Positions 1 to 64,000 of a stretch of 64,000 bases of DNA are shown here, piece by piece. The notes under the pieces were generated by a model. It worked only from the letters and a program-made list of their open reading frames with translations, did no database searches and was not told where the DNA came from. Source of the stretch: an uncultured Chloroflexia bacterium (lineage in GTDB: Bacteria; Chloroflexota; Limnocylindria; Limnocylindrales; CSP1-4); assembly GCA_963734535.1 (NCBI GenBank), contig CAVTHS010000007.1, positions 192,001 through 256,000 on the forward strand, in the 5' to 3' direction. Position 1 is the first letter of the stretch. Every line of letters begins with the position of its first letter. The translations under genes and the position numbers were made by a program.

Positions 1-668
1 AGCTCTCACCCCAGCGGTGGGGGATTGGCCGCAGCGTGGGCAACCCTTCCGCCGTGCTGCGCGACCTCCGCGAGGTGATGCAGGGGTCCTACCTGAAGCG
101 GTGGCTGGTCATTGCCGCGATCGGGCAGCTCCCGGTCGGCATGGTGCTCGCGTTCTCGCAGGTGTATGCCCACGAAGTCAAGGGCGCCGATGCCCTGGTC
201 CTTGGTGCCATGGCCGCCAGCAGTGCGGTGGTGTCGATCGTGCTCGCCGTCCCGCTGGGGAGGCTCGCGGACAGGATCGGCCGGAAGCGGGTCCTGTTCA
301 TGACGATCCCGCTGTTCATGGTGTCCAACCTGGTGCTCATCTGGGCCCCGGGTCCTGCCTTCCTGGTCGTGGCGGGAGGGCTCCAGTCGTTCTTCTTCCT
401 CGGTGGTCCGATCTCGGCGGCGATGGAGCGCGAGCTCGTGCCCGCCGCCCACATGGGCCGCTGGATCGGCATCGCCCGCGTTGTCCGGATGCTTCTCAGC
501 GCGGCCCTCGTCCTCGTTGCCGGGTTCATCTGGGACACCGCCGGACCCGCGTTCGTGTTCTTGGCGTTCGTTGCCATCGATCTTGCCGTCAGAGTGCCGC
601 TTCTCGCGACGATGCCGGACACCCTCGGCATGAGCTTCGCGGCCACGCCGGCCCCGGCCGCGGACTGA
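1..668 (+). CDS. MFS transporter, C-terminal half (5' end outside window)
   Basis: Frame open from the window edge; six hydrophobic helices; MFS motif A 'GRLADRIGRK'. Confidence 0.85.
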   Translation, partial: LSPQRWGIGRSVGNPSAVLRDLREVMQGSYLKRWLVIAAIGQLPVGMVLAFSQVYAHEVKGADALVLGAMAASSAVVSIVLAVPLGRLADRIGRKRVLFMTIPLFMVSNLVLIWAPGPAFLVVAGGLQSFFFLGGPISAAMERELVPAAHMGRWIGIARVVRMLLSAALVLVAGFIWDTAGPAFVFLAFVAIDLAVRVPLLATMPDTLGMSFAATPAPAAD

Positions 669-737
669 CGGGTCGTCGCCGGATCGGGCACTCGCGCGAA
701 CTCATGACCTTCGACCCTTGCCATCCCGCGAGGTCGA

Positions 738-756
738 CATATGCTCTTGGCATATG
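738..756. promoter_or_regulatory. Palindromic operator overlapping the PadR start codon
   Basis: CATATGC-TCTTG-GCATATG, a perfect 7-bp inverted repeat that is AT-rich in GC-rich DNA and includes the ATG at 754. Confidence 0.6.
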
Positions 757-1152
757 AGTGCCGAACGTCACCATGACCACCACCACGACGTGCAAGGCTG
801 GGTGCGCCCGGGTGGGCGCCGTGGGCGCTGGCTGGAGCCGTTCCTCCTGCTTCTCGTGGCCGAGGGCGAGGCGCACGGCTATGCGCTCATCGGGCGCCTG
901 AATGAAAGCGGCGTCGCGCCGGAAGGTGTCGATGTCGGGATGGCCTACCGGACGCTGCGCGAGTTGGAGACCGAAGGCCTGGTGCTTTCGGGATGGGTTG
1001 CCGAGGGTGGTGTCCCGCGGCGCGAGTACCGGCTGACCACCAAGGGCCGGACCGCCCTCAGCGAGTGGGCCTCGCTCATGTGCGAGCGCGGGCGCCTGAT
1101 CGACGATTTCCTGGCACGCGAGGCACGCCTGGAGCGAGGCGAAGGAGGCTGA
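754..1152 (+). CDS. PadR-family transcriptional regulator with His-rich N-terminus
   Basis: 'HGYALIGRL...YRTLRELETEGLV...RREYRLTTKG' PadR signature; N-terminal HHDHHHD. Confidence 0.9.
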   Translation: MSAERHHDHHHDVQGWVRPGGRRGRWLEPFLLLLVAEGEAHGYALIGRLNESGVAPEGVDVGMAYRTLRELETEGLVLSGWVAEGGVPRREYRLTTKGRTALSEWASLMCERGRLIDDFLAREARLERGEGG

Positions 1153-1153
1153 C

Positions 1154-1384
1154 ATGGGGTGCTGGCACGGCGGTTTCGTCCATTGCGGGCCCGCGGCGCC
1201 GTGCTGCTACGACCCGGCCGGCGTGGATGACCGGTATCCGGCCGTGACCTGGCCGCGGCGCCGCCGCGCGCGGCCCGAGGACCGCGAAATGCGGGCAGCG
1301 TCGCTCGAAGAGAGATTGGACCAGCTGCACGAGGAGCTCCGGCGCGTCGAGGCTGCCCTCGCCGAACTCGGTACGCAGGACTGA
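1154..1384 (+). CDS. Small Cys/His-rich protein with C-terminal coiled coil (DUF5320-like)
   Basis: GGAGG RBS; MGCWH..HC..CC N-terminus; 'LEERLDQLHEELRRVEAAL' heptads; starts 1 nt after the PadR stop. Confidence 0.65.
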   Translation: MGCWHGGFVHCGPAAPCCYDPAGVDDRYPAVTWPRRRRARPEDREMRAASLEERLDQLHEELRRVEAALAELGTQD

Positions 1385-1421
1385 CAGTGGAACAGGCGGG
1401 AGCCCGACAGGAGCGTTGACG

Positions 1422-1925
1422 ATGCAGGCCTTGCCCAAGGTGTCTCACGAGCACCACGACCGACTGTGGCATTACGTCGACCAGCTCAACACCCTGGCCG
1501 ACTGCATGAACACGGATTGCCTGGACACGGCCAGGCTCAGCGAGCGCCTGCCTGAGCTGCGGGACTTGCAGCTCGGGCTGACGAGCATGCTGATCCCCCA
1601 CATGGAAGCAGTCGAAGCGGCCGTCTACCCCACGCTCGAGCGTCTCTTGGCGGATCGCCACACGACGGCCCCAATGGCGCTCGAGCACGGCGAGATCCGT
1701 CGACTTGTCGGGGCGATCGGCGAGTTCGCCGAGCACCCGCAGGCCCACGCGGACCGGGGCGCCGTCCTGGCGCTGCGCCGTGTCCTGCTGCGGCTCCACG
1801 CTCTCCTCAGCGCGCACCTCTCGGAGGAGGAGCTCTACATCCCGATCCTCGAGGACAGGCTGACGCCACCGGAGGAGGCGGCGCTCGCGAGGGCCCTCGA
1901 CCACGTGGCAGCGGAGCGGTTGTAG
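1422..1925 (+). CDS. Hemerythrin (HHE) domain protein
   Basis: EHH, HxxxxE (HMEAVE), EH and HLSEEE iron-ligand pattern; AGGAG RBS. Confidence 0.85.
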   Translation: MQALPKVSHEHHDRLWHYVDQLNTLADCMNTDCLDTARLSERLPELRDLQLGLTSMLIPHMEAVEAAVYPTLERLLADRHTTAPMALEHGEIRRLVGAIGEFAEHPQAHADRGAVLALRRVLLRLHALLSAHLSEEELYIPILEDRLTPPEEAALARALDHVAAERL

Positions 1926-2080
1926 GCGGGAGTGACAGCATGCGTGCAGCACGTCCAGGCTTCGAGGTCTGAACCTGGGCCGGGCCGACCGAGTGGTCGG
2001 CGATCGAAGCAGTCACCGGTGCGTGGCCGGCCGGTGCGAGGGCCACTTCCGGCCAATCGACATCGAGATGCAGGGAGAAC

Positions 2081-2488
2081 ATGACCAGGATTGCTGCCGT
2101 CTCTGAAGACGGCGTGACGATCAGCCAGCACTTTGGCCGCGCCCCGTTCTACGTCGTGGTCCGCGTGGAGGAAGGCAGGGTCGTCTCACGCGAGACACGG
2201 GACAAGCTGGGTCACGCGCAGTTCGCGGCGGAAGGCCACGAGGCGCCGCCCGACGCGGACCCCCGTGGGCACGGCTTCGATCCCGTTGCCCAGGACCGGC
2301 ATGGGAGGATGGTCGCCGTCATCGCTGATTGCCAGGTCGTGCTGGCCCGGGGAATGGGCGCAGGTGCCTTCGCGAGCATGCAGCACGCGGGCATCGAGCC
2401 GGTCGTGACGGACGTCGAGAACATCGATGCAGCCGTCGAAGCGTACGTTGCGGGCGCGCTCCGCAACCACGTCGAGAAGCTCCACTAG
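2081..2488 (+). CDS. NifB/NifX-family (FeMo-cofactor-binding-like) protein
   Basis: 'ISQHFGRAPFY' and 'CQVVLARGMGAGA' motifs. Confidence 0.9.
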   Translation: MTRIAAVSEDGVTISQHFGRAPFYVVVRVEEGRVVSRETRDKLGHAQFAAEGHEAPPDADPRGHGFDPVAQDRHGRMVAVIADCQVVLARGMGAGAFASMQHAGIEPVVTDVENIDAAVEAYVAGALRNHVEKLH

Positions 2489-2524
2489 ACGCGCCCGTAT
2501 CGGCTCGCCGCAGCCGCCGGCTGC

Positions 2525-3148
2525 TCAGCTCTCCGACCGAACCGCCCGAACGATCGCGTCGATCGGCCGGCGGCCAGCCGCGTCGCCACGCTGGACCGTC
2601 TCGGCCCGGTCGATCCTGAATCCCGTGAGGTCGGCCGCGACCTCGCTCGGCGTGATCAGCAGGTCGGGGTCCTGGGGGCCGCCGACCCCATCCGCGATGT
2701 TGGTCCGGTCGTGCCCGACGACCAGCAGCGTGCCACCGGGTGCCACGGCCGCGGCCGCCCGCGCGTACACCCCGCGTCGTTCCTCGCGCGGGAGGTGGAT
2801 GAAGAACAGCGTCACCAGGTCGTAGGACCGGGCGCCTGGCGTCCATTCGAGGAGGTCGGCCAGCTCCCACTCCACCTGAACCCCGGAAGCTGCGGCGCGT
2901 GCGCGCCCGCGGTCGAGGGCGACCTGCGAAAAGTCGACCGCCGTGACGTCCCACCCGCGGCTGGCCAGCCAGACGGCGTTCCGCCCGTCGCCGGCCCCCA
3001 GGTCAATGGCGCGCCCCGGCGCGAGAGCACCGACCTCACCGAGAAGGGTCGGATCGGGCTCGGACGACTCGATCGGTTCCTGCCCGGCATGGCGCTCGTC
3101 CCAGCGCTCCCGACGGCTCGGACCCGGCGGCTGCTCGGGATCACGCAT
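2525..3148 (-). CDS. Class I SAM-dependent methyltransferase
   Basis: 'DLGAGDGRNAVWLASRGWDVTAVDFS' motif I; start overlaps the upstream sigma factor stop. Confidence 0.9.
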   Translation of the reverse strand: MRDPEQPPGPSRRERWDERHAGQEPIESSEPDPTLLGEVGALAPGRAIDLGAGDGRNAVWLASRGWDVTAVDFSQVALDRGRARAAASGVQVEWELADLLEWTPGARSYDLVTLFFIHLPREERRGVYARAAAAVAPGGTLLVVGHDRTNIADGVGGPQDPDLLITPSEVAADLTGFRIDRAETVQRGDAAGRRPIDAIVRAVRSES

Positions 3149-3959
3149 GGCCGGACACGCTGCGTCGCCGGCCCGTGCGGCCGACCTGCTCGTCCAGCTG
3201 CTCGCGGATCCGAATCGCCATGGCATCCTCGATCACGGTGTCGGGGTCGCGCAGGCCACCCAGCGTTGCCCTGACCCCCACCAGGCTGGCATACAGCGGC
3301 GGACATGTCGGGCAGGCCTCGAGATGCGCCTCGACGGCCGTCCGCGTGGCGAGGTCGAGCTCGCCGTCGAGGTACGCGGAGACGTGCCGCCGGGCGCGCC
3401 AGCAGCGCAGGGGCTGGGCGAGGCTCGCCCGACGTCGCTCGTCATCCTCCGCAAGCGCGCTCACGAGGAGCATCCGTCCCCTCCGGAGGCGCTGCTTCGT
3501 CGCCGGAAGCCCCGTCGACATCGCTCGAGCGATCTCGATGCCTGTCCATCCAAGGACGTCGTGGAGCACGACGGTGACGCGGTAGATGACCGGGAGCCGC
3601 GCCAGCGCGTCCTCGAGCTCGTCCCTGAGCTCGGCGCGATCGAGGACGCGTTCGGGCGCCACGGAGTACCGATCATCCCGCCAGTCTGCCTCGACGGCGT
3701 CGATGTCCAGCTCGTCATGGTGGACCCGGGAGCGGTCGATGATCCGGTTCACAAGGCTGCGGCGGAGCCATGCGCCGAGCGACGCCGGGTCCCGAAGCTG
3801 GTCCCGGCGCCGCCAGGCGCCCACGATGGTCTCCTGGGCGCAGTCCTCGGCCTGGTCCGCGTCCCGGACGAGCCGTGTCGCCAGGTGCACGAGCCGTGGG
3901 AGCTCACCCGCGAGCGCAGTGGCGAACTCGTTCCCGTCCTCCGTGGCGTTGTTCGGCAA
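3141..3959 (-). CDS. ECF sigma factor fused to C-terminal zf-HC2 (ZAS) domain
   Basis: Region 2 'AEDCAQET...AWL', region 4 'ARLPVIYR...TKQRLRRGR', then 'C...YLDGEL...HLEACPTC'; start codon uncertain. Confidence 0.88.
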   Translation of the reverse strand: MPNNATEDGNEFATALAGELPRLVHLATRLVRDADQAEDCAQETIVGAWRRRDQLRDPASLGAWLRRSLVNRIIDRSRVHHDELDIDAVEADWRDDRYSVAPERVLDRAELRDELEDALARLPVIYRVTVVLHDVLGWTGIEIARAMSTGLPATKQRLRRGRMLLVSALAEDDERRRASLAQPLRCWRARRHVSAYLDGELDLATRTAVEAHLEACPTCPPLYASLVGVRATLGGLRDPDTVIEDAMAIRIREQLDEQVGRTGRRRSVSGHA

Positions 3960-3979
3960 CTCGACCCTCGCTGGGTGGT

Positions 3980-4192
3980 TCAGCGCGCCTTCGACTTCGT
4001 GCTGACCCGCAGAAGCGCGTACAGCGGGCAGAAGCCAACGATACCCGTCACGAGCGCGATCGCCGCGACGAGCCACACGGCGTAGAGCAGCGGTGCCGTG
4101 ACGGCTCCGCCGAGAGCGACCGCGGCCAGGGCGATGCCCAGGACGATGCGGATGACGCGATCGATGGGCGCTTCGTTGATCTCGAGCTTCAT
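3980..4192 (-). CDS. DUF2892 / YgaP-like membrane protein
   Basis: 'N...DRVIRIVLG' and 'TGIVGFCPLYALL' motifs; two TM helices. Confidence 0.9.
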   Translation of the reverse strand: MKLEINEAPIDRVIRIVLGIALAAVALGGAVTAPLLYAVWLVAAIALVTGIVGFCPLYALLRVSTKSKAR

Positions 4193-4241
4193 CTCGGTGT
4201 TCCTCTCGGCTTCGACGGGTCCATGACCCGTTCCTGCTCGA

Positions 4242-4270
4242 ATGACGAGACCCGGTCCGGAATGGATACA
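4242..4270 (-). promoter_or_regulatory. Putative ECF-sigma promoter of the DUF2892-sigma-methyltransferase operon
   Basis: Minus strand TGTATCC-N16-CGTCAT about 50 nt upstream of the DUF2892 start. Confidence 0.55.
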
Positions 4271-4356
4271 TCGGCGAAGACAAACGCCGCGAGACCTCCA
4301 CCGGATCTCCACACGGTCTCCGTCGCGATTCCACGCGGTCGGTCCAGCCTGACCTG

Positions 4357-4374
4357 TGTCACGCGGCTGCCACG
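4357..4374 (+). promoter_or_regulatory. Putative OmpR-family tandem binding site
   Basis: TGTCACG-N4-TGCCACG direct repeat with 11-bp period, upstream of an operon containing an OmpR-type regulator. Confidence 0.45.
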
Positions 4375-4416
4375 TCACTCGCGGCAGTCAGGCCAGATCA
4401 GAACGGGAGACATCGC

Positions 4417-4935
4417 ATGTTCAAGCAGATCCTCGGGGCAGCGGGCGCCGGCCTTGCCAGCCTCGTCTTCGCCGCGACCGTCGTGGCAGCCGGCCCGACG
4501 CCCTCGCCATCGACGGCAACGACCCAGACCCGCGACACGGTCCCGGCCGTCCTCGGGCTGACCCAGGCCCAGGTCCAGGCGCTTCGCCACGACGGCCAGT
4601 CGCTCGCCCAGATCGCCGCGAAGCAGAAGGTCGATCCGCAGCGCCTCATCGACGCCCTGGTGGCCCGCTGGACCAGCCGGATCGATGTTCGCATCGCGAA
4701 CGGGGCGCTGACCGCCGACGAGGCGACCAGGCTCAAGGCCGAGGTGCAGACCCAGGCGAAGAGCATGGTCAACCAGGTCACGCTCGGCGGGATGCAGGGT
4801 GCCGCCGTGGGCGCAGGCCCGCGGAACGGGGCAGGTCGTGGCGCTGGGATGGCGAATGGCACGGGCGCTCGCGGCGTGGGAACCGGGACCGGGACCTGCG
4901 ACGGGACCGGCCCGAACGGAGCCGGCCGGCCGTAG
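4417..4935 (+). CDS. Secreted hypothetical protein with Gly-rich tail
   Basis: GGAG RBS; signal peptide; helical 'GQSLAQIAAKQKVD' domain; Gly-rich C-terminus with 'GTCDGTG'. Confidence 0.75.
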   Translation: MFKQILGAAGAGLASLVFAATVVAAGPTPSPSTATTQTRDTVPAVLGLTQAQVQALRHDGQSLAQIAAKQKVDPQRLIDALVARWTSRIDVRIANGALTADEATRLKAEVQTQAKSMVNQVTLGGMQGAAVGAGPRNGAGRGAGMANGTGARGVGTGTGTCDGTGPNGAGRP

Positions 4936-4947
4936 CCACGAGGTTGT

Positions 4948-4985
4948 GCAGGACGGCCGAACCTTCGCAGGTTCGGCCGTCCTGC
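4948..4985 (+). terminator. Perfect 17-bp stem-loop between the secreted-protein and response-regulator genes
   Basis: GCAGGACGGCCGAACCT-TCGC-AGGTTCGGCCGTCCTGC; no U-tract, so it may act as an mRNA stabiliser. Confidence 0.65.
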
Positions 4986-4997
4986 CATGCTGAGACC

Positions 4998-5681
4998 ATG
5001 CCACGCATCCTGGTCGTCGACGACGAGCCTCACATCGTGGACGTGATCCGGGCCTACCTGGTCCGCGAGGGCCACGTGGTCGATGTCGCCCGCGACGGCG
5101 ATGCCGCCCTGGCCAGCGCACGAGCGAACAAGCCGGACCTGCTGATCCTCGACGTCATGCTTCCCCGGCGTTCGGGCTTCGAGGTGCTCCGCGAGCTCCG
5201 GGCGACCGGCTCCGCTGCGGCCGTGATCATGCTCACCGCCCGCGACGACGTCATCGATCGAGTGGCCGGGCTCGAGCTCGGGGCCGACGACTACGTGACG
5301 AAGCCATTCGAGCCGCGCGAGCTCGTCGCGCGCGTTGGCGCGGTGCTGCGGCGCGTCGGGCGGCCGAACCCCGGCACGACGGCCGAGGCGTTCTTCGACC
5401 TTCGCGTCGATTCCGGTGCACGGGAGGTGACGCGTGATGGATCGGGGCTCGATCTCACGCGGACCGAGTTCGACCTGCTCGAGGCGCTCGTGGCCGACCG
5501 CGGCGTGGTGATGACGCGGGAGCATCTCGGTTCGGCAGTGTTCGGAGAAGCCTTCGACGCCTCCGACCGGGCGGTCGACAGCCACGTGAAGAACCTGCGC
5601 CGCAAGCTGGGACCCCGGCCGGACGGTGGCCAGTACGTGGAGACGCTCCGCGGGGTCGGATACCGGGCCGGCCGGCCGTGA
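4998..5681 (+). CDS. OmpR/PhoB-family response regulator
   Basis: 'ILVVDDE', 'LDVMLP', 'GADDYVTKPF', 'VETLRGVGY'. Confidence 0.95.
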   Translation: MPRILVVDDEPHIVDVIRAYLVREGHVVDVARDGDAALASARANKPDLLILDVMLPRRSGFEVLRELRATGSAAAVIMLTARDDVIDRVAGLELGADDYVTKPFEPRELVARVGAVLRRVGRPNPGTTAEAFFDLRVDSGAREVTRDGSGLDLTRTEFDLLEALVADRGVVMTREHLGSAVFGEAFDASDRAVDSHVKNLRRKLGPRPDGGQYVETLRGVGYRAGRP

Positions 5682-6782
5682 GCCTGCGCCTGCGGCTCAC
5701 TGCGGCCTTCGCCCTCGTCGCGTTGCTCACTGCCGGTGCCGTGGCGCTCGCCACGCCCTCGATCGTGGGGCGCGGCTTCGCCCTCGTGGAGGGGCCGGAC
5801 GCGACCGGGGGTCCACAGGGTGGCGGGCGCGGTGCCGGCCCCATGGCCGGCGCGCACGCCCAGCAGGTCCAGCAGGACACGGTGATCGCGCTGATCGGCG
5901 TGGCGCTCGTCGCCGCGGCAGGCGCGTCGCTGCTGGGCTTCGCCCTCGCGCGGAGCATCGCTCGACCCCTCGGGACGCTCGAAGGAGCCGCTGCGGCGAT
6001 CGCCCGTGGCGATCTCGCCCGACGATCGGGACTCGCCGAACGGACCGATGAGGTCGGCTCGCTCGGCCGATCCTTCGATACCCTCGCCGCGAGTCTCGAG
6101 GGTGCCGACGAGGCTCGCCGGCGGTTCCTCCAGGACGTCGTCCACGAGCTCAAGACGCCGCTGGCGGTGATCGACGCGACCACCAGCGCAGTGCTCGATG
6201 GGGTCTACGATCACGACGACCGCCACCTCGAGACGATTCGCGGCCAGGCCCGGCAGCTCTCGAGGATCGTCGACGACCTGCGCACGATCGGCCTCGCGGA
6301 ATCGGGCGGCCTGACGCTCCGAATGGCGCCGACGCCGCTCGCCCCGATCCTTTCCGGCGATCGCGTCCGCGTTCGGCGCGGCCGCCGCCGCGGTGGGTGG
6401 TTCGATCGCGGTGAGCGTCCCGGGTGACCTCACGGTCCGGGCGGACGCGGACCGCCTGCGCCAGGCGATCGCGGCCCTGGTCGACAACGCGATCCGGCAC
6501 GCTCCCGCGTCGCCGATCGCGGTCGAGGCGACGCCGCGCGCGGGCGGCACCCGGATCGAGGTCCGGGACGGGGGACCGGGGATCCCGGCTGCTGACCTCC
6601 CGCACGTCTTCGAGCGCTTCTACCAGGCCGACGAATCGCGCGACAGGACCGCCGGGACGAGTGGCCTCGGGCTGGCAATCGTCAAGGCCATCGCCGATGC
6701 CCACGGAGCTTCGGTGGGGGCCGCCAATGTCACGACCGGTGGGGCCCGTTTCTGGATCGACCTTCCCGGTTCGCCGGGCTGA
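5678..6782 (+). CDS. HAMP sensor histidine kinase (split by +1 frameshift near 6354)
   Basis: TM-TM-HAMP and 'VHELKTPL' in 5678-6427; N/G boxes 'LVDNAIRH', 'DGGPGI', 'GLGLAIVK' in the next frame (6393-6782). Confidence 0.88.
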
Positions 6783-6808
6783 GGGGCGCCGCGGCCGGCC
6801 TCGTGCGG

Positions 6809-7195
6809 CTAGTGGACCAGGAAGATGCTGCCGAGGAGAATCACGAGTACCCCGAGCGTGATCGCGACGTAGAGGCCGTCGGCCTCGAGCCAGAAGCCGA
6901 CGACGCTCGTCGCGACGCGCAGGACCGGCGTGGCGAGCAGGACGACCAGCCCGGCCTGGGCGAACGCGACGGGGCGCAGCGCCAGCAGCCCGGAGACCAG
7001 GTACGAGAAGTCGGTCGGGGCCGCGGCCGTGGGCGGTGCCCCGAGGAGCGAGCCGTTCCAGCCAACCAGGAGTGACATGGCAAAGCCCACGGTCGTGAGC
7101 GTGGCGGCCGTGACCACGCCGGTGCGCAGGACCGCGCTCACGACGGCGCGAAACTGGTCGGGAGTCAGGCGCTCTCGCCGGGCGTCCCCGCTCAC
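6809..7195 (-). CDS. DUF1634 membrane protein
   Basis: 'GLVVLLATPVLRVA' motif; usual partner of TauE; GTG overlaps the TauE stop. Confidence 0.85.
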   Translation of the reverse strand: MSGDARRERLTPDQFRAVVSAVLRTGVVTAATLTTVGFAMSLLVGWNGSLLGAPPTAAAPTDFSYLVSGLLALRPVAFAQAGLVVLLATPVLRVATSVVGFWLEADGLYVAITLGVLVILLGSIFLVH

Positions 7196-8034
7196 GCGCC
7201 CACCCCGAACCCGCGCAGCAGCGTCTGGATCCCGATCACCACGAGCACGGGGAGGAAGATCCACCGGACATGCCGGTTCGCCAGTCGCGGCAGGAGCCGC
7301 GCACCGAGCATCGCGCCGGCCAGCACCCCGAGCGCGACCGGGGCGACCAGGGTCGGATCCACGTCGCCGCGCCCCAGGTAGATCCCGGCCGACGCGGCCG
7401 CCGTGACGCCGATCATGAAGTTGCTGGTCGCCGAGGAGACCTTCATCGGCAGGCGCATCGCGCCGTCCATCGCGACGACCTTCAGGGCGCCCGAGCCGAT
7501 GCCGAGGAGCCCGGACACGAGGCCGGCGCCCCACATGAGGGCGAATCCCAGGGGCACGCGCCGCGCGGCGTAGGAGACCTCGCGGCCGAGCCGGGCGTCC
7601 GGGTAGCTCGACGCGAGGCGGAGACGGGCGGCCAGCCCGCTCGGCTCGACCTCCGGCGGCATCTCCTCGCCGAGGCGCAGAACCTGCATGAGGGCAGAGC
7701 CAAGCAGGACGAGGCCCAGGAGGATGTAGAGGAAGGCTGGAGCGACGATTGCCGCGAGGAGCGCACCGACCACCGCCCCGGTCGTGGTCGCCAGCTCCAG
7801 GAACATCCCGATCCGCATGTCGGTCATGCGATCGCGCACGTAGGCGGCGGCCGCCCCGGAGCTCGTGGCGATGACGCTGACGATGCTCGCCCCGATCGCG
7901 AGGCGAATGTCGATTCCGAAGAGCAGCGTGAGTGTGGGCACGATCAGGATCCCGCCGCCGACACCGGCGAGCGCTCCGACCAGGCCGGCCAGGATGCTGA
8001 TCGCGAAGATGGCGCCGTCGGCTCCCAGGGTCAC
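7192..8034 (-). CDS. TauE/SafE-family sulfite exporter
   Basis: 'GVGGGILIVP', 'SGLLGIGSG', 'SATSNFMIGVTAAAS'. Confidence 0.9.
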   Translation of the reverse strand: MTLGADGAIFAISILAGLVGALAGVGGGILIVPTLTLLFGIDIRLAIGASIVSVIATSSGAAAAYVRDRMTDMRIGMFLELATTTGAVVGALLAAIVAPAFLYILLGLVLLGSALMQVLRLGEEMPPEVEPSGLAARLRLASSYPDARLGREVSYAARRVPLGFALMWGAGLVSGLLGIGSGALKVVAMDGAMRLPMKVSSATSNFMIGVTAAASAGIYLGRGDVDPTLVAPVALGVLAGAMLGARLLPRLANRHVRWIFLPVLVVIGIQTLLRGFGVGA

Positions 8035-8885
8035 GTGCCCGCCCCCTCGGGCGCGGGCGGGTCGAGCCCGACGGGCGGTCGACCTCGGTGGCGGAGGACC
8101 AGGACACCCAGCGCACCCGCCACCACCACCGCCGAGATGAGCATGGCCGTCGGGATCCCAAAGAAGGTCCAGTTGTCGGCCTTGAGCGTCTCGACGGCGA
8201 AGCGGACGGAGCCGTACCAGATGAAGAAGACGAGGAGCAGGTCGCCGGTCCGGAGCCGGCCGGCGAAGCGCCGGGCGATCCAGATCAGGACGATCGCCCC
8301 GATGAGCCCGGACAGCGACTCGTAGAGGAACATCGGGTGGAAGTGCTGCCCGAGGGTTGCCAACGGGTCCGAGCCCGGCGGGCACTCGTAGCCCTGGGTC
8401 CGGTACTGGCACTGGATGGCGATTCCCCACGGCAGGTTCGTCGGCGAGCCGTAGAGCTCCTGGTTGAAGAAGTTCCCCCAGCGCGCGATGGCCTGCATCA
8501 CGAAGAGCCCGGGTGCGACCGCGTCCGCCCAGGCCAGGAACGGCTGGCGCTTCCAGCGCGCGTAGCCGTAGGCGACCGCAACGCCGGCGATGATCCCGCC
8601 GTAGACCCCGAGCCCCGAGTACGGTGGCAGGACGATCCGGAGAAGGTCGTCCCTGTAGAGCTGCCACTGGTCGATGACGTGGTAGAGCCGGCCACCGATG
8701 AGGGCCGCGATCGCGACGACGATCATCCCGTTCGGGAGCAGCCCGACGTCCAGCCCTCGCCAACGGGCCTCGCGGCTGATCACGAGGTAGACGGCCGCGA
8801 GCCCGACCGCGTAGGCGATCCCGTACCAGTGAACGGCCAGCGGCCCGATCGAGAAGGCGATCGGGGACGGCGTGATGTCGATCAC
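8031..8885 (-). CDS. lgt: Prolipoprotein diacylglyceryl transferase
   Basis: 'HWYGIAY', 'GGRLYHV', 'RWGNFFNQELYG', 'HPMFLYES'. Confidence 0.95.
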   Translation of the reverse strand: MIDITPSPIAFSIGPLAVHWYGIAYAVGLAAVYLVISREARWRGLDVGLLPNGMIVVAIAALIGGRLYHVIDQWQLYRDDLLRIVLPPYSGLGVYGGIIAGVAVAYGYARWKRQPFLAWADAVAPGLFVMQAIARWGNFFNQELYGSPTNLPWGIAIQCQYRTQGYECPPGSDPLATLGQHFHPMFLYESLSGLIGAIVLIWIARRFAGRLRTGDLLLVFFIWYGSVRFAVETLKADNWTFFGIPTAMLISAVVVAGALGVLVLRHRGRPPVGLDPPAPEGAGT

Positions 8886-9073
8886 GGGTGGAATGGCAGG
8901 CGGAGCCGGCGTGCCTCGGTGGCTGCGGTCAGGGAAGGGCTCCGGGCGGGAAGGTCATGGGCCCTGTCGGTCCTCGTCGGTGGCCACGATCATAACCGAC
9001 GAGGGCGTTGGAGAACCCTGACCGGGCCAACGGTCCGGACGGCCCGCCTTCTCGTGACTAGTGGCCCGGCATG

Positions 9074-9145
9074 TATATAGGCTGTCCGCATATATTCAGG
9101 CTACACAGATATGCCGTTACAGCGGCTATCTACCCCGCGCAGATA
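9074..9145. promoter_or_regulatory. AT-rich array of four imperfect TATnn-N9-nnATA palindromes (putative ArsR operators)
   Basis: Units at 9074, 9093, 9110 and 9127, e.g. TATCT-N9-AGATA; lies in the divergent lgt/arsR spacer. Confidence 0.5.
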
Positions 9146-9198
9146 TGCATCGAGAGCACTCCCCGGATCTGCTCGAACCAGGAGGCCCACGCGGCACG

Positions 9199-9579
9199 AT
9201 GGAACGCCAGAGCGCAACGCATGACATCGACGAGCTCCAGGCTTCGATGCTGCGGTCGTTGGCCAGTGCCCACCGCCTTCGGATCCTGCACCTGATCGGC
9301 GCCCAGCCGTGCGAGGTCAACGAGATCGCGCGTGAGCTGGGCCTGAACCAGGCAGCGGCATCGCAGCACCTGGCTGCCATGCGGTCCGTCGGCCTCGTGG
9401 AAGCCATCCGTGACGGGCGGACCGTCCGATATCGCCTCGCCGATCCGCAGATCCTCGCGGCCTGCGAGCTGATGCGCGCGGTCCTCGTGCGCCGGCTCTC
9501 GAGGCTGGGCGACCTGGCCGCGGCGGCCCACGAACCAGCCATCCACATCCTCACAGCCACCGAGGTACCCCACCCGTGA
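9199..9579 (+). CDS. ArsR/SmtB-family repressor
   Basis: 'RLRILHLI', 'ASQHLAAMR..GLV', 'YRLAD'; two Cys (QPCEV, AACEL). Confidence 0.92.
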   Translation: MERQSATHDIDELQASMLRSLASAHRLRILHLIGAQPCEVNEIARELGLNQAAASQHLAAMRSVGLVEAIRDGRTVRYRLADPQILAACELMRAVLVRRLSRLGDLAAAAHEPAIHILTATEVPHP

Positions 9580-9983
9580 GCGATTCGCTGTCACTCGTCC
9601 TCTTCTCCGGCACGGATGACAAGCTCATGGCGGCGGCCACGCTCGCTGCCGGCGCTGCCGCGATGGGGGAGACGGTCAACGTGCTCCTGATGTTCTGGGC
9701 GCTCGACGCGTTCCGAACGGACCGCGTCTCGACCAAGCACGGCCTGGCCTACGACGCGGCACGCCCGCGACCGACCGAGCCGGTCGAGAAGGTCGGCGCA
9801 TTGCCCTGGCTGGAGACGTTCCGCCAGGCCAAGGAGATCGGCGAGATGAACGTCCGGGCCTGCTCCGGCTCGCTCGACACGCTGGGCCTGGACGTGACGG
9901 CGCTGGACCCGATCGTCGACAGCGCCGGCGGGATCGCGTCGTTCCTCATGGCGTCCGAAGGCAGCCAGATCCTCTTCATCTGA
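9576..9983 (+). CDS. DsrE2-like sulfur relay protein
   Basis: 'SLVLFSGTDDKL', 'FWAL', conserved 'RACSGSLD'. Confidence 0.85.
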   Translation: MSDSLSLVLFSGTDDKLMAAATLAAGAAAMGETVNVLLMFWALDAFRTDRVSTKHGLAYDAARPRPTEPVEKVGALPWLETFRQAKEIGEMNVRACSGSLDTLGLDVTALDPIVDSAGGIASFLMASEGSQILFI

Positions 9984-10047
9984 TCGCCGCGGGCGACGAA
10001 CCGCCACCGGCGGACGGATCGCCCCGCGCGACGACAAGGAGCAGCAC

Positions 10048-10431
10048 ATGGCGGACACACAGCAGGCGGACACCCAGAAGCTGGTGTTCATGGTCCTGCA
10101 CGGCCCGGACCATCCCGAGCACGCGACGATCCCGTTCGTGATGGGCTGTGCGGCCCTGGCCTCCGATGTGGAGGTTGTCCTGGGCTTCCAGGCCGAGGGC
10201 GTCGAGCTGGTGCACGCGGGCGTTGCGGACGGCATCCACGCCGCCGGGTTCCCGCCTCTCGCGAAGCTGATGCACGACTACCGGGAGCTCGGTGGGTCAA
10301 TGCTGGTCTGCGGACCGTGCATCAACAGCCGCGGGATCACCGCCGCGGACCTCATCGAGGGCGCCGAGATCGTCGCCGCCGGTCGCTTCGTCGCCGAGAT
10401 CACGTCGGCCACCAACAGCCTCGTCTACTAG
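10048..10431 (+). CDS. dsrE: DsrE-family sulfur relay protein
   Basis: 'ATIPFVMG', 'FQAEGV', 'LVCGPC'; AAGGAG RBS. Confidence 0.88.
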   Translation: MADTQQADTQKLVFMVLHGPDHPEHATIPFVMGCAALASDVEVVLGFQAEGVELVHAGVADGIHAAGFPPLAKLMHDYRELGGSMLVCGPCINSRGITAADLIEGAEIVAAGRFVAEITSATNSLVY

Positions 10432-10444
10432 GGAGTACGGAACC

Positions 10445-10711
10445 ATGTCTGCCATCGCCACCGAGACCGAGCTCGAAGCCATCACCGCCGACAAGATCGT
10501 CGACGCCCGCGGCGCCGCCTGTCCGGGACCGCTCCTCGAGGCCAAGAAGGGCATCGGCACGGTGCCCGTCGGCGCCGTCATCGAGATCTGGTCCAGCGAC
10601 CCGGTCACCAAGAGCGACATCGGGGCGTGGTCCGGGAAGGTCGGCCACGGCTTCCTCGGCGTGCTCGTCGCCGACGGGTACGAGCGGGTCTTCGTGCGTC
10701 GCCAGAAGTAG
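10445..10711 (+). CDS. tusA: TusA/SirA-family sulfur carrier
   Basis: 'DARGAACPGPLLEAKK' (CPxP), 'SSDP...DI..W'. Confidence 0.93.
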   Translation: MSAIATETELEAITADKIVDARGAACPGPLLEAKKGIGTVPVGAVIEIWSSDPVTKSDIGAWSGKVGHGFLGVLVADGYERVFVRRQK

Positions 10712-10723
10712 CCAGCCAAGGAC

Positions 10724-10755
10724 GGCCCGGCGGGCGCAAGCGCATCCGCCGGGCT
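10724..10755 (+). terminator. Intra-operonic stem-loop between tusA and mvhD
   Basis: GCCCGGCGGG pairs with TCCGCCGGGC; no U-tract. Confidence 0.5.
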
Positions 10756-10781
10756 GATCGGAGCCAGGAGCGACCGTCCCA

Positions 10782-11226
10782 ATGACCGCGTCCGCCGCCG
10801 GAGGAGCCCTGCTGGAGGCACCGGCCTTCGTTCCACGGATCCTCGTCTTCTCGACGAACAACATCTCGGACCCGGGCATCGACCTGGCCGGCAGCTCGCA
10901 CATGCACTACACGCCGGGCGTGCATGGTCATGCCGATGCCCTGCACCAGCGGCATCAAGCCCGCCTGGATCGCCCATGCGATCGCGACGGGCTTCGACGG
11001 CGTCTTCGTGGCGTCGGACGGCGACGAATGCGCCTACCTGCCCGACTGCGCTGAGCGCGCCTCGCGAATCATGGCGGAAGCGCAGGCGCTCCTCAAGGCG
11101 GCCGGCCAGTCGCCGCAGCGGCTGAAGATGGCGGCAATCTGCTCGGTCTGCGCCGAGCCGTTCACCCGGCAGGTGACGCAGTTCGCCCAGGCGCTCGCCG
11201 CCCTCGGGCCCTCGGGGGTGCGCTGA
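10782..11226 (+). CDS. mvhD: MvhD/FlpD-like Fe-S subunit (split by +1 frameshift near 10923)
   Basis: 'PRILVF...DLAGSSHMHY' joins 'MPCTSGIKP...GFDGVFV...PQRL' in the next frame. Confidence 0.8.
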
Positions 11227-11229
11227 GCC

Positions 11230-13950
11230 ATGGACTATGACGTTCTCGTCGTCGGCAGCGGCATCGGGGGCATGGAATCCGCCCTGAAGCTCGGCGACAT
11301 GGGGTTCAAGGTTCTCGTCGTGGAACGCGAAGCGAGCGTGGGCGGGAAGATGATCCTGCTCAGCAAGGTGTTCCCCACGCTCGACTGCGCCAGCTGCATC
11401 TCGACGCCGAAGATGGCGGCCACGATCCACCACCCGAACATCACGACGTACACGTACAGCGAGATCGACGGGATCGAGCCCCACGGCGACGGTCGCTTCC
11501 GGGCCCGCATCACGCGCAAGGCGCGCTTCGTGGACGAGTCGGCCTGCACCGGCTGCCAGAAGTGCGAGATGGCCTGCACGGTTGCCGTGCCGGACCAGTT
11601 CAACGCCGACCTGGTGGCGCGCCGCGCCGCCTACATCGCGTTCCCCCAGGCCGTCCCGAAGAAGGCGGTCATCGACCGCGCCGGCAGCTCGCCCTGCTCG
11701 TATGCATGCCCCGCCGGGATCCAGGCGCACGGCTACGTCTCCCTCGTCCGCAGCGGGGAGTACGAGAAGGCGTACCGGCTGGTGCTCGAGGCGACCCCCC
11801 TGGTCGGGACCCTCGGTCGCGCCTGCTATGCGCCCTGCGAGACCGAGTGCACCCGCGGCTCCCTCGAGGGAACGCTCCCGATCCGCCTCCTGAAGCGGTT
11901 CGCCTCCGACCGCCACGACGAGACGGCGGACGGCCCCGGCATCGAGGTCGCCGAACCGAACGGCCGGAAGGTCGCGGTCGTGGGCTCCGGCCCCGCGGGC
12001 CTCACCGCGGCCTGGCAGCTTGCTCGCCGCGGCTACGCCGTGAAGATCTTCGAGGCCGCCCCGGAGCCGGGCGGGTTCCTTCGCCTCGCAATCCCGTCCT
12101 ACCGCCTCCCGATCGAGGTGGTCGAGCGCGACATCGACAACGTCCGGGCCATCGGCGTGGAGATCGCCACGAACAGCCCGGTCCGGGACGTGGCCGCCCT
12201 CAAGGAGGCCGGCTTCGACGCGGTCCTCCTGGCGACGGGCACCCCGCGCTCGACCGGCATCGGGGTTCCCGGCGAGGATCGCCTCGGCGTCTTCGGCGGC
12301 ACCGACTTCCTGCGCAAGGTGAAGCTCGGCCAGCCGATGGACCTTACCGGCAAGCGGGTGGTCGTGATCGGCGGCGGCAATGTCGCGATGGACACCGCCC
12401 GGACGGCTCGCCGCCTTGGTGCCGCGTCCGTGACCGTGGCGTACCGGCGCGGCCGCGCGGAGATGCCGGCCCACCACGTCGAGGCCGACGACGCCGAGCG
12501 GGAGGGCGTGGCCTTCAGCTTCCAGGTCGCCCCGGCCGAGGTCCTCGGCGACGAGCACGGCGCGGTGAGCGGCCTGCGCTGCATCCGCATGACGCTCGGC
12601 GCCCCGGACGCGTCCGGCCGGCGCCGCCCCGAGCCGGTCCCGGGCAGCGAGTTCGTGCTTCCCTGCGAGATCGTCGTCGGGGCCATCGGCATGACCGCCG
12701 ACACCGGCGCGTTCGCGAACCACATCGCGACGAAGGCGAATGGCACGCTCGAGGCCGACGCGACGTCCCGCCAGACCGGCCTGCCGTACGTCTTCGCCGC
12801 CGGCGACGTGGTCAACGGGGCGACCGACATCACGCGCGCCGTCGGTGAGGGTCGCCGCGCCGCCCACATGATCGATCGCTGGTTGACCGGCGGGACGCTC
12901 GACGGGTTCGACGACCGGCTGCCGGTGGTCGACAAGGCGCAGGTCGTCGCCCGTCAGAAGGCCTACTCGCTCCGGGCCGCGCTGCCCAACGGGACGACCC
13001 TGGTTTCGAACCCGGCCGACTTCTCCGAGGTGGAGGCCCCGCTGACGGAGGCGGAGGCGCGCGGGGCCGCGGGCCGCTGTCTCGACTGCGCGGTGTGCAG
13101 CGAGTGCGGGGAGTGCGTCGATGCCTGCCCGGTCGACGGGTGCATCGATCTCCATGCCCGCGACGAGAAGCTCGAGGTCGAGGTCGGCGCCGTGGTGGTC
13201 GCCACGGGGTTCAAGCTCTTCGCGGCCGACCTGAAGCCCCAGTACGGCTTCGGGACATACAAGAACGTCATCACGGGCATGCAGATGGACCGCCTGCTGG
13301 CGCCGACGCGGCCCTTCAACACGATCCTGCGCCCCGGCGACGGCAAGGTCCCCGAGCGGATCGCCTACGTGCTGTGCACGGGCTCCCGCGACGAGACGGT
13401 GAACAACCCGCTCTGCTCGCGGTTCTGCTGCATGTACTCGATCAAGCAGAACCAGCTGCTGATGGGCGCGCTCCCGCTCGCGGACGTGACGGTCCACTAC
13501 ATGGACATCCGGGCCGCGGGCAAGCGCTACAACGAGTTCTACGAGCAGGCGAAGTCCATGGGCGCCACCTACGTCAAGGGGAGGGTGGCGAAGATCACCG
13601 AGAAGGACGACGGCAACCTGGTCCTGCGTTACGAGGACATCGAGAATGGCGGGAAGCTCGTCGAGGCGGAGTACGACCTGGTCGTGCTCGCGGTCGGCGT
13701 GCAGCCCAACAGCGACGCGGAGGGCCTCTTCCCGGCCGGCGACCTTGCCGTGGACGAGTTCCGCTATGTCGCGGAACCGAACGAGGACCTCGATCCGGGT
13801 GCGACCAGCATCCCCGGGGTCTACGTGGCCGGCGCCGCCTCCGGTGCCAAGGACATCGCCGACTCGATCCTCCACGCGGGATCCACGGCGGCCCAGGTGG
13901 CGGCGCATCTCGAGCGCGCCCGCCTCGAGAAGGCAGGGGTGCCGGCATGA
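11230..13950 (+). CDS. hdrA: HdrA-like flavoprotein with inserted GltD/NfnB-type NAD(P)H module (HdrL-like)
   Basis: HdrA motifs 'KVFPTLDCASC', 'CTGSRD', 'CSRFCCMYSIK', 'KDIADSI'; insert with 'CSYACP', 'LGRACYAPCETEC', 'GSGPAG', 'GGGNVAMD', 'YRR'. Confidence 0.9.
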   Translation: MDYDVLVVGSGIGGMESALKLGDMGFKVLVVEREASVGGKMILLSKVFPTLDCASCISTPKMAATIHHPNITTYTYSEIDGIEPHGDGRFRARITRKARFVDESACTGCQKCEMACTVAVPDQFNADLVARRAAYIAFPQAVPKKAVIDRAGSSPCSYACPAGIQAHGYVSLVRSGEYEKAYRLVLEATPLVGTLGRACYAPCETECTRGSLEGTLPIRLLKRFASDRHDETADGPGIEVAEPNGRKVAVVGSGPAGLTAAWQLARRGYAVKIFEAAPEPGGFLRLAIPSYRLPIEVVERDIDNVRAIGVEIATNSPVRDVAALKEAGFDAVLLATGTPRSTGIGVPGEDRLGVFGGTDFLRKVKLGQPMDLTGKRVVVIGGGNVAMDTARTARRLGAASVTVAYRRGRAEMPAHHVEADDAEREGVAFSFQVAPAEVLGDEHGAVSGLRCIRMTLGAPDASGRRRPEPVPGSEFVLPCEIVVGAIGMTADTGAFANHIATKANGTLEADATSRQTGLPYVFAAGDVVNGATDITRAVGEGRRAAHMIDRWLTGGTLDGFDDRLPVVDKAQVVARQKAYSLRAALPNGTTLVSNPADFSEVEAPLTEAEARGAAGRCLDCAVCSECGECVDACPVDGCIDLHARDEKLEVEVGAVVVATGFKLFAADLKPQYGFGTYKNVITGMQMDRLLAPTRPFNTILRPGDGKVPERIAYVLCTGSRDETVNNPLCSRFCCMYSIKQNQLLMGALPLADVTVHYMDIRAAGKRYNEFYEQAKSMGATYVKGRVAKITEKDDGNLVLRYEDIENGGKLVEAEYDLVVLAVGVQPNSDAEGLFPAGDLAVDEFRYVAEPNEDLDPGATSIPGVYVAGAASGAKDIADSILHAGSTAAQVAAHLERARLEKAGVPA

Positions 13951-15747
13951 GCCAGCCGGAGCTCGATGGCGCGGTCCCCGGCGCAGCCCCCGTCCCCGGT
14001 GAGGCTGTCCCCGGGGCGCGTCGGATCGGCGTCTACGTCTGCCATTGCGGCGGAAACATCTCCGACTACGTTGACGTCGCGAAGGTCGTCGAGTCCGTCC
14101 AGGGAGATGGCGACGTCGCCATCGCGCGGACGGCCATGTTCGCCTGCTCCGATGCCTCCCAGCAGGACATGATCGACGACATCCAGCAGAACAACCTCGA
14201 CGGCCTGGTCGTGGCCTCGTGCTCGCCCAAGCTCCACACGTTCACGTTCCGGGCGGTCGCCACGCGCGCCGGGCTCAACCCCTACGAGTACTCGCAGGTC
14301 AACATCCGCGAGCAGTGCTCCTGGATCCACAGCGACGACCGACCGGGCGCGACCACGAAGGCCATCGGTCTCGTGGAGGCGGGGATCGCCCGAACGCGCC
14401 TGACCGAGCCCCTGGTGCCGATCGTGGTGGAGACCACGCCGAAGACCCTCGTCATCGGTGGCGGGATCGCGGGGCTCCGGGCGGCCGTCGGGCTCGCCGA
14501 CATCGGTCTCGAGGTCGTGGTGGTCGAACGCGAGCTGACACTGGGCGGCTGGGTGGGCCGCTTCGGCGAGATGTACCCGCACGGCAAGGACGGTCGCACC
14601 CTCATTGCCGGCCTCGTAGCCGAGGTCAAGAAGCGGCCGGCCATCACCGTGCTGACGGGTGCCGACGTCGTCGGGAAATCGGGGAGCTTCGGTAACTACG
14701 ACGTCGAGGTGCGCGTCGGCGGCCCCGGCGCGGGAAGCATCTCCGTTCGCGTCGGCTCGATCATCGTCGCCACGGGCTTCGACTCCTACCAGCCCGACGC
14801 CGGCGAGTTCGGCTACGGCATCGACGGCGTCCTGACGCTGCCCGAGTTCACGGACCTGCTCGATCGCTCGACCGGCCCGCTCGTCCACAACGGGAAGACG
14901 GTCCGCAGCGTCGTCTACGTCTACTGCGTGGGCAGTCGCCAGCCGTCCGACGGTGAGGGTGCCAACGAGTACTGCTCGCGCTTCTGCTGCACGGCCGCGG
15001 TCCACGCGTCCGTCCGGGCCGCCGGCCTCGACGCGACCGCCCGCCAGTACCACCTCTACCGCGACATCCGCACGTACGGCAAGTACGAGACCATCTACAC
15101 GGAGTCGCGCGAGCTGGGCTCGGTCTACCTGAAGTTCCCCGACGACGAGCCCCCCGCCGTGGCCCTGGGCGAGGATGGCCGGCTGGTCGTCACGGCTCGC
15201 GACCTCCTCACCGGGGGCGAGGAGCTGGCGATCCCGGCAGACCTCGTGGTCCTCGTGACGGGCATGGTCCCCCGGAAGAACGACGATCTGGTGGGCGTTC
15301 TCAAGCTCCCGCTGGGATCGGACGGCTTCTTCAACGAGATCCATCCCAAGCTGCGGCCGGTCGAGACCGTCGTGGGCGGGGTCCTGATCGCCGGTGCGTG
15401 CCAGGGACCGAAGTCCTCGTCCGAGAGCGTCGCCTCCGGCCTGGCAGCGGTCACCCAGAGCGCGGCGATCCTGCGCAAGGGCTTCGCAGAGCTCGATCCG
15501 CTCGTCGCGACCGTGACACACGGATGCCTGCACGGCCTGCGGGAAGTGCCTCGAGGCGTGTCCGTACGGCGCGATCGGGATGACCGGCCTGGATGGCCGC
15601 GAGGTCGCCGCGATCAGCCAGACGGGCTGCAAGGGCTGCGGCGGATGCGTCCCGGTCTGCCCGGAGGATGCGATCGACCTGCGCGGCTACACGGACGCCC
15701 AGATCCGGGACCAGATCGACCGCATGCTGGAGGTTCCGGTCGCATGA
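13947..15747 (+). CDS. hdrA: Second HdrA-like subunit with C-terminal 2[4Fe-4S] domain (+1 frameshift near 15517)
   Basis: 'IGVYVCHCGGNI', 'ASCSPKLH', 'NIREQCSW', 'HPKLRPVET'; shifted frame gives 'CTACGKCLEACP' and 'CKGCGGCVPVCP', stop at 15747. Confidence 0.9.
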
Positions 15748-15986
15748 GCACGCAGAGCAGGGAGGTCCGCGAGGTCGTCCGCGACGAGCCCGTCATGCGG
15801 GCACGCATCCTGGCGGCCGTTGCGGATGGGCCGCGAACCGTGCCCGAGATCGCGCGTGCGATCGGGAGCCCGACCCACGAGGTTGTGTTCTGGGTGATGG
15901 GGATGCGCCGCTACGGCTGGCTGCGCGAGGTCAAGGCACCCGCCGAAGACGGCTATTTCCGATACCAGGCGGAGGAGCGAGCATGA
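15744..15986 (+). CDS. Small winged-helix-like protein inside the Hdr operon
   Basis: 'ILAAVADGPRTVPEIARAIG...MRRYG...GYFRY'; ATGA overlaps with both neighbours. Confidence 0.75.
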   Translation: MSTQSREVREVVRDEPVMRARILAAVADGPRTVPEIARAIGSPTHEVVFWVMGMRRYGWLREVKAPAEDGYFRYQAEERA

Positions 15987-17173
15987 CCGCGCAGGTTGAC
16001 CTGGGGCTCTACGGCGCGCTCCAGAAGTTCGGCGCGGCCGATGTCTCGGCCTGCTTCTCCTGCGGGACGTGCACGGCGACGTGTCCGCTGGTCACCGACG
16101 ACGCCACGTTCCCGCGGCGGATGATCCGCTACGCCCAGGTGGGCCTGCGCGACAAGCTGTTGTCGAGCAAGGAGCTCTGGACGTGCTACGCCTGCGGCGA
16201 GTGCTCCGAGACCTGCCCCACGCAGGCCGAGCCCAGCGAGTTCATGGCCGCCGCCCGGCGCTACGCCATCGGCAGCTACGACCGGACCGGCCTGGCACGG
16301 ACGATGTACACGCGGCCGGTGCTCGGGACCGTCATCGCGGTCTTCCTCGCGGCATTCTTCGCACTATTCATGGCATCGGGCAACGGGGTCCAGGCCACCG
16401 GATCGCTCGATCTCTTCGCGTTCGTGCCAGAGGACCTGATCCATACCACCGGCATCATCGTGATGGCGATCGTCGGGCTGGCCGGTCTCGCCGGCATCGT
16501 CACGATGGCACGCCAGGTCGGCCGTGCCGAAGGCATCGGCTGGCGCACGGTCGCCGGCAGCCGGGCGGCAATCGGACGCTCCCTGGGTGCGGCCTGGGAG
16601 GCGATCGGGATCGAGTCGCTGGGCCAGCGCCGATACCGCGCCGACTGCGACGCGGACAAGGCGGTGGTCCCCCTCTACCGCCGCCGCTGGCTCCTGCACG
16701 CGGTCACGATGTGGGGCTTCCTGGGGCTCTTTGCCGCGACGATCCTCGACTACGGCCTCGCGCTGGCGGGGATCAAGGCGACCGGGACGCCGGTCCCGAT
16801 CTGGTACCCCGTGCGCCTGCTGGGCACGATCGCCGGGCTGATGCTCGTGTACGGCACCAGCGTGCTCATCATCGACCGGGTCCGGCGCGTCAGCAGGTCG
16901 GTCGCCCACTCGAGCCCGGCCGACTGGACGCTGCTCGCACTCCTCTGGATCACGGGCGTGACGGGGTTCGCCCTTGAGCTGGCGCTCTATCTCCCGGCGG
17001 CGCCCGCGTGGGGCTACTGGGTCTTCCTCTTCCACGTGGCGGTGGCAATGGAGCTCGTGCTGCTCGCCCCGTTCATGAAGCTCGCGCACGTGCTCTACCG
17101 GCCCGTGGCGCTCTTCTTCTTCGCCCTCGCTCGGACGCCCGAGCACCTCGATCGTCAAGGAGGCACGAGATGA
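15983..17173 (+). CDS. QmoC-like membrane protein (HdrC-type dicluster plus heme-b-type TM domain)
   Basis: 'CFSCGTCTATCP', 'CYACGECSETCP', then about 6 TM helices with 'H...WGF', 'H......L..PFMKLAH..YRP'. Confidence 0.85.
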   Translation: MTAQVDLGLYGALQKFGAADVSACFSCGTCTATCPLVTDDATFPRRMIRYAQVGLRDKLLSSKELWTCYACGECSETCPTQAEPSEFMAAARRYAIGSYDRTGLARTMYTRPVLGTVIAVFLAAFFALFMASGNGVQATGSLDLFAFVPEDLIHTTGIIVMAIVGLAGLAGIVTMARQVGRAEGIGWRTVAGSRAAIGRSLGAAWEAIGIESLGQRRYRADCDADKAVVPLYRRRWLLHAVTMWGFLGLFAATILDYGLALAGIKATGTPVPIWYPVRLLGTIAGLMLVYGTSVLIIDRVRRVSRSVAHSSPADWTLLALLWITGVTGFALELALYLPAAPAWGYWVFLFHVAVAMELVLLAPFMKLAHVLYRPVALFFFALARTPEHLDRQGGTR

Positions 17174-17664
17174 CCGCCAGCCTGGAAACCATGGCCCACG
17201 TGCACAGCGAGCACCTGCTGCACGAGATCGACCGCCTGCCCGAGACCGGCGACATGGTGGCGACCGCGTCGCCGGCGGACCTCCGTGCGCGCCTCGACGA
17301 GACGCACGCCTTCCTGGCGGAGGTCCTGATCCCGCACATGGAGGCCGCCGAGCGCGCCCTTTACCCGGAGCTCGAGCGGATGTTCCAGAACGTCCACTCG
17401 ATGGCGCCCCTGCGCCGCGAGCACGGCGTGATCCGCCAGTCGACCGCCGAGCTGGCGAAGGTGCGCGAGCATCTCGGCGAGAGCCGGATCTCGATCGGCC
17501 AGTCGATCGCCCTGCGGCGGGTGATCTTCCGCCTCTACGCGCTCCTCAAGGTGCATCTCGCCGAGGAGCAGGTCTACCTCGACATCCTCGACCGGCGCGA
17601 GGCGCCGGAGATGGCCGAGGCGCTCGCGGCGGCCATGGCGCACCCGGGAAGCCCGCAGGCCTGA
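17170..17664 (+). CDS. Hemerythrin (HHE) domain protein
   Basis: 'LIPHMEAAE', 'EH', 'HLAEEQVY'; paralogue of 1422-1925. Confidence 0.85.
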   Translation: MTASLETMAHVHSEHLLHEIDRLPETGDMVATASPADLRARLDETHAFLAEVLIPHMEAAERALYPELERMFQNVHSMAPLRREHGVIRQSTAELAKVREHLGESRISIGQSIALRRVIFRLYALLKVHLAEEQVYLDILDRREAPEMAEALAAAMAHPGSPQA

Positions 17665-17755
17665 AACCGGGCGCCACGGGAGGCGCCGCTCATCGGGGGG
17701 ACGCGGGCCGGCCTCGCTTCGACGATACCGGCGTCCCGCCCGGAGAGGGCGTGTG

Positions 17756-18187
17756 CTACGCGACGGCTGCCCGTTCGCGGGAGGGCATGAGGCCGAGCTG
17801 GAGCATCATCCCCAGCTGGTCCGCGATGCCCCAGTGCTCGACGACGCGGCCGTCCTCGAAACGGACGATGTCGATGACGTCGATCTCCACGGGCCTGCCG
17901 CTTGGCGGGTTGCCCATCACGGACCCGGTGTTGACGCCCCGCGCGCGGTTGCGCGCCCACACGAAGTCGCCGGCGACGGCGAGATCCTCGATCGTGAGGC
18001 TGAAATCCGACATCCAGCGATGGAGCGTGCGGATGACCTCCTTTGTGCCGTCCACGCCCGAGCGGTTGCCACGCTGGTGCTCCACGCATTCCGGGGAGAC
18101 AAGCTCGTCGACCACGTCCAGGTTCCCGCCCGTGAATCCCTCCTCGATCAGCCTGCGGAATCGCTCCACGTTGCTGCTGCCGGACAT
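17756..18187 (-). CDS. SnoaL-like ester cyclase
   Basis: 'GNPPSGRPVEIDVIDIVRFEDGRVVEHWG..DQLGMMLQLG'. Confidence 0.9.
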   Translation of the reverse strand: MSGSSNVERFRRLIEEGFTGGNLDVVDELVSPECVEHQRGNRSGVDGTKEVIRTLHRWMSDFSLTIEDLAVAGDFVWARNRARGVNTGSVMGNPPSGRPVEIDVIDIVRFEDGRVVEHWGIADQLGMMLQLGLMPSRERAAVA

Positions 18188-18226
18188 CTCGTCCCCCCAT
18201 CTTCTCGCCTGCGTCCTGATCGTTAG

Positions 18227-18264
18227 ATAGAGTCACACTCTATTGAGATGGAGTGATACTCTAT
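18227..18264. promoter_or_regulatory. Twin TetR operators
   Basis: ATAGAGT-CAC-ACTCTAT (18227-18243) and ATGGAGT-GAT-ACTCTAT (18248-18264) between divergent genes. Confidence 0.75.
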
Positions 18265-18268
18265 CGAC

Positions 18269-18895
18269 ATGGATCCTGTCAAGCCCGAGCGGCCGCAGCC
18301 CCGGCTGACTCTGCGTGCCGAGCGCGCCGAGGTAACCCGCAGCCGGATCGCGACGGCGGCGCGCCATCTCTTCGCGCGCGACGGGTACGGCGCCACGACG
18401 CTCCGGGATGTTGCCGCCGAGGCCGGCGTCGCCGTCCAGACGGTGTATGCGGTCTACGGGTCGAAGGCCGGGATCCTGAGGGCGCTCCGGGAGGGCGCGG
18501 TACGCCAGCCCGAGGCCGAGGCCGCACTGCGCGAGGCGATGCGCCAGGAATCCGCCGCGGCGAGGCTGGATCTCTTCGCTCGCTCCATCCGCCATCGCTG
18601 GGAGCTCGCGGGCGACATCGTCGCGATCAACCACGACGCATCGATGTCGGATCCGTCGATCCGGCCCGAGGTCGAGGCGGTGATGGCCATCCGTCGGAAT
18701 GGGATCGCCGCCCTGGCGCGCTCGCTCGAGGCGCACTACCGACCGCCGATGGACGTGGCCCGCGCTGGCGCGATCCTCGACACCCTGACGCTCCCGGAGG
18801 TCTACGCGGAGCTCGTCGGCGCCCAGGGCTGGACACCGGACCAGTTCGAGGCCTGGCTCGCCGCGACGCTGCGCCACCAGCTCCTGGGAGGCTGA
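18269..18895 (+). CDS. TetR/AcrR-family regulator
   Basis: 'GYGATTLRDVAAEAGVAVQTVYAVYGSK'. Confidence 0.93.
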   Translation: MDPVKPERPQPRLTLRAERAEVTRSRIATAARHLFARDGYGATTLRDVAAEAGVAVQTVYAVYGSKAGILRALREGAVRQPEAEAALREAMRQESAAARLDLFARSIRHRWELAGDIVAINHDASMSDPSIRPEVEAVMAIRRNGIAALARSLEAHYRPPMDVARAGAILDTLTLPEVYAELVGAQGWTPDQFEAWLAATLRHQLLGG

Positions 18896-18971
18896 GCCTT
18901 CCGGTCCGGGTCGCGACGACATCCTCTCCCGGAGCGCCCGGGCCGGATCGCGACGCTATCCTTGCCGTACC

Positions 18972-19490
18972 ATGCCCGCCGATCCAGCTCGACGACACCG
19001 GACAGCATCCCCGACCGCTCCCAGCACGGACGCCGACATCGCGCCGGACGAGGTGGAGGCTGCCGACCACGAGTCCGGGCCGATCGCCTCGGGACTCGAC
19101 GAGTCGGGCCAGCCGGTCCACCGCGGTTGGGCGCCGATGGGCGGACACCGACGCTGGATGGAACCGTTCGTGCTCGCCATGGTCGGGGCCACCGGCGGGC
19201 ACGGCTACGCGCTCCAGGCCCAGCTCGACGAGATCGGCCTCGCGAACGGCAAGGTGGATGTCGGCCAGGTCTACCGGACGCTGCGCGACCTGGAGCGGGC
19301 GGGGCAGGTCGTCTCGACGTGGTCCTCGGACCGGGCTGGGCCACAGCGCCGTGACTACGTCCTGACGGACGCGGGCTTCGCTGCGCTCCACGAGTGGGCG
19401 GCCGTGATGCGGGAGCGGACGCGGCTGATCGCCGAGTTCGACGATCTCCACGGCATCGTGCACCTCCCGTGGAGAGAGCATCCAGGGTAG
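18972..19490 (+). CDS. PadR-family regulator
   Basis: 'HGYAL', 'VYRTLRDLERAG', 'RRDYVLTDAG'; paralogue of 754-1152; start uncertain. Confidence 0.85.
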   Translation: MPADPARRHRTASPTAPSTDADIAPDEVEAADHESGPIASGLDESGQPVHRGWAPMGGHRRWMEPFVLAMVGATGGHGYALQAQLDEIGLANGKVDVGQVYRTLRDLERAGQVVSTWSSDRAGPQRRDYVLTDAGFAALHEWAAVMRERTRLIAEFDDLHGIVHLPWREHPG

Positions 19491-19507
19491 GGAGGCGGGT
19501 TTCCCGG

Positions 19508-22150
19508 CTACGCGGGTGCATGCGCGGTCAGCCAGCTCTCGCTGAACCGCTTGACCGTCTCGACGAGCGCGAGGTACGCCACCACGATCCCGACGAGCAG
19601 GATCCAGTAGAGCGGCGGCAGCCCGGCGAACGCGAGGAGCGTGCCGAGCGGGCTGGCGGGAATCAGGACAGCAGCGGCGAGGGCAAGGACGATCGCGACG
19701 ACCAGCTCGCGGCTGGGCCGGCTGCGCCAGAACGGGCTTCGCCGCGTCCGGATCACGAGAACCACGAGGATCTGGGTGAAGAGCGACTCGATGAACCAGC
19801 CCGTGTGGAACGCCCGCTCGTCGGATCCGAGGACCAGCAGCAGGAGGCCGAACGTCAGGAAGTCGAAGAGCGACGAGATCGGGCCGAACACGAGCATGAA
19901 GCGCTCCACGCCGCGGATATCCCAGCGCGCCGGCTTCGCCTCCACCTCCGGGTCGACGGCGTCGGTGGGGAGCGCCGTCTGCGAGGCGTCGTAGATCAGG
20001 TTGTTGAGCAGGATCTGGCCGGGCGTCATGGGCAGGAACGGGAGCACGAGTGCCGCGCCGGCCATGCTCAGCATGTTGCCGAAGTTGGAGCTGGTCCCCA
20101 TCCGGATGTACTTGAGCGTGTTCGCGAACGTCCGGCGCCCTTCCGTGACACCCTGGCCGATCGCGGCGAGGCTCGGCTCCAGCAGGATGATGTCCGCGGC
20201 GGAGCGGGCCACGTCGGTGGCGTTGTCGACGCTGATCCCGACGTCGGCGACGTGGAGCGCGGGCGCGTCGTTGATCCCGTCGCCGAGGTAGCCGACCACG
20301 GCACCGGACTCGCGCAGCGCCCGGATCACCTGGAGCTTCTGGTCGGGATCGACCCGGGCGAAGATCGTCGTGCCCGGCACGCGGGCGACCAGCGCGGGGT
20401 GCGTCAGCGTCCGCATCTCGTCGCCCGTCAGGACGCCGGCAACGTCCAGCCCGACTTCGCGGGCGGTATGGCGGGCAACCAGCTCGTTGTCGCCGGTGAC
20501 GACCTTCAGGGCGACGCCCTGGCGGGCGAGGTCGGCGATGGTCGACGCGACACCCTCCTTGGGCGGATCGCTGAACAGGATCACGCCCTCGAACACGAGG
20601 TCGCGTTCCAGCGTGTCGGCGGCCGCCAGCCCGACCGTGCTCCCCGGCGCCGCGAGTGACGCGAGCTCGTCGGGCGAGGCGATGCGCGACGCGACGGCGA
20701 CCAGGCGGAAGCCGTCCGCCGACGCCTCATCGACCAGCGCCGCCAGGCGGGCATGCTCCGTCGCATCGATGGGCCGTGCCGCGTGATCCTCGCGGACGCC
20801 GGTGCAGCGCGTGACGACCGACTCGGGCGCCCCTTTCGTGACGACGAGCGGCGCGTCGTCCGCCCGCTGGACGACCACGCTGAGCAACCGACGATTGAAG
20901 TCGTAGGGAAGCTCGGCGAGCTTCCGATAGCTCGCAAGATCGGATGGTGCGGCCGCCTGGGCGAGGACCGCGGTGTCGAGCGGGTTGGCGAAGCCGGCCT
21001 GGAAGTGGCTGTTGAGGTAGGCGAGCGCCAGGGCCGCAGCGGCCTCTGTCGCGTCGTCGCGGTCGATCCCGGCCGATCGAACGAGTCGCAGCTTGCCTTC
21101 GGTGAGCGTACCGGTCTTGTCCGTGCAGAGGACGGTCACGCCGCCCAGGTTCTGGATAGCCGGCAGGCGCTTCACGAGCACGCCGTGGGCGGCGAGCGCG
21201 CGGGCGCCGCGCGTGAGGTTGAGCGTCACGATGGCTGGCAGCAGCTCGGGCGTCAGCCCGACCGCGAGCGCGACGGCGAAGAGGAGCGAGTCGAAGAGCG
21301 GGCGCTGGAGCGCCACGTTGATCGCGAAGACGCCCACCACGAGCAGCAGCGTGACTCTCGCCACCAGCAGGCCGAACGCCCGGATGCCCACCTGGAAGTC
21401 GGTCTGGGGCGCCCGCTCGGCAAGGCGTCGCGCGATCGCCCCGTAGCTCGTGCGCGTCCCGGTCGCCGTGATCATCGCGCGGCCGGTGCCGCTGACCACG
21501 CTCGTGCCGAGGAAGACGAACGCGTCCCGGTCGGCGTCGTTCGCGGGACCGGCGTCTCCGACGCGGGCTGCGCCCGGCGCGCCCGCTGGTGCGCCGTCCG
21601 GGGCCTGCTCGCGCGGGAACTTGAGGGCGGCCGCCGACTCCCCGGTGAGCGACGACTCGTCGACGTACAGGTGGTTCGCCGCCAGGATCCGGCCGTCGGC
21701 CGGCACGATGTTGCCGGCGGCCAGCTCGACCACGTCGCCGCGCACGACGTCGTGGACCGGAACCTCCTGTGCACGGCCATCGCGGATCACCGTGGCTCGC
21801 AGCGTCAGGCGCGCCTGGAGGGCGGCGACCGATGCCTCGGCACGGGCCTCCTGGACGAAGCCGAGCCCGGCGCTGAGGCCGACGATCGCAAGGATGATCC
21901 CGGCCTCGACCGGATCGCCCACGGCGATGCTGACGAGGCTGGCGGCGACGAGGATGAGCACGAGCGGGCTCGCGAACTGGCCGGCGAGGATCCGGGCGCG
22001 CGACCGCCGCCCTTCGCCGCCCAGCGCGTTCGGCCCATCGGTCCGCAGCCGCGCGGCGGCCTCGCCCGCGGTCAGGCCCGTCGACGGGCCAACCGGCGGC
22101 GTCCGCTGCGCGGTCACGCGAGCCGCCCCCAGGCTGCCCACCTGCGTCAT
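19508..22150 (-). CDS. mgtA: Magnesium-translocating P-type ATPase
   Basis: 'LTGES', 'AVGLTPELLP', 'DKTGTLT', 'GDGINDAP', 'TSSNFGNMLS'. Confidence 0.93.
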   Translation of the reverse strand: MTQVGSLGAARVTAQRTPPVGPSTGLTAGEAAARLRTDGPNALGGEGRRSRARILAGQFASPLVLILVAASLVSIAVGDPVEAGIILAIVGLSAGLGFVQEARAEASVAALQARLTLRATVIRDGRAQEVPVHDVVRGDVVELAAGNIVPADGRILAANHLYVDESSLTGESAAALKFPREQAPDGAPAGAPGAARVGDAGPANDADRDAFVFLGTSVVSGTGRAMITATGTRTSYGAIARRLAERAPQTDFQVGIRAFGLLVARVTLLLVVGVFAINVALQRPLFDSLLFAVALAVGLTPELLPAIVTLNLTRGARALAAHGVLVKRLPAIQNLGGVTVLCTDKTGTLTEGKLRLVRSAGIDRDDATEAAAALALAYLNSHFQAGFANPLDTAVLAQAAAPSDLASYRKLAELPYDFNRRLLSVVVQRADDAPLVVTKGAPESVVTRCTGVREDHAARPIDATEHARLAALVDEASADGFRLVAVASRIASPDELASLAAPGSTVGLAAADTLERDLVFEGVILFSDPPKEGVASTIADLARQGVALKVVTGDNELVARHTAREVGLDVAGVLTGDEMRTLTHPALVARVPGTTIFARVDPDQKLQVIRALRESGAVVGYLGDGINDAPALHVADVGISVDNATDVARSAADIILLEPSLAAIGQGVTEGRRTFANTLKYIRMGTSSNFGNMLSMAGAALVLPFLPMTPGQILLNNLIYDASQTALPTDAVDPEVEAKPARWDIRGVERFMLVFGPISSLFDFLTFGLLLLVLGSDERAFHTGWFIESLFTQILVVLVIRTRRSPFWRSRPSRELVVAIVLALAAAVLIPASPLGTLLAFAGLPPLYWILLVGIVVAYLALVETVKRFSESWLTAHAPA

Positions 22151-22273
22151 CTACGACCCTCGATCACGACCCCGAGGCATTGTGACCCGGAGCGGGACCT
22201 CGCCTCGCGCGCGGTCCCTCGCGCGCGGTCTCTCGGGCCTGTGCCCGATCCGTCTCATCCCCGCCCCCCGGGG

Positions 22274-22310
22274 AAATGAGGGAGGCGGGCTCACCCAGCC
22301 AGCCTCCCTC
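22274..22310 (-). terminator. Rho-independent terminator downstream of the YciI gene
   Basis: GAGGGAGGC...GCCTCCCTC stem followed by ATTT on the minus strand. Confidence 0.6.
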
Positions 22311-22344
22311 GAAGCTTGCCACCCGCCGAGCGCGGCGGCCATCG

Positions 22345-22659
22345 TCACATCGCTTCGAACGTCTCGCAGACCTCGATCGTCGCGCCGCTCGAGAGCACGG
22401 GGCAGGCCTTTGCCATGGCGATCGCCGCGTCCAGGCTGTCCGCGCTGATGATGCTGTAGCCGCTCAGCGAGCTGTGCCCGTCGCCGGCCACGGAGCCGTC
22501 GGCGTTGATCGTATTCGCCTTGCCGATCGGGTTTCCGGGGTCCGCGACCGCTGCGCCGAGCTGGCCGAACCAGGCGCCCCAGGCGGCCATCACCCTGGCT
22601 CCCTCCTCAGGGCTCTCGGGCATCCCGCCGCCACGGTACGCAAGCAGGTACTTCGCCAT
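22345..22659 (-). CDS. YciI-like protein
   Basis: 'MAKYLLAY', 'W.AWF..LG', 'GYSIISADSLDAAIAMAKACP'. Confidence 0.85.
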   Translation of the reverse strand: MAKYLLAYRGGGMPESPEEGARVMAAWGAWFGQLGAAVADPGNPIGKANTINADGSVAGDGHSSLSGYSIISADSLDAAIAMAKACPVLSSGATIEVCETFEAM

Positions 22660-22728
22660 CGCCAGGCTCCTCTCAGGGGGACAACATCGGAGCAGCGGCT
22701 GCTGCCCTCGTGATGGCGACGAAGCGGG

Positions 22729-25173
22729 TCAGGCGGAATCGACACCGTCCGAGACCGAGACGCTGAAGTCACGGCCCTCCCAGTGCCCGGCCTCCGGCCA
22801 CCAGACCGTGAACACGACAGCGTCGCCGCGCCGAAGCCGGTCCGATCCCGGCACGTCGGCCACCCAGATCCCGACACCGGTGTCGCGCGCGTCGATGTCG
22901 ACCCAGGTCCGCCAGCCGTCGAGGGAGCAGTGCACGCGGGCGGGCTCGAGCAGCTCCACGCGAAGGAGTCGCCCCGCAACCATCGTCGGGCGTGGCGCTT
23001 CGAATCGCCAGGTCGCGCGCGTGGCCCTTGGTGCGACGCCGTGGTAGCGGTGCCAGGCCGCCGCGGGACGGTCGATCGCGTGCCCGAGGGCGATGGACCG
23101 GACGAGCTTGACGTACTCCGCATGGGCCCACGCGAGCGGCATGGCGGAGCCGCTCGGGCGACCCGGGGCCAGGCCGCGGGCGGGGATGGCCTCGGCGTCC
23201 CAGACCTGCTCGGGCAGCATCCCGCCCGAGGACCCCATCCGCCGCATCGCCTCCAGGTACGGGCGCGCGTCGCGCCCGGCCTCCAGCTCGTAGTGACCAC
23301 GCTCGCCGACGAGGAGCGGCCAGCCCCGGCCGATCCCTGTGCCATCGAAGGCGCTGCCATCCTCGTGCTCGCCGTAGCCGTCGCCGCTGTAGCGATGCCA
23401 GACGGGCCCGCTCGGCGTCTCGGTTCGCAGCTCCGCGTCGGCCACCGCGACGGTCGCGAGGATGCGCGGGTCGCCGGCCATCCGCAGGCCGAAACGCACG
23501 AGCGCCAGGAAGTCCGTGCCGACCATCTCGTCCGCCGGGACCAGGGATGCGTCCGGCGGCCGGTTCCGGACCGGGACGGGAGTCGAGATGGGGGCACCGG
23601 CGAGCACGTCGGGCGACGCGATCCGCACGTAGTGGCCGTCGACGCCATGCTCCCGGGCGAGCCGCGTCCCGCGAGCGTAGGTCCACTCCTCGATCGAGGC
23701 GTTCCAGTCGTCCGCGAGCTCGCGCAGGTAGGTCGCGGCGGGCTCCGGGTGGTGATCCGCTGCCACGACCAGCGCGGCCACGACCGGGGCCAGGGTCGAG
23801 GGCGTCAGGCCCGCGTCCTCTTCCCAGCGATCCTGCTGCGTCGCGGGCCCGGTCCGGGCGATGAAGCGCGCGGCCGACGCGATCATGCGCTCGAGCGCGT
23901 CTTCCGTGAGCAGGTGCGCGAACCCTGCCGCGGCGGGCCCCGACATGCCGTGCAGCTCGACGCCCCCGCCCCTCCGGAGGGCGCCGGCCAGGAGGATCGG
24001 GTAGGCGGCCTCGTCGAGCTGGACGCCCGACCAGTACGCGACCCCGTCCACCCACTGGTTCTGCACCCACGATCCATCGGGCTCCTGGGTTGCCACGAGG
24101 TATGCCAGCGTGCGACGCGCCGTGCGCTGCGCGCCAAGGGCGACGAGCGCGCCAGCGGACTCGACGAGATCCCGCGACCAGACCAGGTGGTAGCCCCCGA
24201 GGTCGTTGCGCGTGTTGCCCCACGGGATCGAGAGGCTGGCCACGATGGCCCCGGGGACCGTCCGGTCGGCGTGCGTTCGCAGCACGGCCGCCGACGCCAG
24301 GTAGAGCGCGCGATCCTCCGCCGGAAGATCCTCCGATGGGCTGCTGACCGTCCGCAGGAACCCGTGCCAGTTCCCGACGTACTCGTCCCAGGCGTTCTCG
24401 AAGTGGCCGGCAAGCGCGGCGCACGCCTCGAGGCCCGCCTCCTCCGGCCGCGTGCCGAAGCCGAGGGCGAGCCGCGCGATGCCGTCCACGAGGATCAGCT
24501 CCGTCATGCCCGCGACGTTGCCGGCGTCGGTGGTCCCGTACGTCCACGTCATCCGTCCGTTCGCCGCGAAGTCCTGCCAGCCGTCCGACGTGCCCACGTA
24601 CCCCACGCTCTGCCGGGCCGGGCCAGGATCCGAGGCGAGCGCCAGGGCCGACGGACCCGCCTGGGCGAACAGCATCGCGCGGCCCTTGTAGGTGCCGGTC
24701 CACGCGCGGTTGTGGAGCCCGCTGAATCCGAGGTGCGGGGCAAGCAGCGGGTAGAGGCGCAGCGGGTGGGCCAGGCGCTCCGGGTCCGCGGGATCCCGCG
24801 GGTCGTCGAGGCGCGCCTCGATATGGACCACGTCGGCGTGGTCATCCGCGCAGATCCGCAGCGTCAGCATGTAGCGCGGATGACGGTGCGTCGCGATGAT
24901 CGCGGGGATGCCGGGCTCGAGGGCGCGCACGTCCCGGCTGGCATCGCGTTTCACCTCGCTCCAGAACCCGTTGTCGTCCGCGACGATGAAGCCGAGGTCG
25001 CGGACCTGGGGCCGGTCCACGCGGGGCCAGTAGATCTCGTTCAGGATCCCGTGGCCGATCGTGAACCAGATCCGGCTGGAGAAGTGCGAGGTCCCGACCG
25101 CGTCCTTCTCGCTGCTCGACCACGTTGGCGGAGCACCGGGCGCGCCCGGCGCATGGCTCGGGTCGAGCGTCAT
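22729..25173 (-). CDS. GH15 glucoamylase/glucodextranase
   Basis: 'WFTIGHGILNEIYWP', 'ASLSIPWG', 'YHLVWSRD', 'QDRWEE', 'AMPLAWAHAEY'. Confidence 0.92.
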   Translation of the reverse strand: MTLDPSHAPGAPGAPPTWSSSEKDAVGTSHFSSRIWFTIGHGILNEIYWPRVDRPQVRDLGFIVADDNGFWSEVKRDASRDVRALEPGIPAIIATHRHPRYMLTLRICADDHADVVHIEARLDDPRDPADPERLAHPLRLYPLLAPHLGFSGLHNRAWTGTYKGRAMLFAQAGPSALALASDPGPARQSVGYVGTSDGWQDFAANGRMTWTYGTTDAGNVAGMTELILVDGIARLALGFGTRPEEAGLEACAALAGHFENAWDEYVGNWHGFLRTVSSPSEDLPAEDRALYLASAAVLRTHADRTVPGAIVASLSIPWGNTRNDLGGYHLVWSRDLVESAGALVALGAQRTARRTLAYLVATQEPDGSWVQNQWVDGVAYWSGVQLDEAAYPILLAGALRRGGGVELHGMSGPAAAGFAHLLTEDALERMIASAARFIARTGPATQQDRWEEDAGLTPSTLAPVVAALVVAADHHPEPAATYLRELADDWNASIEEWTYARGTRLAREHGVDGHYVRIASPDVLAGAPISTPVPVRNRPPDASLVPADEMVGTDFLALVRFGLRMAGDPRILATVAVADAELRTETPSGPVWHRYSGDGYGEHEDGSAFDGTGIGRGWPLLVGERGHYELEAGRDARPYLEAMRRMGSSGGMLPEQVWDAEAIPARGLAPGRPSGSAMPLAWAHAEYVKLVRSIALGHAIDRPAAAWHRYHGVAPRATRATWRFEAPRPTMVAGRLLRVELLEPARVHCSLDGWRTWVDIDARDTGVGIWVADVPGSDRLRRGDAVVFTVWWPEAGHWEGRDFSVSVSDGVDSA

Positions 25174-26693
25174 GGCACCGGCTGCTCGGCGGCTGACGGC
25201 TGCGCTGCCGTCGTCGGCCGTGCCGCCACGATCGGGACGGCAGCTGGGACGGCGGTGACAACCGGGTCGTGCCAGCGATCGCCCCGCGCGAGGATGCCGG
25301 ACGCGGCGTCCGGGCCCCAGGTGCCGGGCTCGTACTCGTGCAGTGGTGTCCGGTCGTCCAGGATCCCGTCGACCACCCGCCAGGCGGCTTCCACCGCATC
25401 CTCGCGCGCGAAGAGCGACTGGTCACCCTGCGTGGCGTCGCCGATGAGGCGCTGGTATGGCGGGCGCTCGGTCCCGCTCTCGTGGGAGGCGTAGAGCTCC
25501 ACGGCCTCGCCGACCATCGCCTCGCCGGGCTTCTTGGCGCGGCCGCCCAGCGAGATGGACATGTCGGGCGCCAGCCGGAACCGGAAGTAGTCCGCGTCGG
25601 GCGGCTGGGCCTCGCCGAAGACCGACAGTGGCGGGCGCTTCATCTCGACGAGGACCTCGGTGGCGGTCACGGGCAGGCACTTTCCGGTCCGGATGTAGAA
25701 CGGCACGCCGCCCCAGCGCCAGGTATCGACGCGCAGGCGTAGCGCCGCGAACGTCTCGACCGTGGAGACCGGCGCCACGCCCGTGACGGAGCGGTAGCCA
25801 CGGTACTGGCCCCTGACAACGTCCTTCGGCGAGATCGCCCGGATCGAGTCGAGCACCTTGAACTGCTCGTTCCGGACGGCCTCCGGCGTGTTCCCGGAGG
25901 GCGGCTCCATCGCGAGCAGGCTCACGACCTGGAGGAGGTGGTTCTGGACCACGTCGCGGATCGCACCGGCCCGGTCGTAGAACGCGCCCCGCGTCGCGAC
26001 GTCGAACGCCTCTGGCATGTTGACCTGGACACTCGCGACGTGCGCCCGATTCCAGAGTGGCTCGAGGAACGAGTTGGCGAAGCGGAAGTAGAGCAGGTTC
26101 TGCACCGGCTCCTTGCCCAGGTAGTGGTCGATGCGGAAGATCGCCGACTCGGCCAGGACCTCGTGGACGGTGGCGTTCAGGGCGCGCGCGCTCGCCAGGT
26201 CGCGTCCGAACGGCTTCTCGAGGATGACCCGTGCCCCGTCCGCGCAGCCCGATGCGCCGAGGTTGGTGATCACCTCGGTGAAGAGCGCCGGCGGGATCGC
26301 GAGGTAGTGGAGCGGATGCCCGGCCCCTCCGAGCTCGCGGCGGAGCGCGTGGAAGGTCTCGACGTCGTCGTCGGAGCCCTTCACGTAGCGCAACCGCGCA
26401 GCGAGCGCATCGATCGCAGCGCCGTCGACGATACCGGCCGCCGCGAGGCTCTGGCGCGCCCGCTCCCGGAGGCTGTCCAGGTCGCCCGAGCGCGCGACAC
26501 CGATGATCGGCATGTCGAACCCCTCGTCGCGGATCAGCCCGAGGAGCGCGGGGAAGATCTGCTTGAAGGCGAGGTCGCCGGTCGCGCCGAAGAACACGAA
26601 CGCGTCGGATCGCTCGGCGGCCACTCGGTCGCCTGCGTTCCCACGGGATGAGCGCGTCGTCGGCCGGGCGGCCGGTGCAGCTTCGAGCGGCAT
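25170..26693 (-). CDS. zwf: Glucose-6-phosphate 1-dehydrogenase
   Basis: 'GATGDLA', 'EKPFG', 'RIDHYLGKE', 'RDVVQNHLLQ'. Confidence 0.96.
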   Translation of the reverse strand: MPLEAAPAARPTTRSSRGNAGDRVAAERSDAFVFFGATGDLAFKQIFPALLGLIRDEGFDMPIIGVARSGDLDSLRERARQSLAAAGIVDGAAIDALAARLRYVKGSDDDVETFHALRRELGGAGHPLHYLAIPPALFTEVITNLGASGCADGARVILEKPFGRDLASARALNATVHEVLAESAIFRIDHYLGKEPVQNLLYFRFANSFLEPLWNRAHVASVQVNMPEAFDVATRGAFYDRAGAIRDVVQNHLLQVVSLLAMEPPSGNTPEAVRNEQFKVLDSIRAISPKDVVRGQYRGYRSVTGVAPVSTVETFAALRLRVDTWRWGGVPFYIRTGKCLPVTATEVLVEMKRPPLSVFGEAQPPDADYFRFRLAPDMSISLGGRAKKPGEAMVGEAVELYASHESGTERPPYQRLIGDATQGDQSLFAREDAVEAAWRVVDGILDDRTPLHEYEPGTWGPDAASGILARGDRWHDPVVTAVPAAVPIVAARPTTAAQPSAAEQPVP

Positions 26694-26969
26694 GTGACCC
26701 CCGATCAGGCGTGCGTAGCGGTGCGACGATCGAGCACGATCGCGGGGCCCGCCGCCGCTAGCCTAGCGCGATCCGCGTCGATGGGCGCCCGCGCTGGATC
26801 GCCGACTCGCGGGTTCGCCGTGACCTTGGGGAGCCAGCCGGCATGTCTCCCCGGCCGCGCAGGGATCGCGTCCCCGGGCCGCTTCTCGTAGTCCTTCTGG
26901 CGGGGTCCGGTGCTGGGCCCTTTGGGTCGCTGGGCAGCGCCCTCACGGCCAGCCACGCTTGGAGGTACT

Positions 26970-29582
26970 GTGAACACCATGACGTTCGTTCCCGAATCGG
27001 GCCGGACGCGCCTCGGGACCAGTGCCCGCCCGGTGGCGATCGTCCTCGCCGCGCTGCTTCTCGGCGCGTTCGCATTCGCACCGGCCTCGGTCCAGGCGGC
27101 CTCTGCGACGATGGCGCCCGCATGCAGTGGCGCGAACGTGCGGTCCGGCCCCTCGACGACGGCCGCGGTCAAGGCCAGGCTCTCGACGGGCACGAAGGTC
27201 ACGACCGTTGCGCTCGTCGCCGGCGGCGCCTGGAAGGCGGTCTGTGCCGGCGCGAAGTCGGGCTCGAAGTGGTACCGGATCAGCGCCGTCAACGGGAGGG
27301 CAGTCCGGTCGCTGTACGGCGTCGCGTACCTCTACGCGGCGAGCGGCGTCCTCAAGGGCGTGCCGCCTACCTCCACCGTGCCGCCAACATCGACCGTGCC
27401 GCCACCGCAGACCGACGCGGCGGCCGATACCAACGGCGCCGAGCTCATGCGCCTGATCAATCTCGACCGCACGGCGCTTGGTCTGCCCGCGTACCCGATC
27501 GATGCGGGGCTGGCCGCCATCGCCCGGGATGCGCCGTTCACCTGCCCGACCGACCCGACCCTGGTCCTCCGCGGCCGGGCCGCGGACATGGCCGGCCGCT
27601 CGTATTTCGGGCACACGGTCGCGGGGTGCTTCCTGGCGGGAACCGCCACGCCGTACCCATCCCTGGCGATCGTCCAGACCGTCTTCGGCTACTCGCTGGC
27701 GCGGAGCGAGATCCTGCACTGGAACCAGGTCGGATCCGCGGCCACCACCTACACCCTCGGCTGCGACATCAACGGGACCGGCTGCACGGGTGGCACCACG
27801 ATGGCACCCGCCTCCGTCGTGATCGCCCAGCGCAATTTCATGGGCTCCTCGTCACATCGGACCTCGGAGCTGGGCGCATTTGGGCGGTTCGGGTGCGGCT
27901 CCGCGACGGTGCCCGGCACGACGGCCACCTACTACGCTTGCCTCTTCTCCGACAGCGGGTCCAGCTGGACGCCCGGATCTCCACCTGCCGCGCCACCGAC
28001 CGCCCCGCCGGCGCCCAGCCCGGTCCCGCCCGGCACGACGCCGTCTTCCGCCGGCCAGCAGATGGTGCCGGCGTGCGGCGGCGTCAACATCCGGACCGGC
28101 GCCTCGACGGGTTCCCCGGTCGCGACGACGCTCGGCACCACCGACGCGCTCACCGTCGTGGCGACCGTCCCCGGGTCCGGCTGGAGCACCAGCTGCCCGG
28201 GCGCGACGTCCGGCTCGACCTGGTACCAGGTCAGCCAGGTCAACGGGCAACCCGTCTCGACGATCTACGGGGTCGCCGCCCTGTATGCCGCGACCGGCGT
28301 CCTCGCACCGGCGCCGACCGCCGTTCCGCCCGTCCCGGCGCCCGCGACTGGCCCCGCGCCCGTGGGCGCGCCAGCCGCCGGTCCGACGGTGCTCGGCGCG
28401 AGCGTGACGTTCTACGGCCGCGGCTCGGGTCACGGCGTCGGGCTCTCCCAGTACGGTGCCCGCGGCCGAGCGCTCGCCGGCCAGGACGCCGCGACGATCC
28501 TCGCCCACTACTACGCCGGGACCACGATCGGGGCCATCGATCCCGCGACCCCCATCCGGGTCCTGCTCCTCGCCGGCGGCGCGTTCACGGCCGACAGCCC
28601 GCTGATCGTGTTCGGCAGGGGCGGTTCGTGGACCGTGGACGGCATCGCAGCCGTCTTCCCGGCGGACGCCCGCCTCCGCCTGGTCCCGGTGACCTCCGGG
28701 ATCGCGACCGCGTGGCGCGTGGTTGTCGACGACGCCGCCGGGGCCGTCCTCTTCGACGGTGCCGCGCCGGCCGACCTTCGAATCCGCGGGGCGACCCCGG
28801 ACACGACCCTCCAGCTTCCGGCACGCGCCGCGTCCTACAACCTCTACCGTGGCAACCTCCACGTGATCACGACAGGCGCGAAGGCTGACGTCGTGAACGA
28901 GGTGCGCGTCGAGGATTACCTGCGTGGCGTGGTCCCGGCCGAGATGCCGTCGACCTGGCCCGCCGCGGCGCTCACAGCCCAGGCGATCGCGGCCCGATCC
29001 TACGCGGCCTATCAGCTCCGTCCCGGCGTCTCGACGTTCGACGTCTATGACGACACCCGGTCCCAGGTCTACCTCGGCGTCCGCACGGAGGCGCCGGCGA
29101 TCGACGCCGTCGTTGCCGCGACGGCAGGCCAGGTGCTCTTCAGCGGCACGCGGATCGCGAACGCGCTGTTCCACTCGGCCGACGGCGGCGCCACGGAGAA
29201 CAACGAGAACGTCTATGTGAGCGCAACCGGGGCGAAGGTCGGGACGCCGGTGGCTGCCCTCCGCGGGTCGCCCGACCGGGATCCGAACGGCATTCCCTAC
29301 GACGCCACGTCCCCGTATGCGACCTGGCAGACGCGGACGTACACGCCGGCCCAGCTCTCGGCGATCTTCGCCGTCGACGCCCGCACCAACGTGGGAACCC
29401 TGTCCGCGCTCGACCTCCACGACCGCGGGGTCTCGGGCCGCCTCGTCAGCGTCACGCTGGTCGGCTCGGCCGGCACGAGGACGGTCTCGGGAACGGTCTT
29501 CATCGCGGCCTTCAACGCGGGGCGGCCCGCGGGGGACCCGATGGCCAGGAGCACGCTGCTCGACCTCGTCCCGATCCCCTGA
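26970..29582 (+). CDS. Secreted SH3-CAP-SH3-SpoIID/LytB multidomain cell-wall protein
   Basis: GGAGG RBS and GTG; signal peptide; two homologous SH3b-like repeats; CAP-like region; 'GHGVGLSQYGA', 'YLRGVVPAEMP', 'AQAIAARSY'. Confidence 0.88.
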   Translation: MNTMTFVPESGRTRLGTSARPVAIVLAALLLGAFAFAPASVQAASATMAPACSGANVRSGPSTTAAVKARLSTGTKVTTVALVAGGAWKAVCAGAKSGSKWYRISAVNGRAVRSLYGVAYLYAASGVLKGVPPTSTVPPTSTVPPPQTDAAADTNGAELMRLINLDRTALGLPAYPIDAGLAAIARDAPFTCPTDPTLVLRGRAADMAGRSYFGHTVAGCFLAGTATPYPSLAIVQTVFGYSLARSEILHWNQVGSAATTYTLGCDINGTGCTGGTTMAPASVVIAQRNFMGSSSHRTSELGAFGRFGCGSATVPGTTATYYACLFSDSGSSWTPGSPPAAPPTAPPAPSPVPPGTTPSSAGQQMVPACGGVNIRTGASTGSPVATTLGTTDALTVVATVPGSGWSTSCPGATSGSTWYQVSQVNGQPVSTIYGVAALYAATGVLAPAPTAVPPVPAPATGPAPVGAPAAGPTVLGASVTFYGRGSGHGVGLSQYGARGRALAGQDAATILAHYYAGTTIGAIDPATPIRVLLLAGGAFTADSPLIVFGRGGSWTVDGIAAVFPADARLRLVPVTSGIATAWRVVVDDAAGAVLFDGAAPADLRIRGATPDTTLQLPARAASYNLYRGNLHVITTGAKADVVNEVRVEDYLRGVVPAEMPSTWPAAALTAQAIAARSYAAYQLRPGVSTFDVYDDTRSQVYLGVRTEAPAIDAVVAATAGQVLFSGTRIANALFHSADGGATENNENVYVSATGAKVGTPVAALRGSPDRDPNGIPYDATSPYATWQTRTYTPAQLSAIFAVDARTNVGTLSALDLHDRGVSGRLVSVTLVGSAGTRTVSGTVFIAAFNAGRPAGDPMARSTLLDLVPIP

Positions 29583-29597
29583 GGCGCGGGCGGCGCG

Positions 29598-30605
29598 TCA
29601 GCGATCCGGCGCGGGACCTCCAGCCCGATCGTCCGGGGCGGGATCGGGCGCGCCCGACAGTCGGACCACTGCCTCCCACAGGCGGCGGCGATCGGCCGCG
29701 CCGAGACGGGTTCCGGGGATGCGGTCGAACGGACGCGGCCGGCGATCCAGGTAGAGCGCCCCGCTCGTCGCAGCCCCGGCCGGGTCCGCGGCGAGCCAGA
29801 CGATGGTGTCGGCCCCTTGCGCGGGCGTTCGGAGCAGCGGCCGCATCGCGCGGTGGAAGCCCGGCAGCGTCTCCGCCAGGCCCGGCGTGTCGGCCCAGCC
29901 CGGGTGCATGGCGCTGAACGTGATGCCGGTCCCGCGCAGGCGGCGAGCCCACTCGCGGACGAGGGCCGTCTGGGCGCGCTTCGCCCGAGCGTAGGCCCGG
30001 GAGCCGGAGAACGGCCCGCCCGACGATTGCAGGTCGTCGAGGTCCAGCTTCTGGCTGTACATGCCGCCGGACGTCACGGAGATCACCCTCGCGGCCGGCG
30101 TGCGTCGAAGCAGGGGCAGGAGCCCCGAGACCAGGACGAACGGGCCCACGACGAGGACGGCCAGGGTCGCCTCGATCCCGTCCGGCCCGAGGCGCCGCTC
30201 GGGGAAGATCGCCCCCGCGTTGTCGATCAGCACGTCGAGCCTGGCCTCGGTCGCGTCGACGCGGCGCACGGCGTCGCGAATGGAGTCGAGGGATCCCATG
30301 TCGGCCACGACGATCGGGAAGCGGTCCTCGCCGTGCCGTGTGACCAGGGCATCGCGGACGGCCGCGAGACGCTCCTCGCTCCGGCCGACGAGGACGATCC
30401 TCGCGCCGAGCGCCGCGAGCGCATCGGTCGCCGCTCGCCCCAGCCCCGACGTGGGCCCGGTCACGAGGACCGTCCTGCCCTCGAGCGCGCCATCCGGCGG
30501 CGGCTCCCATCCGAATAGCTGTCGACGGAGCGCGATTCCCACCCGGGAGAAGCTGCCGGCGATCGAAATCTCGAGGCAATCGTCGACCAGCGACGCGACA
30601 TCCAT
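29598..30605 (-). CDS. Short-chain dehydrogenase (DHRS12-like)
   Basis: 'TGPTSGLG', 'SGGMY', 'YARAK', 'MHPGWADTPG'. Confidence 0.9.
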   Translation of the reverse strand: MDVASLVDDCLEISIAGSFSRVGIALRRQLFGWEPPPDGALEGRTVLVTGPTSGLGRAATDALAALGARIVLVGRSEERLAAVRDALVTRHGEDRFPIVVADMGSLDSIRDAVRRVDATEARLDVLIDNAGAIFPERRLGPDGIEATLAVLVVGPFVLVSGLLPLLRRTPAARVISVTSGGMYSQKLDLDDLQSSGGPFSGSRAYARAKRAQTALVREWARRLRGTGITFSAMHPGWADTPGLAETLPGFHRAMRPLLRTPAQGADTIVWLAADPAGAATSGALYLDRRPRPFDRIPGTRLGAADRRRLWEAVVRLSGAPDPAPDDRAGGPAPDR

Positions 30606-30699
30606 GAAGCACCCTCCAGGTTGGTGGCTGCGGTCCGGGCGGCGGATGCCCGCCCCGGGTTCCAGGCGCCGACCTGGCCTCCCCGCATCGGAGCCGAAG

Positions 30700-31182
30700 A
30701 TGACCAGGTTGCACCAACAGATCGAAACTCGACTGCCGCTGGATGCCGCGTTTGCGTTCGTCGCCGATTTCGCGAACGCCATGCACTGGGATCCCGGAGT
30801 CGCCACGTCCGAGTCCATCGACGCGGCGCCGACCGGGCTCGGCGCCCGGTACCGGCTCGGCGTTCGGATGCGCGGACGGGTCACCCCGATGGAGTACCGG
30901 ATCACGACGTTCGAAGCGCCCCGCCGGGTGGTGCTCACGGGCACGGGTCCCGGGATCTCCGCGATCGACGAGATCCGTTTCGAGGCTGTCGGGACCGTCA
31001 CCCGGATCGACTATACGGCCGACATCCGGCTCGGTGGCTTGCCGCGGCTCGCGCAGCCCTTCCTGGGCGGGGCCTTCGCGAGGCTTGCGCACGAGGCGAT
31101 CGACGGGATGCGGCGGGCGCTGGACGCGCGCGCGGTCGAGCGTGATGCTGCGCACGCCAGCGCGGCCACGTCGCCTCGATGA
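30700..31182 (+). CDS. SRPBCC (START-like) lipid-binding protein
   Basis: '[18 protein letters not shown]...GARY'. Confidence 0.85.
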
Positions 31183-32453
31183 AGGTCGCCGTGGTCGGGT
31201 CCGGGGTCAGCGGGCTGACCGCCGCCTATGCGCTCCACCGGGACGGGCACCAGGTCCACCTCTTCGAGCGTGAGCCGGCGGTCGGCGGCCACGTCCGGAC
31301 GGTCGTGGTTCCAACGGACCGCGGTCCGGTCCCTGTCGACACCGGGTTCATCGTCTACAACGAGCGGACGTACCCCCAATTCGTCGGCCTCCTCGCCGAG
31401 CTGGGCGTGGAGACACAGCCAAGCGACATGTCGCTTGGCTCGGCCTGTCGCGACTGCGGCGTCGAGTTCAGCTCGCGCGGCGCGCGCGGCCTGTTCGCCA
31501 TCCCGGCGTCGGTGGCCCGCCCGGGGCACTGGCGGATGCTCGTGGACGTGGTCCGCTTCTACGCGGACGCACGACGGATCCTCGACACGAACCCGCCGTC
31601 CGGCCTGACGCTGGGCGAGTACCTCGACGCGGGTGGTTACGGGACGGGCTTCCGCAACCATTTCCTCGTCCCGATCACCGCGGCGGTCTGGTCCACTGCC
31701 CCGCAACGGGCGCTCGAGTTCCCGTTGGACTACCTGCTCCACTTCCTCGACAACCATGGGCTGATCGGCCTGGGCCGCGCGCCCCAATGGCGGACGATCC
31801 GAGGCGGCTCCCACGAATACGTGGCGCGGATCATCGCGTCCCTCCCCGCGGGTGCCGTGAGCACCGACGATCCGGTGCTCGGCGTCAGCCGGGACCAGGC
31901 AGGCGTCACGATCCGGACCGCGCGCCGGCCGCCGCAGCGCTTCGACGCGGTCGTGCTCGCCTCGCACGCGGACGATGCCCTGCGCACGCTCGGGGATGCG
32001 GACGACGCGGAGCGGGCGGCACTGGCCGGCTTCGACTACACGCCGAACGAGGTGGTGCTGCATACGGACGAGCGGGTGATGCCGCGGAGCGGGAACGCAT
32101 GGGCGTCGTGGAACGTGGAACAGCCCGCCTGTGCGCGCCCCGGCGGTGCCGTCACGATGACCTACCACATGAACCGCCTGCAGACGCTCCCCGGCCCCGA
32201 GCAGTACTTCGTGTCGCTCAATCCTGGTGCGCGCGTCCGGCCCGAGCGGGTGATCGTGACGCGCGAGTTCACCCATCCGCTCTACACGTTCGGGACGCTC
32301 GGGGCCCAGCGCGCCGTCGGGGCGCTGCAGGGACATCGGAGGACGTACTACGCGGGGGCACACCTCGGCTACGGCTTCCACGAGGACGGCTGTCGATCGG
32401 GCTACGAGGTCGCCGCGATGCTGTCGTCGGCCGCGGAGGAGCGAGCCGCATGA
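31179..32453 (+). CDS. FAD-dependent oxidoreductase (UfaD/Rv0449c-like)
   Basis: 'GSGVSGL', '[14 protein letters not shown]', 'AWASWN', 'GYGFHEDG'. Confidence 0.9.
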
Positions 32454-33232
32454 ACTCACACCTGCTCGAAGGGAAGGTCACCCACCGCCGCACGCGCCCG
32501 TTCACGTACCGGCTGGACCACGCGGTCTTCTACGTTGCGCTCGACCTCGGCGAGCTCGACGAGGCGGCACGAACGCTCCGGCTGGTCAGCCGCAACCGCC
32601 GGAACGTCCTTTCCTTCCGGGACGGCGATCACCTCGACCCGCCGGCGGTCGACCTCGCCGCTCGGATCCGGCAGCACCTCCGCGACGACGGCGTGGAGCC
32701 CGACGGATGGGAGGTGACCCTCGTCACCAGCCTGCGGGTCTTCGGCTACGTCTTCAACCCCGCCAGCTTCTACCTCTGCCGCGACGCGGACGGCCAGCTC
32801 CGCGTGGTCGTCATCGAGGTCCACAACACGCATGGCGAGCGGCACCTGTACACGCTGCGGACCGAGCGGCGCGGCGCCTGGCACGTCGCCTCGATGGCCA
32901 AGGCGTTCTACGTCTCCCCCTTCATCGAGATGGAGGGCCGGTACGTCGTTCGCGTGCGCGACGATGCGCACGGTCTCCGGATCGGCATCGACGAGAGCCA
33001 GGACGGAGCGACGGTGCTCCACACCAGCCTGGTGCTCGCGCGGGTCCCGCTCACCGACCGGGCGATCGCCCGGATGCTGGTTCGCCACCCGTTCGTGACC
33101 CAGAAGACGATCGCGGCGATCCACCTGCACGCCTGGCGGCTCTGGCGTCGTGGGGCCCGCTTCCATCGTCACGGGGAGGCCACGCGCCGCGACGGGGACG
33201 TGCTGCGAAGCCCGGCGGAGGCGCCTCGATGA
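32450..33232 (+). CDS. DUF1365 protein (UfaO/Rv0448c-like)
   Basis: 'H.R..P', '[10 protein letters not shown]', '[11 protein letters not shown]', 'KAFYVSPF'. Confidence 0.92.
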
Positions 33233-34471
33233 GCGAACGGCAGGCAGCCCGGAACCGGCCGGGCGCGGCAGAGCCGATCCTGGCGGGCGTCGCGCAGCGG
33301 ATCGGGCTCGCGGCCGCGGAGCGGATCCGGACCGGCTGCCTGGTCGTCGTGCTTCCCGATGGGTCGCGCCGCGTGTTCGGCAACGCCCAGTCGGCGCGTC
33401 GCGGCGAGATCCGGATCCACGATTCGCGAGCCCTGGTTCGCGCCCTCGTGAACGGCGAGACCGGGCTCGGCGAGGCGTATGTCGACGGGCTCTGGTCGAG
33501 CCCGGACCTCGTCGCCCTCATCGAGCTCGCGGCCCTGAACCGGGCGTCGCTCGCGCTGTCCGCCGGCTGGTGGCGAGCGCCGACCCAGCTCGCCCGGACG
33601 CTGGCCCACCGGGCGCGGCGCAACACGCGGAGGCAGAGCCGTCGCAACATCGCGGCGCATTACGACCTGGGCAACGACTTCTACCGGCTCTTCCTCGACG
33701 AGACGATGACGTACTCGAGTGCGGTCTTCGCCTCGCCCGACCAGCCGCTCGCCGACGCCCAGCGCAACAAGTACCGGCTCATGGCCGAGCGCGCCGGCCT
33801 CGTCCGCGGCATGCACGTGCTGGAGATCGGCACCGGGTGGGGCGGGTTCGCGCTCTACGCCGCGGGCGAGCTCGGTTGCCGCGTGACGACGATCACGATC
33901 TCGCAGGCCCAGGCGGACGCTTGCCCGGGAGCGCGTCCGGGACGCGAGCCTCGACGGGCTCGTCGACGTCCAGCTGCGCGACTACCGCGAGATCGTCGGC
34001 ACCTTCGACGCGATCGTCTCGATCGAGATGCTCGAGGCGGTTGGCGCCGAATACCTCGCCACGTTCTTCGAGGCGTGCGACCGCGCGCTGGCGCCAGGCG
34101 GCAGGCTCAGCCTCCAGTCGATCACGTTCCCGGACGCCGCCTACGAGACCCAGCGCCGGGGCGCCAACTGGATCCAGCAGTACATCTTCCCGGGTGGCCT
34201 GTGCCCATCCCTGGCCGTGATCGAGCGGGCGACGCGGGCTACGAACCTCCGCATCACGCGGGTCGACGACATCGGCCAGCACTACGCGGCCACGCTCCGC
34301 GCGTGGCGCGAACGCTTCCTGGAGCGGGTGGCAGCGGTCCGCGCGCTCGGCTTCGACGGCCGGTTCGTGCGGACGTGGGAGTACTACCTGGCCCTGAGCG
34401 AGGCGGCGTTCGCCACCGGGACGACGCAGGACCTGCAGGTGGTGTTCGAGAAGGGTCGCAGGGTCGCGTAG
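33229..34471 (+). CDS. cfa: Cfa-family fatty-acyl-phospholipid methyltransferase (+1 frameshift near 33920)
   Basis: 'NIAAHYDLGNDFY', 'MTYSSA', 'LEIGTGWGG'; next frame 'EMLEAVG', 'YIFPGG', 'WEYYL'. Confidence 0.9.
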
Positions 34472-34579
34472 CGGCCCTTCCTCATCCCGGCGGCTCGAGC
34501 GGGACGCCGGCAGCTCACGGCTCCGCCGTCGCTGCTGGCACGCCTGTCAGCCGCGAGGCGGCGGGCAACGATCGGCCGT

Positions 34580-34608
34580 GGAACGCCACCGGCGTTGGCG
34601 GGAGTCTT
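34580..34608 (+). promoter_or_regulatory. Possible ECF promoter
   Basis: GGAACG-N17-AGTCTT about 35 nt upstream of GTG 34643. Confidence 0.35.
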
Positions 34609-34642
34609 CCGTTACGCTCCGCGCGCCCAGAAAGGAGCACTC

Positions 34643-35599
34643 GTGCCCCCAGATCCGTTCCCGCGCGCGGCGCTCGCGACGAATCGCTCCGGCCGCCTCA
34701 CGCCCGACCAGACCGTCTTCTACCGCGAGGAGGCGGCTTCGGACCGTCGAAACCTGCTCATGGCCGGGCTGGTCATTGCGGCCCTGGGAACTGCGCTCGT
34801 CATCGGCTCGATCACCGGTCGGATCACGAGCGGGCGGCTGGAGTCGCTCGGGATCGGCGCGGCGCTGCTTGCGGTCGGCGCCGCGGTGGCGTGGTTCGGG
34901 GGGATCCGCGGATCGCGGGCCAAGGCCGCGGCCGCAGGCGCGGGACGCGTGACGTCCATCGATGGGCCGATCCGGCGGGAGCGGCGGGACCGGCGGGATG
35001 ATGGATTGGGCGACTCGGGCCACATCAGCCCGGGGAACGAGTACGCGTACTACCTGCTGGTCGGCGACCGGAGCTTCTCCGTCTCCCGGGACCAGTGGGA
35101 CGCCGCGCCCCAGGACGGCGTCGCGCGCGTCTACCTGCTGGGCGACTCGGACCGGATCGTCAACCTGGAGCGGATCGCCGACGGCCCACCGCCGCAGGTC
35201 CCCGGCCTCGTTCGCGCTGCTCTCGAGCTCGCGACGAGCTCCCCGGACCCGGCCAGGGCGGAGGAGGCGCGGGCCATGCTGCGCCAGGCAGACGCGGTGT
35301 CGGCCGTCGCCGGGGGCTCGTCTGGCGCGCCTGCCCCGGGTCTGGCGCCCGCCGTCCCGCTCGAGCAGGCCATCCTCGGGACGTGGCAGAGCGACCTGGC
35401 CGGCATGACGTACGAGTTCCGGGCCGACGGTTCGGCCTCGGCGGGCTCCGCGCGCCATGGCGTCCGCGAGCAGCGCTGGTCGATCGCCGGTCCCGCCGCG
35501 ATCCGGGTGGACGACTCGACGGTCCACGTCGCCGTCGATGGCGACGTCCTGTCGCTCGGCGAGCCGCCGCGGTCCCTCACGTTCCACCGCGTGGGCTGA
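34643..35599 (+). CDS. Hypothetical membrane protein (2 TM)
   Basis: AAGGAG RBS and GTG; two TM helices; C-terminal 'ILGTW...YEFRADG' beta domain. Confidence 0.7.
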   Translation: MPPDPFPRAALATNRSGRLTPDQTVFYREEAASDRRNLLMAGLVIAALGTALVIGSITGRITSGRLESLGIGAALLAVGAAVAWFGGIRGSRAKAAAAGAGRVTSIDGPIRRERRDRRDDGLGDSGHISPGNEYAYYLLVGDRSFSVSRDQWDAAPQDGVARVYLLGDSDRIVNLERIADGPPPQVPGLVRAALELATSSPDPARAEEARAMLRQADAVSAVAGGSSGAPAPGLAPAVPLEQAILGTWQSDLAGMTYEFRADGSASAGSARHGVREQRWSIAGPAAIRVDDSTVHVAVDGDVLSLGEPPRSLTFHRVG

Positions 35600-35679
35600 C
35601 GCCGGGTCTCCAGGGCGTACCGGAGCCTCGGCATGGGGGTTCCAGCATGAGCGAACACGAGCGAAGGGTCCGGCGCGTG

Positions 35680-36804
35680 CTACCGCGCCGTCACCTCCAC
35701 CGCGTAGCCCTCGGCCTCCTCGTCGTAGCCCCCGTGGTAGCCGGAGGCATCGGGCCGGCCGATCTGCGAGTGCGGGACCACGCGGCCGCGACGCAGACCC
35801 CGGAAGTCCGCGAGCGAGGTCCAGCCGCGATCGGCGTTCCGCTCGATGAACTCGGTCATCCCGCGCGCGAGGGCGGCGATCACGTTCGGTCCGATGGCAT
35901 GGTCGAGCATCGCCGCGGTCGCGACCTGCACCGTGCCGCATCCCAGCAGGAAGTAGCTCAGCGCCTGGTCGAAGCCTGAGATGCCGCCGATGCCGGACAG
36001 CTCGCCGTCGGGGAAGGCCTGCGTCAGCTGGGCCATCTTGGCCAGCGATTGGGGCAGGATCGCGGGGCCACCGAGGCCGCCCGATGCGACGTACCCATCC
36101 ACGTTGATCTCGAAGTCGAGCGTCGCCGGGTCGAACAGCGGCAGCGCCGGGAACGTGTTCGATGACGAGATCGCATCGGCCCCGCCGAGGAAGGTTGCCG
36201 TCGCCTCCTCGACGATGTCCGCTGTCGCCGGGGTGAGCTTCACCCAGACCGGCACCCGCGCCACGGCCTTGACGGCCTGCGTGGAGACGGAGCACAGCAC
36301 CGGGTCCCTGCCGACGTTCGAGCCCATGTCCACCCGGTCCATGTGAGGGCACGAGAAGTTGAGCTCGATGGCGTCCACGCCCGCGTCCTGCACCGCCTGG
36401 GTCAGGACCTGCCAGTTGTGGAGCTCCTTGTCGGTGCCCGAGCCTGCCATGATCGAGGCGACGAGGACCCGGTTCGGCCAGGCCTTCTTGATGGCCTCGA
36501 GGCGTGGGACCCACCAGTCGAGCGTCTTGTCGGAGATCAGCTCCCAGTTCCACGACGCCATGAGCGTCGTGTCCGGGCGCTTCGCCATCGACAGACTTCC
36601 CTCGAAGTCGGCGCGCAGGAACTTCGTCTTCGGGCCTCGGACGTTCGTCACCGGATGCAGGCCGATCGTCTTCGTGACCACGCCGCCCCATCCGGCTTCG
36701 TAGGCGCGCAGGATGTTCGACTCGGACTCCGCGGGTGGGGCCGACGCGAGCAGGAACGGGTTCTCGAACCGGATGCCCGTGAAGACGGTCGAGAGGTCGG
36801 CCAC
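35680..36804 (-). CDS. preA: Dihydropyrimidine dehydrogenase subunit PreA (no C-terminal ferredoxin domain)
   Basis: 'NPFLLASAPP', 'GWGGVVTKT', 'NWELISD', 'ELNFSCPHM', 'KLTP', 'SGIGGI'. Confidence 0.88.
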   Translation of the reverse strand: MADLSTVFTGIRFENPFLLASAPPAESESNILRAYEAGWGGVVTKTIGLHPVTNVRGPKTKFLRADFEGSLSMAKRPDTTLMASWNWELISDKTLDWWVPRLEAIKKAWPNRVLVASIMAGSGTDKELHNWQVLTQAVQDAGVDAIELNFSCPHMDRVDMGSNVGRDPVLCSVSTQAVKAVARVPVWVKLTPATADIVEEATATFLGGADAISSSNTFPALPLFDPATLDFEINVDGYVASGGLGGPAILPQSLAKMAQLTQAFPDGELSGIGGISGFDQALSYFLLGCGTVQVATAAMLDHAIGPNVIAALARGMTEFIERNADRGWTSLADFRGLRRGRVVPHSQIGRPDASGYHGGYDEEAEGYAVEVTAR

Positions 36805-36912
36805 GGGATACCCCCTTGCGAGACTCGAGGACCGGCGTGTCCGGCCGGCACGCGGCCGGACTAGGGTCCGTTCCCCGCGGCGGTCCGTCAAGCCCGGACC
36901 GTCAAGCCCCTC

Positions 36913-38975
36913 TCAATGGCGGGCGAGGATCGCGAGGATCTCGTCGCCGTAGCGGTCGAGCCGCGCCGGGCCCATCCCCTTGACCCGCCGCAGCGCGGCG
37001 ACGGTCTCGGGCCGCTCCTCGACGAGCCCGGCGAGCAACGTGTCGGGGGCCACGACGTAGGCGGGGACGCCATCGTCCCGTGCACGCGCGGACCGCCACG
37101 CCCTGAGGTCGGCCATGGTCGGCTCGTCGGTGGAGCGACCCGTCGGTCGTGAGGACACGGGTGATCCCGGCAGGACGGTCACCCGCGACGAACGGTCAGC
37201 CCGGGATTTCGAAAGCGCGCGGCCCTCGCCGTCTCGCAGGCGGGGTCGCGGTCCGGCTCGGCCGTCATCGATCGCGCGCAGGAATCGACTCTGACGGCGA
37301 GGCGACTCGCGATCGCCCGGCCCGGTCCGACGCTCGGCCCACGAGAGGAGGAGATGGCGGCGTGCACGCGTCAGGCCGACGTACAGGAGCCGCCGTTCCT
37401 CGGCGAGCGCGTCGTCATCGTCGGTCGCCTGGCGGATCGGAAGCGTTCCCTCCTCGAGCCCGGGGAGAAGGACCGCGTCCCACTCGAGACCCTTCGCACG
37501 ATGGAGCGTGAGCAGGTTGACCCCGTCGGCCGAGCCCGCCGCTTCCGCCGCGGCCCGCGCCGCGAACTCGACGAGGAGCGCCCGCCTGTCGAGGCCCGTC
37601 GCCGGCGCGACACGCGCCGATTCGACCGCCGCCTCCCGGGCGATGTCGAGCACGAGTGTCAGGGATGCGGTCCGTTCTCGCGCCTCGGCGCCCGCCGCGT
37701 CGGCGTCCGGGTCGAAGCCGAGATCCGCCCGCAGGCTGGTCTCGAGCGCCTCGATCAGCGCTCGTCCGCGCGCCGTCTCCGGCAGCCGGCGCAGAAGCCG
37801 CAGGGCCTCCCGGACCTCGGGCCGCTCGAAGAAGCGCTGCCCGCGCACACGGAACGCGATCCCGGCCCTCGTGAGCGCGGCCTCGATCGGCGGGACCTGG
37901 GCGTTGATCCGCACGAGCACCGCGATCTCCGCGGGTGGGGTGCCGCCGTCGGTGAGCCGGCGAATGGTCGCCGTGAGCAGCGCGAGCTCCGCGTCGCCGT
38001 CCGGGCAGCGCCGGATGGTGGGCGGGGGGCCGGATGGCAGCGTTGCCACGAGGCGCTTCCGCCGTCCGTCCGCCGCGAGGAGGCGGTTGGCGAGCGCGAG
38101 CACCTCCGGACTGCTCCGGTAGTTGCGGTCCAGGGTGACCTGGCGGGCCGCCGGGACCCGGTCGGCGAAGCCCGTGAGGAAGTCGGACGTCGCGCCCGCG
38201 AAGGTGTAGATCGTCTGGTCCTCGTCACCGACGACGCACAGGTCGTCGCGATGGCCGAGCCAGAGCTCGAGGAGCCGCTGCTGGAGCGGGTTCGTGTCCT
38301 GGTACTCGTCGACGCTGAACCACCCGTACCGGGCTCGAACGGTCGCGGCGGCAGTCCCCTCCGACTCGAGCAGGTCGACGGTCCGGGTGAGCATGTCGTC
38401 GAAGTCGAGCCGGCCGGCCCGATCCTTCTCGCGCTCGTACGCCGTCCAGAGGCGAACGAACAGCTCCGCCGGGATGGGCGGGGTCCGGGTGCCGGCCCCG
38501 CTCGCGTACGTCGCCGGGCGGAGGCGCCGGCTCTTGGCCCACTCGATCTCGTCCGCGAGGTCCTTCGCCGTCGTGAAGCGATAGCCGCCCGGCAGCCCGC
38601 GGGCAAGGCGCCCGACGATCGGGATCTTCGAATCGAGCACGGCCGGCGCAGATGCCCCGTCGTGGTACGCGGGCCAGAAGTGCCGGAGCTGCGCCAGTGC
38701 GGCCGCGTGGAAGGTCCGGGCGGCGATGCCGGGCAGGCCGAGCTGCGAGAGGCGCTCCGCCATCTCGCCCGCCGCCTTGTCCGTGAACGTGACCACCAGC
38801 ACGCGTCTCGGATCGACCGCGCCGGTCGCGACCGCGTAGGCGACGCGACGGGTGACCACCCGGGTCTTCCCCGATCCCGCCCCGGCATGGATGACGAGGG
38901 GCCCGCGCGTGATCCGGACCGCCTCGGCCTGGGCCGGATCGAGCCCCACGAGGAGATCCTCGGGATCCATCGTCG

Positions 38976-38979
<4 letters not shown>
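36913..38979 (-). CDS. uvrD2: UvrD2-like ATP-dependent DNA helicase with HRDC domain
   Basis: 'AGAGSGKT', 'DEYQD', 'VGDEDQTIY', 'HRAKGLEW'; HRDC 'VPAYVV...GMGP'. Confidence 0.92.
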
Positions 38980-39599
<620 letters not shown>

Positions 39600-39698
39600 G
39601 CGGACTTCCCTCGTTGGACGCGATGGTCGGGCGGCTCAGGATGCGACAGGCCGCCAGCACGTGTCCAGCGCCACCCCGGCTGGTGCGGGTATGGCCTG

Positions 39699-39755
39699 TT
39701 GACAAAGCTAATGACCTTCGCCACAATGCTCACAGACCAAGCTAATGACCATAGC
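39699..39755 (+). promoter_or_regulatory. Sigma70 promoter overlapped by two TetR-type operator repeats
   Basis: TTGACA(39699)-N17-CACAAT(39722); AAGCTAATGACC at 39705 and 39739, the second extending to GCTA-N7-TAGC. Confidence 0.75.
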
Positions 39756-39801
39756 CGAGTGGTCGTGGCCGGCCAGTCGGCAGAAACGCGCGGAGGTCAC
39801 G

Positions 39802-40638
39802 ATGGCAGACACGATGACGCGAGAGCAGAACCCGACCAGGTTCCTGGATCGCCCGGGTGGGAGGATCGCCTACGACGTCGCGGGAGCCGGTTCCCTCGTC
39901 GTGTGCATCCCAGGGATGGGCGACCTTCGCTCGAGCTACCGGTTCCTGGCGCCGGCGCTGGAGGCGGCCGGGTATCGGGTCGCGACGCTGGACCTGCGCG
40001 GTCACGGCGACAGTGACGCCACCTTCGCCGAGTACGATGACGTTGCCGCGGGGTCGGACGTGGTCGCGCTGCTCGCCGAGCTCGGCGACGGGCCTGCCGT
40101 GCTCATCGGGAACTCGATGGGGGCCGGTGCAGCGGCATGGGCGGCCGCGGAGGCGCCCGACCTCGTCGCTGCGCTCGTGCTGGTCGGGCCCTTCGTCCGC
40201 AACCCTGCCGGCGGCAGGGCAGCCGCGCTGCTGTTCCGGCTGGCGCTGCTCCGCCCGTGGGGCCCGGCGGCCTGGAACGCCTGGTACGCGCGTCTCTTCC
40301 CGGGTCGGGCGCCGTCCGACCTCGCAGCCCACCGGGCGCGGATCCGCGCGAGCCTTCGCCGCCCCGGTCGCTGGAAGGCGTTCGCGGCGACGACGCACAC
40401 GAGTCATGCGCCCGTCGAGGCGCGCCTGGGCGAGATCGCGGCTCCGACCCTCATCGTGATGGGCGATCACGACCCTGACTTCGGCGATCCGCGGGCCGAG
40501 GCGGCGTTCATTGCCGGCAGGCTCGGGGCCGCGGTCGTGATGGTTCCCGGGGCCGGCCACTACCCCCATGCCGAGTACCCGGAGATCGTCACCCCTGCCA
40601 TCCTCGGGTTCCTCGGCAACGGCACGAACCATGCCTAG
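39802..40638 (+). CDS. Alpha/beta hydrolase
   Basis: GGAGG RBS; 'DLRGHG', 'GNSMG', 'AGHYPH'. Confidence 0.92.
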   Translation: MADTMTREQNPTRFLDRPGGRIAYDVAGAGSLVVCIPGMGDLRSSYRFLAPALEAAGYRVATLDLRGHGDSDATFAEYDDVAAGSDVVALLAELGDGPAVLIGNSMGAGAAAWAAAEAPDLVAALVLVGPFVRNPAGGRAAALLFRLALLRPWGPAAWNAWYARLFPGRAPSDLAAHRARIRASLRRPGRWKAFAATTHTSHAPVEARLGEIAAPTLIVMGDHDPDFGDPRAEAAFIAGRLGAAVVMVPGAGHYPHAEYPEIVTPAILGFLGNGTNHA

Positions 40639-41660
40639 GGCAGGCCTGACCCCCGCGATCGTTGTCGCGCGGGGAGCCGACCTCGCGGACGAGATCGGCC
40701 TGGACCACCTGACGCTCGCGGCCCTCGCGTCGCGCCTCGGGGTCGCCGTCCCGAGCCTGTACAAGCACGTCGACGGGCTCGACGCCCTGCGTCGCGGCAT
40801 CGCCATCCTCGCGCTCGGCGAGCTGGGCGATGCGATGGCCGGCGCGCTCCGTGCGGACATCGTCGGACGGCGGTCCGGACGACGGTTCGGACGGCGGTGC
40901 CCCGGTGCCGGCCCTGGCGAACGCCTACCGCGCCTACGCCTCGGCGTATCCGGGACGGTACGCGGCCACGCTCCGTGCGGCTCCGCCCGGCGACGCCGAG
41001 CACGGAGCGGCGGGCGACGCCATCCTGCGGAGCGTGTTCGCGGTCCTCGCGAGCCGTGGCCTCGCGGGCGAGGATGCCGTCGACGCGACGCGCGCCCTGC
41101 GGGCGGCGCTCCACGGTTTCGTGGCGCTCGAAGCCGCCGGCGGATTCGGGCTCCCGCAGGACGTGGACCGCTCGTTCCGGGGGCTCGTCGAGGGGCTGGA
41201 CCGCGGATTCGGTACCCTCGTGGGGGGCGATGCGACTCCGGACGTTGGTGCTCGCGGCGCGGTCAGCGAGCTGCGACTCGCGCTGACGGTCGAGGACTAC
41301 CCCCGCGCGCTCCGTTTCTACCGCGATTCGCTGGGCCTTCCCGTGCTCGAGTCGTGGGAGGACGGGAAGGCGCGCGGCGCGGTCCTCGGCGCGGGACGCG
41401 CCACGCTGGAGCTGCTCTCGCTGGAGCAGGCCGAGCTCATCGACCGGATCGAGGTTGGCTCGCGCGTCGCGGGCCCCGTCCGGGTGGCCCTGGCGGTCCT
41501 CGACTCGGCCGGTGTCGCCGATGCCCTGGTCGCCGCGGGCGCCGCACGCCTCGGCGGGCCAGTGGTCACGCCGTGGGCCCACCGCAATGTCCGCGTCGCG
41601 GCCCCGGATGGCCTCCAGCTGACGCTGTTCACCGAGCTGGATCCGCGACCAGGCGCATGA
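40631..41660 (+). CDS. TetR(WHG) regulator fused to a VOC/glyoxalase domain (+1 frameshift near 40856)
   Basis: HTH 'LASRLGVAVPSLYKHV'; next frame 'ALHGFVALE..GGF' continues without a stop into 'ELRLALTVEDY...FYRD...TPWAHRNVR'. Confidence 0.78.
40863..40898 (+). repeat. 12-bp tandem repeat x3 inside the TetR gene
   Basis: TCGGACGGCGGT CCGGACGACGGT TCGGACGGCGGT (SDGG PDDG SDGG). Confidence 0.75.
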
Positions 41661-41860
41661 GTCGCGATCCCTGGGCCCGCCCGGCTGACCGAGGTCACGC
41701 GGCGGGCGGACCCTTCGGCACGTGACGGGACGCGACGAGGTCCCCATCGTGCCCCTGACGGATCAGCAGAGGCTCGACGCCCGTCGGCTCGCCTGAGGGA
41801 TCCCATGACCCGCCCATCGAAACGTCGCCACCGACGGCGCGTCCGTGGCTCCTGCTCTCG

Positions 41861-42925
41861 ATGCTGACCGCCGGTCCGCGATCGAGCCCCTCGACCGGCG
41901 CACCGACGGAGCAGTCGGAGGCGCTCCTCCGCCGCCTCGCGAGCTCCACCGACCCCGGCGTGGCATATGCGGCCATGACGCTCGGGCTTGGCCGCCCCGT
42001 CGAAGCGCCCGAAGTTCGTGCGGCACAGGCCGCGATCCCGGCGTCCGTGCGCGCTCGCGCGCTCCTGTCCGGGCGTTCGACCGATGGCACCATCCGGCTC
42101 GGTCCCTACGCGAAGTGGCAGGGTGCCCATTGGACCCTCGTCCAGCTTGCGATGCTCGGCTACCCGCCCGGCGACAACGCGCTGGTGCCTCTCCGCGACC
42201 AGGTGATGGACTGGCTCCAGGGACGACGGCACACCGGCCCGCCCAGCACGGTGGTCTTCGACGACCAACCGGAGCGGGTCCGCCGATGTGCGTCACAGGA
42301 AGGCAACGCCGTCTGGGCGACCCTCCGGCTGGGGCTCGAGGATGAACGCACGGAGAGCCTCGTCGAGCGGCTCATCGGCTGGCAATGGCCCGACGGCGGC
42401 TGGAACTGCGACAGGCGCCGCGACGCGCGTCGGTCGTCCTTCCAGGAGACCGCGATTCCGCTGCGCGCCCTGTATCTCTATGGAATCGTGCACGACGACG
42501 CCCGCGCCCGGGGCGCCGCCGAACGCGCCGCGGCGCTGCTGCTGGAGCGCCGCCTCCTCTGGCGACGCTCGGACGGGCTCCTCATCCGACCCGATTGGGG
42601 CGGCCGCACGGACCTGATTCACTTCCCGATCCAGTTCTACGACCTGCTCTACGCGCTCGAGGTCATGGCCGAGACAGGCCACCTCGGCGATCCTCGGTGT
42701 GCCGACGCGCTGGACATGCTCGGCGCCAAGCGCCTCCCCGATGGCGGATTCCCGCGCGAGGACCGGACCGCGACGAAGCAGTCGCGGGTCGCGAGCCGCG
42801 GCACCTGGGCCGACTGGGGGCCGGCCGGGGCGCGGACCAGCAACCCGTTCGTCACCGCGGCTGCGCTCGGCGTGCTACGGATCGCCGCGCACGCACGCGA
42901 TGGAGGCGCCGGCCGCGCCGGGTGA
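41861..42925 (+). CDS. Prenyltransferase/squalene-cyclase-like repeat protein
   Basis: QW-like repeats 'WQWPDGGWNC', 'KRLPDGGF'; start uncertain. Confidence 0.7.
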   Translation: MLTAGPRSSPSTGAPTEQSEALLRRLASSTDPGVAYAAMTLGLGRPVEAPEVRAAQAAIPASVRARALLSGRSTDGTIRLGPYAKWQGAHWTLVQLAMLGYPPGDNALVPLRDQVMDWLQGRRHTGPPSTVVFDDQPERVRRCASQEGNAVWATLRLGLEDERTESLVERLIGWQWPDGGWNCDRRRDARRSSFQETAIPLRALYLYGIVHDDARARGAAERAAALLLERRLLWRRSDGLLIRPDWGGRTDLIHFPIQFYDLLYALEVMAETGHLGDPRCADALDMLGAKRLPDGGFPREDRTATKQSRVASRGTWADWGPAGARTSNPFVTAAALGVLRIAAHARDGGAGRAG

Positions 42926-42982
42926 GAGGCGAGCGACCGCGGATCGGCGGTGCGGCCCGGTGCCGGAGCCGCCGGGCCCTGG

Positions 42983-43702
42983 TCAGCTGATCCGGTACGC
43001 CACCGTGACCGACACGACGAGCTGCTGCACGGTGGGTTCCATCGTGACGGGTGCCGGGGCGATGTTCGGCGCGTCTCCCGGCACGGCGCCCGGGGTCGAG
43101 CCCGCGGCCCCTGCTGCCATGGGCACGGCGTAGGCGCCGCCGCTCGAGACGCTCACGGAGAGGACCCCGGTGATCGTGACCCCTGCCGCACGCGCGACCA
43201 CGTCCGCCTGCGCCTTTGCATCGGCGAGGGCGGCCTGGAGCGCGTCACGCTGCGCGCCCGCCTGGTCCGATGGGCCGGTCTTGACGTCTGCCCGGCCGAC
43301 CCCGGCCACGACGATCGTGTGGTCCGGCGCGACGCCCGGGGAGCCTGGGTAGACCGGGTAGGGATAGGCAATTGCTGGGACCGACCCGCCGACGCCGACG
43401 CCGGACCCGCTCACGCCCGCACCGGGGGAGACGACGCTGCCGCCCGACGTGGCGATCCCGCTGGGACCGACCTCCGTCGCGCCGGATGGCGCGAGCCCCG
43501 TCGTGCCGGAGCCCTGGCTCGGTGCACCCAGCGCGCCGCTCGCGGGCCGGCCGGTGGCTTCGACACTCCCCGTGCCGGGCGCGGCCGGGGTGGGCGGGGC
43601 TGCGGCCGTGGAGCAGCCGACGAGGACGACCACGAGCGGCACGAAGAGCAGGCCGGCGAGACGTCGTCGTCCGCTGGCCACGGTCGGGAGCTGAGCGCTC
43701 AT
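42983..43702 (-). CDS. SIMPL (DUF541) domain lipoprotein
   Basis: Lipobox 'LVGC'; low-complexity linker; 'ALADAKAQA..VA.AAGV', 'VSVTVAY'. Confidence 0.8.
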   Translation of the reverse strand: MSAQLPTVASGRRRLAGLLFVPLVVVLVGCSTAAAPPTPAAPGTGSVEATGRPASGALGAPSQGSGTTGLAPSGATEVGPSGIATSGGSVVSPGAGVSGSGVGVGGSVPAIAYPYPVYPGSPGVAPDHTIVVAGVGRADVKTGPSDQAGAQRDALQAALADAKAQADVVARAAGVTITGVLSVSVSSGGAYAVPMAAGAAGSTPGAVPGDAPNIAPAPVTMEPTVQQLVVSVTVAYRIS

Positions 43703-43761
43703 GGTGTGGGTCTCCTCGGGAGTCCGTTCGTCAGGTCGACGGGAGCCCGCCGTGCCCAGGG

Positions 43762-43787
43762 GACGCGAATCGCCGCGAATGGGTTCC
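43762..43787 (-). promoter_or_regulatory. Putative ECF (SigE/SigH-type) promoter
   Basis: Minus strand GGAACC-N16-CGTC upstream of the SIMPL gene. Confidence 0.55.
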
Positions 43788-43866
43788 CGGAGCTGTCGAT
43801 TCGGGGCGTCCCCGTTCGTTGCTCAAGCGAGACCGGCAACCGGATCACGGAATGGAGAAAGACGCC

Positions 43867-44226
43867 ATGGGCAGCCCGATCGTGCACTTCGAGATCCGAT
43901 CCACGGATCCCGATGCGAGTCGCGCCTTCTACGCAGAGCTGTTCGGCTGGACCTACCCCGCGGGCGGGTTCCCGGACTACACCTACGTCGACAGCGGCGT
44001 TCCCCAGGGAACGATCCCCGGTGGCATCAGCCCGCTCCAGGGCGGGAAGCCGATGGTCACGGTCTTCGCCGGCGTGGCGGACGTGGCGGCTGCGCTCGAC
44101 AAGGCCGTCACGCTCGGGGGGACGATCGTGCAGCCGGCCACCAAGGTGCCGGGCGTGACGTTCGGCCTCTTCGCGGACCCGCAGGGCCACGTGGTCGGCG
44201 TTGCCTCGGACGATCACGACGGGTAG
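43867..44226 (+). CDS. VOC/glyoxalase family protein
   Basis: 'IVHFEI', 'FYAELFGW', 'FADPQGHVVG'. Confidence 0.92.
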   Translation: MGSPIVHFEIRSTDPDASRAFYAELFGWTYPAGGFPDYTYVDSGVPQGTIPGGISPLQGGKPMVTVFAGVADVAAALDKAVTLGGTIVQPATKVPGVTFGLFADPQGHVVGVASDDHDG

Positions 44227-44302
44227 ATCCGGCCGCAGAGCGCTGCGGGGTCGCTGACCGGGTGCGCGTCAGGGCCGCCTCCAGCGGGGCGGCTCGCGAC
44301 CC

Positions 44303-45592
44303 TCAGCTTCCGGAAAGGACCCAGCTCGAGCCATCGGCGCCGTCGCGGACCTCCACGCCGGCAGCGACCAGCTGGTCGCGGATGAGGTCGGCCGTCGCCC
44401 AGTCACGGGCTTCCCGGGCGCGCGCCCGGAGCGTGAGAAGCGCCTCCACGAATGGGTCGACGGCCGAGCGCGGGTCGCCGCCAACGGTCCCCGCCGCTTC
44501 ACCCAGCCGCGCGATCAGCGCGCGAAACGTGGAGCGCGCGTTGTCGAGGTCGGGGCTGTCCTCGCCGGCACGGATCCGGGCCTCGACCGCCGAGTCGATA
44601 TCGAGAAGCGCAGCCACCGCTCCCCGGCTGTCGCCGAGGCCAAGGGCGTGGACGAACGCACCCTCGAGGTCGGCGACCTCGTCCTGAAGCGGCGTGGCCG
44701 GTCGCGGCGCCGGCTCTCCCGGGAGCTGCGAGCGCCCTGTCCCTCCCCAGCCGGGCTCCCACCCGATGTCGACCATGCCTCCCGCTGCCAGCTCGCGCGC
44801 GACCTCGGCCAGGACCTCGATCCCGACCTCGCTGCCGCTCGGGAAGACCGTGCCCCGGCCGTCGACCCTCACGGTGACACCGCCAAGGCCGGACACCGAG
44901 GCAGCCTGCCGGTCGAGGTCCAGGACGAGGGCGGTGTGGCTGTCGACGCCCAGGATGAACGTGCCCGTGGGCAGCTGGCGCTCGAGCATTCGCAGCCGCC
45001 GCTCGCCCATGTAGCAGAAGCGGGTGTCGTGGTTGCCACCCTCGGCGTTGTCGTAGTGGGGCACGACGGCGGCGCGCAGGCCGGTCGCGGGCCCGAGGAT
45101 GTCGAGCCCGGGTAGCCAGGCCGGGTCCGCGCCGACCTTGTAGATCTCGTAGACGGGGATCGTGACGGCACCGAGGGTGAGGGCCGCGGCGCTCGCCATC
45201 GTGAGGATGCCCCCGTCGCGGACGCGGTCGGCGAGCGCCGCCGGGACGGGACCGTCGACCCACTGCCGGAGGGCGTAGCTCGGGCTGCCCGGGCCCGCCA
45301 TCACGTAGCGAGCCTCGCGGATCCGGGCGATCGCGGTGGCGGCCGTGAGCGCATCCACGTCCCGGGACCGGTAGACCGCGACGCCGACCTCTCGACCGAC
45401 GCTCTCCGCGAAGAACCGGACCGTCCGGGCGCTGAGCTCGTCCGCGTTCTCCTGGAAGCCATACGGGGTGTCGAGGATGACGGCGGGGACGGCCTCCGGG
45501 CCCAGGCGCTCGAACAGCGCCCGGTGGACCTTGGCCATGGTCGGCGCCGTCTCCCCGGAGCCCATGATCGCCAGGATTCGCGGACCGCTCAT
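44303..45592 (-). CDS. Peptidase S51/cyanophycinase-like protein with CysRS-like C-terminal helical domain
   Basis: 'MGSGET', 'GPGSPSYA', 'ASAAA', 'PHYDN'; tail 'REARDWATADLIRDQL...GVEVRD'. Confidence 0.8.
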   Translation of the reverse strand: MSGPRILAIMGSGETAPTMAKVHRALFERLGPEAVPAVILDTPYGFQENADELSARTVRFFAESVGREVGVAVYRSRDVDALTAATAIARIREARYVMAGPGSPSYALRQWVDGPVPAALADRVRDGGILTMASAAALTLGAVTIPVYEIYKVGADPAWLPGLDILGPATGLRAAVVPHYDNAEGGNHDTRFCYMGERRLRMLERQLPTGTFILGVDSHTALVLDLDRQAASVSGLGGVTVRVDGRGTVFPSGSEVGIEVLAEVARELAAGGMVDIGWEPGWGGTGRSQLPGEPAPRPATPLQDEVADLEGAFVHALGLGDSRGAVAALLDIDSAVEARIRAGEDSPDLDNARSTFRALIARLGEAAGTVGGDPRSAVDPFVEALLTLRARAREARDWATADLIRDQLVAAGVEVRDGADGSSWVLSGS

Positions 45593-46446
45593 CCGAAGAA
45601 CCCGTCGACCGTCATCTCGTGTAGCACGTCTGCAAGTTCGGCCGGGCGCTGCGCATGGATGTCGTGATCGCCCGTGAACCAGCGCACCCTGGCGTTCGGG
45701 ATCGTTCCCGCCGCTGCCTCGACCTCGCGGCGCTTGCGCCGTGTCCAGGCGGTCTCGCCGCCGTCGACGGGCACGAGCAGGGTCGGGGCGGTGATGTCGG
45801 CGTACCGCTCCGAGGGGTGGTGCTCCCAGAGCCCGCGGAGGACCGTGATGTGGTGATCGAAGGTGAGCCACGGCGCGACGGTGCCGTCGCCGCGGACCTG
45901 GAAGTTCGCGAGGGCGCCGCGAATCCCGCTCTCCGGCCAGTCGCCATGGGTCGAGCGGAGGTAGCCCTCGATCTCGCTGAACGGTCGCCCCGCGAGGCGC
46001 GGTGGGGCGAGCGCGGCCCGGCAGGCGTCCCAGTCCGCGAACTGGCGGCTCGGTTCGAGCCAGCCGCCGTCCACGCAGGCGATGCCCCGGATCCGCGCGG
46101 GATGTCGGGCCGCAAGCTCGAGCGCGACGTTGCCGCCCCAGGATTGACCGGCGACGACCGGCCGGTCGATCGCCAGCCGTTCGATGAGCACGGCGAGGTC
46201 GTCGGCGACGGTCGGCACCTCGTACGGAGCGTCCGGCTTCGACGAGCGACCGTGCCCGCGAAGGTCGACGGTGACGACGGGATGCCCCCGCGCCACGAGG
46301 CTCTCCGCGACACCGTCCCACAGCCGGGCGTTCGAGGCGAGGCCGTGGACGAGCAGGAACGCAGGCGGCGTGCTCGTCCCTGCCGGCGTCCACACGTCGG
46401 CCGCGAGCTCCACCCCTTCGGCAACCGGCGTCAGCTCCGTGCGCAT
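45589..46446 (-). CDS. Alpha/beta hydrolase
   Basis: 'LVHGLAS', 'DLRGHG', 'GQSWG', 'GDHDIH'. Confidence 0.92.
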   Translation of the reverse strand: MRTELTPVAEGVELAADVWTPAGTSTPPAFLLVHGLASNARLWDGVAESLVARGHPVVTVDLRGHGRSSKPDAPYEVPTVADDLAVLIERLAIDRPVVAGQSWGGNVALELAARHPARIRGIACVDGGWLEPSRQFADWDACRAALAPPRLAGRPFSEIEGYLRSTHGDWPESGIRGALANFQVRGDGTVAPWLTFDHHITVLRGLWEHHPSERYADITAPTLLVPVDGGETAWTRRKRREVEAAAGTIPNARVRWFTGDHDIHAQRPAELADVLHEMTVDGFFG

Positions 46447-46547
46447 CCACCGGATGGTAGTCGGGCCGGCGCCGGCGAGCACCCGAATCCCGACGGACCT
46501 CGCAGACCGGCGGACCCGGGCGCCAGGACTTGGTGCATGATCGACGG

Positions 46548-47207
46548 GTGGACGTCCAGCCGCTCCGGGTCATCATCGCCGAGGATTCCGCGCTCATCCG
46601 GGAGGGCCTGGCGCGACTGATCGTCGACTCGGGCGGCGTCGTCGTCGCCAAGGTCGGCGACGGCCCGTCCTTCGTCGAAGCGGTCGTGGAGCACCGACCC
46701 GACGTCTCGGTGGTCGACGTGCGGATGCCCCCGACCCAGCGCGACGAGGGGCTCCGCGCGGCGATCGAGGCGCGCCGCCTCGTCCCCGGCACCCCCGTGC
46801 TCGTCCTCAGCCAGTACGTCGAGCCGCAGTACGCGACCGAGCTGCTCGCGGACCGGGCCGGGGGCGTCGGCTATCTCCTGAAGGATCGAGTCGCGGACAT
46901 CCGCGAGTTCATGGACGCGCTGCGACGGGTCGCCCGCGGCGGGACCGCGCTCGATCCCGAGGTCGTCGCCCAGCTCATGGTCCCGCGCCGCGCCGACGAC
47001 CGGCTCAATGCGTTGACCCCGCGCGAACGCGAGGTGCTCGCCGCAATGGCCGAAGGGCGGACGAACGTGGGCGTCGCGGCCCTGCTGGGCATCTCGGAAG
47101 GGGCCACCGAGAAGCACATCAGCAACATCTTCGGCAAGCTGGAGCTGCCCGACTCGGAGAACGACCACCGGCGCGTGCTGGCGGTGCTGACCTACCTCGG
47201 CTCCTAG
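46548..47207 (+). CDS. NarL/LuxR-family response regulator
   Basis: 'VIIAED', 'DVRMPP', 'GYLLKDRV', 'LTPREREVL', 'EKHISNIFGKL'. Confidence 0.95.
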   Translation: MDVQPLRVIIAEDSALIREGLARLIVDSGGVVVAKVGDGPSFVEAVVEHRPDVSVVDVRMPPTQRDEGLRAAIEARRLVPGTPVLVLSQYVEPQYATELLADRAGGVGYLLKDRVADIREFMDALRRVARGGTALDPEVVAQLMVPRRADDRLNALTPREREVLAAMAEGRTNVGVAALLGISEGATEKHISNIFGKLELPDSENDHRRVLAVLTYLGS

Positions 47208-48583
47208 CTCGCTGTCGCCGCCTGGGCGGTCGCCGCCGGGGCGCTCGCCGCCGGCAGCTCGGCGCGAACGGTCGTCGGTCCGCCATCCGGGCTGTCGACG
47301 GACAGGGCGCCGTCGAGGGCCTCGACGCGACCGGCGAGGCCGGCAAGCCCGCCGGCGGGCAGGATCCGCGCGCCCCCGGCGCCGTCGTCCCAGACCTCCA
47401 CCACGAGGCGGCTCGCCTCGCGCCGGCAGCGGATCTCGCAGCGGCCGGCCGACGCGTGCTTGGCGACGTTGGCAAGCGCCTCCGCCACCACGAAGTACGC
47501 CGCCCGCTCGGTCGCGTCCGGCAGCCGCTCGCCGGCGGCCAGCGTGCTCTCGACGAGCGTCGGCACCGGGCAGCGGCCCGCGATGTTGCTCAGCGCCGCG
47601 ACCAGGCCGCGGTCGAGCAGGATCGGGGGTGCGATCCCCCGCACGAGGTCGCGCAGCTCGGCGAGTGCCAGGCGGGCCTGGTCCTGTGCCTCGATGACGA
47701 GCGCGCGGGCGGCTGCCGGGTCGGTGTCGAGACGCTCCGCGGCAAGGCCGAGATCGATCGTCAGCATCACCAGGCGTTGTTGGGCGCCGTCGTGCAGGTC
47801 GCGTTCGATCCGGCGCAGCTCATCCGCCTCCACGTCGATGACGACCTTTCGGCTCTCCTCGAGCGTCTCGACGCGGCGCTGAAGCTGGCGCTGCTCCGAA
47901 TCGCACAGCAACCCGGCCACGACCGCGCGATGAAGCGTCATCAGGCCCTGCGAGACGGAGGCGGCGATCGGGGCCACGATCAGGCCGGCCAGCCCGCCTG
48001 CGATGGCAACGGCGGCGGGGATCGTCGACGTCCCGGCCGCGCCGGGAGCGAGGCTCGAGGTGAGGAACCAGAGGGGCAGGGAGAGGAGCGCGAGGGAGGC
48101 CCCCCACAGCAGGACCGTCACGATGAACTCGAGGATCGTGAGCGGAAGGGCGACGCCCACGTAGACGACGTCGAGCCAGCGGCTCGGATCGCCGAACTCG
48201 GCGAAGGCCAGGTCCCGCCAGCCGCTGCCGTACGGACGGTAGGCGTGCGGTCGGAGCGGCCGTGGGTCGGCCAGGCCGGCCCGCCATCGCTCGATCCGGG
48301 CCAGCAGCCGAGACGCCTCGACCGCCAGGCCCATGATCACCACGCCGATTCCGACGACGAGCAGGGATGCGCCCGTCGAGAAGATGCCGACGATCACGCT
48401 GAACGAGAAAAGCTCCACCCAGAACCCGAGCAGGATCGAGAGAGTGGCGTACCAGGAGGATGGGTGGAGCGGCGAGAGGAGGAACGTGCCGATCGCGCCG
48501 CGGCTCCGCCCCCTGACCCGAGCGCCCAGGAGGGCGCTCAGGACCAGGAGTGATCCGAGGACGACGAACGGCGCGCCGATCAC
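47204..48583 (-). CDS. Membrane sensor histidine kinase (HisKA_3)
   Basis: TM sensor region; 'IERDLHDGAQQRL', 'EALANVAKH', 'DDGAGG'. Confidence 0.92.
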   Translation of the reverse strand: MIGAPFVVLGSLLVLSALLGARVRGRSRGAIGTFLLSPLHPSSWYATLSILLGFWVELFSFSVIVGIFSTGASLLVVGIGVVIMGLAVEASRLLARIERWRAGLADPRPLRPHAYRPYGSGWRDLAFAEFGDPSRWLDVVYVGVALPLTILEFIVTVLLWGASLALLSLPLWFLTSSLAPGAAGTSTIPAAVAIAGGLAGLIVAPIAASVSQGLMTLHRAVVAGLLCDSEQRQLQRRVETLEESRKVVIDVEADELRRIERDLHDGAQQRLVMLTIDLGLAAERLDTDPAAARALVIEAQDQARLALAELRDLVRGIAPPILLDRGLVAALSNIAGRCPVPTLVESTLAAGERLPDATERAAYFVVAEALANVAKHASAGRCEIRCRREASRLVVEVWDDGAGGARILPAGGLAGLAGRVEALDGALSVDSPDGGPTTVRAELPAASAPAATAQAATAS

Positions 48584-49143
48584 GGCTGGAAGGAGCCGCG
48601 GCGGAGGGAGCCTGCGAGCAGGGCGAGACCCAGGCCCACGAGCAGCGCCGGGCCGAACCACGCGACGCCGGCCCAGCCGGGGATCACCGTGTTCGCCAGG
48701 GCGAACGCACCGAGGACGATCAGGAGGACGCCGGCATAGAGGCCCCCGCGCCCGCCTCGGCGGTCCTCCGGACGCTGGTCGTGCCACGGGGCCTGCCACG
48801 CGGAGCCGGCCGGCCCGGCTCCGGGCTGCGCCCCGGTGCCGGGCTCATCGACGGCGCCCACTGCCGCGTCGCCCTGGTCGGGGACGGAGCCGGCGGCCGG
48901 AGGGGCGCCCCATGCGGGACCGGCCGGGTGCCACGATCCGGGTCCGGGAAGCGTGCCCGGCTCGAGCGGCATGACGAAGGCGAGGATGATGTAGAGCAGG
49001 ATCGTGAAGCCGCCGAAGAAGGCCGACACGATCCACAGGATTCGGACGAGCGTCGGATCGAGCTCGAGGTATTCCGCCACGCCGGCGGCGACGCCCGCGA
49101 GCTGCCGGTCGCGACGGCAGCGATAGAGACGACGGGGGTTCAC
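48580..49143 (-). CDS. pspC: PspC domain protein with C-terminal TM hairpin
   Basis: 'RLYR...DRQLAGVAAGVAEYLELDPTLVRI'. Confidence 0.9.
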   Translation of the reverse strand: MNPRRLYRCRRDRQLAGVAAGVAEYLELDPTLVRILWIVSAFFGGFTILLYIILAFVMPLEPGTLPGPGSWHPAGPAWGAPPAAGSVPDQGDAAVGAVDEPGTGAQPGAGPAGSAWQAPWHDQRPEDRRGGRGGLYAGVLLIVLGAFALANTVIPGWAGVAWFGPALLVGLGLALLAGSLRRGSFQP

Positions 49144-50099
49144 TGGCAGCCTCCTGCAGGATTGATGTCCACGCTACCAACGTTGGCCGTGATGGTCACG
49201 TCCGCGTGGTGGTTTGCCATCGAATAGCCGGGGCTCTCCCACGTGTCACCGTTGCGGATGAGCCCCGTGTAGTGCGTCGCGGCCAGGACGTTGGTGGCGC
49301 GGACCCGCAGGCCCAGCTCGTTCGCCGCGCAGATCCTGAGCGAGCCGGCGCTGACCGAGAGGTCCGCGCCGAAGTCCGCGGCCGTCGGGAGGCGAACCGA
49401 AGCCGAGGCCGCGTTCACGCTCATCGAGAGGTCGGCCATCGTCGCCCCGGTCAGGTCGACCCTGGCTTCCCCGGCGTTCACGGCCAGCCGCACGTTCCCG
49501 AGCTGCGCGCCGGTGAGGTCGAACCGGCCTCGTCCCGCGTTCACCTCGGCCGTGAGGTCGAGCCTGCTGGCAGCCGGCAGCGAGAGTCGCCACACGTCGC
49601 CGCCACGGCTGAAGCCGAACGGCCGTCGCTGGCTCGAAGACGTCACCGAGAGCCGATCGGCCGAGACGTCGACCGCGGCGATCCCGCCCGAAGCGTTGCC
49701 GGCCTGGAGCTGCCAGCCGGTGCCCGGGGCGGTGGTGACCGAGAGATCGCCACACGCGAGCGTGAGGTCGACCGACGCGGCGCCGCCGAACGTACCCTGC
49801 CGCGTATCGAAGCTGGCGGGCTGGACACCACCGCAGTCCGGCACCATCCGCGGTACGGCGACGACCACTCCCCCGAGGAGGAGGCCGGGCATCGCGGCGG
49901 CGAGCATGCCGCCCGCCAGCCCGAACCTGGTTCGGCGCAGGAGCAGGCCGACGCCGAGGGCGATGACGGCCACGGGCCAGAGGCGCAGCGCCTGCGCCAC
50001 GAGATCGTTGCTCATGGCGTCGCCCTGCGCGACGAGCGTCACGGCTCCCGCCGCGACGAAGAAGACCCCCCAGTAGAGGAACCGGCGATTCACGGTCAT
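49140..50099 (-). CDS. LiaF-like membrane protein with beta-helix (toast-rack-like) domain
   Basis: 'LRLWPVAVIALGVGLLL' TM region; repeated 'VNAG...DLTG' strands. Confidence 0.75.
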   Translation of the reverse strand: MTVNRRFLYWGVFFVAAGAVTLVAQGDAMSNDLVAQALRLWPVAVIALGVGLLLRRTRFGLAGGMLAAAMPGLLLGGVVVAVPRMVPDCGGVQPASFDTRQGTFGGAASVDLTLACGDLSVTTAPGTGWQLQAGNASGGIAAVDVSADRLSVTSSSQRRPFGFSRGGDVWRLSLPAASRLDLTAEVNAGRGRFDLTGAQLGNVRLAVNAGEARVDLTGATMADLSMSVNAASASVRLPTAADFGADLSVSAGSLRICAANELGLRVRATNVLAATHYTGLIRNGDTWESPGYSMANHHADVTITANVGSVDINPAGGCQ

Positions 50100-50279
50100 C
50101 GTGTGCTGCCTCCAGGCCGTCCATCGGTACGTGCGGTCGGCGGCTGCCGGGCATCGTGCCGGGCGCTGGCGCCGTCCCGCCCGGCCCACCAGTCGGGCCA
50201 GGTCCGATCGCGTTCGATGTCCACGACACTAGGGTTCGAGGAGGCGGCCGGCCAGCCGGGCACCCGGCATCTTCTGGGT

Positions 50280-50291
50280 GGGGCTAGCCCC
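50280..50291. promoter_or_regulatory. Palindrome, putative binding site of the NarL-type regulator
   Basis: Perfect GGGGCTAGCCCC about 50 nt upstream of a minus-strand TAGTGT -10 element (50231-50226). Confidence 0.5.
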
Positions 50292-50382
50292 CCGGTGCGC
50301 CAGCCGAGACGGACCGCGCGGTCGGCTCCGGGCCACGGTGACGTCCCCGTCCGCCTCGTGACGAGTCGTCATGTCCGCGCCG

Positions 50383-50408
50383 CCATCCGGAGGGACGCTA
50401 ACGCCGAA
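50383..50408 (+). promoter_or_regulatory. SigK (ECF19)-type promoter of heliorhodopsin
   Basis: CCATCC-N15-CCGAA, matching the mycobacterial SigK consensus, 35 nt upstream of the ATG. Confidence 0.7.
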
Positions 50409-50443
50409 CGTGGTGATGAATGGATACGAGGAGGACACGCCAC

Positions 50444-51280
50444 ATGTCAACCGTCCGCACCGGTGCTGGTGCGATCGCCGCTGCCACGCCCATCCCGGCG
50501 CAGCGAGCCCGCTCCCTGCGTCGCTGGAACCGCTTCCTGGCCCTGGCTCACGGAGCGCAGTTCGTGCTGATGCTCCTGGTCTCGCGGACGACGGCGCTGT
50601 TCGAGCCCGTCGTGCCGACGGTTCGGCCACTCCTGACGGATGGGAAGTTCACCGGACTCGAGCCTTCCAGCGTTCTCCTGGTCTCGTTCCCGCTGGCCTA
50701 CCTCATCGCGAGCTTCCTGCTGATGAGCGCGGTTGCCCACGCCACGGCCGGCTGGGTCCTGCGAGGCCGCTACGAGGCCTGGCTGGCGCGGGGGATGAAC
50801 CCACTGCGGTGGGTGGAGTACGCGTTCTCGTCGACCGTGATGATCGTCGCCATCGCGTACCTCAGCTTCATCACCGACTTCCCCGCGCTCGTCGCAATTG
50901 CCGGCTGCAACGTCGCGATGATCCTGTTCGGGTGGAGCATGGAAGCGGCCAACGAGGGCCGCGAGCGGATCGACTGGAAGCACTTCGTCTTCGGCTGCAT
51001 CGCCGGCGGCGTGCCGTGGATCGCGATCTTCTCCGTGCTGTGGGCATACTCGGCCCAGGCGGACCTGCCGGCCAAGGCGCAGATCCCGGGCTTCGTCTAC
51101 GTGATCATCGCGAGCCTGTTCGTCGCCTTCAACATCTTCGCCATCACGATGGTCCTCCAGTACCGGAAGACCGGCCGCTGGCGCGACTACCTCGTGGGAG
51201 AGAAGACGTACATGGTGCTGAGCCTGGTCGCGAAGTCGCTGCTTGCCTGGCAGGTCTGGTCCGGCACGCTCCGCCCGTAA
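50444..51280 (+). CDS. heR: Heliorhodopsin
   Basis: 'N...A.AH..Q' TM1, 'NPLRWVEYAFSS' TM3, 'GEKTYMVLSLVAKSLLAWQ' TM7 with retinal Lys (SxxxK); GAGGAGG RBS. Confidence 0.96.
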   Translation: MSTVRTGAGAIAAATPIPAQRARSLRRWNRFLALAHGAQFVLMLLVSRTTALFEPVVPTVRPLLTDGKFTGLEPSSVLLVSFPLAYLIASFLLMSAVAHATAGWVLRGRYEAWLARGMNPLRWVEYAFSSTVMIVAIAYLSFITDFPALVAIAGCNVAMILFGWSMEAANEGRERIDWKHFVFGCIAGGVPWIAIFSVLWAYSAQADLPAKAQIPGFVYVIIASLFVAFNIFAITMVLQYRKTGRWRDYLVGEKTYMVLSLVAKSLLAWQVWSGTLRP

Positions 51281-51429
51281 CGCGCCAGGAGGCACGCGGC
51301 TGACATACCGCGCGAGCAGGTCGGTCAGCGAACGGCGCCCCGCGTGCGCGCCAGGCGCTGCTCGGCCATCATCGCGCCATGCCGGTCGCCAGCCGGATCG
51401 CTGGCACGTGCAAGAGAAGGGAAGGTCCC

Positions 51430-52398
51430 ATGCCGTCGTCGGGTGTCGTGCGCTGGGGGATCCTCGGGCCGGGCTCCATCGCGGCGCGTTTCATGCGCAA
51501 CGCTCGCGAGGCAGCCCACTCCACGGTCGTCGCGGTCGGGAGCCGGACGCCCGAGCGAGCGGCGGCGTTCGCGGCGACGTTCGGGATCTCCCGCGCCCAT
51601 GGCTCGTACGAGGCGCTTCTCGGCGACGCCGCGGTCGACGCCGTGTACATCGGCCTCCCGAACTCGCTCCACCATCCATGGACCATGCGCGCGCTCGCGG
51701 CCGGCAAGCACGTGCTGTGCGAGAAGCCGTACTCGCGGCACCCGGCCGAGGTGGCGGACGCGTTCGACGCCGCGGACGCCGCCGAGCGCGTGCTGATGGA
51801 GGCGTTCATGTGGCGCCACACGCCGCAGGCCCGGCGGTTCGTCGAGCTGCTTCCCGAGGTCGGCAGGCTTCAGGCGATCCGCGCCTCGTTCAGCTTCCGG
51901 ATCGAGGACCAGGCCGACGTCCGACTCGCGGCCGATCTCGACGGCGGAAGCCTGATGGACGTCGGCTGCTATTCGGTCAGCGGCGCCCGCCTGGTTGCCG
52001 GATCGGAACCGCTCCGCGTCCTCGGTGAGCAGACCCTGGCGCCCTCCGGGGTCGACATGACGTTCGCCGGCCTGCTGCGCTTCCCGGACGAGGTGATCGC
52101 CACGATCACATCGGGCTTCACGTCCGACGACGCATCCCTCGAGGCGGTCGGGGATGCGAGCATTCTCGTGATGCGGTCTCCCTGGCAGGGCAAGGCGCGT
52201 GCGCTCTGGCTGGGAGATCGCGAGATCCCGGTCGCACCGGTCGACCCCTACCCGCTGGAGCTCGAGAACATGAGCGCGGCGATCCTGGGCGAGGCCCAGC
52301 CCCTGCTGGGGCGTGATGACGCCATGGGCCAGGCGCGGGCGATCGCGGCGCTCTACGAGTCTGCGGCGTCAGGCGCGGCCGTCTCCGTCGAGCGCTGA
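51430..52398 (+). CDS. Gfo/Idh/MocA oxidoreductase
   Basis: 'WGILGPGSIA', 'GKHVLCEKP', 'GGSLMDVGCY'. Confidence 0.93.
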   Translation: MPSSGVVRWGILGPGSIAARFMRNAREAAHSTVVAVGSRTPERAAAFAATFGISRAHGSYEALLGDAAVDAVYIGLPNSLHHPWTMRALAAGKHVLCEKPYSRHPAEVADAFDAADAAERVLMEAFMWRHTPQARRFVELLPEVGRLQAIRASFSFRIEDQADVRLAADLDGGSLMDVGCYSVSGARLVAGSEPLRVLGEQTLAPSGVDMTFAGLLRFPDEVIATITSGFTSDDASLEAVGDASILVMRSPWQGKARALWLGDREIPVAPVDPYPLELENMSAAILGEAQPLLGRDDAMGQARAIAALYESAASGAAVSVER

Positions 52399-52421
52399 TC
52401 GCGCCACCAGGGGAGCGGCCC

Positions 52422-52763
52422 TCACGTCTCCGCCCGGCCCGCCGTCACCGCCAGGACCGCGCCACGTGCGTCGCCGCTGGCGCCAAGCCGGACCTGCACG
52501 CCCATGGCAGCCAGCATCTGCAGCATCGGATCGCCCATGTGGTCCGCGACCACGACCTCGGTGCTCTTCTCGCGGAGGAACCGGGCGACACGGGCATGGT
52601 GGCCACCCTCGGAGCCCGTGTCGTGGAGCGCGTCCCAGCCGACATCGATCTCGTCCCAACGCGCGATCGCTCCATCCTGGACGTCCGCGACGGCGAGGCG
52701 CGCCGCACGGCCCCAGCGCGGGTCGATCTCACCGGCCGGCGTCACCGGCACACACACGATCAT
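52422..52763 (-). CDS. NifB/NifX-family protein
   Basis: 'IDPRWGRAAR', 'HHARVARFL', 'VVADHMG'. Confidence 0.8.
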   Translation of the reverse strand: MIVCVPVTPAGEIDPRWGRAARLAVADVQDGAIARWDEIDVGWDALHDTGSEGGHHARVARFLREKSTEVVVADHMGDPMLQMLAAMGVQVRLGASGDARGAVLAVTAGRAET

Positions 52764-52948
52764 CAGGGTTGCTCCTCGCGCTGCCGTCATCCCGGGAAGC
52801 TGGCTGGGGCGACCGATGACCGGTGTCCCGGCGTGTCGGCCGTGGCCGGTCGATACCCACAGGCTACGGCAGAACCGCGGCTTCGACCCGGCGGGCCCCC
52901 GGTGGACCCCTTGCATCGAGATCGAGCGCCACCCTAGACTCCGCGCCC

Positions 52949-54169
52949 ATGGAGCATGCAGATGTCCTGGTCGTGGGGGGCGGGTCCGCCGGCCTCGCGG
53001 TGAGCCATGAGCTCGCCGGCCTTGGGATCGGCCACGTCGTCCTGGAGCGCGGCCGGATCGGCCAGACCTGGCGGGATCGGTGGGACAGCTTCTGCCTGGT
53101 GACCCCGAACTGGTCCGTGCAGCTCCCGGGCGGGGTCTACGCGGGCGACGATCCCGACGGTTTCATGCACCGCGACGAGATCGTTGGCCATCTCGTTCGA
53201 TACGCGGCCAATTCGGCGACGCCCGTCCGCGAGGGCGTCGCCGTCCGGACGATCGATCGCGGCCCTGGGGGCTTCGTCGCCCGGACATCGGCCGGCGACG
53301 TGCATGCCACCCGCGTTGTCCTGTGCACGGGAGCCTTCCAGCGCGCCCACCGTCCTGGCGGTGCCGGCTCGCTTCCGGCCGGCCTCCACCAGGTCGACAT
53401 CGAGGGGTTCCGCAACGAAGCCAGCCTGCCGCCCGGGCCGATCCTGGTCGTCGGGAGCGGGCAGTCGGGCTGCCAGCTGGCGGAAGAGCTGCGGGAGGCC
53501 GGCCGCGAGGTCGTCCTTTCGTGCGGGAAGGCCCCCTGGGCGCCCCGCCGGCTGGGCGGCCGCGACCTCGTCTGGTGGCTTCTCGAATCGGGCTTCCTGG
53601 ACCAGCCGGTGGCGGCCCTGCCTTCTCCTGCCGCCCGCCTCGCCGCGAACCCGCTGGCCACGGGCCATGGCGGCGGCCACGACCTGGACCTCCGGACCCT
53701 GCGGTCCATGGGGGTGGCGCTCGTCGGCCACTTCCTGGGGGCTGTGGGCACGCGCGCGCAATTCGCGGCGGACCTTGCCGACACGGTCGCCTGGGGCGAT
53801 GCGCGGTACCGCGAGCTGATGGCGCAGGTGGTCCGGGTCGCCTCCGAGCGCGGGCTGCCGCGACCCGAGATCGCCGATCCCGGGCCGTTCGACGGTGCGG
53901 CGCCGGAGGAGGTCTCGCTCGAGGGTTTCGGGGCGGTCGTGTTCGCCGGCGGCTTCCGCCCTGACTTCCGGTCGTGGCTGCCCTGGGCCGACGCATTCGA
54001 CGAGCTGGGCTTCCCGATCCAGGTCGACGGCGCCAGCACCGTGGTCGATGGCCTCTTCTTCGTGGGGACCCACTTCCTGCGGACGCGGAAGTCGTCGACC
54101 CTGTTCGGAGTAGGCGAGGACGCCGCGATCGTCGCGCGCGCGGTCGCCGCCCGCCTGACGGCCGGCTGA
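52949..54169 (+). CDS. Flavin-containing monooxygenase-like oxidoreductase
   Basis: 'GGGSAGL', 'RWDSFCLVTPNW', 'VGSGQSGCQLAEEL', 'GVGEDA'. Confidence 0.9.
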   Translation: MEHADVLVVGGGSAGLAVSHELAGLGIGHVVLERGRIGQTWRDRWDSFCLVTPNWSVQLPGGVYAGDDPDGFMHRDEIVGHLVRYAANSATPVREGVAVRTIDRGPGGFVARTSAGDVHATRVVLCTGAFQRAHRPGGAGSLPAGLHQVDIEGFRNEASLPPGPILVVGSGQSGCQLAEELREAGREVVLSCGKAPWAPRRLGGRDLVWWLLESGFLDQPVAALPSPAARLAANPLATGHGGGHDLDLRTLRSMGVALVGHFLGAVGTRAQFAADLADTVAWGDARYRELMAQVVRVASERGLPRPEIADPGPFDGAAPEEVSLEGFGAVVFAGGFRPDFRSWLPWADAFDELGFPIQVDGASTVVDGLFFVGTHFLRTRKSSTLFGVGEDAAIVARAVAARLTAG

Positions 54170-54303
54170 CCGCGCACCCGCGCAGGGGCGGGCCACTCGC
54201 ACCGCGGGGATTCCCCCGCCCGCGGGCCGGACGGCCCTTGATCGCGGTGGTCCGGCCGCGACGATTCGTCGAGCGTCCGCCCCCGACGAACCGGAGCACC
54301 TGG

Positions 54304-55419
54304 ATGAGCATGCGGCCACGGCTGCACTACCTCGACAACCTGCGGGCCTTCGCGATCATCCTGGTGATCGTGCTGCACGCGGCGATCACCTACATGGCCG
54401 ATCCGCCGTCATGGTGGTACGTCATCGACCCCGACCGGAGCGTCGTCTTCACCTGGCTCGTCCTCGCCGTCGACGTCCCGATCATGCAGGTCCTGTTCTT
54501 CGTCGCCGGGTACTTCGCGGTTCGTTCGCTCCAGCGCCGCGGGCCCCAGGGGTTCATTCGCGAGAAGGTCCTGCGGCTCGCGGTCCCGTGGATCCTCGGG
54601 GTCGTGCTGCTGGCACCGCTCGCGACATACATGAGCTACGTCTCGCGGGGCGTGCCCACGGGCTACCTGCAGTTCTGGACCTCCGACTTCTGGGGGCCGA
54701 TGTTCCAGCAGTCGGTCTACTGGTTCCTGGGCGTCCTGTTCGTCGCGTTCCTCGTCCTCGTCTACGCGTACGTCTACCCGGCACGATCGGCCCTGCAGGC
54801 CGAGTCGCCGCGAGTCGAGCAGCCGCGGGCCAGCCTGTTCCTCTGGTTCATCGTGCTGACGGCCGGCGGATCGCTCCTGGTGTCGCCGTACCTGGGACTC
54901 GACGACTGGCGGTCGCTCTCGTACCTGTTCGTCGTGCAGCCCGCCCGGGCCGCCTTCTACGTGGGGTACTTCGTCCTCGGCATCTACGCGGAGCGGCACG
55001 GCTGGTTCACGGAGGCCGGCTACCGGCCAGGGCTGGCGCCGTGGGGGGCGGGCTTTGTCGTCGCCGGCCTGGCCTACCTGTCCTTCCGGAATCTTGGCCC
55101 GGACCTGACCCTGCCGTCCAAGGCCCTCGAAGCCGCCCTGTTCAGCGCCTTCTGCCTGACCGGGCTCATCGCCGGCGTCGCCCTCTTCCGGCGCTGGGTC
55201 GACGGAGCCGGGCTGGCCTGGCGGACGCTCGCCGCCAACTCATTCGGCATCTATTACGTCCACCCGCTGGTGCTCTACCCGCTGGCGTACGTCCTCGTGG
55301 GAGTCGGGATCCCGGCGGTCGCCAAGCTCGCGATCCTCGTGCTCGCGACGCTTGTCGGGTCGCTCGTCGTGAGCGCGCTCGTCCTCAGGCGGGTTCCCGG
55401 GCTGCGGCGGATGTTCTGA
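54304..55419 (+). CDS. Acyltransferase 3 family membrane protein
   Basis: 'YLDNLR...LVIVLH', 'FFVAGYF', 'YWFL', 'SFGIYYVH'. Confidence 0.9.
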   Translation: MSMRPRLHYLDNLRAFAIILVIVLHAAITYMADPPSWWYVIDPDRSVVFTWLVLAVDVPIMQVLFFVAGYFAVRSLQRRGPQGFIREKVLRLAVPWILGVVLLAPLATYMSYVSRGVPTGYLQFWTSDFWGPMFQQSVYWFLGVLFVAFLVLVYAYVYPARSALQAESPRVEQPRASLFLWFIVLTAGGSLLVSPYLGLDDWRSLSYLFVVQPARAAFYVGYFVLGIYAERHGWFTEAGYRPGLAPWGAGFVVAGLAYLSFRNLGPDLTLPSKALEAALFSAFCLTGLIAGVALFRRWVDGAGLAWRTLAANSFGIYYVHPLVLYPLAYVLVGVGIPAVAKLAILVLATLVGSLVVSALVLRRVPGLRRMF

Positions 55420-55611
55420 CCGGACTCGCGGCGGACTCGCGCCCGGCGCGACCGGGCGCACGCCGGCACCGCCGCGACAGGCGCATCTCGGGCGATTGGA
55501 GGCGGTGCTCCGATGCAGAAGCTCAACCGTTCGAAGCTCCGCGATACCTCAGAGGGTCGAACGCGACGTTGAGCCCTCGGGCGCTCCTGGTGCTGCCCCT
55601 GCCCGCCAACC

Positions 55612-56364
55612 TCATCTGGCGAAGAGCGTCAGCGCCACCATGATCCCGACCGTCACGACCACGCCGCGCAGTACGAGGGGCGACATCCGCCGTCCGATGA
55701 CGGCGCCAACCTGGCCGCCCGCGATCGACCCGCCGGCGATGAGGGCCGCTGCCCACCAGTCGACAGGCGCGACGGCGATGAAGACGAGCGCGGCGACGGC
55801 ATTCACGACCAGCGCGAGGACGTTCTTGAGTCCGTTGAGGCGCTGCAGGTCATCGGGGACGAAGCTCGCGAGCAGGGCAATGAAGAGCACGCTCTGCGCC
55901 GCCCCGAAATAGCCGCCGTAGATCGCGGTCAGGTAGACGAGCCCGACAAGCACGCGGGAGTGCTCCGCGCTCTGCCGGCGATGCCGGGCGACGAATGCCG
56001 CCAGTCGAGGCTGGATGGCCATGAGGACGCTCGCGATGAGGATCAGGAACGGGACGATCCGGGAGAACGTGCTCGCGGGGAGCACCAGGAGGAGGAAGGC
56101 GCCGGTGATCCCTCCGAGCAGGGCGGCGACGCCGAGGCGAAGGACCCGTCGACCCTGTCCGGCGAGCTCACGCCGGTAGCCGACCACCCCGCTCGCCGAT
56201 CCCGGGACGAGGCCGACGGTGTTGGAGACGTTGGCCACGAGGGGTGGGAAGCCGAACAGGAGCAGCGTCGGGAACGTGACGAGCGAGCCCGACCCGACGA
56301 TGGTGTTGATCGTGCCCGCGGCGACGCCGGCCAGGACGATCGCGACCGCCTCCGGGGGGTTCAC
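55612..56364 (-). CDS. TauE/SafE-family permease
   Basis: 'AGTINTIVGSGSLVTFP', 'YGGYFGAAQ', 'NGLKN'. Confidence 0.9.
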   Translation of the reverse strand: MNPPEAVAIVLAGVAAGTINTIVGSGSLVTFPTLLLFGFPPLVANVSNTVGLVPGSASGVVGYRRELAGQGRRVLRLGVAALLGGITGAFLLLVLPASTFSRIVPFLILIASVLMAIQPRLAAFVARHRRQSAEHSRVLVGLVYLTAIYGGYFGAAQSVLFIALLASFVPDDLQRLNGLKNVLALVVNAVAALVFIAVAPVDWWAAALIAGGSIAGGQVGAVIGRRMSPLVLRGVVVTVGIMVALTLFAR

Positions 56365-56428
56365 GACGCTTCAGCGTTGCGTCTGACGACCATCGTCCTG
56401 TTCGCGTGGGGCGCGGCCGAAGGCCGGG

Positions 56429-57400
56429 TCACGAGATGTCGACCAGCACCTTCCCGGTGACGCGGCCTTCGACCGCTTCGTGCGCGGCGACGATCTCGTG
56501 CAGTGGGAAGTGGAGCTCGGGCAGCGGCACCAGGGCGCCGGCCTCCAGAGCCCGTGTGATGTCGGTCACGGCATCCATGATCTTCGACGGAGCGAGGTTG
56601 TAGACGAGGACGAACCGGAGCGTCGCATTGTTGACCATCAGGCCCCGGACGGGCAGCGTCGGATCGGCCGCGTCGCTCGCGTACGCGACGATCACCCCGT
56701 CCCGCGCGAGCACCTGGAGGTCGGTCGCGAGGTTGGTGCCGATCGCCACGTCGACGACACGATCGACGCCAGCCGGGGCAGCCGAGCGAACGCTGGCCAC
56801 GTGGTCGGGGGCGTGATAGTCGAAGACCAGCCGGGCTCCGGCGGCGAGTGCAAGGCGGCCCTTGTCCGCCGAGCTGACCGTCGCGAGCACCTCCGCGCCA
56901 CCCCACGCCGCGAGCTGGATCGCGGCATTCCCCACCGCGCCCGCGCCCCCGGTCACCAGGACGGAGCGACCGGTCACGGGTCCGTCGGCAAAGACGCAGC
57001 GATGGGCGGTGATGAAGGGAATGCCGAGTCCCGCACCCTGCGCATAGGAGATGCCGGGGGGCAGGGGAACCGCCTGGTCGGCCGGCACGCAGGTGTACTC
57101 GGCCGCCGTGCCATTGGGTCGCCCGGCGGCCGCGTGATAGACCCACACCCGCTCGCCGGCTCGCGACGGGTCGACGCCCGCCCCGACCAGGTCGATGTCA
57201 CCGGACCCGTCCTGGTTGGGGATCTGCCCGAATGTCGGTAGCTCGGGTCCTGCCGAGCGAACTTTCCAATCGGTCGGGTTCACTCCCGACACGCGGAGGC
57301 GGACACGCACCTCCCCGGGTCTCGGCATCGGGTCGGGCACGTCGATGATCTCCAGCACGCGCCGGGCCGGGCCCCGCTCGTGGTAGACGGCAGCTTGCAT
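56429..57400 (-). CDS. NADPH:quinone reductase (MDR family)
   Basis: 'SGVNPTDWK', 'GTAAEY', 'GGAGAVG', 'GKVLV'. Confidence 0.92.
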   Translation of the reverse strand: MQAAVYHERGPARRVLEIIDVPDPMPRPGEVRVRLRVSGVNPTDWKVRSAGPELPTFGQIPNQDGSGDIDLVGAGVDPSRAGERVWVYHAAAGRPNGTAAEYTCVPADQAVPLPPGISYAQGAGLGIPFITAHRCVFADGPVTGRSVLVTGGAGAVGNAAIQLAAWGGAEVLATVSSADKGRLALAAGARLVFDYHAPDHVASVRSAAPAGVDRVVDVAIGTNLATDLQVLARDGVIVAYASDAADPTLPVRGLMVNNATLRFVLVYNLAPSKIMDAVTDITRALEAGALVPLPELHFPLHEIVAAHEAVEGRVTGKVLVDIS

Positions 57401-57441
57401 CTCAGCCTCGCAGTCAATGCCCGGGTCGAGGGCGGTGGGAC

Positions 57442-58677
57442 TCAGGCGCCCGGGGCCGGGTCTGCCGATCGGGCGTCCGTCGGCTCGCGTGCGTCCGCTG
57501 ACGATGCCGCGGCCGCTGCAGCGGCTCCGTGAACCCTGGCCAGGGGAACCCCAGTCTCCGCGGCCAGCGCGCGCACGGATTCGAACTCCGGCATCGCCCC
57601 GACGACACGGCCCCCCATGATCTTCTGCTTGACCACGACCGGACCGTATGGCGTGGTCACCTCGACGAAGGCCCGGTCGGCTTCGTGACGGCGCACGGCG
57701 TGGACCCGGACCCCGAGGGTTGTTGTCTCGGCAAGGAGGATCCCGGCCAGCCGCGTCTCGTCCTCCATGCGAGCGACCACGGAGACCTGGACTCCTGCCC
57801 GGCCCTTCTTCATCTGGATCGGCGTCACCGTGACGTCGAGAGCCCCGGCGGCAAGAAGAGCCTCGCCGACCGGGGCCAGGAGCTGCGGGTTCATGTCGTC
57901 GATGTTGGTCTCGATCACGACATGGTCCCCCATGGGCGCCTCGTGCGCCGCCTCGCGTCCGCCGGCCGGGCGACCGACCCACAGGCGGAGCACGTTCGGC
58001 CAATCGAAGTCAGCATCGCCCGCGCCGTATCCCACCCGGTCGACGATCATCGCCGGCTGGCCGACTCGGCCCAGCGTCGCGAGGATCGCCGCGCCGGTCG
58101 GGGTGACCAGCTCGCGACCGTCCCCGAAGTTGCGCGTCGGGATTCCCGCCTCGGCAAGGATCGCGAGCGTCGCGGGAGCGGGGGCGGGGAGCCGATGTCC
58201 GGACGAGGTGATCGAGCCGGTCGAGACCGGCACGGACGAGACATGCAGCTCGTCGATACCCAGCAGCGAGAGCCCGAGCGCGGTGCCGACGATATCGACG
58301 ATGGAGTCGATCGCACCGACCTCGTGAAGCTCCACCGCGTCGGGCGGTGCGCCGTGGATGCGGCCCTCGGCAACGGCGAGTCGCTCGAGAACCGCGAGTG
58401 CCCGGTCGCGGACGATCGCGGCGAGCCCCGCCTCGGCGACGATGGAACGCACTTCGCGGAAGGGACGGTGATGCCGGCCCGGGTCGGCGATCACGTGGAC
58501 CTTCGTTGCCCGGATCCCGGCCCGCTGGACCTCCTCGGACTCGAGCCGGAACTCGTCCCCCACCGACAACCCCGCGAGCTCGTCGCGCAGCGTCGCGAGC
58601 GGCACGCCCGCGTCGATGATCGCGCCCAGGAGCATGTCCCCGCTGACGCCGGAATAGCAGTCGACGAAGCCGATCAC
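57442..58677 (-). CDS. larC: Nickel-pincer cofactor nickel insertase LarC
   Basis: 'SGVSGDMLLGA', 'HEVGAIDSIVD', 'PAPAT', 'ELVTPTGAA', 'ETNIDD', 'MKKGR', 'ETTTLGVR'. Confidence 0.95.
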   Translation of the reverse strand: MIGFVDCYSGVSGDMLLGAIIDAGVPLATLRDELAGLSVGDEFRLESEEVQRAGIRATKVHVIADPGRHHRPFREVRSIVAEAGLAAIVRDRALAVLERLAVAEGRIHGAPPDAVELHEVGAIDSIVDIVGTALGLSLLGIDELHVSSVPVSTGSITSSGHRLPAPAPATLAILAEAGIPTRNFGDGRELVTPTGAAILATLGRVGQPAMIVDRVGYGAGDADFDWPNVLRLWVGRPAGGREAAHEAPMGDHVVIETNIDDMNPQLLAPVGEALLAAGALDVTVTPIQMKKGRAGVQVSVVARMEDETRLAGILLAETTTLGVRVHAVRRHEADRAFVEVTTPYGPVVVKQKIMGGRVVGAMPEFESVRALAAETGVPLARVHGAAAAAAASSADAREPTDARSADPAPGA

Positions 58678-59495
58678 CTGCCGGCGACCGCGGACAGCCC
58701 CGTATCGCGGGCCGGGACGCAGTCCGGCGCGACCTCCGGGGTCGAGCCAAGCCGATTGACCAGGGCTGCCGCGAAGCCCGCCCCGAATCCGTTGTCGATG
58801 TTCACCACCGTGATGCCCGCGGCGCAGCTGGTGAGCATGGTCAGGAGGGCGGACAGGCCGCCGAAGGCGGCACCGTAGCCAACCGACGTTGGCACGGCGA
58901 TCACCGGCACGTCCACGAGGCCACCCACAACACTCGGAAGGGCGCCGTCCATTCCCGCAACGACGACGATGACGCGCGCCCGGCGAAGGGCATCGAGCCG
59001 GTCGAGGAGTCGATGGATCCCGGCAACGCCGACGTCGTAGACGCGCTCGACCGAGTTGCCCATGACCGTCGCCGTCACCGCAGCCTCTTCCGCGACGGGG
59101 ATGTCCGCCGTGCCTGCCGTCAGGACCAGGATCCCGGGTCGCCCGGGACCGGCATCCGGATCTGGCACCAGGATCGTCCGTGCGAGCCGGTTGTACTCGG
59201 CCGACGGCACGCGCTCGTGCACCGCCTCGTACACGGCGGGCGTGGCGCGCGTGGTCAGCACCGGACCCCCGTGGGCGACGAGACGCTCGACGATCGCCAC
59301 CACCTGGTCGGTCGCCTTCCCCTCGGCCAGGACAACCTCGGGCATTCCCTGTCGAACGCCCCGATGGTGGTCGAGGCGGGCGAATCCGCCAACTTCCTCG
59401 TAGGGCAGGTCGCTGAGGCGGTTGACTGCCATGCCCACGTCGACATCACCGTCTCGAACGCGCTCGAGCAGCGAAGCCAGGTGAGACCTATCCAT
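58674..59495 (-). CDS. larB: Nickel-pincer cofactor NaAD carboxylase/hydrolase LarB
   Basis: 'AGTADIPVAEEA', 'DVGVAGIHRL', 'AGMDGALPSV', 'PTSVGYG', 'VNIDNGFGA'. Confidence 0.96.
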   Translation of the reverse strand: MDRSHLASLLERVRDGDVDVGMAVNRLSDLPYEEVGGFARLDHHRGVRQGMPEVVLAEGKATDQVVAIVERLVAHGGPVLTTRATPAVYEAVHERVPSAEYNRLARTILVPDPDAGPGRPGILVLTAGTADIPVAEEAAVTATVMGNSVERVYDVGVAGIHRLLDRLDALRRARVIVVVAGMDGALPSVVGGLVDVPVIAVPTSVGYGAAFGGLSALLTMLTSCAAGITVVNIDNGFGAGFAAALVNRLGSTPEVAPDCVPARDTGLSAVAGR

Positions 59496-60375
59496 CTCCG
59501 CCTCCCGTTCCCACGGCAGCCCGGCCCAGGTCGAAGCTGCCCGAACGATAGCCGTCGAGGTCGAACGTGACGTGGGCGTAGCCGGCTGCGCGGACCCCGG
59601 CCGACACTCGCGTCCGAAGGTCGGGTTCGAGGAGCCGTGGCAGGTCCCCGACGGGGACCTCGATTCGAGCGATCGCGCCGTGGTCGCGCACGCGCACCAC
59701 CCCGAACCCCGCGTCGCGCAGGATGGCCTCGGCGGCACCGATCCGGCGCATCCGCTCGCGGGTCACGGGCTCGCCATAGGGGATCCGGGTGGCAAGGCAC
59801 GGCGCCGAGGGCCGTTCGGAGTTCGGCAGCCCGAGGTCGCGGGCCAATGCCCGGACCTCGGCCTTCGTCACTCCCGCACGGGCAAGCGGCGCGATGGCGC
59901 CCGCCTCCTCCGCGGCCCGCGCACCCGGTCGATTGGCGGTTCCGTCATCTGCGTTCTCGCCGTGAAGGATCGCTTCCAGGCCCTCGGCGTCGGCGATCTT
60001 CCGAAGCGCCGCGAGGACGACGCCCTTGCAGTGGTAGCAGCGGTCGGGCGGGTTCTCGACGAACGCGGGCAGGACAAGCACGTCGATGGGCACGAGCCGG
60101 TGACGGATCCCGATCGCTGCGGCGACCGCCTGCGCCTCGCGAATCTCCTCGTCGGGCAGGAGCCCCGACACGATGGTGCAGGCAAGGGCGCGATCGCCAA
60201 GCGCCTCGTATGCCAGCGCGGCGACAACCGAGCTGTCGACGCCTCCCGAGAAGGCGACGACGGCGCCGCGGAGCCCGGCCATGACCGCCCTGACGGCGGC
60301 CGCCCTGGGGAACGCCGGGACGCCCGGGGCGGCCGGCTCGCCGGGGAGCCTCCGCGGCGTCGTCGCGAGGGTCAT
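59488..60375 (-). CDS. larE: Nickel-pincer cofactor sulfur transferase LarE
   Basis: PP-loop 'AFSGGVDS', 'RCYHCK', 'RPG..AA.E', 'PCLATRIPYG', 'RVRDHG', 'GYRSGS'. Confidence 0.95.
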   Translation of the reverse strand: MTLATTPRRLPGEPAAPGVPAFPRAAAVRAVMAGLRGAVVAFSGGVDSSVVAALAYEALGDRALACTIVSGLLPDEEIREAQAVAAAIGIRHRLVPIDVLVLPAFVENPPDRCYHCKGVVLAALRKIADAEGLEAILHGENADDGTANRPGARAAEEAGAIAPLARAGVTKAEVRALARDLGLPNSERPSAPCLATRIPYGEPVTRERMRRIGAAEAILRDAGFGVVRVRDHGAIARIEVPVGDLPRLLEPDLRTRVSAGVRAAGYAHVTFDLDGYRSGSFDLGRAAVGTGGGDG

Positions 60376-61145
60376 CGGAGCAGGTATCCGCCGTCCACGA
60401 GGAGAGCGGCACCGGTGATGTAGGACGCGTCGGGAGACACGAGGAACGAGACGGCGGCGGCAACGTCCTCGGGCGTGGCGACCCGCCCGAGCGGGATCAG
60501 GGGAAGCGTCAGCTCCGCAACCGCGGGGTCGGCCAGGAGGTCACGAGTCATGCCCGTCTCGACGACGCCCGGCGCCACTGCATTCACGGTGATGGCGTGT
60601 TCCGCGAGCTCGACGGCCATCGCCTTCGTGAGCATCCGGAGTGCCCCCTTCGAGGAACAGTAGTGCGACTGATACTCGATCGCGACCTCGCTCGTGATGG
60701 AGCTCATGTTCACGATCGAGCCCGGGATCTTTGCCTTGACCATGCGTCGCGCGGCAGCCTGGCCGCACAGGAAGGCGCCCTTGGCATTGACCGCCATGGT
60801 CCGGTCCCACTCCGCCTCGGTCAGGTGGAGGAAGGGCTTGTAGCCCATGATCCCGGCGTTGTTGACGAGGATGTCGACGCGCCCGAAGCGCGCCCACGCC
60901 GCGTCGAATGCGTCCTGGACCGCCACGGCGTTCGCGACGTCCACGACCACGGCGAGCGCTGCTGCCCCACTCCCGTCGAGCAGGGCAGCAGTCTCGTTCG
61001 CCATCTCCGACACGACATCCGCCACGACGACGGCGGCGCCGTCCGCGGCGAGGCGCACGCAGACCGCGCGCCCGATGCCCGAGCCACCCCCGGTGACGAA
61101 GGCGACTCGCCCGGCCAGCCGGCCGGGAGTGCCGGAGACAGTCAT
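60372..61145 (-). CDS. Short-chain dehydrogenase/reductase
   Basis: 'TGGGSGIG', 'NNAG', 'YCSSK', 'IPLGR'. Confidence 0.93.
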   Translation of the reverse strand: MTVSGTPGRLAGRVAFVTGGGSGIGRAVCVRLAADGAAVVVADVVSEMANETAALLDGSGAAALAVVVDVANAVAVQDAFDAAWARFGRVDILVNNAGIMGYKPFLHLTEAEWDRTMAVNAKGAFLCGQAAARRMVKAKIPGSIVNMSSITSEVAIEYQSHYCSSKGALRMLTKAMAVELAEHAITVNAVAPGVVETGMTRDLLADPAVAELTLPLIPLGRVATPEDVAAAVSFLVSPDASYITGAALLVDGGYLLR

Positions 61146-61147
61146 CT

Positions 61148-61387
61148 CTACGTTCCTCCGACGATGATCTTGACCCGCCCGAGGGTCGCACCTGCCTCGG
61201 CCGACCCCCCGGCGGGAACGTCGATCGCCGCGAGCACGCCGCTGCCGGGAGCCCGGAGGACGTCCTCGGCATCATCGACCCGGTACCGGAGCACCGGCTC
61301 CAGGCGAGCGACGAAATCTCCTTCGTCCTTCAGCCACTCGACGACCGTGACCGCCTTGCCCGGCACTCCGATCCGGATCTCTGCCAT
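61148..61387 (-). CDS. Stand-alone lipoyl/biotinyl-like domain lacking the attachment lysine
   Basis: 'VVEWLKDEGDFV...EPVL..RVDDA....APGSGVL..I.VPAG'; Asp at the position of the ETDKA Lys. Confidence 0.8.
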   Translation of the reverse strand: MAEIRIGVPGKAVTVVEWLKDEGDFVARLEPVLRYRVDDAEDVLRAPGSGVLAAIDVPAGGSAEAGATLGRVKIIVGGT

Positions 61388-61396
61388 TGGTCGACC

Positions 61397-62749
61397 TCAG
61401 ACGTGGGCGAGGAGACCAGCCTCGGTGCCGAGGTCGATCAGGTCCGAGTTGATCTGGGCGAACACGTACACCGGTGCGCAACCCGGCCGCTCGATGACCT
61501 GGCGCGCAATCGTCAGGGCTTCGCGGATCTTCGGAGCGCTCGGGAAGTACTCCCAGCAGTCGCCGACAAGGAAGACGACCTTGTCGCGGCAGCTCTCGGG
61601 ATCGAGGTCCGGCTGGCCGCCCGTGATGAAGACGACCTCGCCGAGCTTGTCCTTGAACTCGTTGATGTCGAAGCCGCTGTGCAGCCCGAAGTTGTCGATC
61701 GCACCGCGGATGTTGATGTAGCAACCTGGGCAGGACTGCTGGGTGAGCACTTCCAGGCCGGGCCAGACCCCGACAGGGTTGCCGTTGGCCCGCAGGAAGT
61801 GCCGCATGACGTCGTCGATCTTCTCCCCGACCACGTCGATCTTGTCGAGGTGGAACTCCCCGAGCCCGTCGTGGCCGGCGATCCGGACGGCCGGGATCTC
61901 CAGCGGGTCGAAGCCCATGCAGGCCCCGGTGACCGCGTCGACCGCGACGGTGTCCGTCCCGGCCAGGATGAGGTTCATCTCGATCGGAGAGCCGGCGTGC
62001 GGCCCCTGGCCCTCCATGCCGATCACCGCGTCGACGATGACGAGGTCGGCGTGCCGCACGCGATACTCATCGACAACCTTCGCGTCGATGTCGTTGCGAT
62101 GCTGGCCCTGCTGGTTGGTGTGGAGGCCCTTGCCGTCCTTACCATCGTCGGATGGATGTTCGTTGCGCAGGATCCCCTGCCAGTTCGCGAGCCCGAGGGT
62201 CACGGTCTTGGCGAGGTGGACCTTCATCTTTGGAACGTTGATGACGACGTCGGCGTCGAGGAAGGGCTTCCAAACGTCCGCCTCGTGGAGGTAGCGGGCG
62301 CCCGGAATCTTCACGTGGACCGTCTCGGTCTCGTCGAAGTAGATGATCCGGTCCGCCCCACCCCGCTCGGCAGCGTCCTGCAGGCCGCTCTGGGCGAAGG
62401 CCGGCCGGGCCTTTCCGACGTGGAAGCCGAGGGACGGGTTGTCGCCGACGGCGACCTCGCCGGCCTTGGACTCCTCCTTCAGGTACGCGACGATCGCCTC
62501 GAGGGTCCGGGGATCGACGACCGCAAAGCTCGTGGCCGGCGCCTGGAACGCGAGGTTCGGCTTGACCAGGACCTTCGCGCCAGGCTTGATGATCTCGTCG
62601 ATGTTGCCGACGGCGAGCTCAACAGCGGCCTTGACGGCCTTCTTGATCGCGGCCACGTCCTCGTCATAGCGGACGTACTCGCCCGCCATGAACTGGGCGT
62701 TGCCCTTCATCTCTCCGGTTTTTGCGATGGAAACGCGTGCGTTCGACAC
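61397..62749 (-). CDS. DUF362 protein with C-terminal Fe-S domain
   Basis: 'KVLVKPN', 'DVVINVPKMKVH', 'DAVIGMEGQGP', 'D.VAVD'; C-terminal 'CPGC', 'VGDC', 'PGCAP'; AGGAG RBS. Confidence 0.9.
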   Translation of the reverse strand: MSNARVSIAKTGEMKGNAQFMAGEYVRYDEDVAAIKKAVKAAVELAVGNIDEIIKPGAKVLVKPNLAFQAPATSFAVVDPRTLEAIVAYLKEESKAGEVAVGDNPSLGFHVGKARPAFAQSGLQDAAERGGADRIIYFDETETVHVKIPGARYLHEADVWKPFLDADVVINVPKMKVHLAKTVTLGLANWQGILRNEHPSDDGKDGKGLHTNQQGQHRNDIDAKVVDEYRVRHADLVIVDAVIGMEGQGPHAGSPIEMNLILAGTDTVAVDAVTGACMGFDPLEIPAVRIAGHDGLGEFHLDKIDVVGEKIDDVMRHFLRANGNPVGVWPGLEVLTQQSCPGCYINIRGAIDNFGLHSGFDINEFKDKLGEVVFITGGQPDLDPESCRDKVVFLVGDCWEYFPSAPKIREALTIARQVIERPGCAPVYVFAQINSDLIDLGTEAGLLAHV

Positions 62750-62832
62750 CAGAAACAGCTCCTGTGATGAGGCAGCCGGTCCTGGCTGGACGCCAGGACG
62801 ACGACGATCGGTCAGATGGCGGCCGGTTCGGG

Positions 62833-62982
62833 CGCGGAGGGAGGGGCCGCAGCCGCGGCCTTTGCCACAGGCGCCTCTTCGGAGCGGGTCACGTGGCGGC
62901 CGGTCAGCGGATCTCCGTCGCAGCGACCAGCCACGCGTGCAACCCGGCCGGGTGTGTCAGTCGGTCGACACCTCCCTCCGCG
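62833..62982 (-). other. Candidate structured 5' leader of the DUF362-lar operon
   Basis: 12-bp perfect inverted repeat (62833-62844 with 62971-62982) enclosing a long inner stem (62885-62908 with 62923-62946) and small hairpins. Confidence 0.4.
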
Positions 62983-63083
62983 TACTCGCGGGACGGGGTT
63001 GGATGGGGTCGCACCAGGCAGCCGACGGCCGGATCCTCTCCCTCGAGACGAGGCTACGGCACCGGGCGTCGCGACCCCAATCC

Positions 63084-63103
63084 GATTTCAGATAGTGGGA
63101 ATC
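63084..63103. promoter_or_regulatory. Possible IclR operator
   Basis: Imperfect AT-rich palindrome GATTTCAGATAGTGGGAATC upstream of a minus-strand TAGCCT -10 (63056-63051). Confidence 0.4.
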
Positions 63104-63155
63104 ACGGGCGCCGGGCATCGCCGGTGGGTCCGGGCGCGCGCCCCTGCGGGCCTGC

Positions 63156-63989
63156 TCAGGCCTGGGCGAGGAGCGCCCCGGCACGCCTGGCCGCGACGAC
63201 GACGTGGGCGACGAGGCGCTGCGGCTCGAAGCGGAGGCGCTCGGGCTCGATACCGATCGCGATCGCTGCCCTCGGACGATCCGGCGGCGTGGCGATCGGC
63301 GCCGCAATACAGGAGAGGCCGGTCTCACCCTCTTCGACGTCGAAGGCATAGCCTCGCCGTCGGGCGACCTCGAGTTGGTCGAGAAAGCGGTGGCCCTCGG
63401 TGATGGTGCGCTCGGTCAGCGGCTCGAACGCCCAGTTCCGGATGGTGCCGAGCGCGGCGGCGGGCGGCAGAACCGCGACCAGGACCTTGCCCAGGGACAT
63501 CGTGTGGACGGGTCCGCGCGCGCCGGCGCGAATATGGTCGCCGTGCGCCGAGCCCGGCACGGCCGCGGCGCTCGTGACGATCACCTGGTTCCCGATCAGG
63601 CGCCCAATCACGGCGACGTCGCCGCAGGCGCGGGCGAGATCCTCGAGGATCGGTTGGAGCTCCGGGAACGGGTTCGGGCGGTGCTCGAGATGGGTGAGAA
63701 GCCCGGCGAGACGGTCGCCCAGGATGAGCCCGCCATCGTGCATGCGCCACACGTACCCCTCGTGCACGAGCGTGCTCACGAGGTGGTAGGCCGTCGCCGC
63801 GGGCAGTCCGAGCCTCCGAGCGACCTCCTTCGTCGGCAGGCCCTCCTCGGCGGCGATCACCTCGAGCGCACGGAGGCCGCGCTGGACGGTGGACAGGACG
63901 CTGCCGGACGCCGTCAGCGAGCCAGTCGCCGACTCGGCGGGGCGGCGGAATGGTCCAGTTTCACGCGGGCCGTGGTGGGTGGTCGTCAC
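63156..63989 (-). CDS. IclR-family transcriptional regulator
   Basis: 'TVQRGLRALE', 'TAYHLVSTLVHEGY', 'SLGKVL', 'RRGYA...E......CIAAPI'. Confidence 0.93.
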   Translation of the reverse strand: MTTTHHGPRETGPFRRPAESATGSLTASGSVLSTVQRGLRALEVIAAEEGLPTKEVARRLGLPAATAYHLVSTLVHEGYVWRMHDGGLILGDRLAGLLTHLEHRPNPFPELQPILEDLARACGDVAVIGRLIGNQVIVTSAAAVPGSAHGDHIRAGARGPVHTMSLGKVLVAVLPPAAALGTIRNWAFEPLTERTITEGHRFLDQLEVARRRGYAFDVEEGETGLSCIAAPIATPPDRPRAAIAIGIEPERLRFEPQRLVAHVVVAARRAGALLAQA

Positions 63990-64000
63990 GTCGCGAACCC

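Follow-up and report, generated by a model that had tools for sequence, protein, structure and literature searches.

Gene organization of the operon

The window, that is, the entire 64-kb stretch of DNA analysed here (contig C7:192001-256000 of genome G000, which is 89.9% complete), contains an operon of ten genes, all on the plus strand (Table 1). Both the coordinates and the translational coupling given by an earlier sequence-only reading were recovered: start and stop codons overlap by 4 nt at five junctions, including that between arsR and the DrsE_2-family gene, and the remaining gaps measure 3 (between the mvhD-like gene and hdrA1), 13, 64 and 70 nt. Matches to Pfam and NCBIfam profiles back the gene names and are consistent with those proposed previously, although the wHTH and QmoC-like proteins stay below threshold. 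The partners that had been noted as missing, namely HdrB/HdrD with CCG domains, AprAB, DsrAB, a hydrogenase and LbpA, are indeed not encoded in the window.

Table 1. Features of the operon and its upstream region
Feature	Position	Strand	Description	Evidence
Upstream region	9065..9150	.	AT-rich DNA 5' of arsR, half-sites of the ATATGC/GCATAT type; putative ArsR operator and promoter	
arsR	9199-9579	+	ArsR/SmtB-family repressor, two conserved Cys, candidate persulfide sensor	HTH_5 48.2 bits
dsrE2B-like	9576-9983	+	DsrE2B-like sulfur transferase (Pfam DrsE_2)	PF13686 44.1 bits
dsrE	10048-10431	+	DsrE-family sulfur transferase, weakly DsrE3A-like	PF02635 54.2 bits
tusA	10445-10711	+	Sulfur carrier, CPGP motif	PF01206 59.1 bits
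mvhD-like	10782-11226	+	FeS subunit, rewired Cys pattern, frame-broken	FlpD/MvhD profile
hdrA1	11230-13950	+	HdrL / type III HdrA, inserted GltD/NfnB-like NADPH-FAD module	PRK12771, HdrA models
hdrA2	13947-15747	+	N- and C-terminal ferredoxin domains, frame-broken	NF040770, Fer4_7
wHTH	15744-15986	+	80-aa winged-helix protein	sub-threshold HTH_20 19.5 bits only
qmoC-like	15983-17173	+	HdrC-like domain and membrane domain	NF038018 196.8 bits
hemerythrin-like	17170-17664	+	HHE protein, last operon gene	PF01814 28.4 bits

The wHTH gene is translationally coupled on both sides, and its product is 78-80% identical in all six same-genus loci compared and 58% identical in L043. It also resembles the C-terminal wHTH domain fused to MvhD in L045 (39% identity over 51 aa, pairwise E 3e-7); pairwise comparison with the L069 fusion yielded no match. 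The hemerythrin gene likewise closes the operon in 6/6 same-genus loci, with 49-52% protein identity. Contigs from an environmental RNA library leave none of the operon's 30 bins uncovered (204 of 1638 at ≥99% identity), a signal to which DNA carry-over possibly contributes. The adjacency of a neighboring TauE/SafE gene to the operon is not conserved, a point against the sulfur-coupled function proposed below.

As sequenced, mvhD and hdrA2 are not intact reading frames, a point missed in the sequence-only reading: each contains one single-base frame change, at about 10924 and 15519-15522, respectively. One frame of mvhD matches FlpD profile positions 1-28 and the following frame positions 30-123, and the extra A at 10924 is the sole indel relative to the 95%-identical L009 locus over 3106 nt; the hdrA2 break likewise amounts to one extra base. 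Given that at least three further genes of the assembly are split in the same manner (a histidine kinase gene at 5678-6782, a CMAS gene at 33250-34471 and an acetyl-CoA synthetase gene on contig C6) and that relatives read mvhD and hdrA2 each in a single frame, these breaks are probably sequencing or assembly errors. Real mutations in a decaying operon whose complex is no longer made appear rather unlikely to us. Decay would fit the restriction of both breaks to this genome, with read-through in relatives, and the persistence of the extra base at 10924 in contigs of run X1 (84% of words; 0 of depth 14.1 lack it); however, X1 is not independent because it probably represents the sample behind the assembly. 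The operon is also patchy in the genus, being present in this genome and 7 of 24 others, so loss does occur. Against decay, the comparably split genes are unrelated to the operon, hdrA1 and hdrA2 are likewise broken at several points in the few-contig relatives L031-L033, and mvhD and hdrA2 are fully conserved aside from the single bases. Moreover, the shifted frame of hdrA2 still ends in an ATGA that couples it to the wHTH gene, its stop and the wHTH start sharing 4 nt.

Domain architecture and conserved motifs of the subunits

The three genes that follow arsR encode a set of sulfur-transfer proteins. The DsrE2B-like protein has 2qs7_A as its closest solved chain over the full length (E 9.6e-20), and DsrE is closest to 3mc3_A, with an E-value of merely 1.3e-4 that renders its assignment to the DsrE3A subgroup tentative; 2QS7 and 3MC3 are the DsrE2B and DsrE3A archetypes, respectively (PMC11094781). 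The single Cys of the DsrE2B-like protein (ACSGS; 7/7 copies), the Cys of the GPC motif in DsrE (8/8 copies) and the C24-P-G-P motif of TusA (16 sequences) are all invariant. The DsrE2B/DsrE3A/TusA trio is the transferase set of sHdr clusters (PMC11094781), and the apparent match of the operon's DsrE2B-like, DsrE3A-like and TusA proteins to this set argues for the sulfur-coupled function proposed below.

The MvhD-like subunit is recognized by the FlpD/MvhD profile in its C-terminal piece (68.6 bits), with the N-terminal piece falling below the cut-off (18.2 bits). As judged from a structure model of the L028 orthologue (pLDDT 75.5) compared with 5odc_D (TM 0.78/0.83, rmsd 2.0 Å, E 8.9e-12), the MvhD fold is retained in the TusA-linked clade. 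In an alignment of 17 sequences, the MvhD-like proteins do not carry the canonical MvhD Cys set (CNWC, MCSG and GCHxGDC, present in all five canonical sequences aligned): two of the five canonical Cys are kept (C54 and C83), three are lost, and new ones appear at C89, C120 and C123, all five Cys that are present being invariant.

The two HdrA paralogues differ in architecture. Residues 143-651 of HdrA1 match PRK12771 (470.8 bits), and HdrA models match residues 617-901; among solved structures, the GltD-type chains 9bov_A, 9n5u_A and 4ylf_B align with 152-629 and the HdrA chain 5odc_A with 623-900. HdrA1 is therefore an HdrL or type III HdrA, with an entire GltD-type FAD/NAD(P)H module lodged within the HdrA core. 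Its GxGxxA motif (G381, G383, A386), invariant in 19 sequences, is of the NADPH type by the rule in PMC12054007. HdrA1 combines the GltD insert with a lack of N-terminal and C-terminal ferredoxin domains. For HdrA2, the best NCBIfam families of the N-terminal piece are HdrA models (NF040770, 391.9 bits), and a 2x[4Fe-4S] domain (Fer4_7, 56.1 bits) makes up the C-terminal piece, read at 15517-15747 in the next frame. The intact HdrA2 orthologue of L028 aligns with 5odc_A over 4-234 and 314-649 (E 1.3e-111), omitting 240-310; the inserted ferredoxin domain is the sole HdrA domain missing. By these domain predictions, HdrA1 and HdrA2 are complementary, and other lineages carry both as a single fusion protein of ~1,500 aa.

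The QmoC-like protein does not reach the cut-off of 300 bits of the NF038018 equivalog, yet it aligns with positions 2-360 of the 360 in this model; it additionally matches Nitrate_red_gam (26.5 bits). The HdrC chains of 8rvv and 5odc cover only its residues 13-96. Eight Cys and four His (H154, H239, H351 and H369) are invariant in seven sequences, and the His are located in or beside the approximately six hydrophobic segments. This arrangement makes the membrane domain a candidate dihaem quinone site, in which the invariant His would bind the haems.

Conservation and genomic context

The tusA-mvhD-hdrA1 adjacency is found in 20/20 related loci from three phyla (7 of the same genus, 11 from other Chloroflexota, 1 from Thermoleophilia and 1 from Bacteroidales). 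The conserved dsrE/tusA linkage on which the sequence-only reading had staked its proposal thus holds for tusA but only in part for the other carriers: dsrE is absent from L030, L123 and L124, dsrE2 is absent from L129 and L133, and both went unseen in L131 and L132, where the flanks are short. This variable DsrE content counts against a sulfur-coupled function. In a tree of HdrL proteins, a single branch with 100/100 support separates 17 TusA-linked rows (16 of the 20 loci and the window) from 7 rows without tusA; the tusA-less rows with scanned neighbors (L046, L047 and L069) have an HdrB-type (CCG) protein or a NiFe hydrogenase nearby instead.

A Thermoleophilia MAG carries a 65%-identical orthologous operon with HdrC and a CCG protein in the place of QmoC. 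Hence the quinone link is not universal in this family, and the lack of HdrB noted previously applies to the present genome but not to this orthologue. Near the operon, G000 encodes no HdrB-type CCG protein. Its CCG matches fall on contigs C6 and C8; of the three CCG loci, one is GlpC-like, one encodes a large FeS-CCG fusion and one belongs to an ars operon, and HdrA or HdrC genes are near none of them. The presence of aprAB elsewhere in the genome, with the proteins nesting in canonical QmoABC, had been named as the outcome that would speak against a distinct module. No aprA match to TIGR02061 above the cut-off was obtained in G000 (best 24.7 bits) or in 5/5 operon-bearing relatives (best 35.3 bits), and no dsrA was found in the same 6/6 genomes, G000 being 89.9% complete. 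Neither of the two outcomes that the sequence-only reading had named as refuting was observed. G000 further encodes a single GcvH-family protein, on C10 and away from the operon, NiFe hydrogenases on C2 and C6, and a separate cluster on C8 that combines an SQR/FCSD-like gene with TusA-DrsE_2. No molybdopterin or sirohaem protein is encoded near the operon.

Comparison with known Hdr-type systems

All parts of this sulfur-carrier-linked operon have been published; we found no description of the whole, and the family looks unstudied. Canonical type I QmoABC occurs in sulfate reducers and Chlorobi and works with AprAB, the APS reductase. The operon shares with it two different HdrA-derived flavoproteins, an HdrC-like 2x[4Fe-4S]/membrane cytochrome-b-type subunit and an MvhD-like module. 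The differences are that its QmoC-like protein scores below the equivalog cut-off, aprA is lacking in all six operon-bearing genomes at the cut-off used, one of the HdrA proteins has the GltD NADPH insert, MvhD has its own gene and an altered Cys set, and tusA/dsrE genes occupy the place of aprBA. The exchange of QmoC for an HdrBC-type partner within the operon's family mirrors the alternation between QmoABC and QmoAB-HdrBC among lineages (PMC10504309).

A "type II" Qmo, with or without Apr/Dsr, has been catalogued by Neukirchen et al. 2023 (PMC10504309); its QmoAB(C) proteins, for example in Vulcanisaeta moutnovskia and Ammonifex degensii, are closer to HdrA than to type I QmoAB. In the profile comparison, the best NCBIfam matches of HdrA2 are also HdrA models, and the available text of that study mentions neither a GltD insert nor TusA/DsrE linkage for type II.

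HdrL was described in Desulfobacterium autotrophicum in 2009 (PMC2702500) and type III HdrA in methane-metabolising archaea in 2025 (PMC12054007). Similarly to HdrA1, these proteins have an NAD(P)H module of the glutamate-synthase-small-subunit type set into the HdrA core and, according to the available parts of these reports, are always encoded next to an mvhD gene. However, the neighbors in the published cases are dsrABC, formate dehydrogenase or mvhADG-hdrBC, whereas the operon pairs HdrA1 with TusA/DsrE, a second HdrA and QmoC; furthermore, the operon combines GxGxxA, of the NADPH type, with a rewired MvhD Cys set, in contrast to the archaeal GxGxxG (PMC12054007).

In sHdr-LbpA systems, an HdrA-family flavoprotein is encoded with TusA and DsrE2/DsrE3-type transferases (PMC11094781), as it is here. 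In place of HdrB1/B2 (CCG), the second HdrC and LbpA, the operon has a pair of HdrA paralogues, an NADPH module and a QmoC-like subunit in the membrane. The sHdr genes are under an ArsR-type regulator, sHdrR, and the operon likewise has an ArsR-type regulator. Finally, the HdrA, MvhD and HdrC-like parts are homologous to those of the methanogen MvhAGD-HdrABC and Fdh-MvhD-HdrABC complexes (5odc, 7bkb, 8rvu); unlike these, the operon lacks a hydrogenase, Fdh and HdrB, splits the HdrA domains over two paralogues and adds NADPH and quinone modules.

Predicted regulation

The ArsR protein satisfies the general ArsR/SmtB subfamily model (NF033788, 76.1 bits, cut-off 55). Its two Cys, already remarked upon in the sequence-only reading, are located in PCEVNE and ILAAC and are invariant in 8/8 Limnocylindria-type copies; the divergent ArsR of L043 retains only the second. 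ArsR proteins of the SqrR/BigR type sense persulfide through one Cys before the recognition helix and one in the C-terminal helix, to which the two Cys found here may correspond. Against the BigR equivalog, the protein scores just 34.9 bits, with a cut-off of 155; thus, it is from these two Cys only that persulfide sensing is predicted.

The AT-rich stretch upstream of arsR may serve as ArsR operator and promoter. It holds the window's single copy of GCATATA (9088-9094), a weak signal considering that at least one match arises in 23 of 100 shuffles. Motifs of the GCATATA/ACATATATAC-like palindromic kind occupy the same position upstream of arsR in 6/6 same-genus loci, and AT-rich palindromes are present 5' of arsR in 7/7 loci; a consensus scan detected no sigma-70-like promoter upstream of arsR. 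The two-Cys ArsR might hold the operon repressed until it is modified by persulfide, and the operon would accordingly be persulfide-induced.

Proposed function

TusA and DsrE contain no redox cofactor, and Pfam and NCBIfam profiles detected no recognized sulfur-reactive catalytic site in any operon subunit. We nevertheless propose, at about even confidence, that the operon specifies a complex, induced by persulfide, in which NADPH, menaquinone and TusA-bound sulfur are coupled. The subunit contacts, substrate and direction of flow that we infer are as follows. The product would be a membrane-anchored HdrA-type flavin/iron-sulfur complex on the Qmo plan, with HdrA1 and HdrA2 forming a heterodimer in which the inserted GltD-type module of HdrA1 serves as the NADPH port and HdrA2 contributes ferredoxin domains at both termini. 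The QmoC-like subunit, with its HdrC-like clusters and probably dihaem membrane domain, would link this core to menaquinone, and the rewired MvhD-like FeS subunit would take the arm to which, in the Hdr complexes of methanogens, a hydrogenase or formate dehydrogenase is attached. This arm might serve TusA-bound sulfur, as persulfide or thiosulfonate, TusA being loaded by the DsrE2B-like and DsrE proteins, and the complex would tie together the redox pools of NADP(H), of menaquinone and of carrier-bound sulfur. We favor the reductive direction, in which NADPH, with quinone as the second partner, would reduce carrier-bound sulfur and sulfide would be released, possibly with flavin-based bifurcation; flow might also run the opposite way, from a sulfur donor to menaquinone and NADP+.

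A distinct module joining NAD(P)H, quinone and sulfur, as conceived in the sequence-only reading, gains from the GltD module, the QmoC-like protein, the tusA link and the failure to find aprA or dsrA in the six genomes searched; it has to be qualified in view of the variability of dsrE and dsrE2, the CCG-bearing orthologue, the prior publication of its parts and the two frame breaks, with bifurcation, sulfane sulfur as substrate and persulfide induction being predictions. The variable DsrE content would also fit a purely electron-transferring enzyme, namely an NADPH:menaquinone oxidoreductase, perhaps bifurcating to ferredoxin, with TusA and DsrE not substrates but merely co-regulated, for instance for persulfide buffering or for supplying sulfur to the roughly dozen FeS clusters of the complex. 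Every redox cofactor for the path from NADPH to quinone is predicted, no sulfur-reactive catalytic domain accompanies them, and distant HdrL relatives pair with hydrogenase or HdrBC and no TusA. We consider this explanation unlikely all the same: the position of tusA directly 5' of mvhD across all 20 loci is a stricter linkage than co-regulation usually yields, the TusA-linked HdrL proteins form one group with a common rewired MvhD, and two HdrA paralogues plus MvhD would be superfluous in a plain NADPH:quinone enzyme.

Oxidation of DsrE/TusA-delivered sulfane sulfur in the manner of sHdr or rDsr-DsrL, with electrons passed to menaquinone and NADP+, seems quite improbable. It is favored by the operon's sHdr-type carrier set (PMC11094781) and by the SQR/FCSD-like cluster on C8; moreover, by position, the GltD insert lies on the low-potential arm of HdrA and QmoC on the high-potential arm, so that, assuming a 5odc-type architecture, a donor at about -200 to -270 mV entering via MvhD could bifurcate to both. 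However, the defining sHdr parts are missing, with no HdrB-type CCG protein near the operon and the lone GcvH-family gene on C10, and the operon contains no enzyme adding oxygen atoms to sulfur; any oxidation would proceed at most from sulfide to the persulfide level.

Counting against the favored coupling of NADPH, menaquinone and carrier-bound sulfur, CCG chemistry may, where a CCG protein is present, be the actual sulfur site. In a soil bacterium exposed to oxygen, the terminal hemerythrin could shield the numerous FeS clusters or take part in their repair.

Operon Content and Genomic Setting

Profile searches bear out the sequence-only reading of a co-oriented ten-gene operon (see table): Pfam or NCBIfam matches, above or near threshold for every gene name except that of the winged-helix (wHTH) protein, agree with the named families. 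Five of the junctions are 4-nt start/stop overlaps, and the remaining gaps measure 3, 13, 64, and 70 nt. The window has a GC content of about 71%, spans C7:192001-256000, and belongs to an assembly (G000) of 3.2 Mb in 14 contigs that is 89.9% complete and 7.1% contaminated. MAGs assigned to Chloroflexota and "Candidatus Limnocylindrales" supply the nearest named homologues (80-83% identity) of HdrA1, the HdrL or type III HdrA paralogue, so that the source is probably a Limnocylindria-type member of the Chloroflexota.

Upstream of arsR, AT-rich palindromes of the ATATGC/GCATAT type are present in the window, at 9065-9150, and in 6/6 relatives, the motif count by itself being not significant, and a scan of 8800-9300 found no sigma-70 promoter or terminator. 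A perfect inverted repeat between lgt and arsR is not aligned in the upstream regions of relatives. The divergent TauE/SafE-DUF1634-lgt genes were rejected as a part of the system: no homologue adjoins the operon in the seven same-genus loci searched, so that the sulfite-exporter neighbor is probably a coincidence. Hemerythrin paralogues were observed both near the start of the window, ahead of a NifX-like gene, and, in 6/6 same-genus loci (L028-L033), on the other strand immediately beyond the end of the operon.

Features of the window, of other G000 contigs (C6, C8) and of loci fetched from other genomes (L043, L045, L069)
Feature	Location	Strand	Remarks
Hemerythrin paralogue	window 1416-1925	+	
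NifX-like (Nitro_FeMo-Co) gene	window 2081-2488	+	
Histidine kinase, split	window 5678-6782	+	HAMP + HisKA 5678-6424; HATPase_c 6393-6782, other frame
DUF1634, TauE/SafE, lgt	window 6812-8885	-	divergent, upstream of operon
Inverted repeat	window 8972-8981, 8995-9004		perfect 10-nt arms, 13 nt spacing
Ten-gene operon	window 9199-17664	+	arsR, DrsE_2-family, dsrE, tusA, mvhD-like, hdrA1, hdrA2, 80-aa winged-helix, qmoC-like, hemerythrin
Cyclopropane-fatty-acid synthase (CMAS), split	window 33250-34471	+	profile 3-101 in 33250-34029; 136-271 in 34028-34471
Acetyl-CoA synthetase, split	C6:200996-203051 (L038:10996-13051)		AMP-binding and AMP-binding_C in two overlapping ORFs
CCG gene within ars operon	C8:237660-244277 (L039:3660-10277)		TauE, SLAC1/TehA-like channel, ArsR, ArsD, 435-aa CCG-domain protein, ArsA
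Sulfur-carrier cluster	C8:335758-338714 (L041:5758-8714)		SQR/FCSD-like flavoprotein, TusA-DrsE_2 fusion, further DrsE_2 gene; adjoins hypD
HdrC-like and CCG-domain ORFs	L043:14687-15939		operon end, in place of QmoC membrane protein
MvhD-winged-helix fusions	L045:9339-10136; L069:5851-6615		FlpD + C-terminal MarR_2/HTH_5

Frame Breaks in mvhD and hdrA2

The sequence-only reading overlooked two frame breaks, in mvhD near 10924 and in hdrA2 near 15517-15522. At the first, positions 1-28 and 30-123 of the MvhD profile match successive frames; at the second, the C-terminal 2x[4Fe-4S] domain of HdrA2 moves into the next frame from about 15517. Within the sequence ATGA, the stop of this shifted frame and the start of the wHTH gene overlap, identifying the frame as the true hdrA2 C-terminus. 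Alignment with L009, a sister-genome contig of 95.2% identity, shows a sole indel in 3106 bases, the extra A of the window at 10924, and the hdrA2 genes of relatives read ...VAVVDxDACTACG... within a single frame, pointing to one extra base near 15519-15522.

Related populations in the sequencing runs X2 and X4 and in the RNA run X13 are likewise without this extra A. It is retained in the contigs of X1 (0 of depth 14.1 without it), a run with 84% of words that is probably the source sample of the assembly and not independent of it. Breaks also affect further genes of the assembly: the histidine kinase is a further one-base frame break, CMAS is split, and the split acetyl-CoA synthetase on contig C6 indicates that breaks occur outside the window as well. 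Furthermore, the few-contig relatives L031-L033 contain several breaks in hdrA1 and hdrA2. Given the single frames of relatives, the other broken genes of the assembly, and the breaks in L031-L033, we consider it likely that both breaks are assembly errors. Programmed frameshifting at both sites was rejected because relatives encode each gene in a single frame and breaks are also present in further genes of this assembly. That the breaks are real and the G000 copy of the operon has decayed or been inactivated, a question independent of the mechanism, is unlikely.

Anatomy of the Subunits

HdrA1 opens with the FAD motif, has a GltD-type module at residues 143-651, and stops at the point from which HdrA continues into its C-terminal ferredoxin domain. 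The intact HdrA2 of the same-genus locus L028 matches 5odc_A at 4-234 and 314-649, skipping the inserted ferredoxin domain. Between them, the paralogues thus contain every HdrA domain once, in favor of an HdrA1-HdrA2 heterodimer; fusions of the two, about 1,500 aa long, exist in other lineages. The second Rossmann motif of HdrA1 is an invariant GxGxxA (19 sequences) and, read by the rule for NADP(H) quoted in PMC12054007, indicates that the GltD module would take NADP(H).

The model of the MvhD-like protein (pLDDT 75.5; TM 0.78/0.83 against 5odc_D) keeps the MvhD fold. In contrast to canonical MvhD, the CNWC pair and the GC cysteine are lost, whereas C89 and a CSVC pair are gained; the five cysteines present are invariant in 17 sequences. 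In the model, kept and new cysteines come after strands 2, 3, and 4, that is, at one edge of the sheet. This placement would best fit re-ligation of the cluster, a reactive cysteine pair being the alternative. The QmoC-like protein combines eight cysteines (two clusters) with about six hydrophobic segments and four invariant histidines, and its membrane part is covered by no solved structure.

Among the small proteins, the first DsrE-family member is closest to 2qs7 (E 9.6e-20) and the second, weakly, to 3mc3 (E 1.3e-4), structures named DsrE2B and DsrE3A, respectively, in PMC11094781. The ArsR protein retains its two cysteines in 8/8 copies. Comparison of the wHTH protein with those fused to the MvhD C-terminus elsewhere gave a weak likeness to the one from the Syntrophobacteraceae locus L045 (39% over 51 aa) and no resemblance to that of locus L069. 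A structural role, and not a regulatory one, is possible for the wHTH protein of the operon.

Conservation and Spread of the Operon

The survey of close relatives covered 41 genomes, namely G000, 24 others of its genus, and 16 of the sister family. Besides G000, a full-length HdrA1 orthologue was detected in 7/24 same-genus genomes and in 0/16 sister-family genomes, which have GltD-like paralogues only. Five of the seven same-genus loci preserve the complete set of ten genes and its order; of the other two, L030 is without dsrE and L009 is a 3.1-kb contig spanning only tusA-mvhD-hdrA1. Across the phylum, an even sample of 401 species genomes (G000 included) yielded HdrL-type matches at E <= 1e-150 in 51, with 18 at >=59% identity and the others at 38-46%. 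All 11 further loci fetched from this sample contain tusA-mvhD-hdrA1-hdrA2; two have dsrE2 only, four have both dsrE2 and dsrE, two have dsrE only, two show no DsrE in a short flank, and one is cut. The tusA-mvhD-hdrA1 core was also found in a Thermoleophilia MAG (L043, 65% identity) and a Bacteroidales MAG (L044, 51%). Of the dsrE/tusA linkage observed from the sequence alone, the tusA part holds, with tusA immediately before mvhD in 20/20 related loci, whereas the dsrE and dsrE2 content varies among loci.

Seven distant HdrL loci (40-45% identity), from Syntrophobacteraceae, Thermotogae, Saprospiraceae, an archaeon, Dehalococcoidales, and two Syntrophaceae-like genomes, contain no tusA or dsrE at E <= 1e-4. 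Those with scanned neighbors (L046, L047, L069) have HdrB(CCG) or NiFe hydrogenase genes. MvhD proteins with a C-terminal winged helix were observed in distant Hdr clusters (see table).

In a maximum-likelihood tree of HdrL (24 rows, long branches flagged; frame-broken L031-L033, partial L009, L049, L050, and L084 omitted), a single branch with 100/100 support splits the 17 TusA-linked rows from the seven others. In this tree (rows L008, L123-L133, L043), the HdrL of the window groups with other genera, not with its own genus: it is 83% identical to L123 and 79% to own-genus copies, and the nearer copies include another family. The Thermoleophilia HdrL nests among those of Chloroflexota. This placement, together with the patchy presence in other same-genus genomes, suggests horizontal transfer of the whole operon.

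Absent Partners

Genome-wide searches extend the lack of AprAB and DsrAB claimed for the window: aprA gave no match above cut-off, and dsrA was not found, in G000 or in 5/5 operon-bearing relatives (81-95% complete). With respect to HdrB, the claimed absence stands for G000 and fails for the Thermoleophilia orthologue. G000 has three CCG loci, and their contexts (a glpABC-like cluster, a large FeS-CCG fusion, and the ars operon) led us to reject them as a hidden HdrB. The presence of a CCG protein within an arsenic-resistance cluster is unusual. In L043, a 99-aa HdrC-like ORF followed by a CCG-domain ORF occupies the QmoC position, a swap of the same kind as that between QmoABC and QmoAB-HdrBC in PMC10504309; since the two ORFs overlap in different frames, this assembly may be broken here as well. 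The hydrogenases of G000 are on contigs other than that of the window.

Possible Mechanism

An HdrA-type core with three ports can be envisaged, in which NADPH would enter via the GltD insert, menaquinone via QmoC, and a third partner via the MvhD arm. The usual partner of this arm, a hydrogenase or formate dehydrogenase, is absent, and tusA always precedes the mvhD-like gene. Given the three ports, the partnerless arm, and this invariable tusA, we favor, at about even likelihood, a three-way coupling in which the complex would link NADP(H) and quinone to sulfur bound on TusA. The main weakness of this reading is that this version of the complex has no recognized sulfur-reactive site. A pure NADPH:quinone(/ferredoxin) enzyme, with the carriers merely co-regulated, could employ the same NADPH and quinone ports and appears improbable alongside the strict tusA-mvhD order.

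With regard to direction, textbook potentials make two flows feasible: NADPH could reduce a low-potential thiosulfonate or persulfide while quinone serves as high-potential acceptor, or sulfur could drive a bifurcation to quinone and NADP+. Our preference is for the reductive direction. An sHdr-like oxidative system seems more improbable still: no HdrB-type CCG gene was found near the operon in G000, where the GcvH family is represented by a single copy, on contig C10. Returning to the three-way coupling, we tentatively and with considerable doubt propose that the TusA-linked HdrL/HdrA2/MvhD/QmoC proteins form a new class of flavin-based bifurcating enzyme, in which carrier sulfur, as TusA persulfide or thiosulfonate, would replace H2 or formate at the rewired MvhD arm and be coupled to both NADP(H) and menaquinone.

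Relation to Known Systems and Implications

Several of the components have been described: HdrL in 2009 (PMC2702500), "type III HdrA" in 2025 (PMC12054007), and "type II Qmo," with or without Apr and Dsr, in a 2023 catalogue that leaves the function open (PMC10504309). The family of the present operon may already be listed under type II Qmo in the supplements of PMC10504309. We found no description of a TusA/DsrE-linked HdrL-HdrA-QmoC operon in searches of the full-text literature outside subscription journals, and the parts of PMC12142623 and 10.1101/2021.08.23.457424 consulted contain nothing relevant to such an operon.

If the tentative bifurcating class is real, it would represent an energy-conserving sulfur route independent of Dsr, Apr, Sox, and HdrB, widespread in uncultured bacteria of soil, peat, and sediment. 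Should the complex couple protein-bound sulfur to NADPH and the quinone pool, abundant soil and permafrost Chloroflexota would handle reduced sulfur by unrecognized means, as would Thermoleophilia and Bacteroidales with the same module; such a module escapes surveys that use dsrAB, aprAB, sox, and shdr as marker genes. Moreover, HdrA-type, possibly bifurcating, enzymes would gain a new substrate class, and the "type II Qmo"-like proteins a function that the literature has left open. Concrete handles for testing are offered by the strict linkage of tusA to mvhD and by the altered cysteine set of MvhD. Elsewhere in G000, contig C8 encodes an SQR/FCSD-like/TusA-DrsE_2 cluster (see table) that may be a source of the sulfane sulfur proposed for the operon, or a competitor for it.
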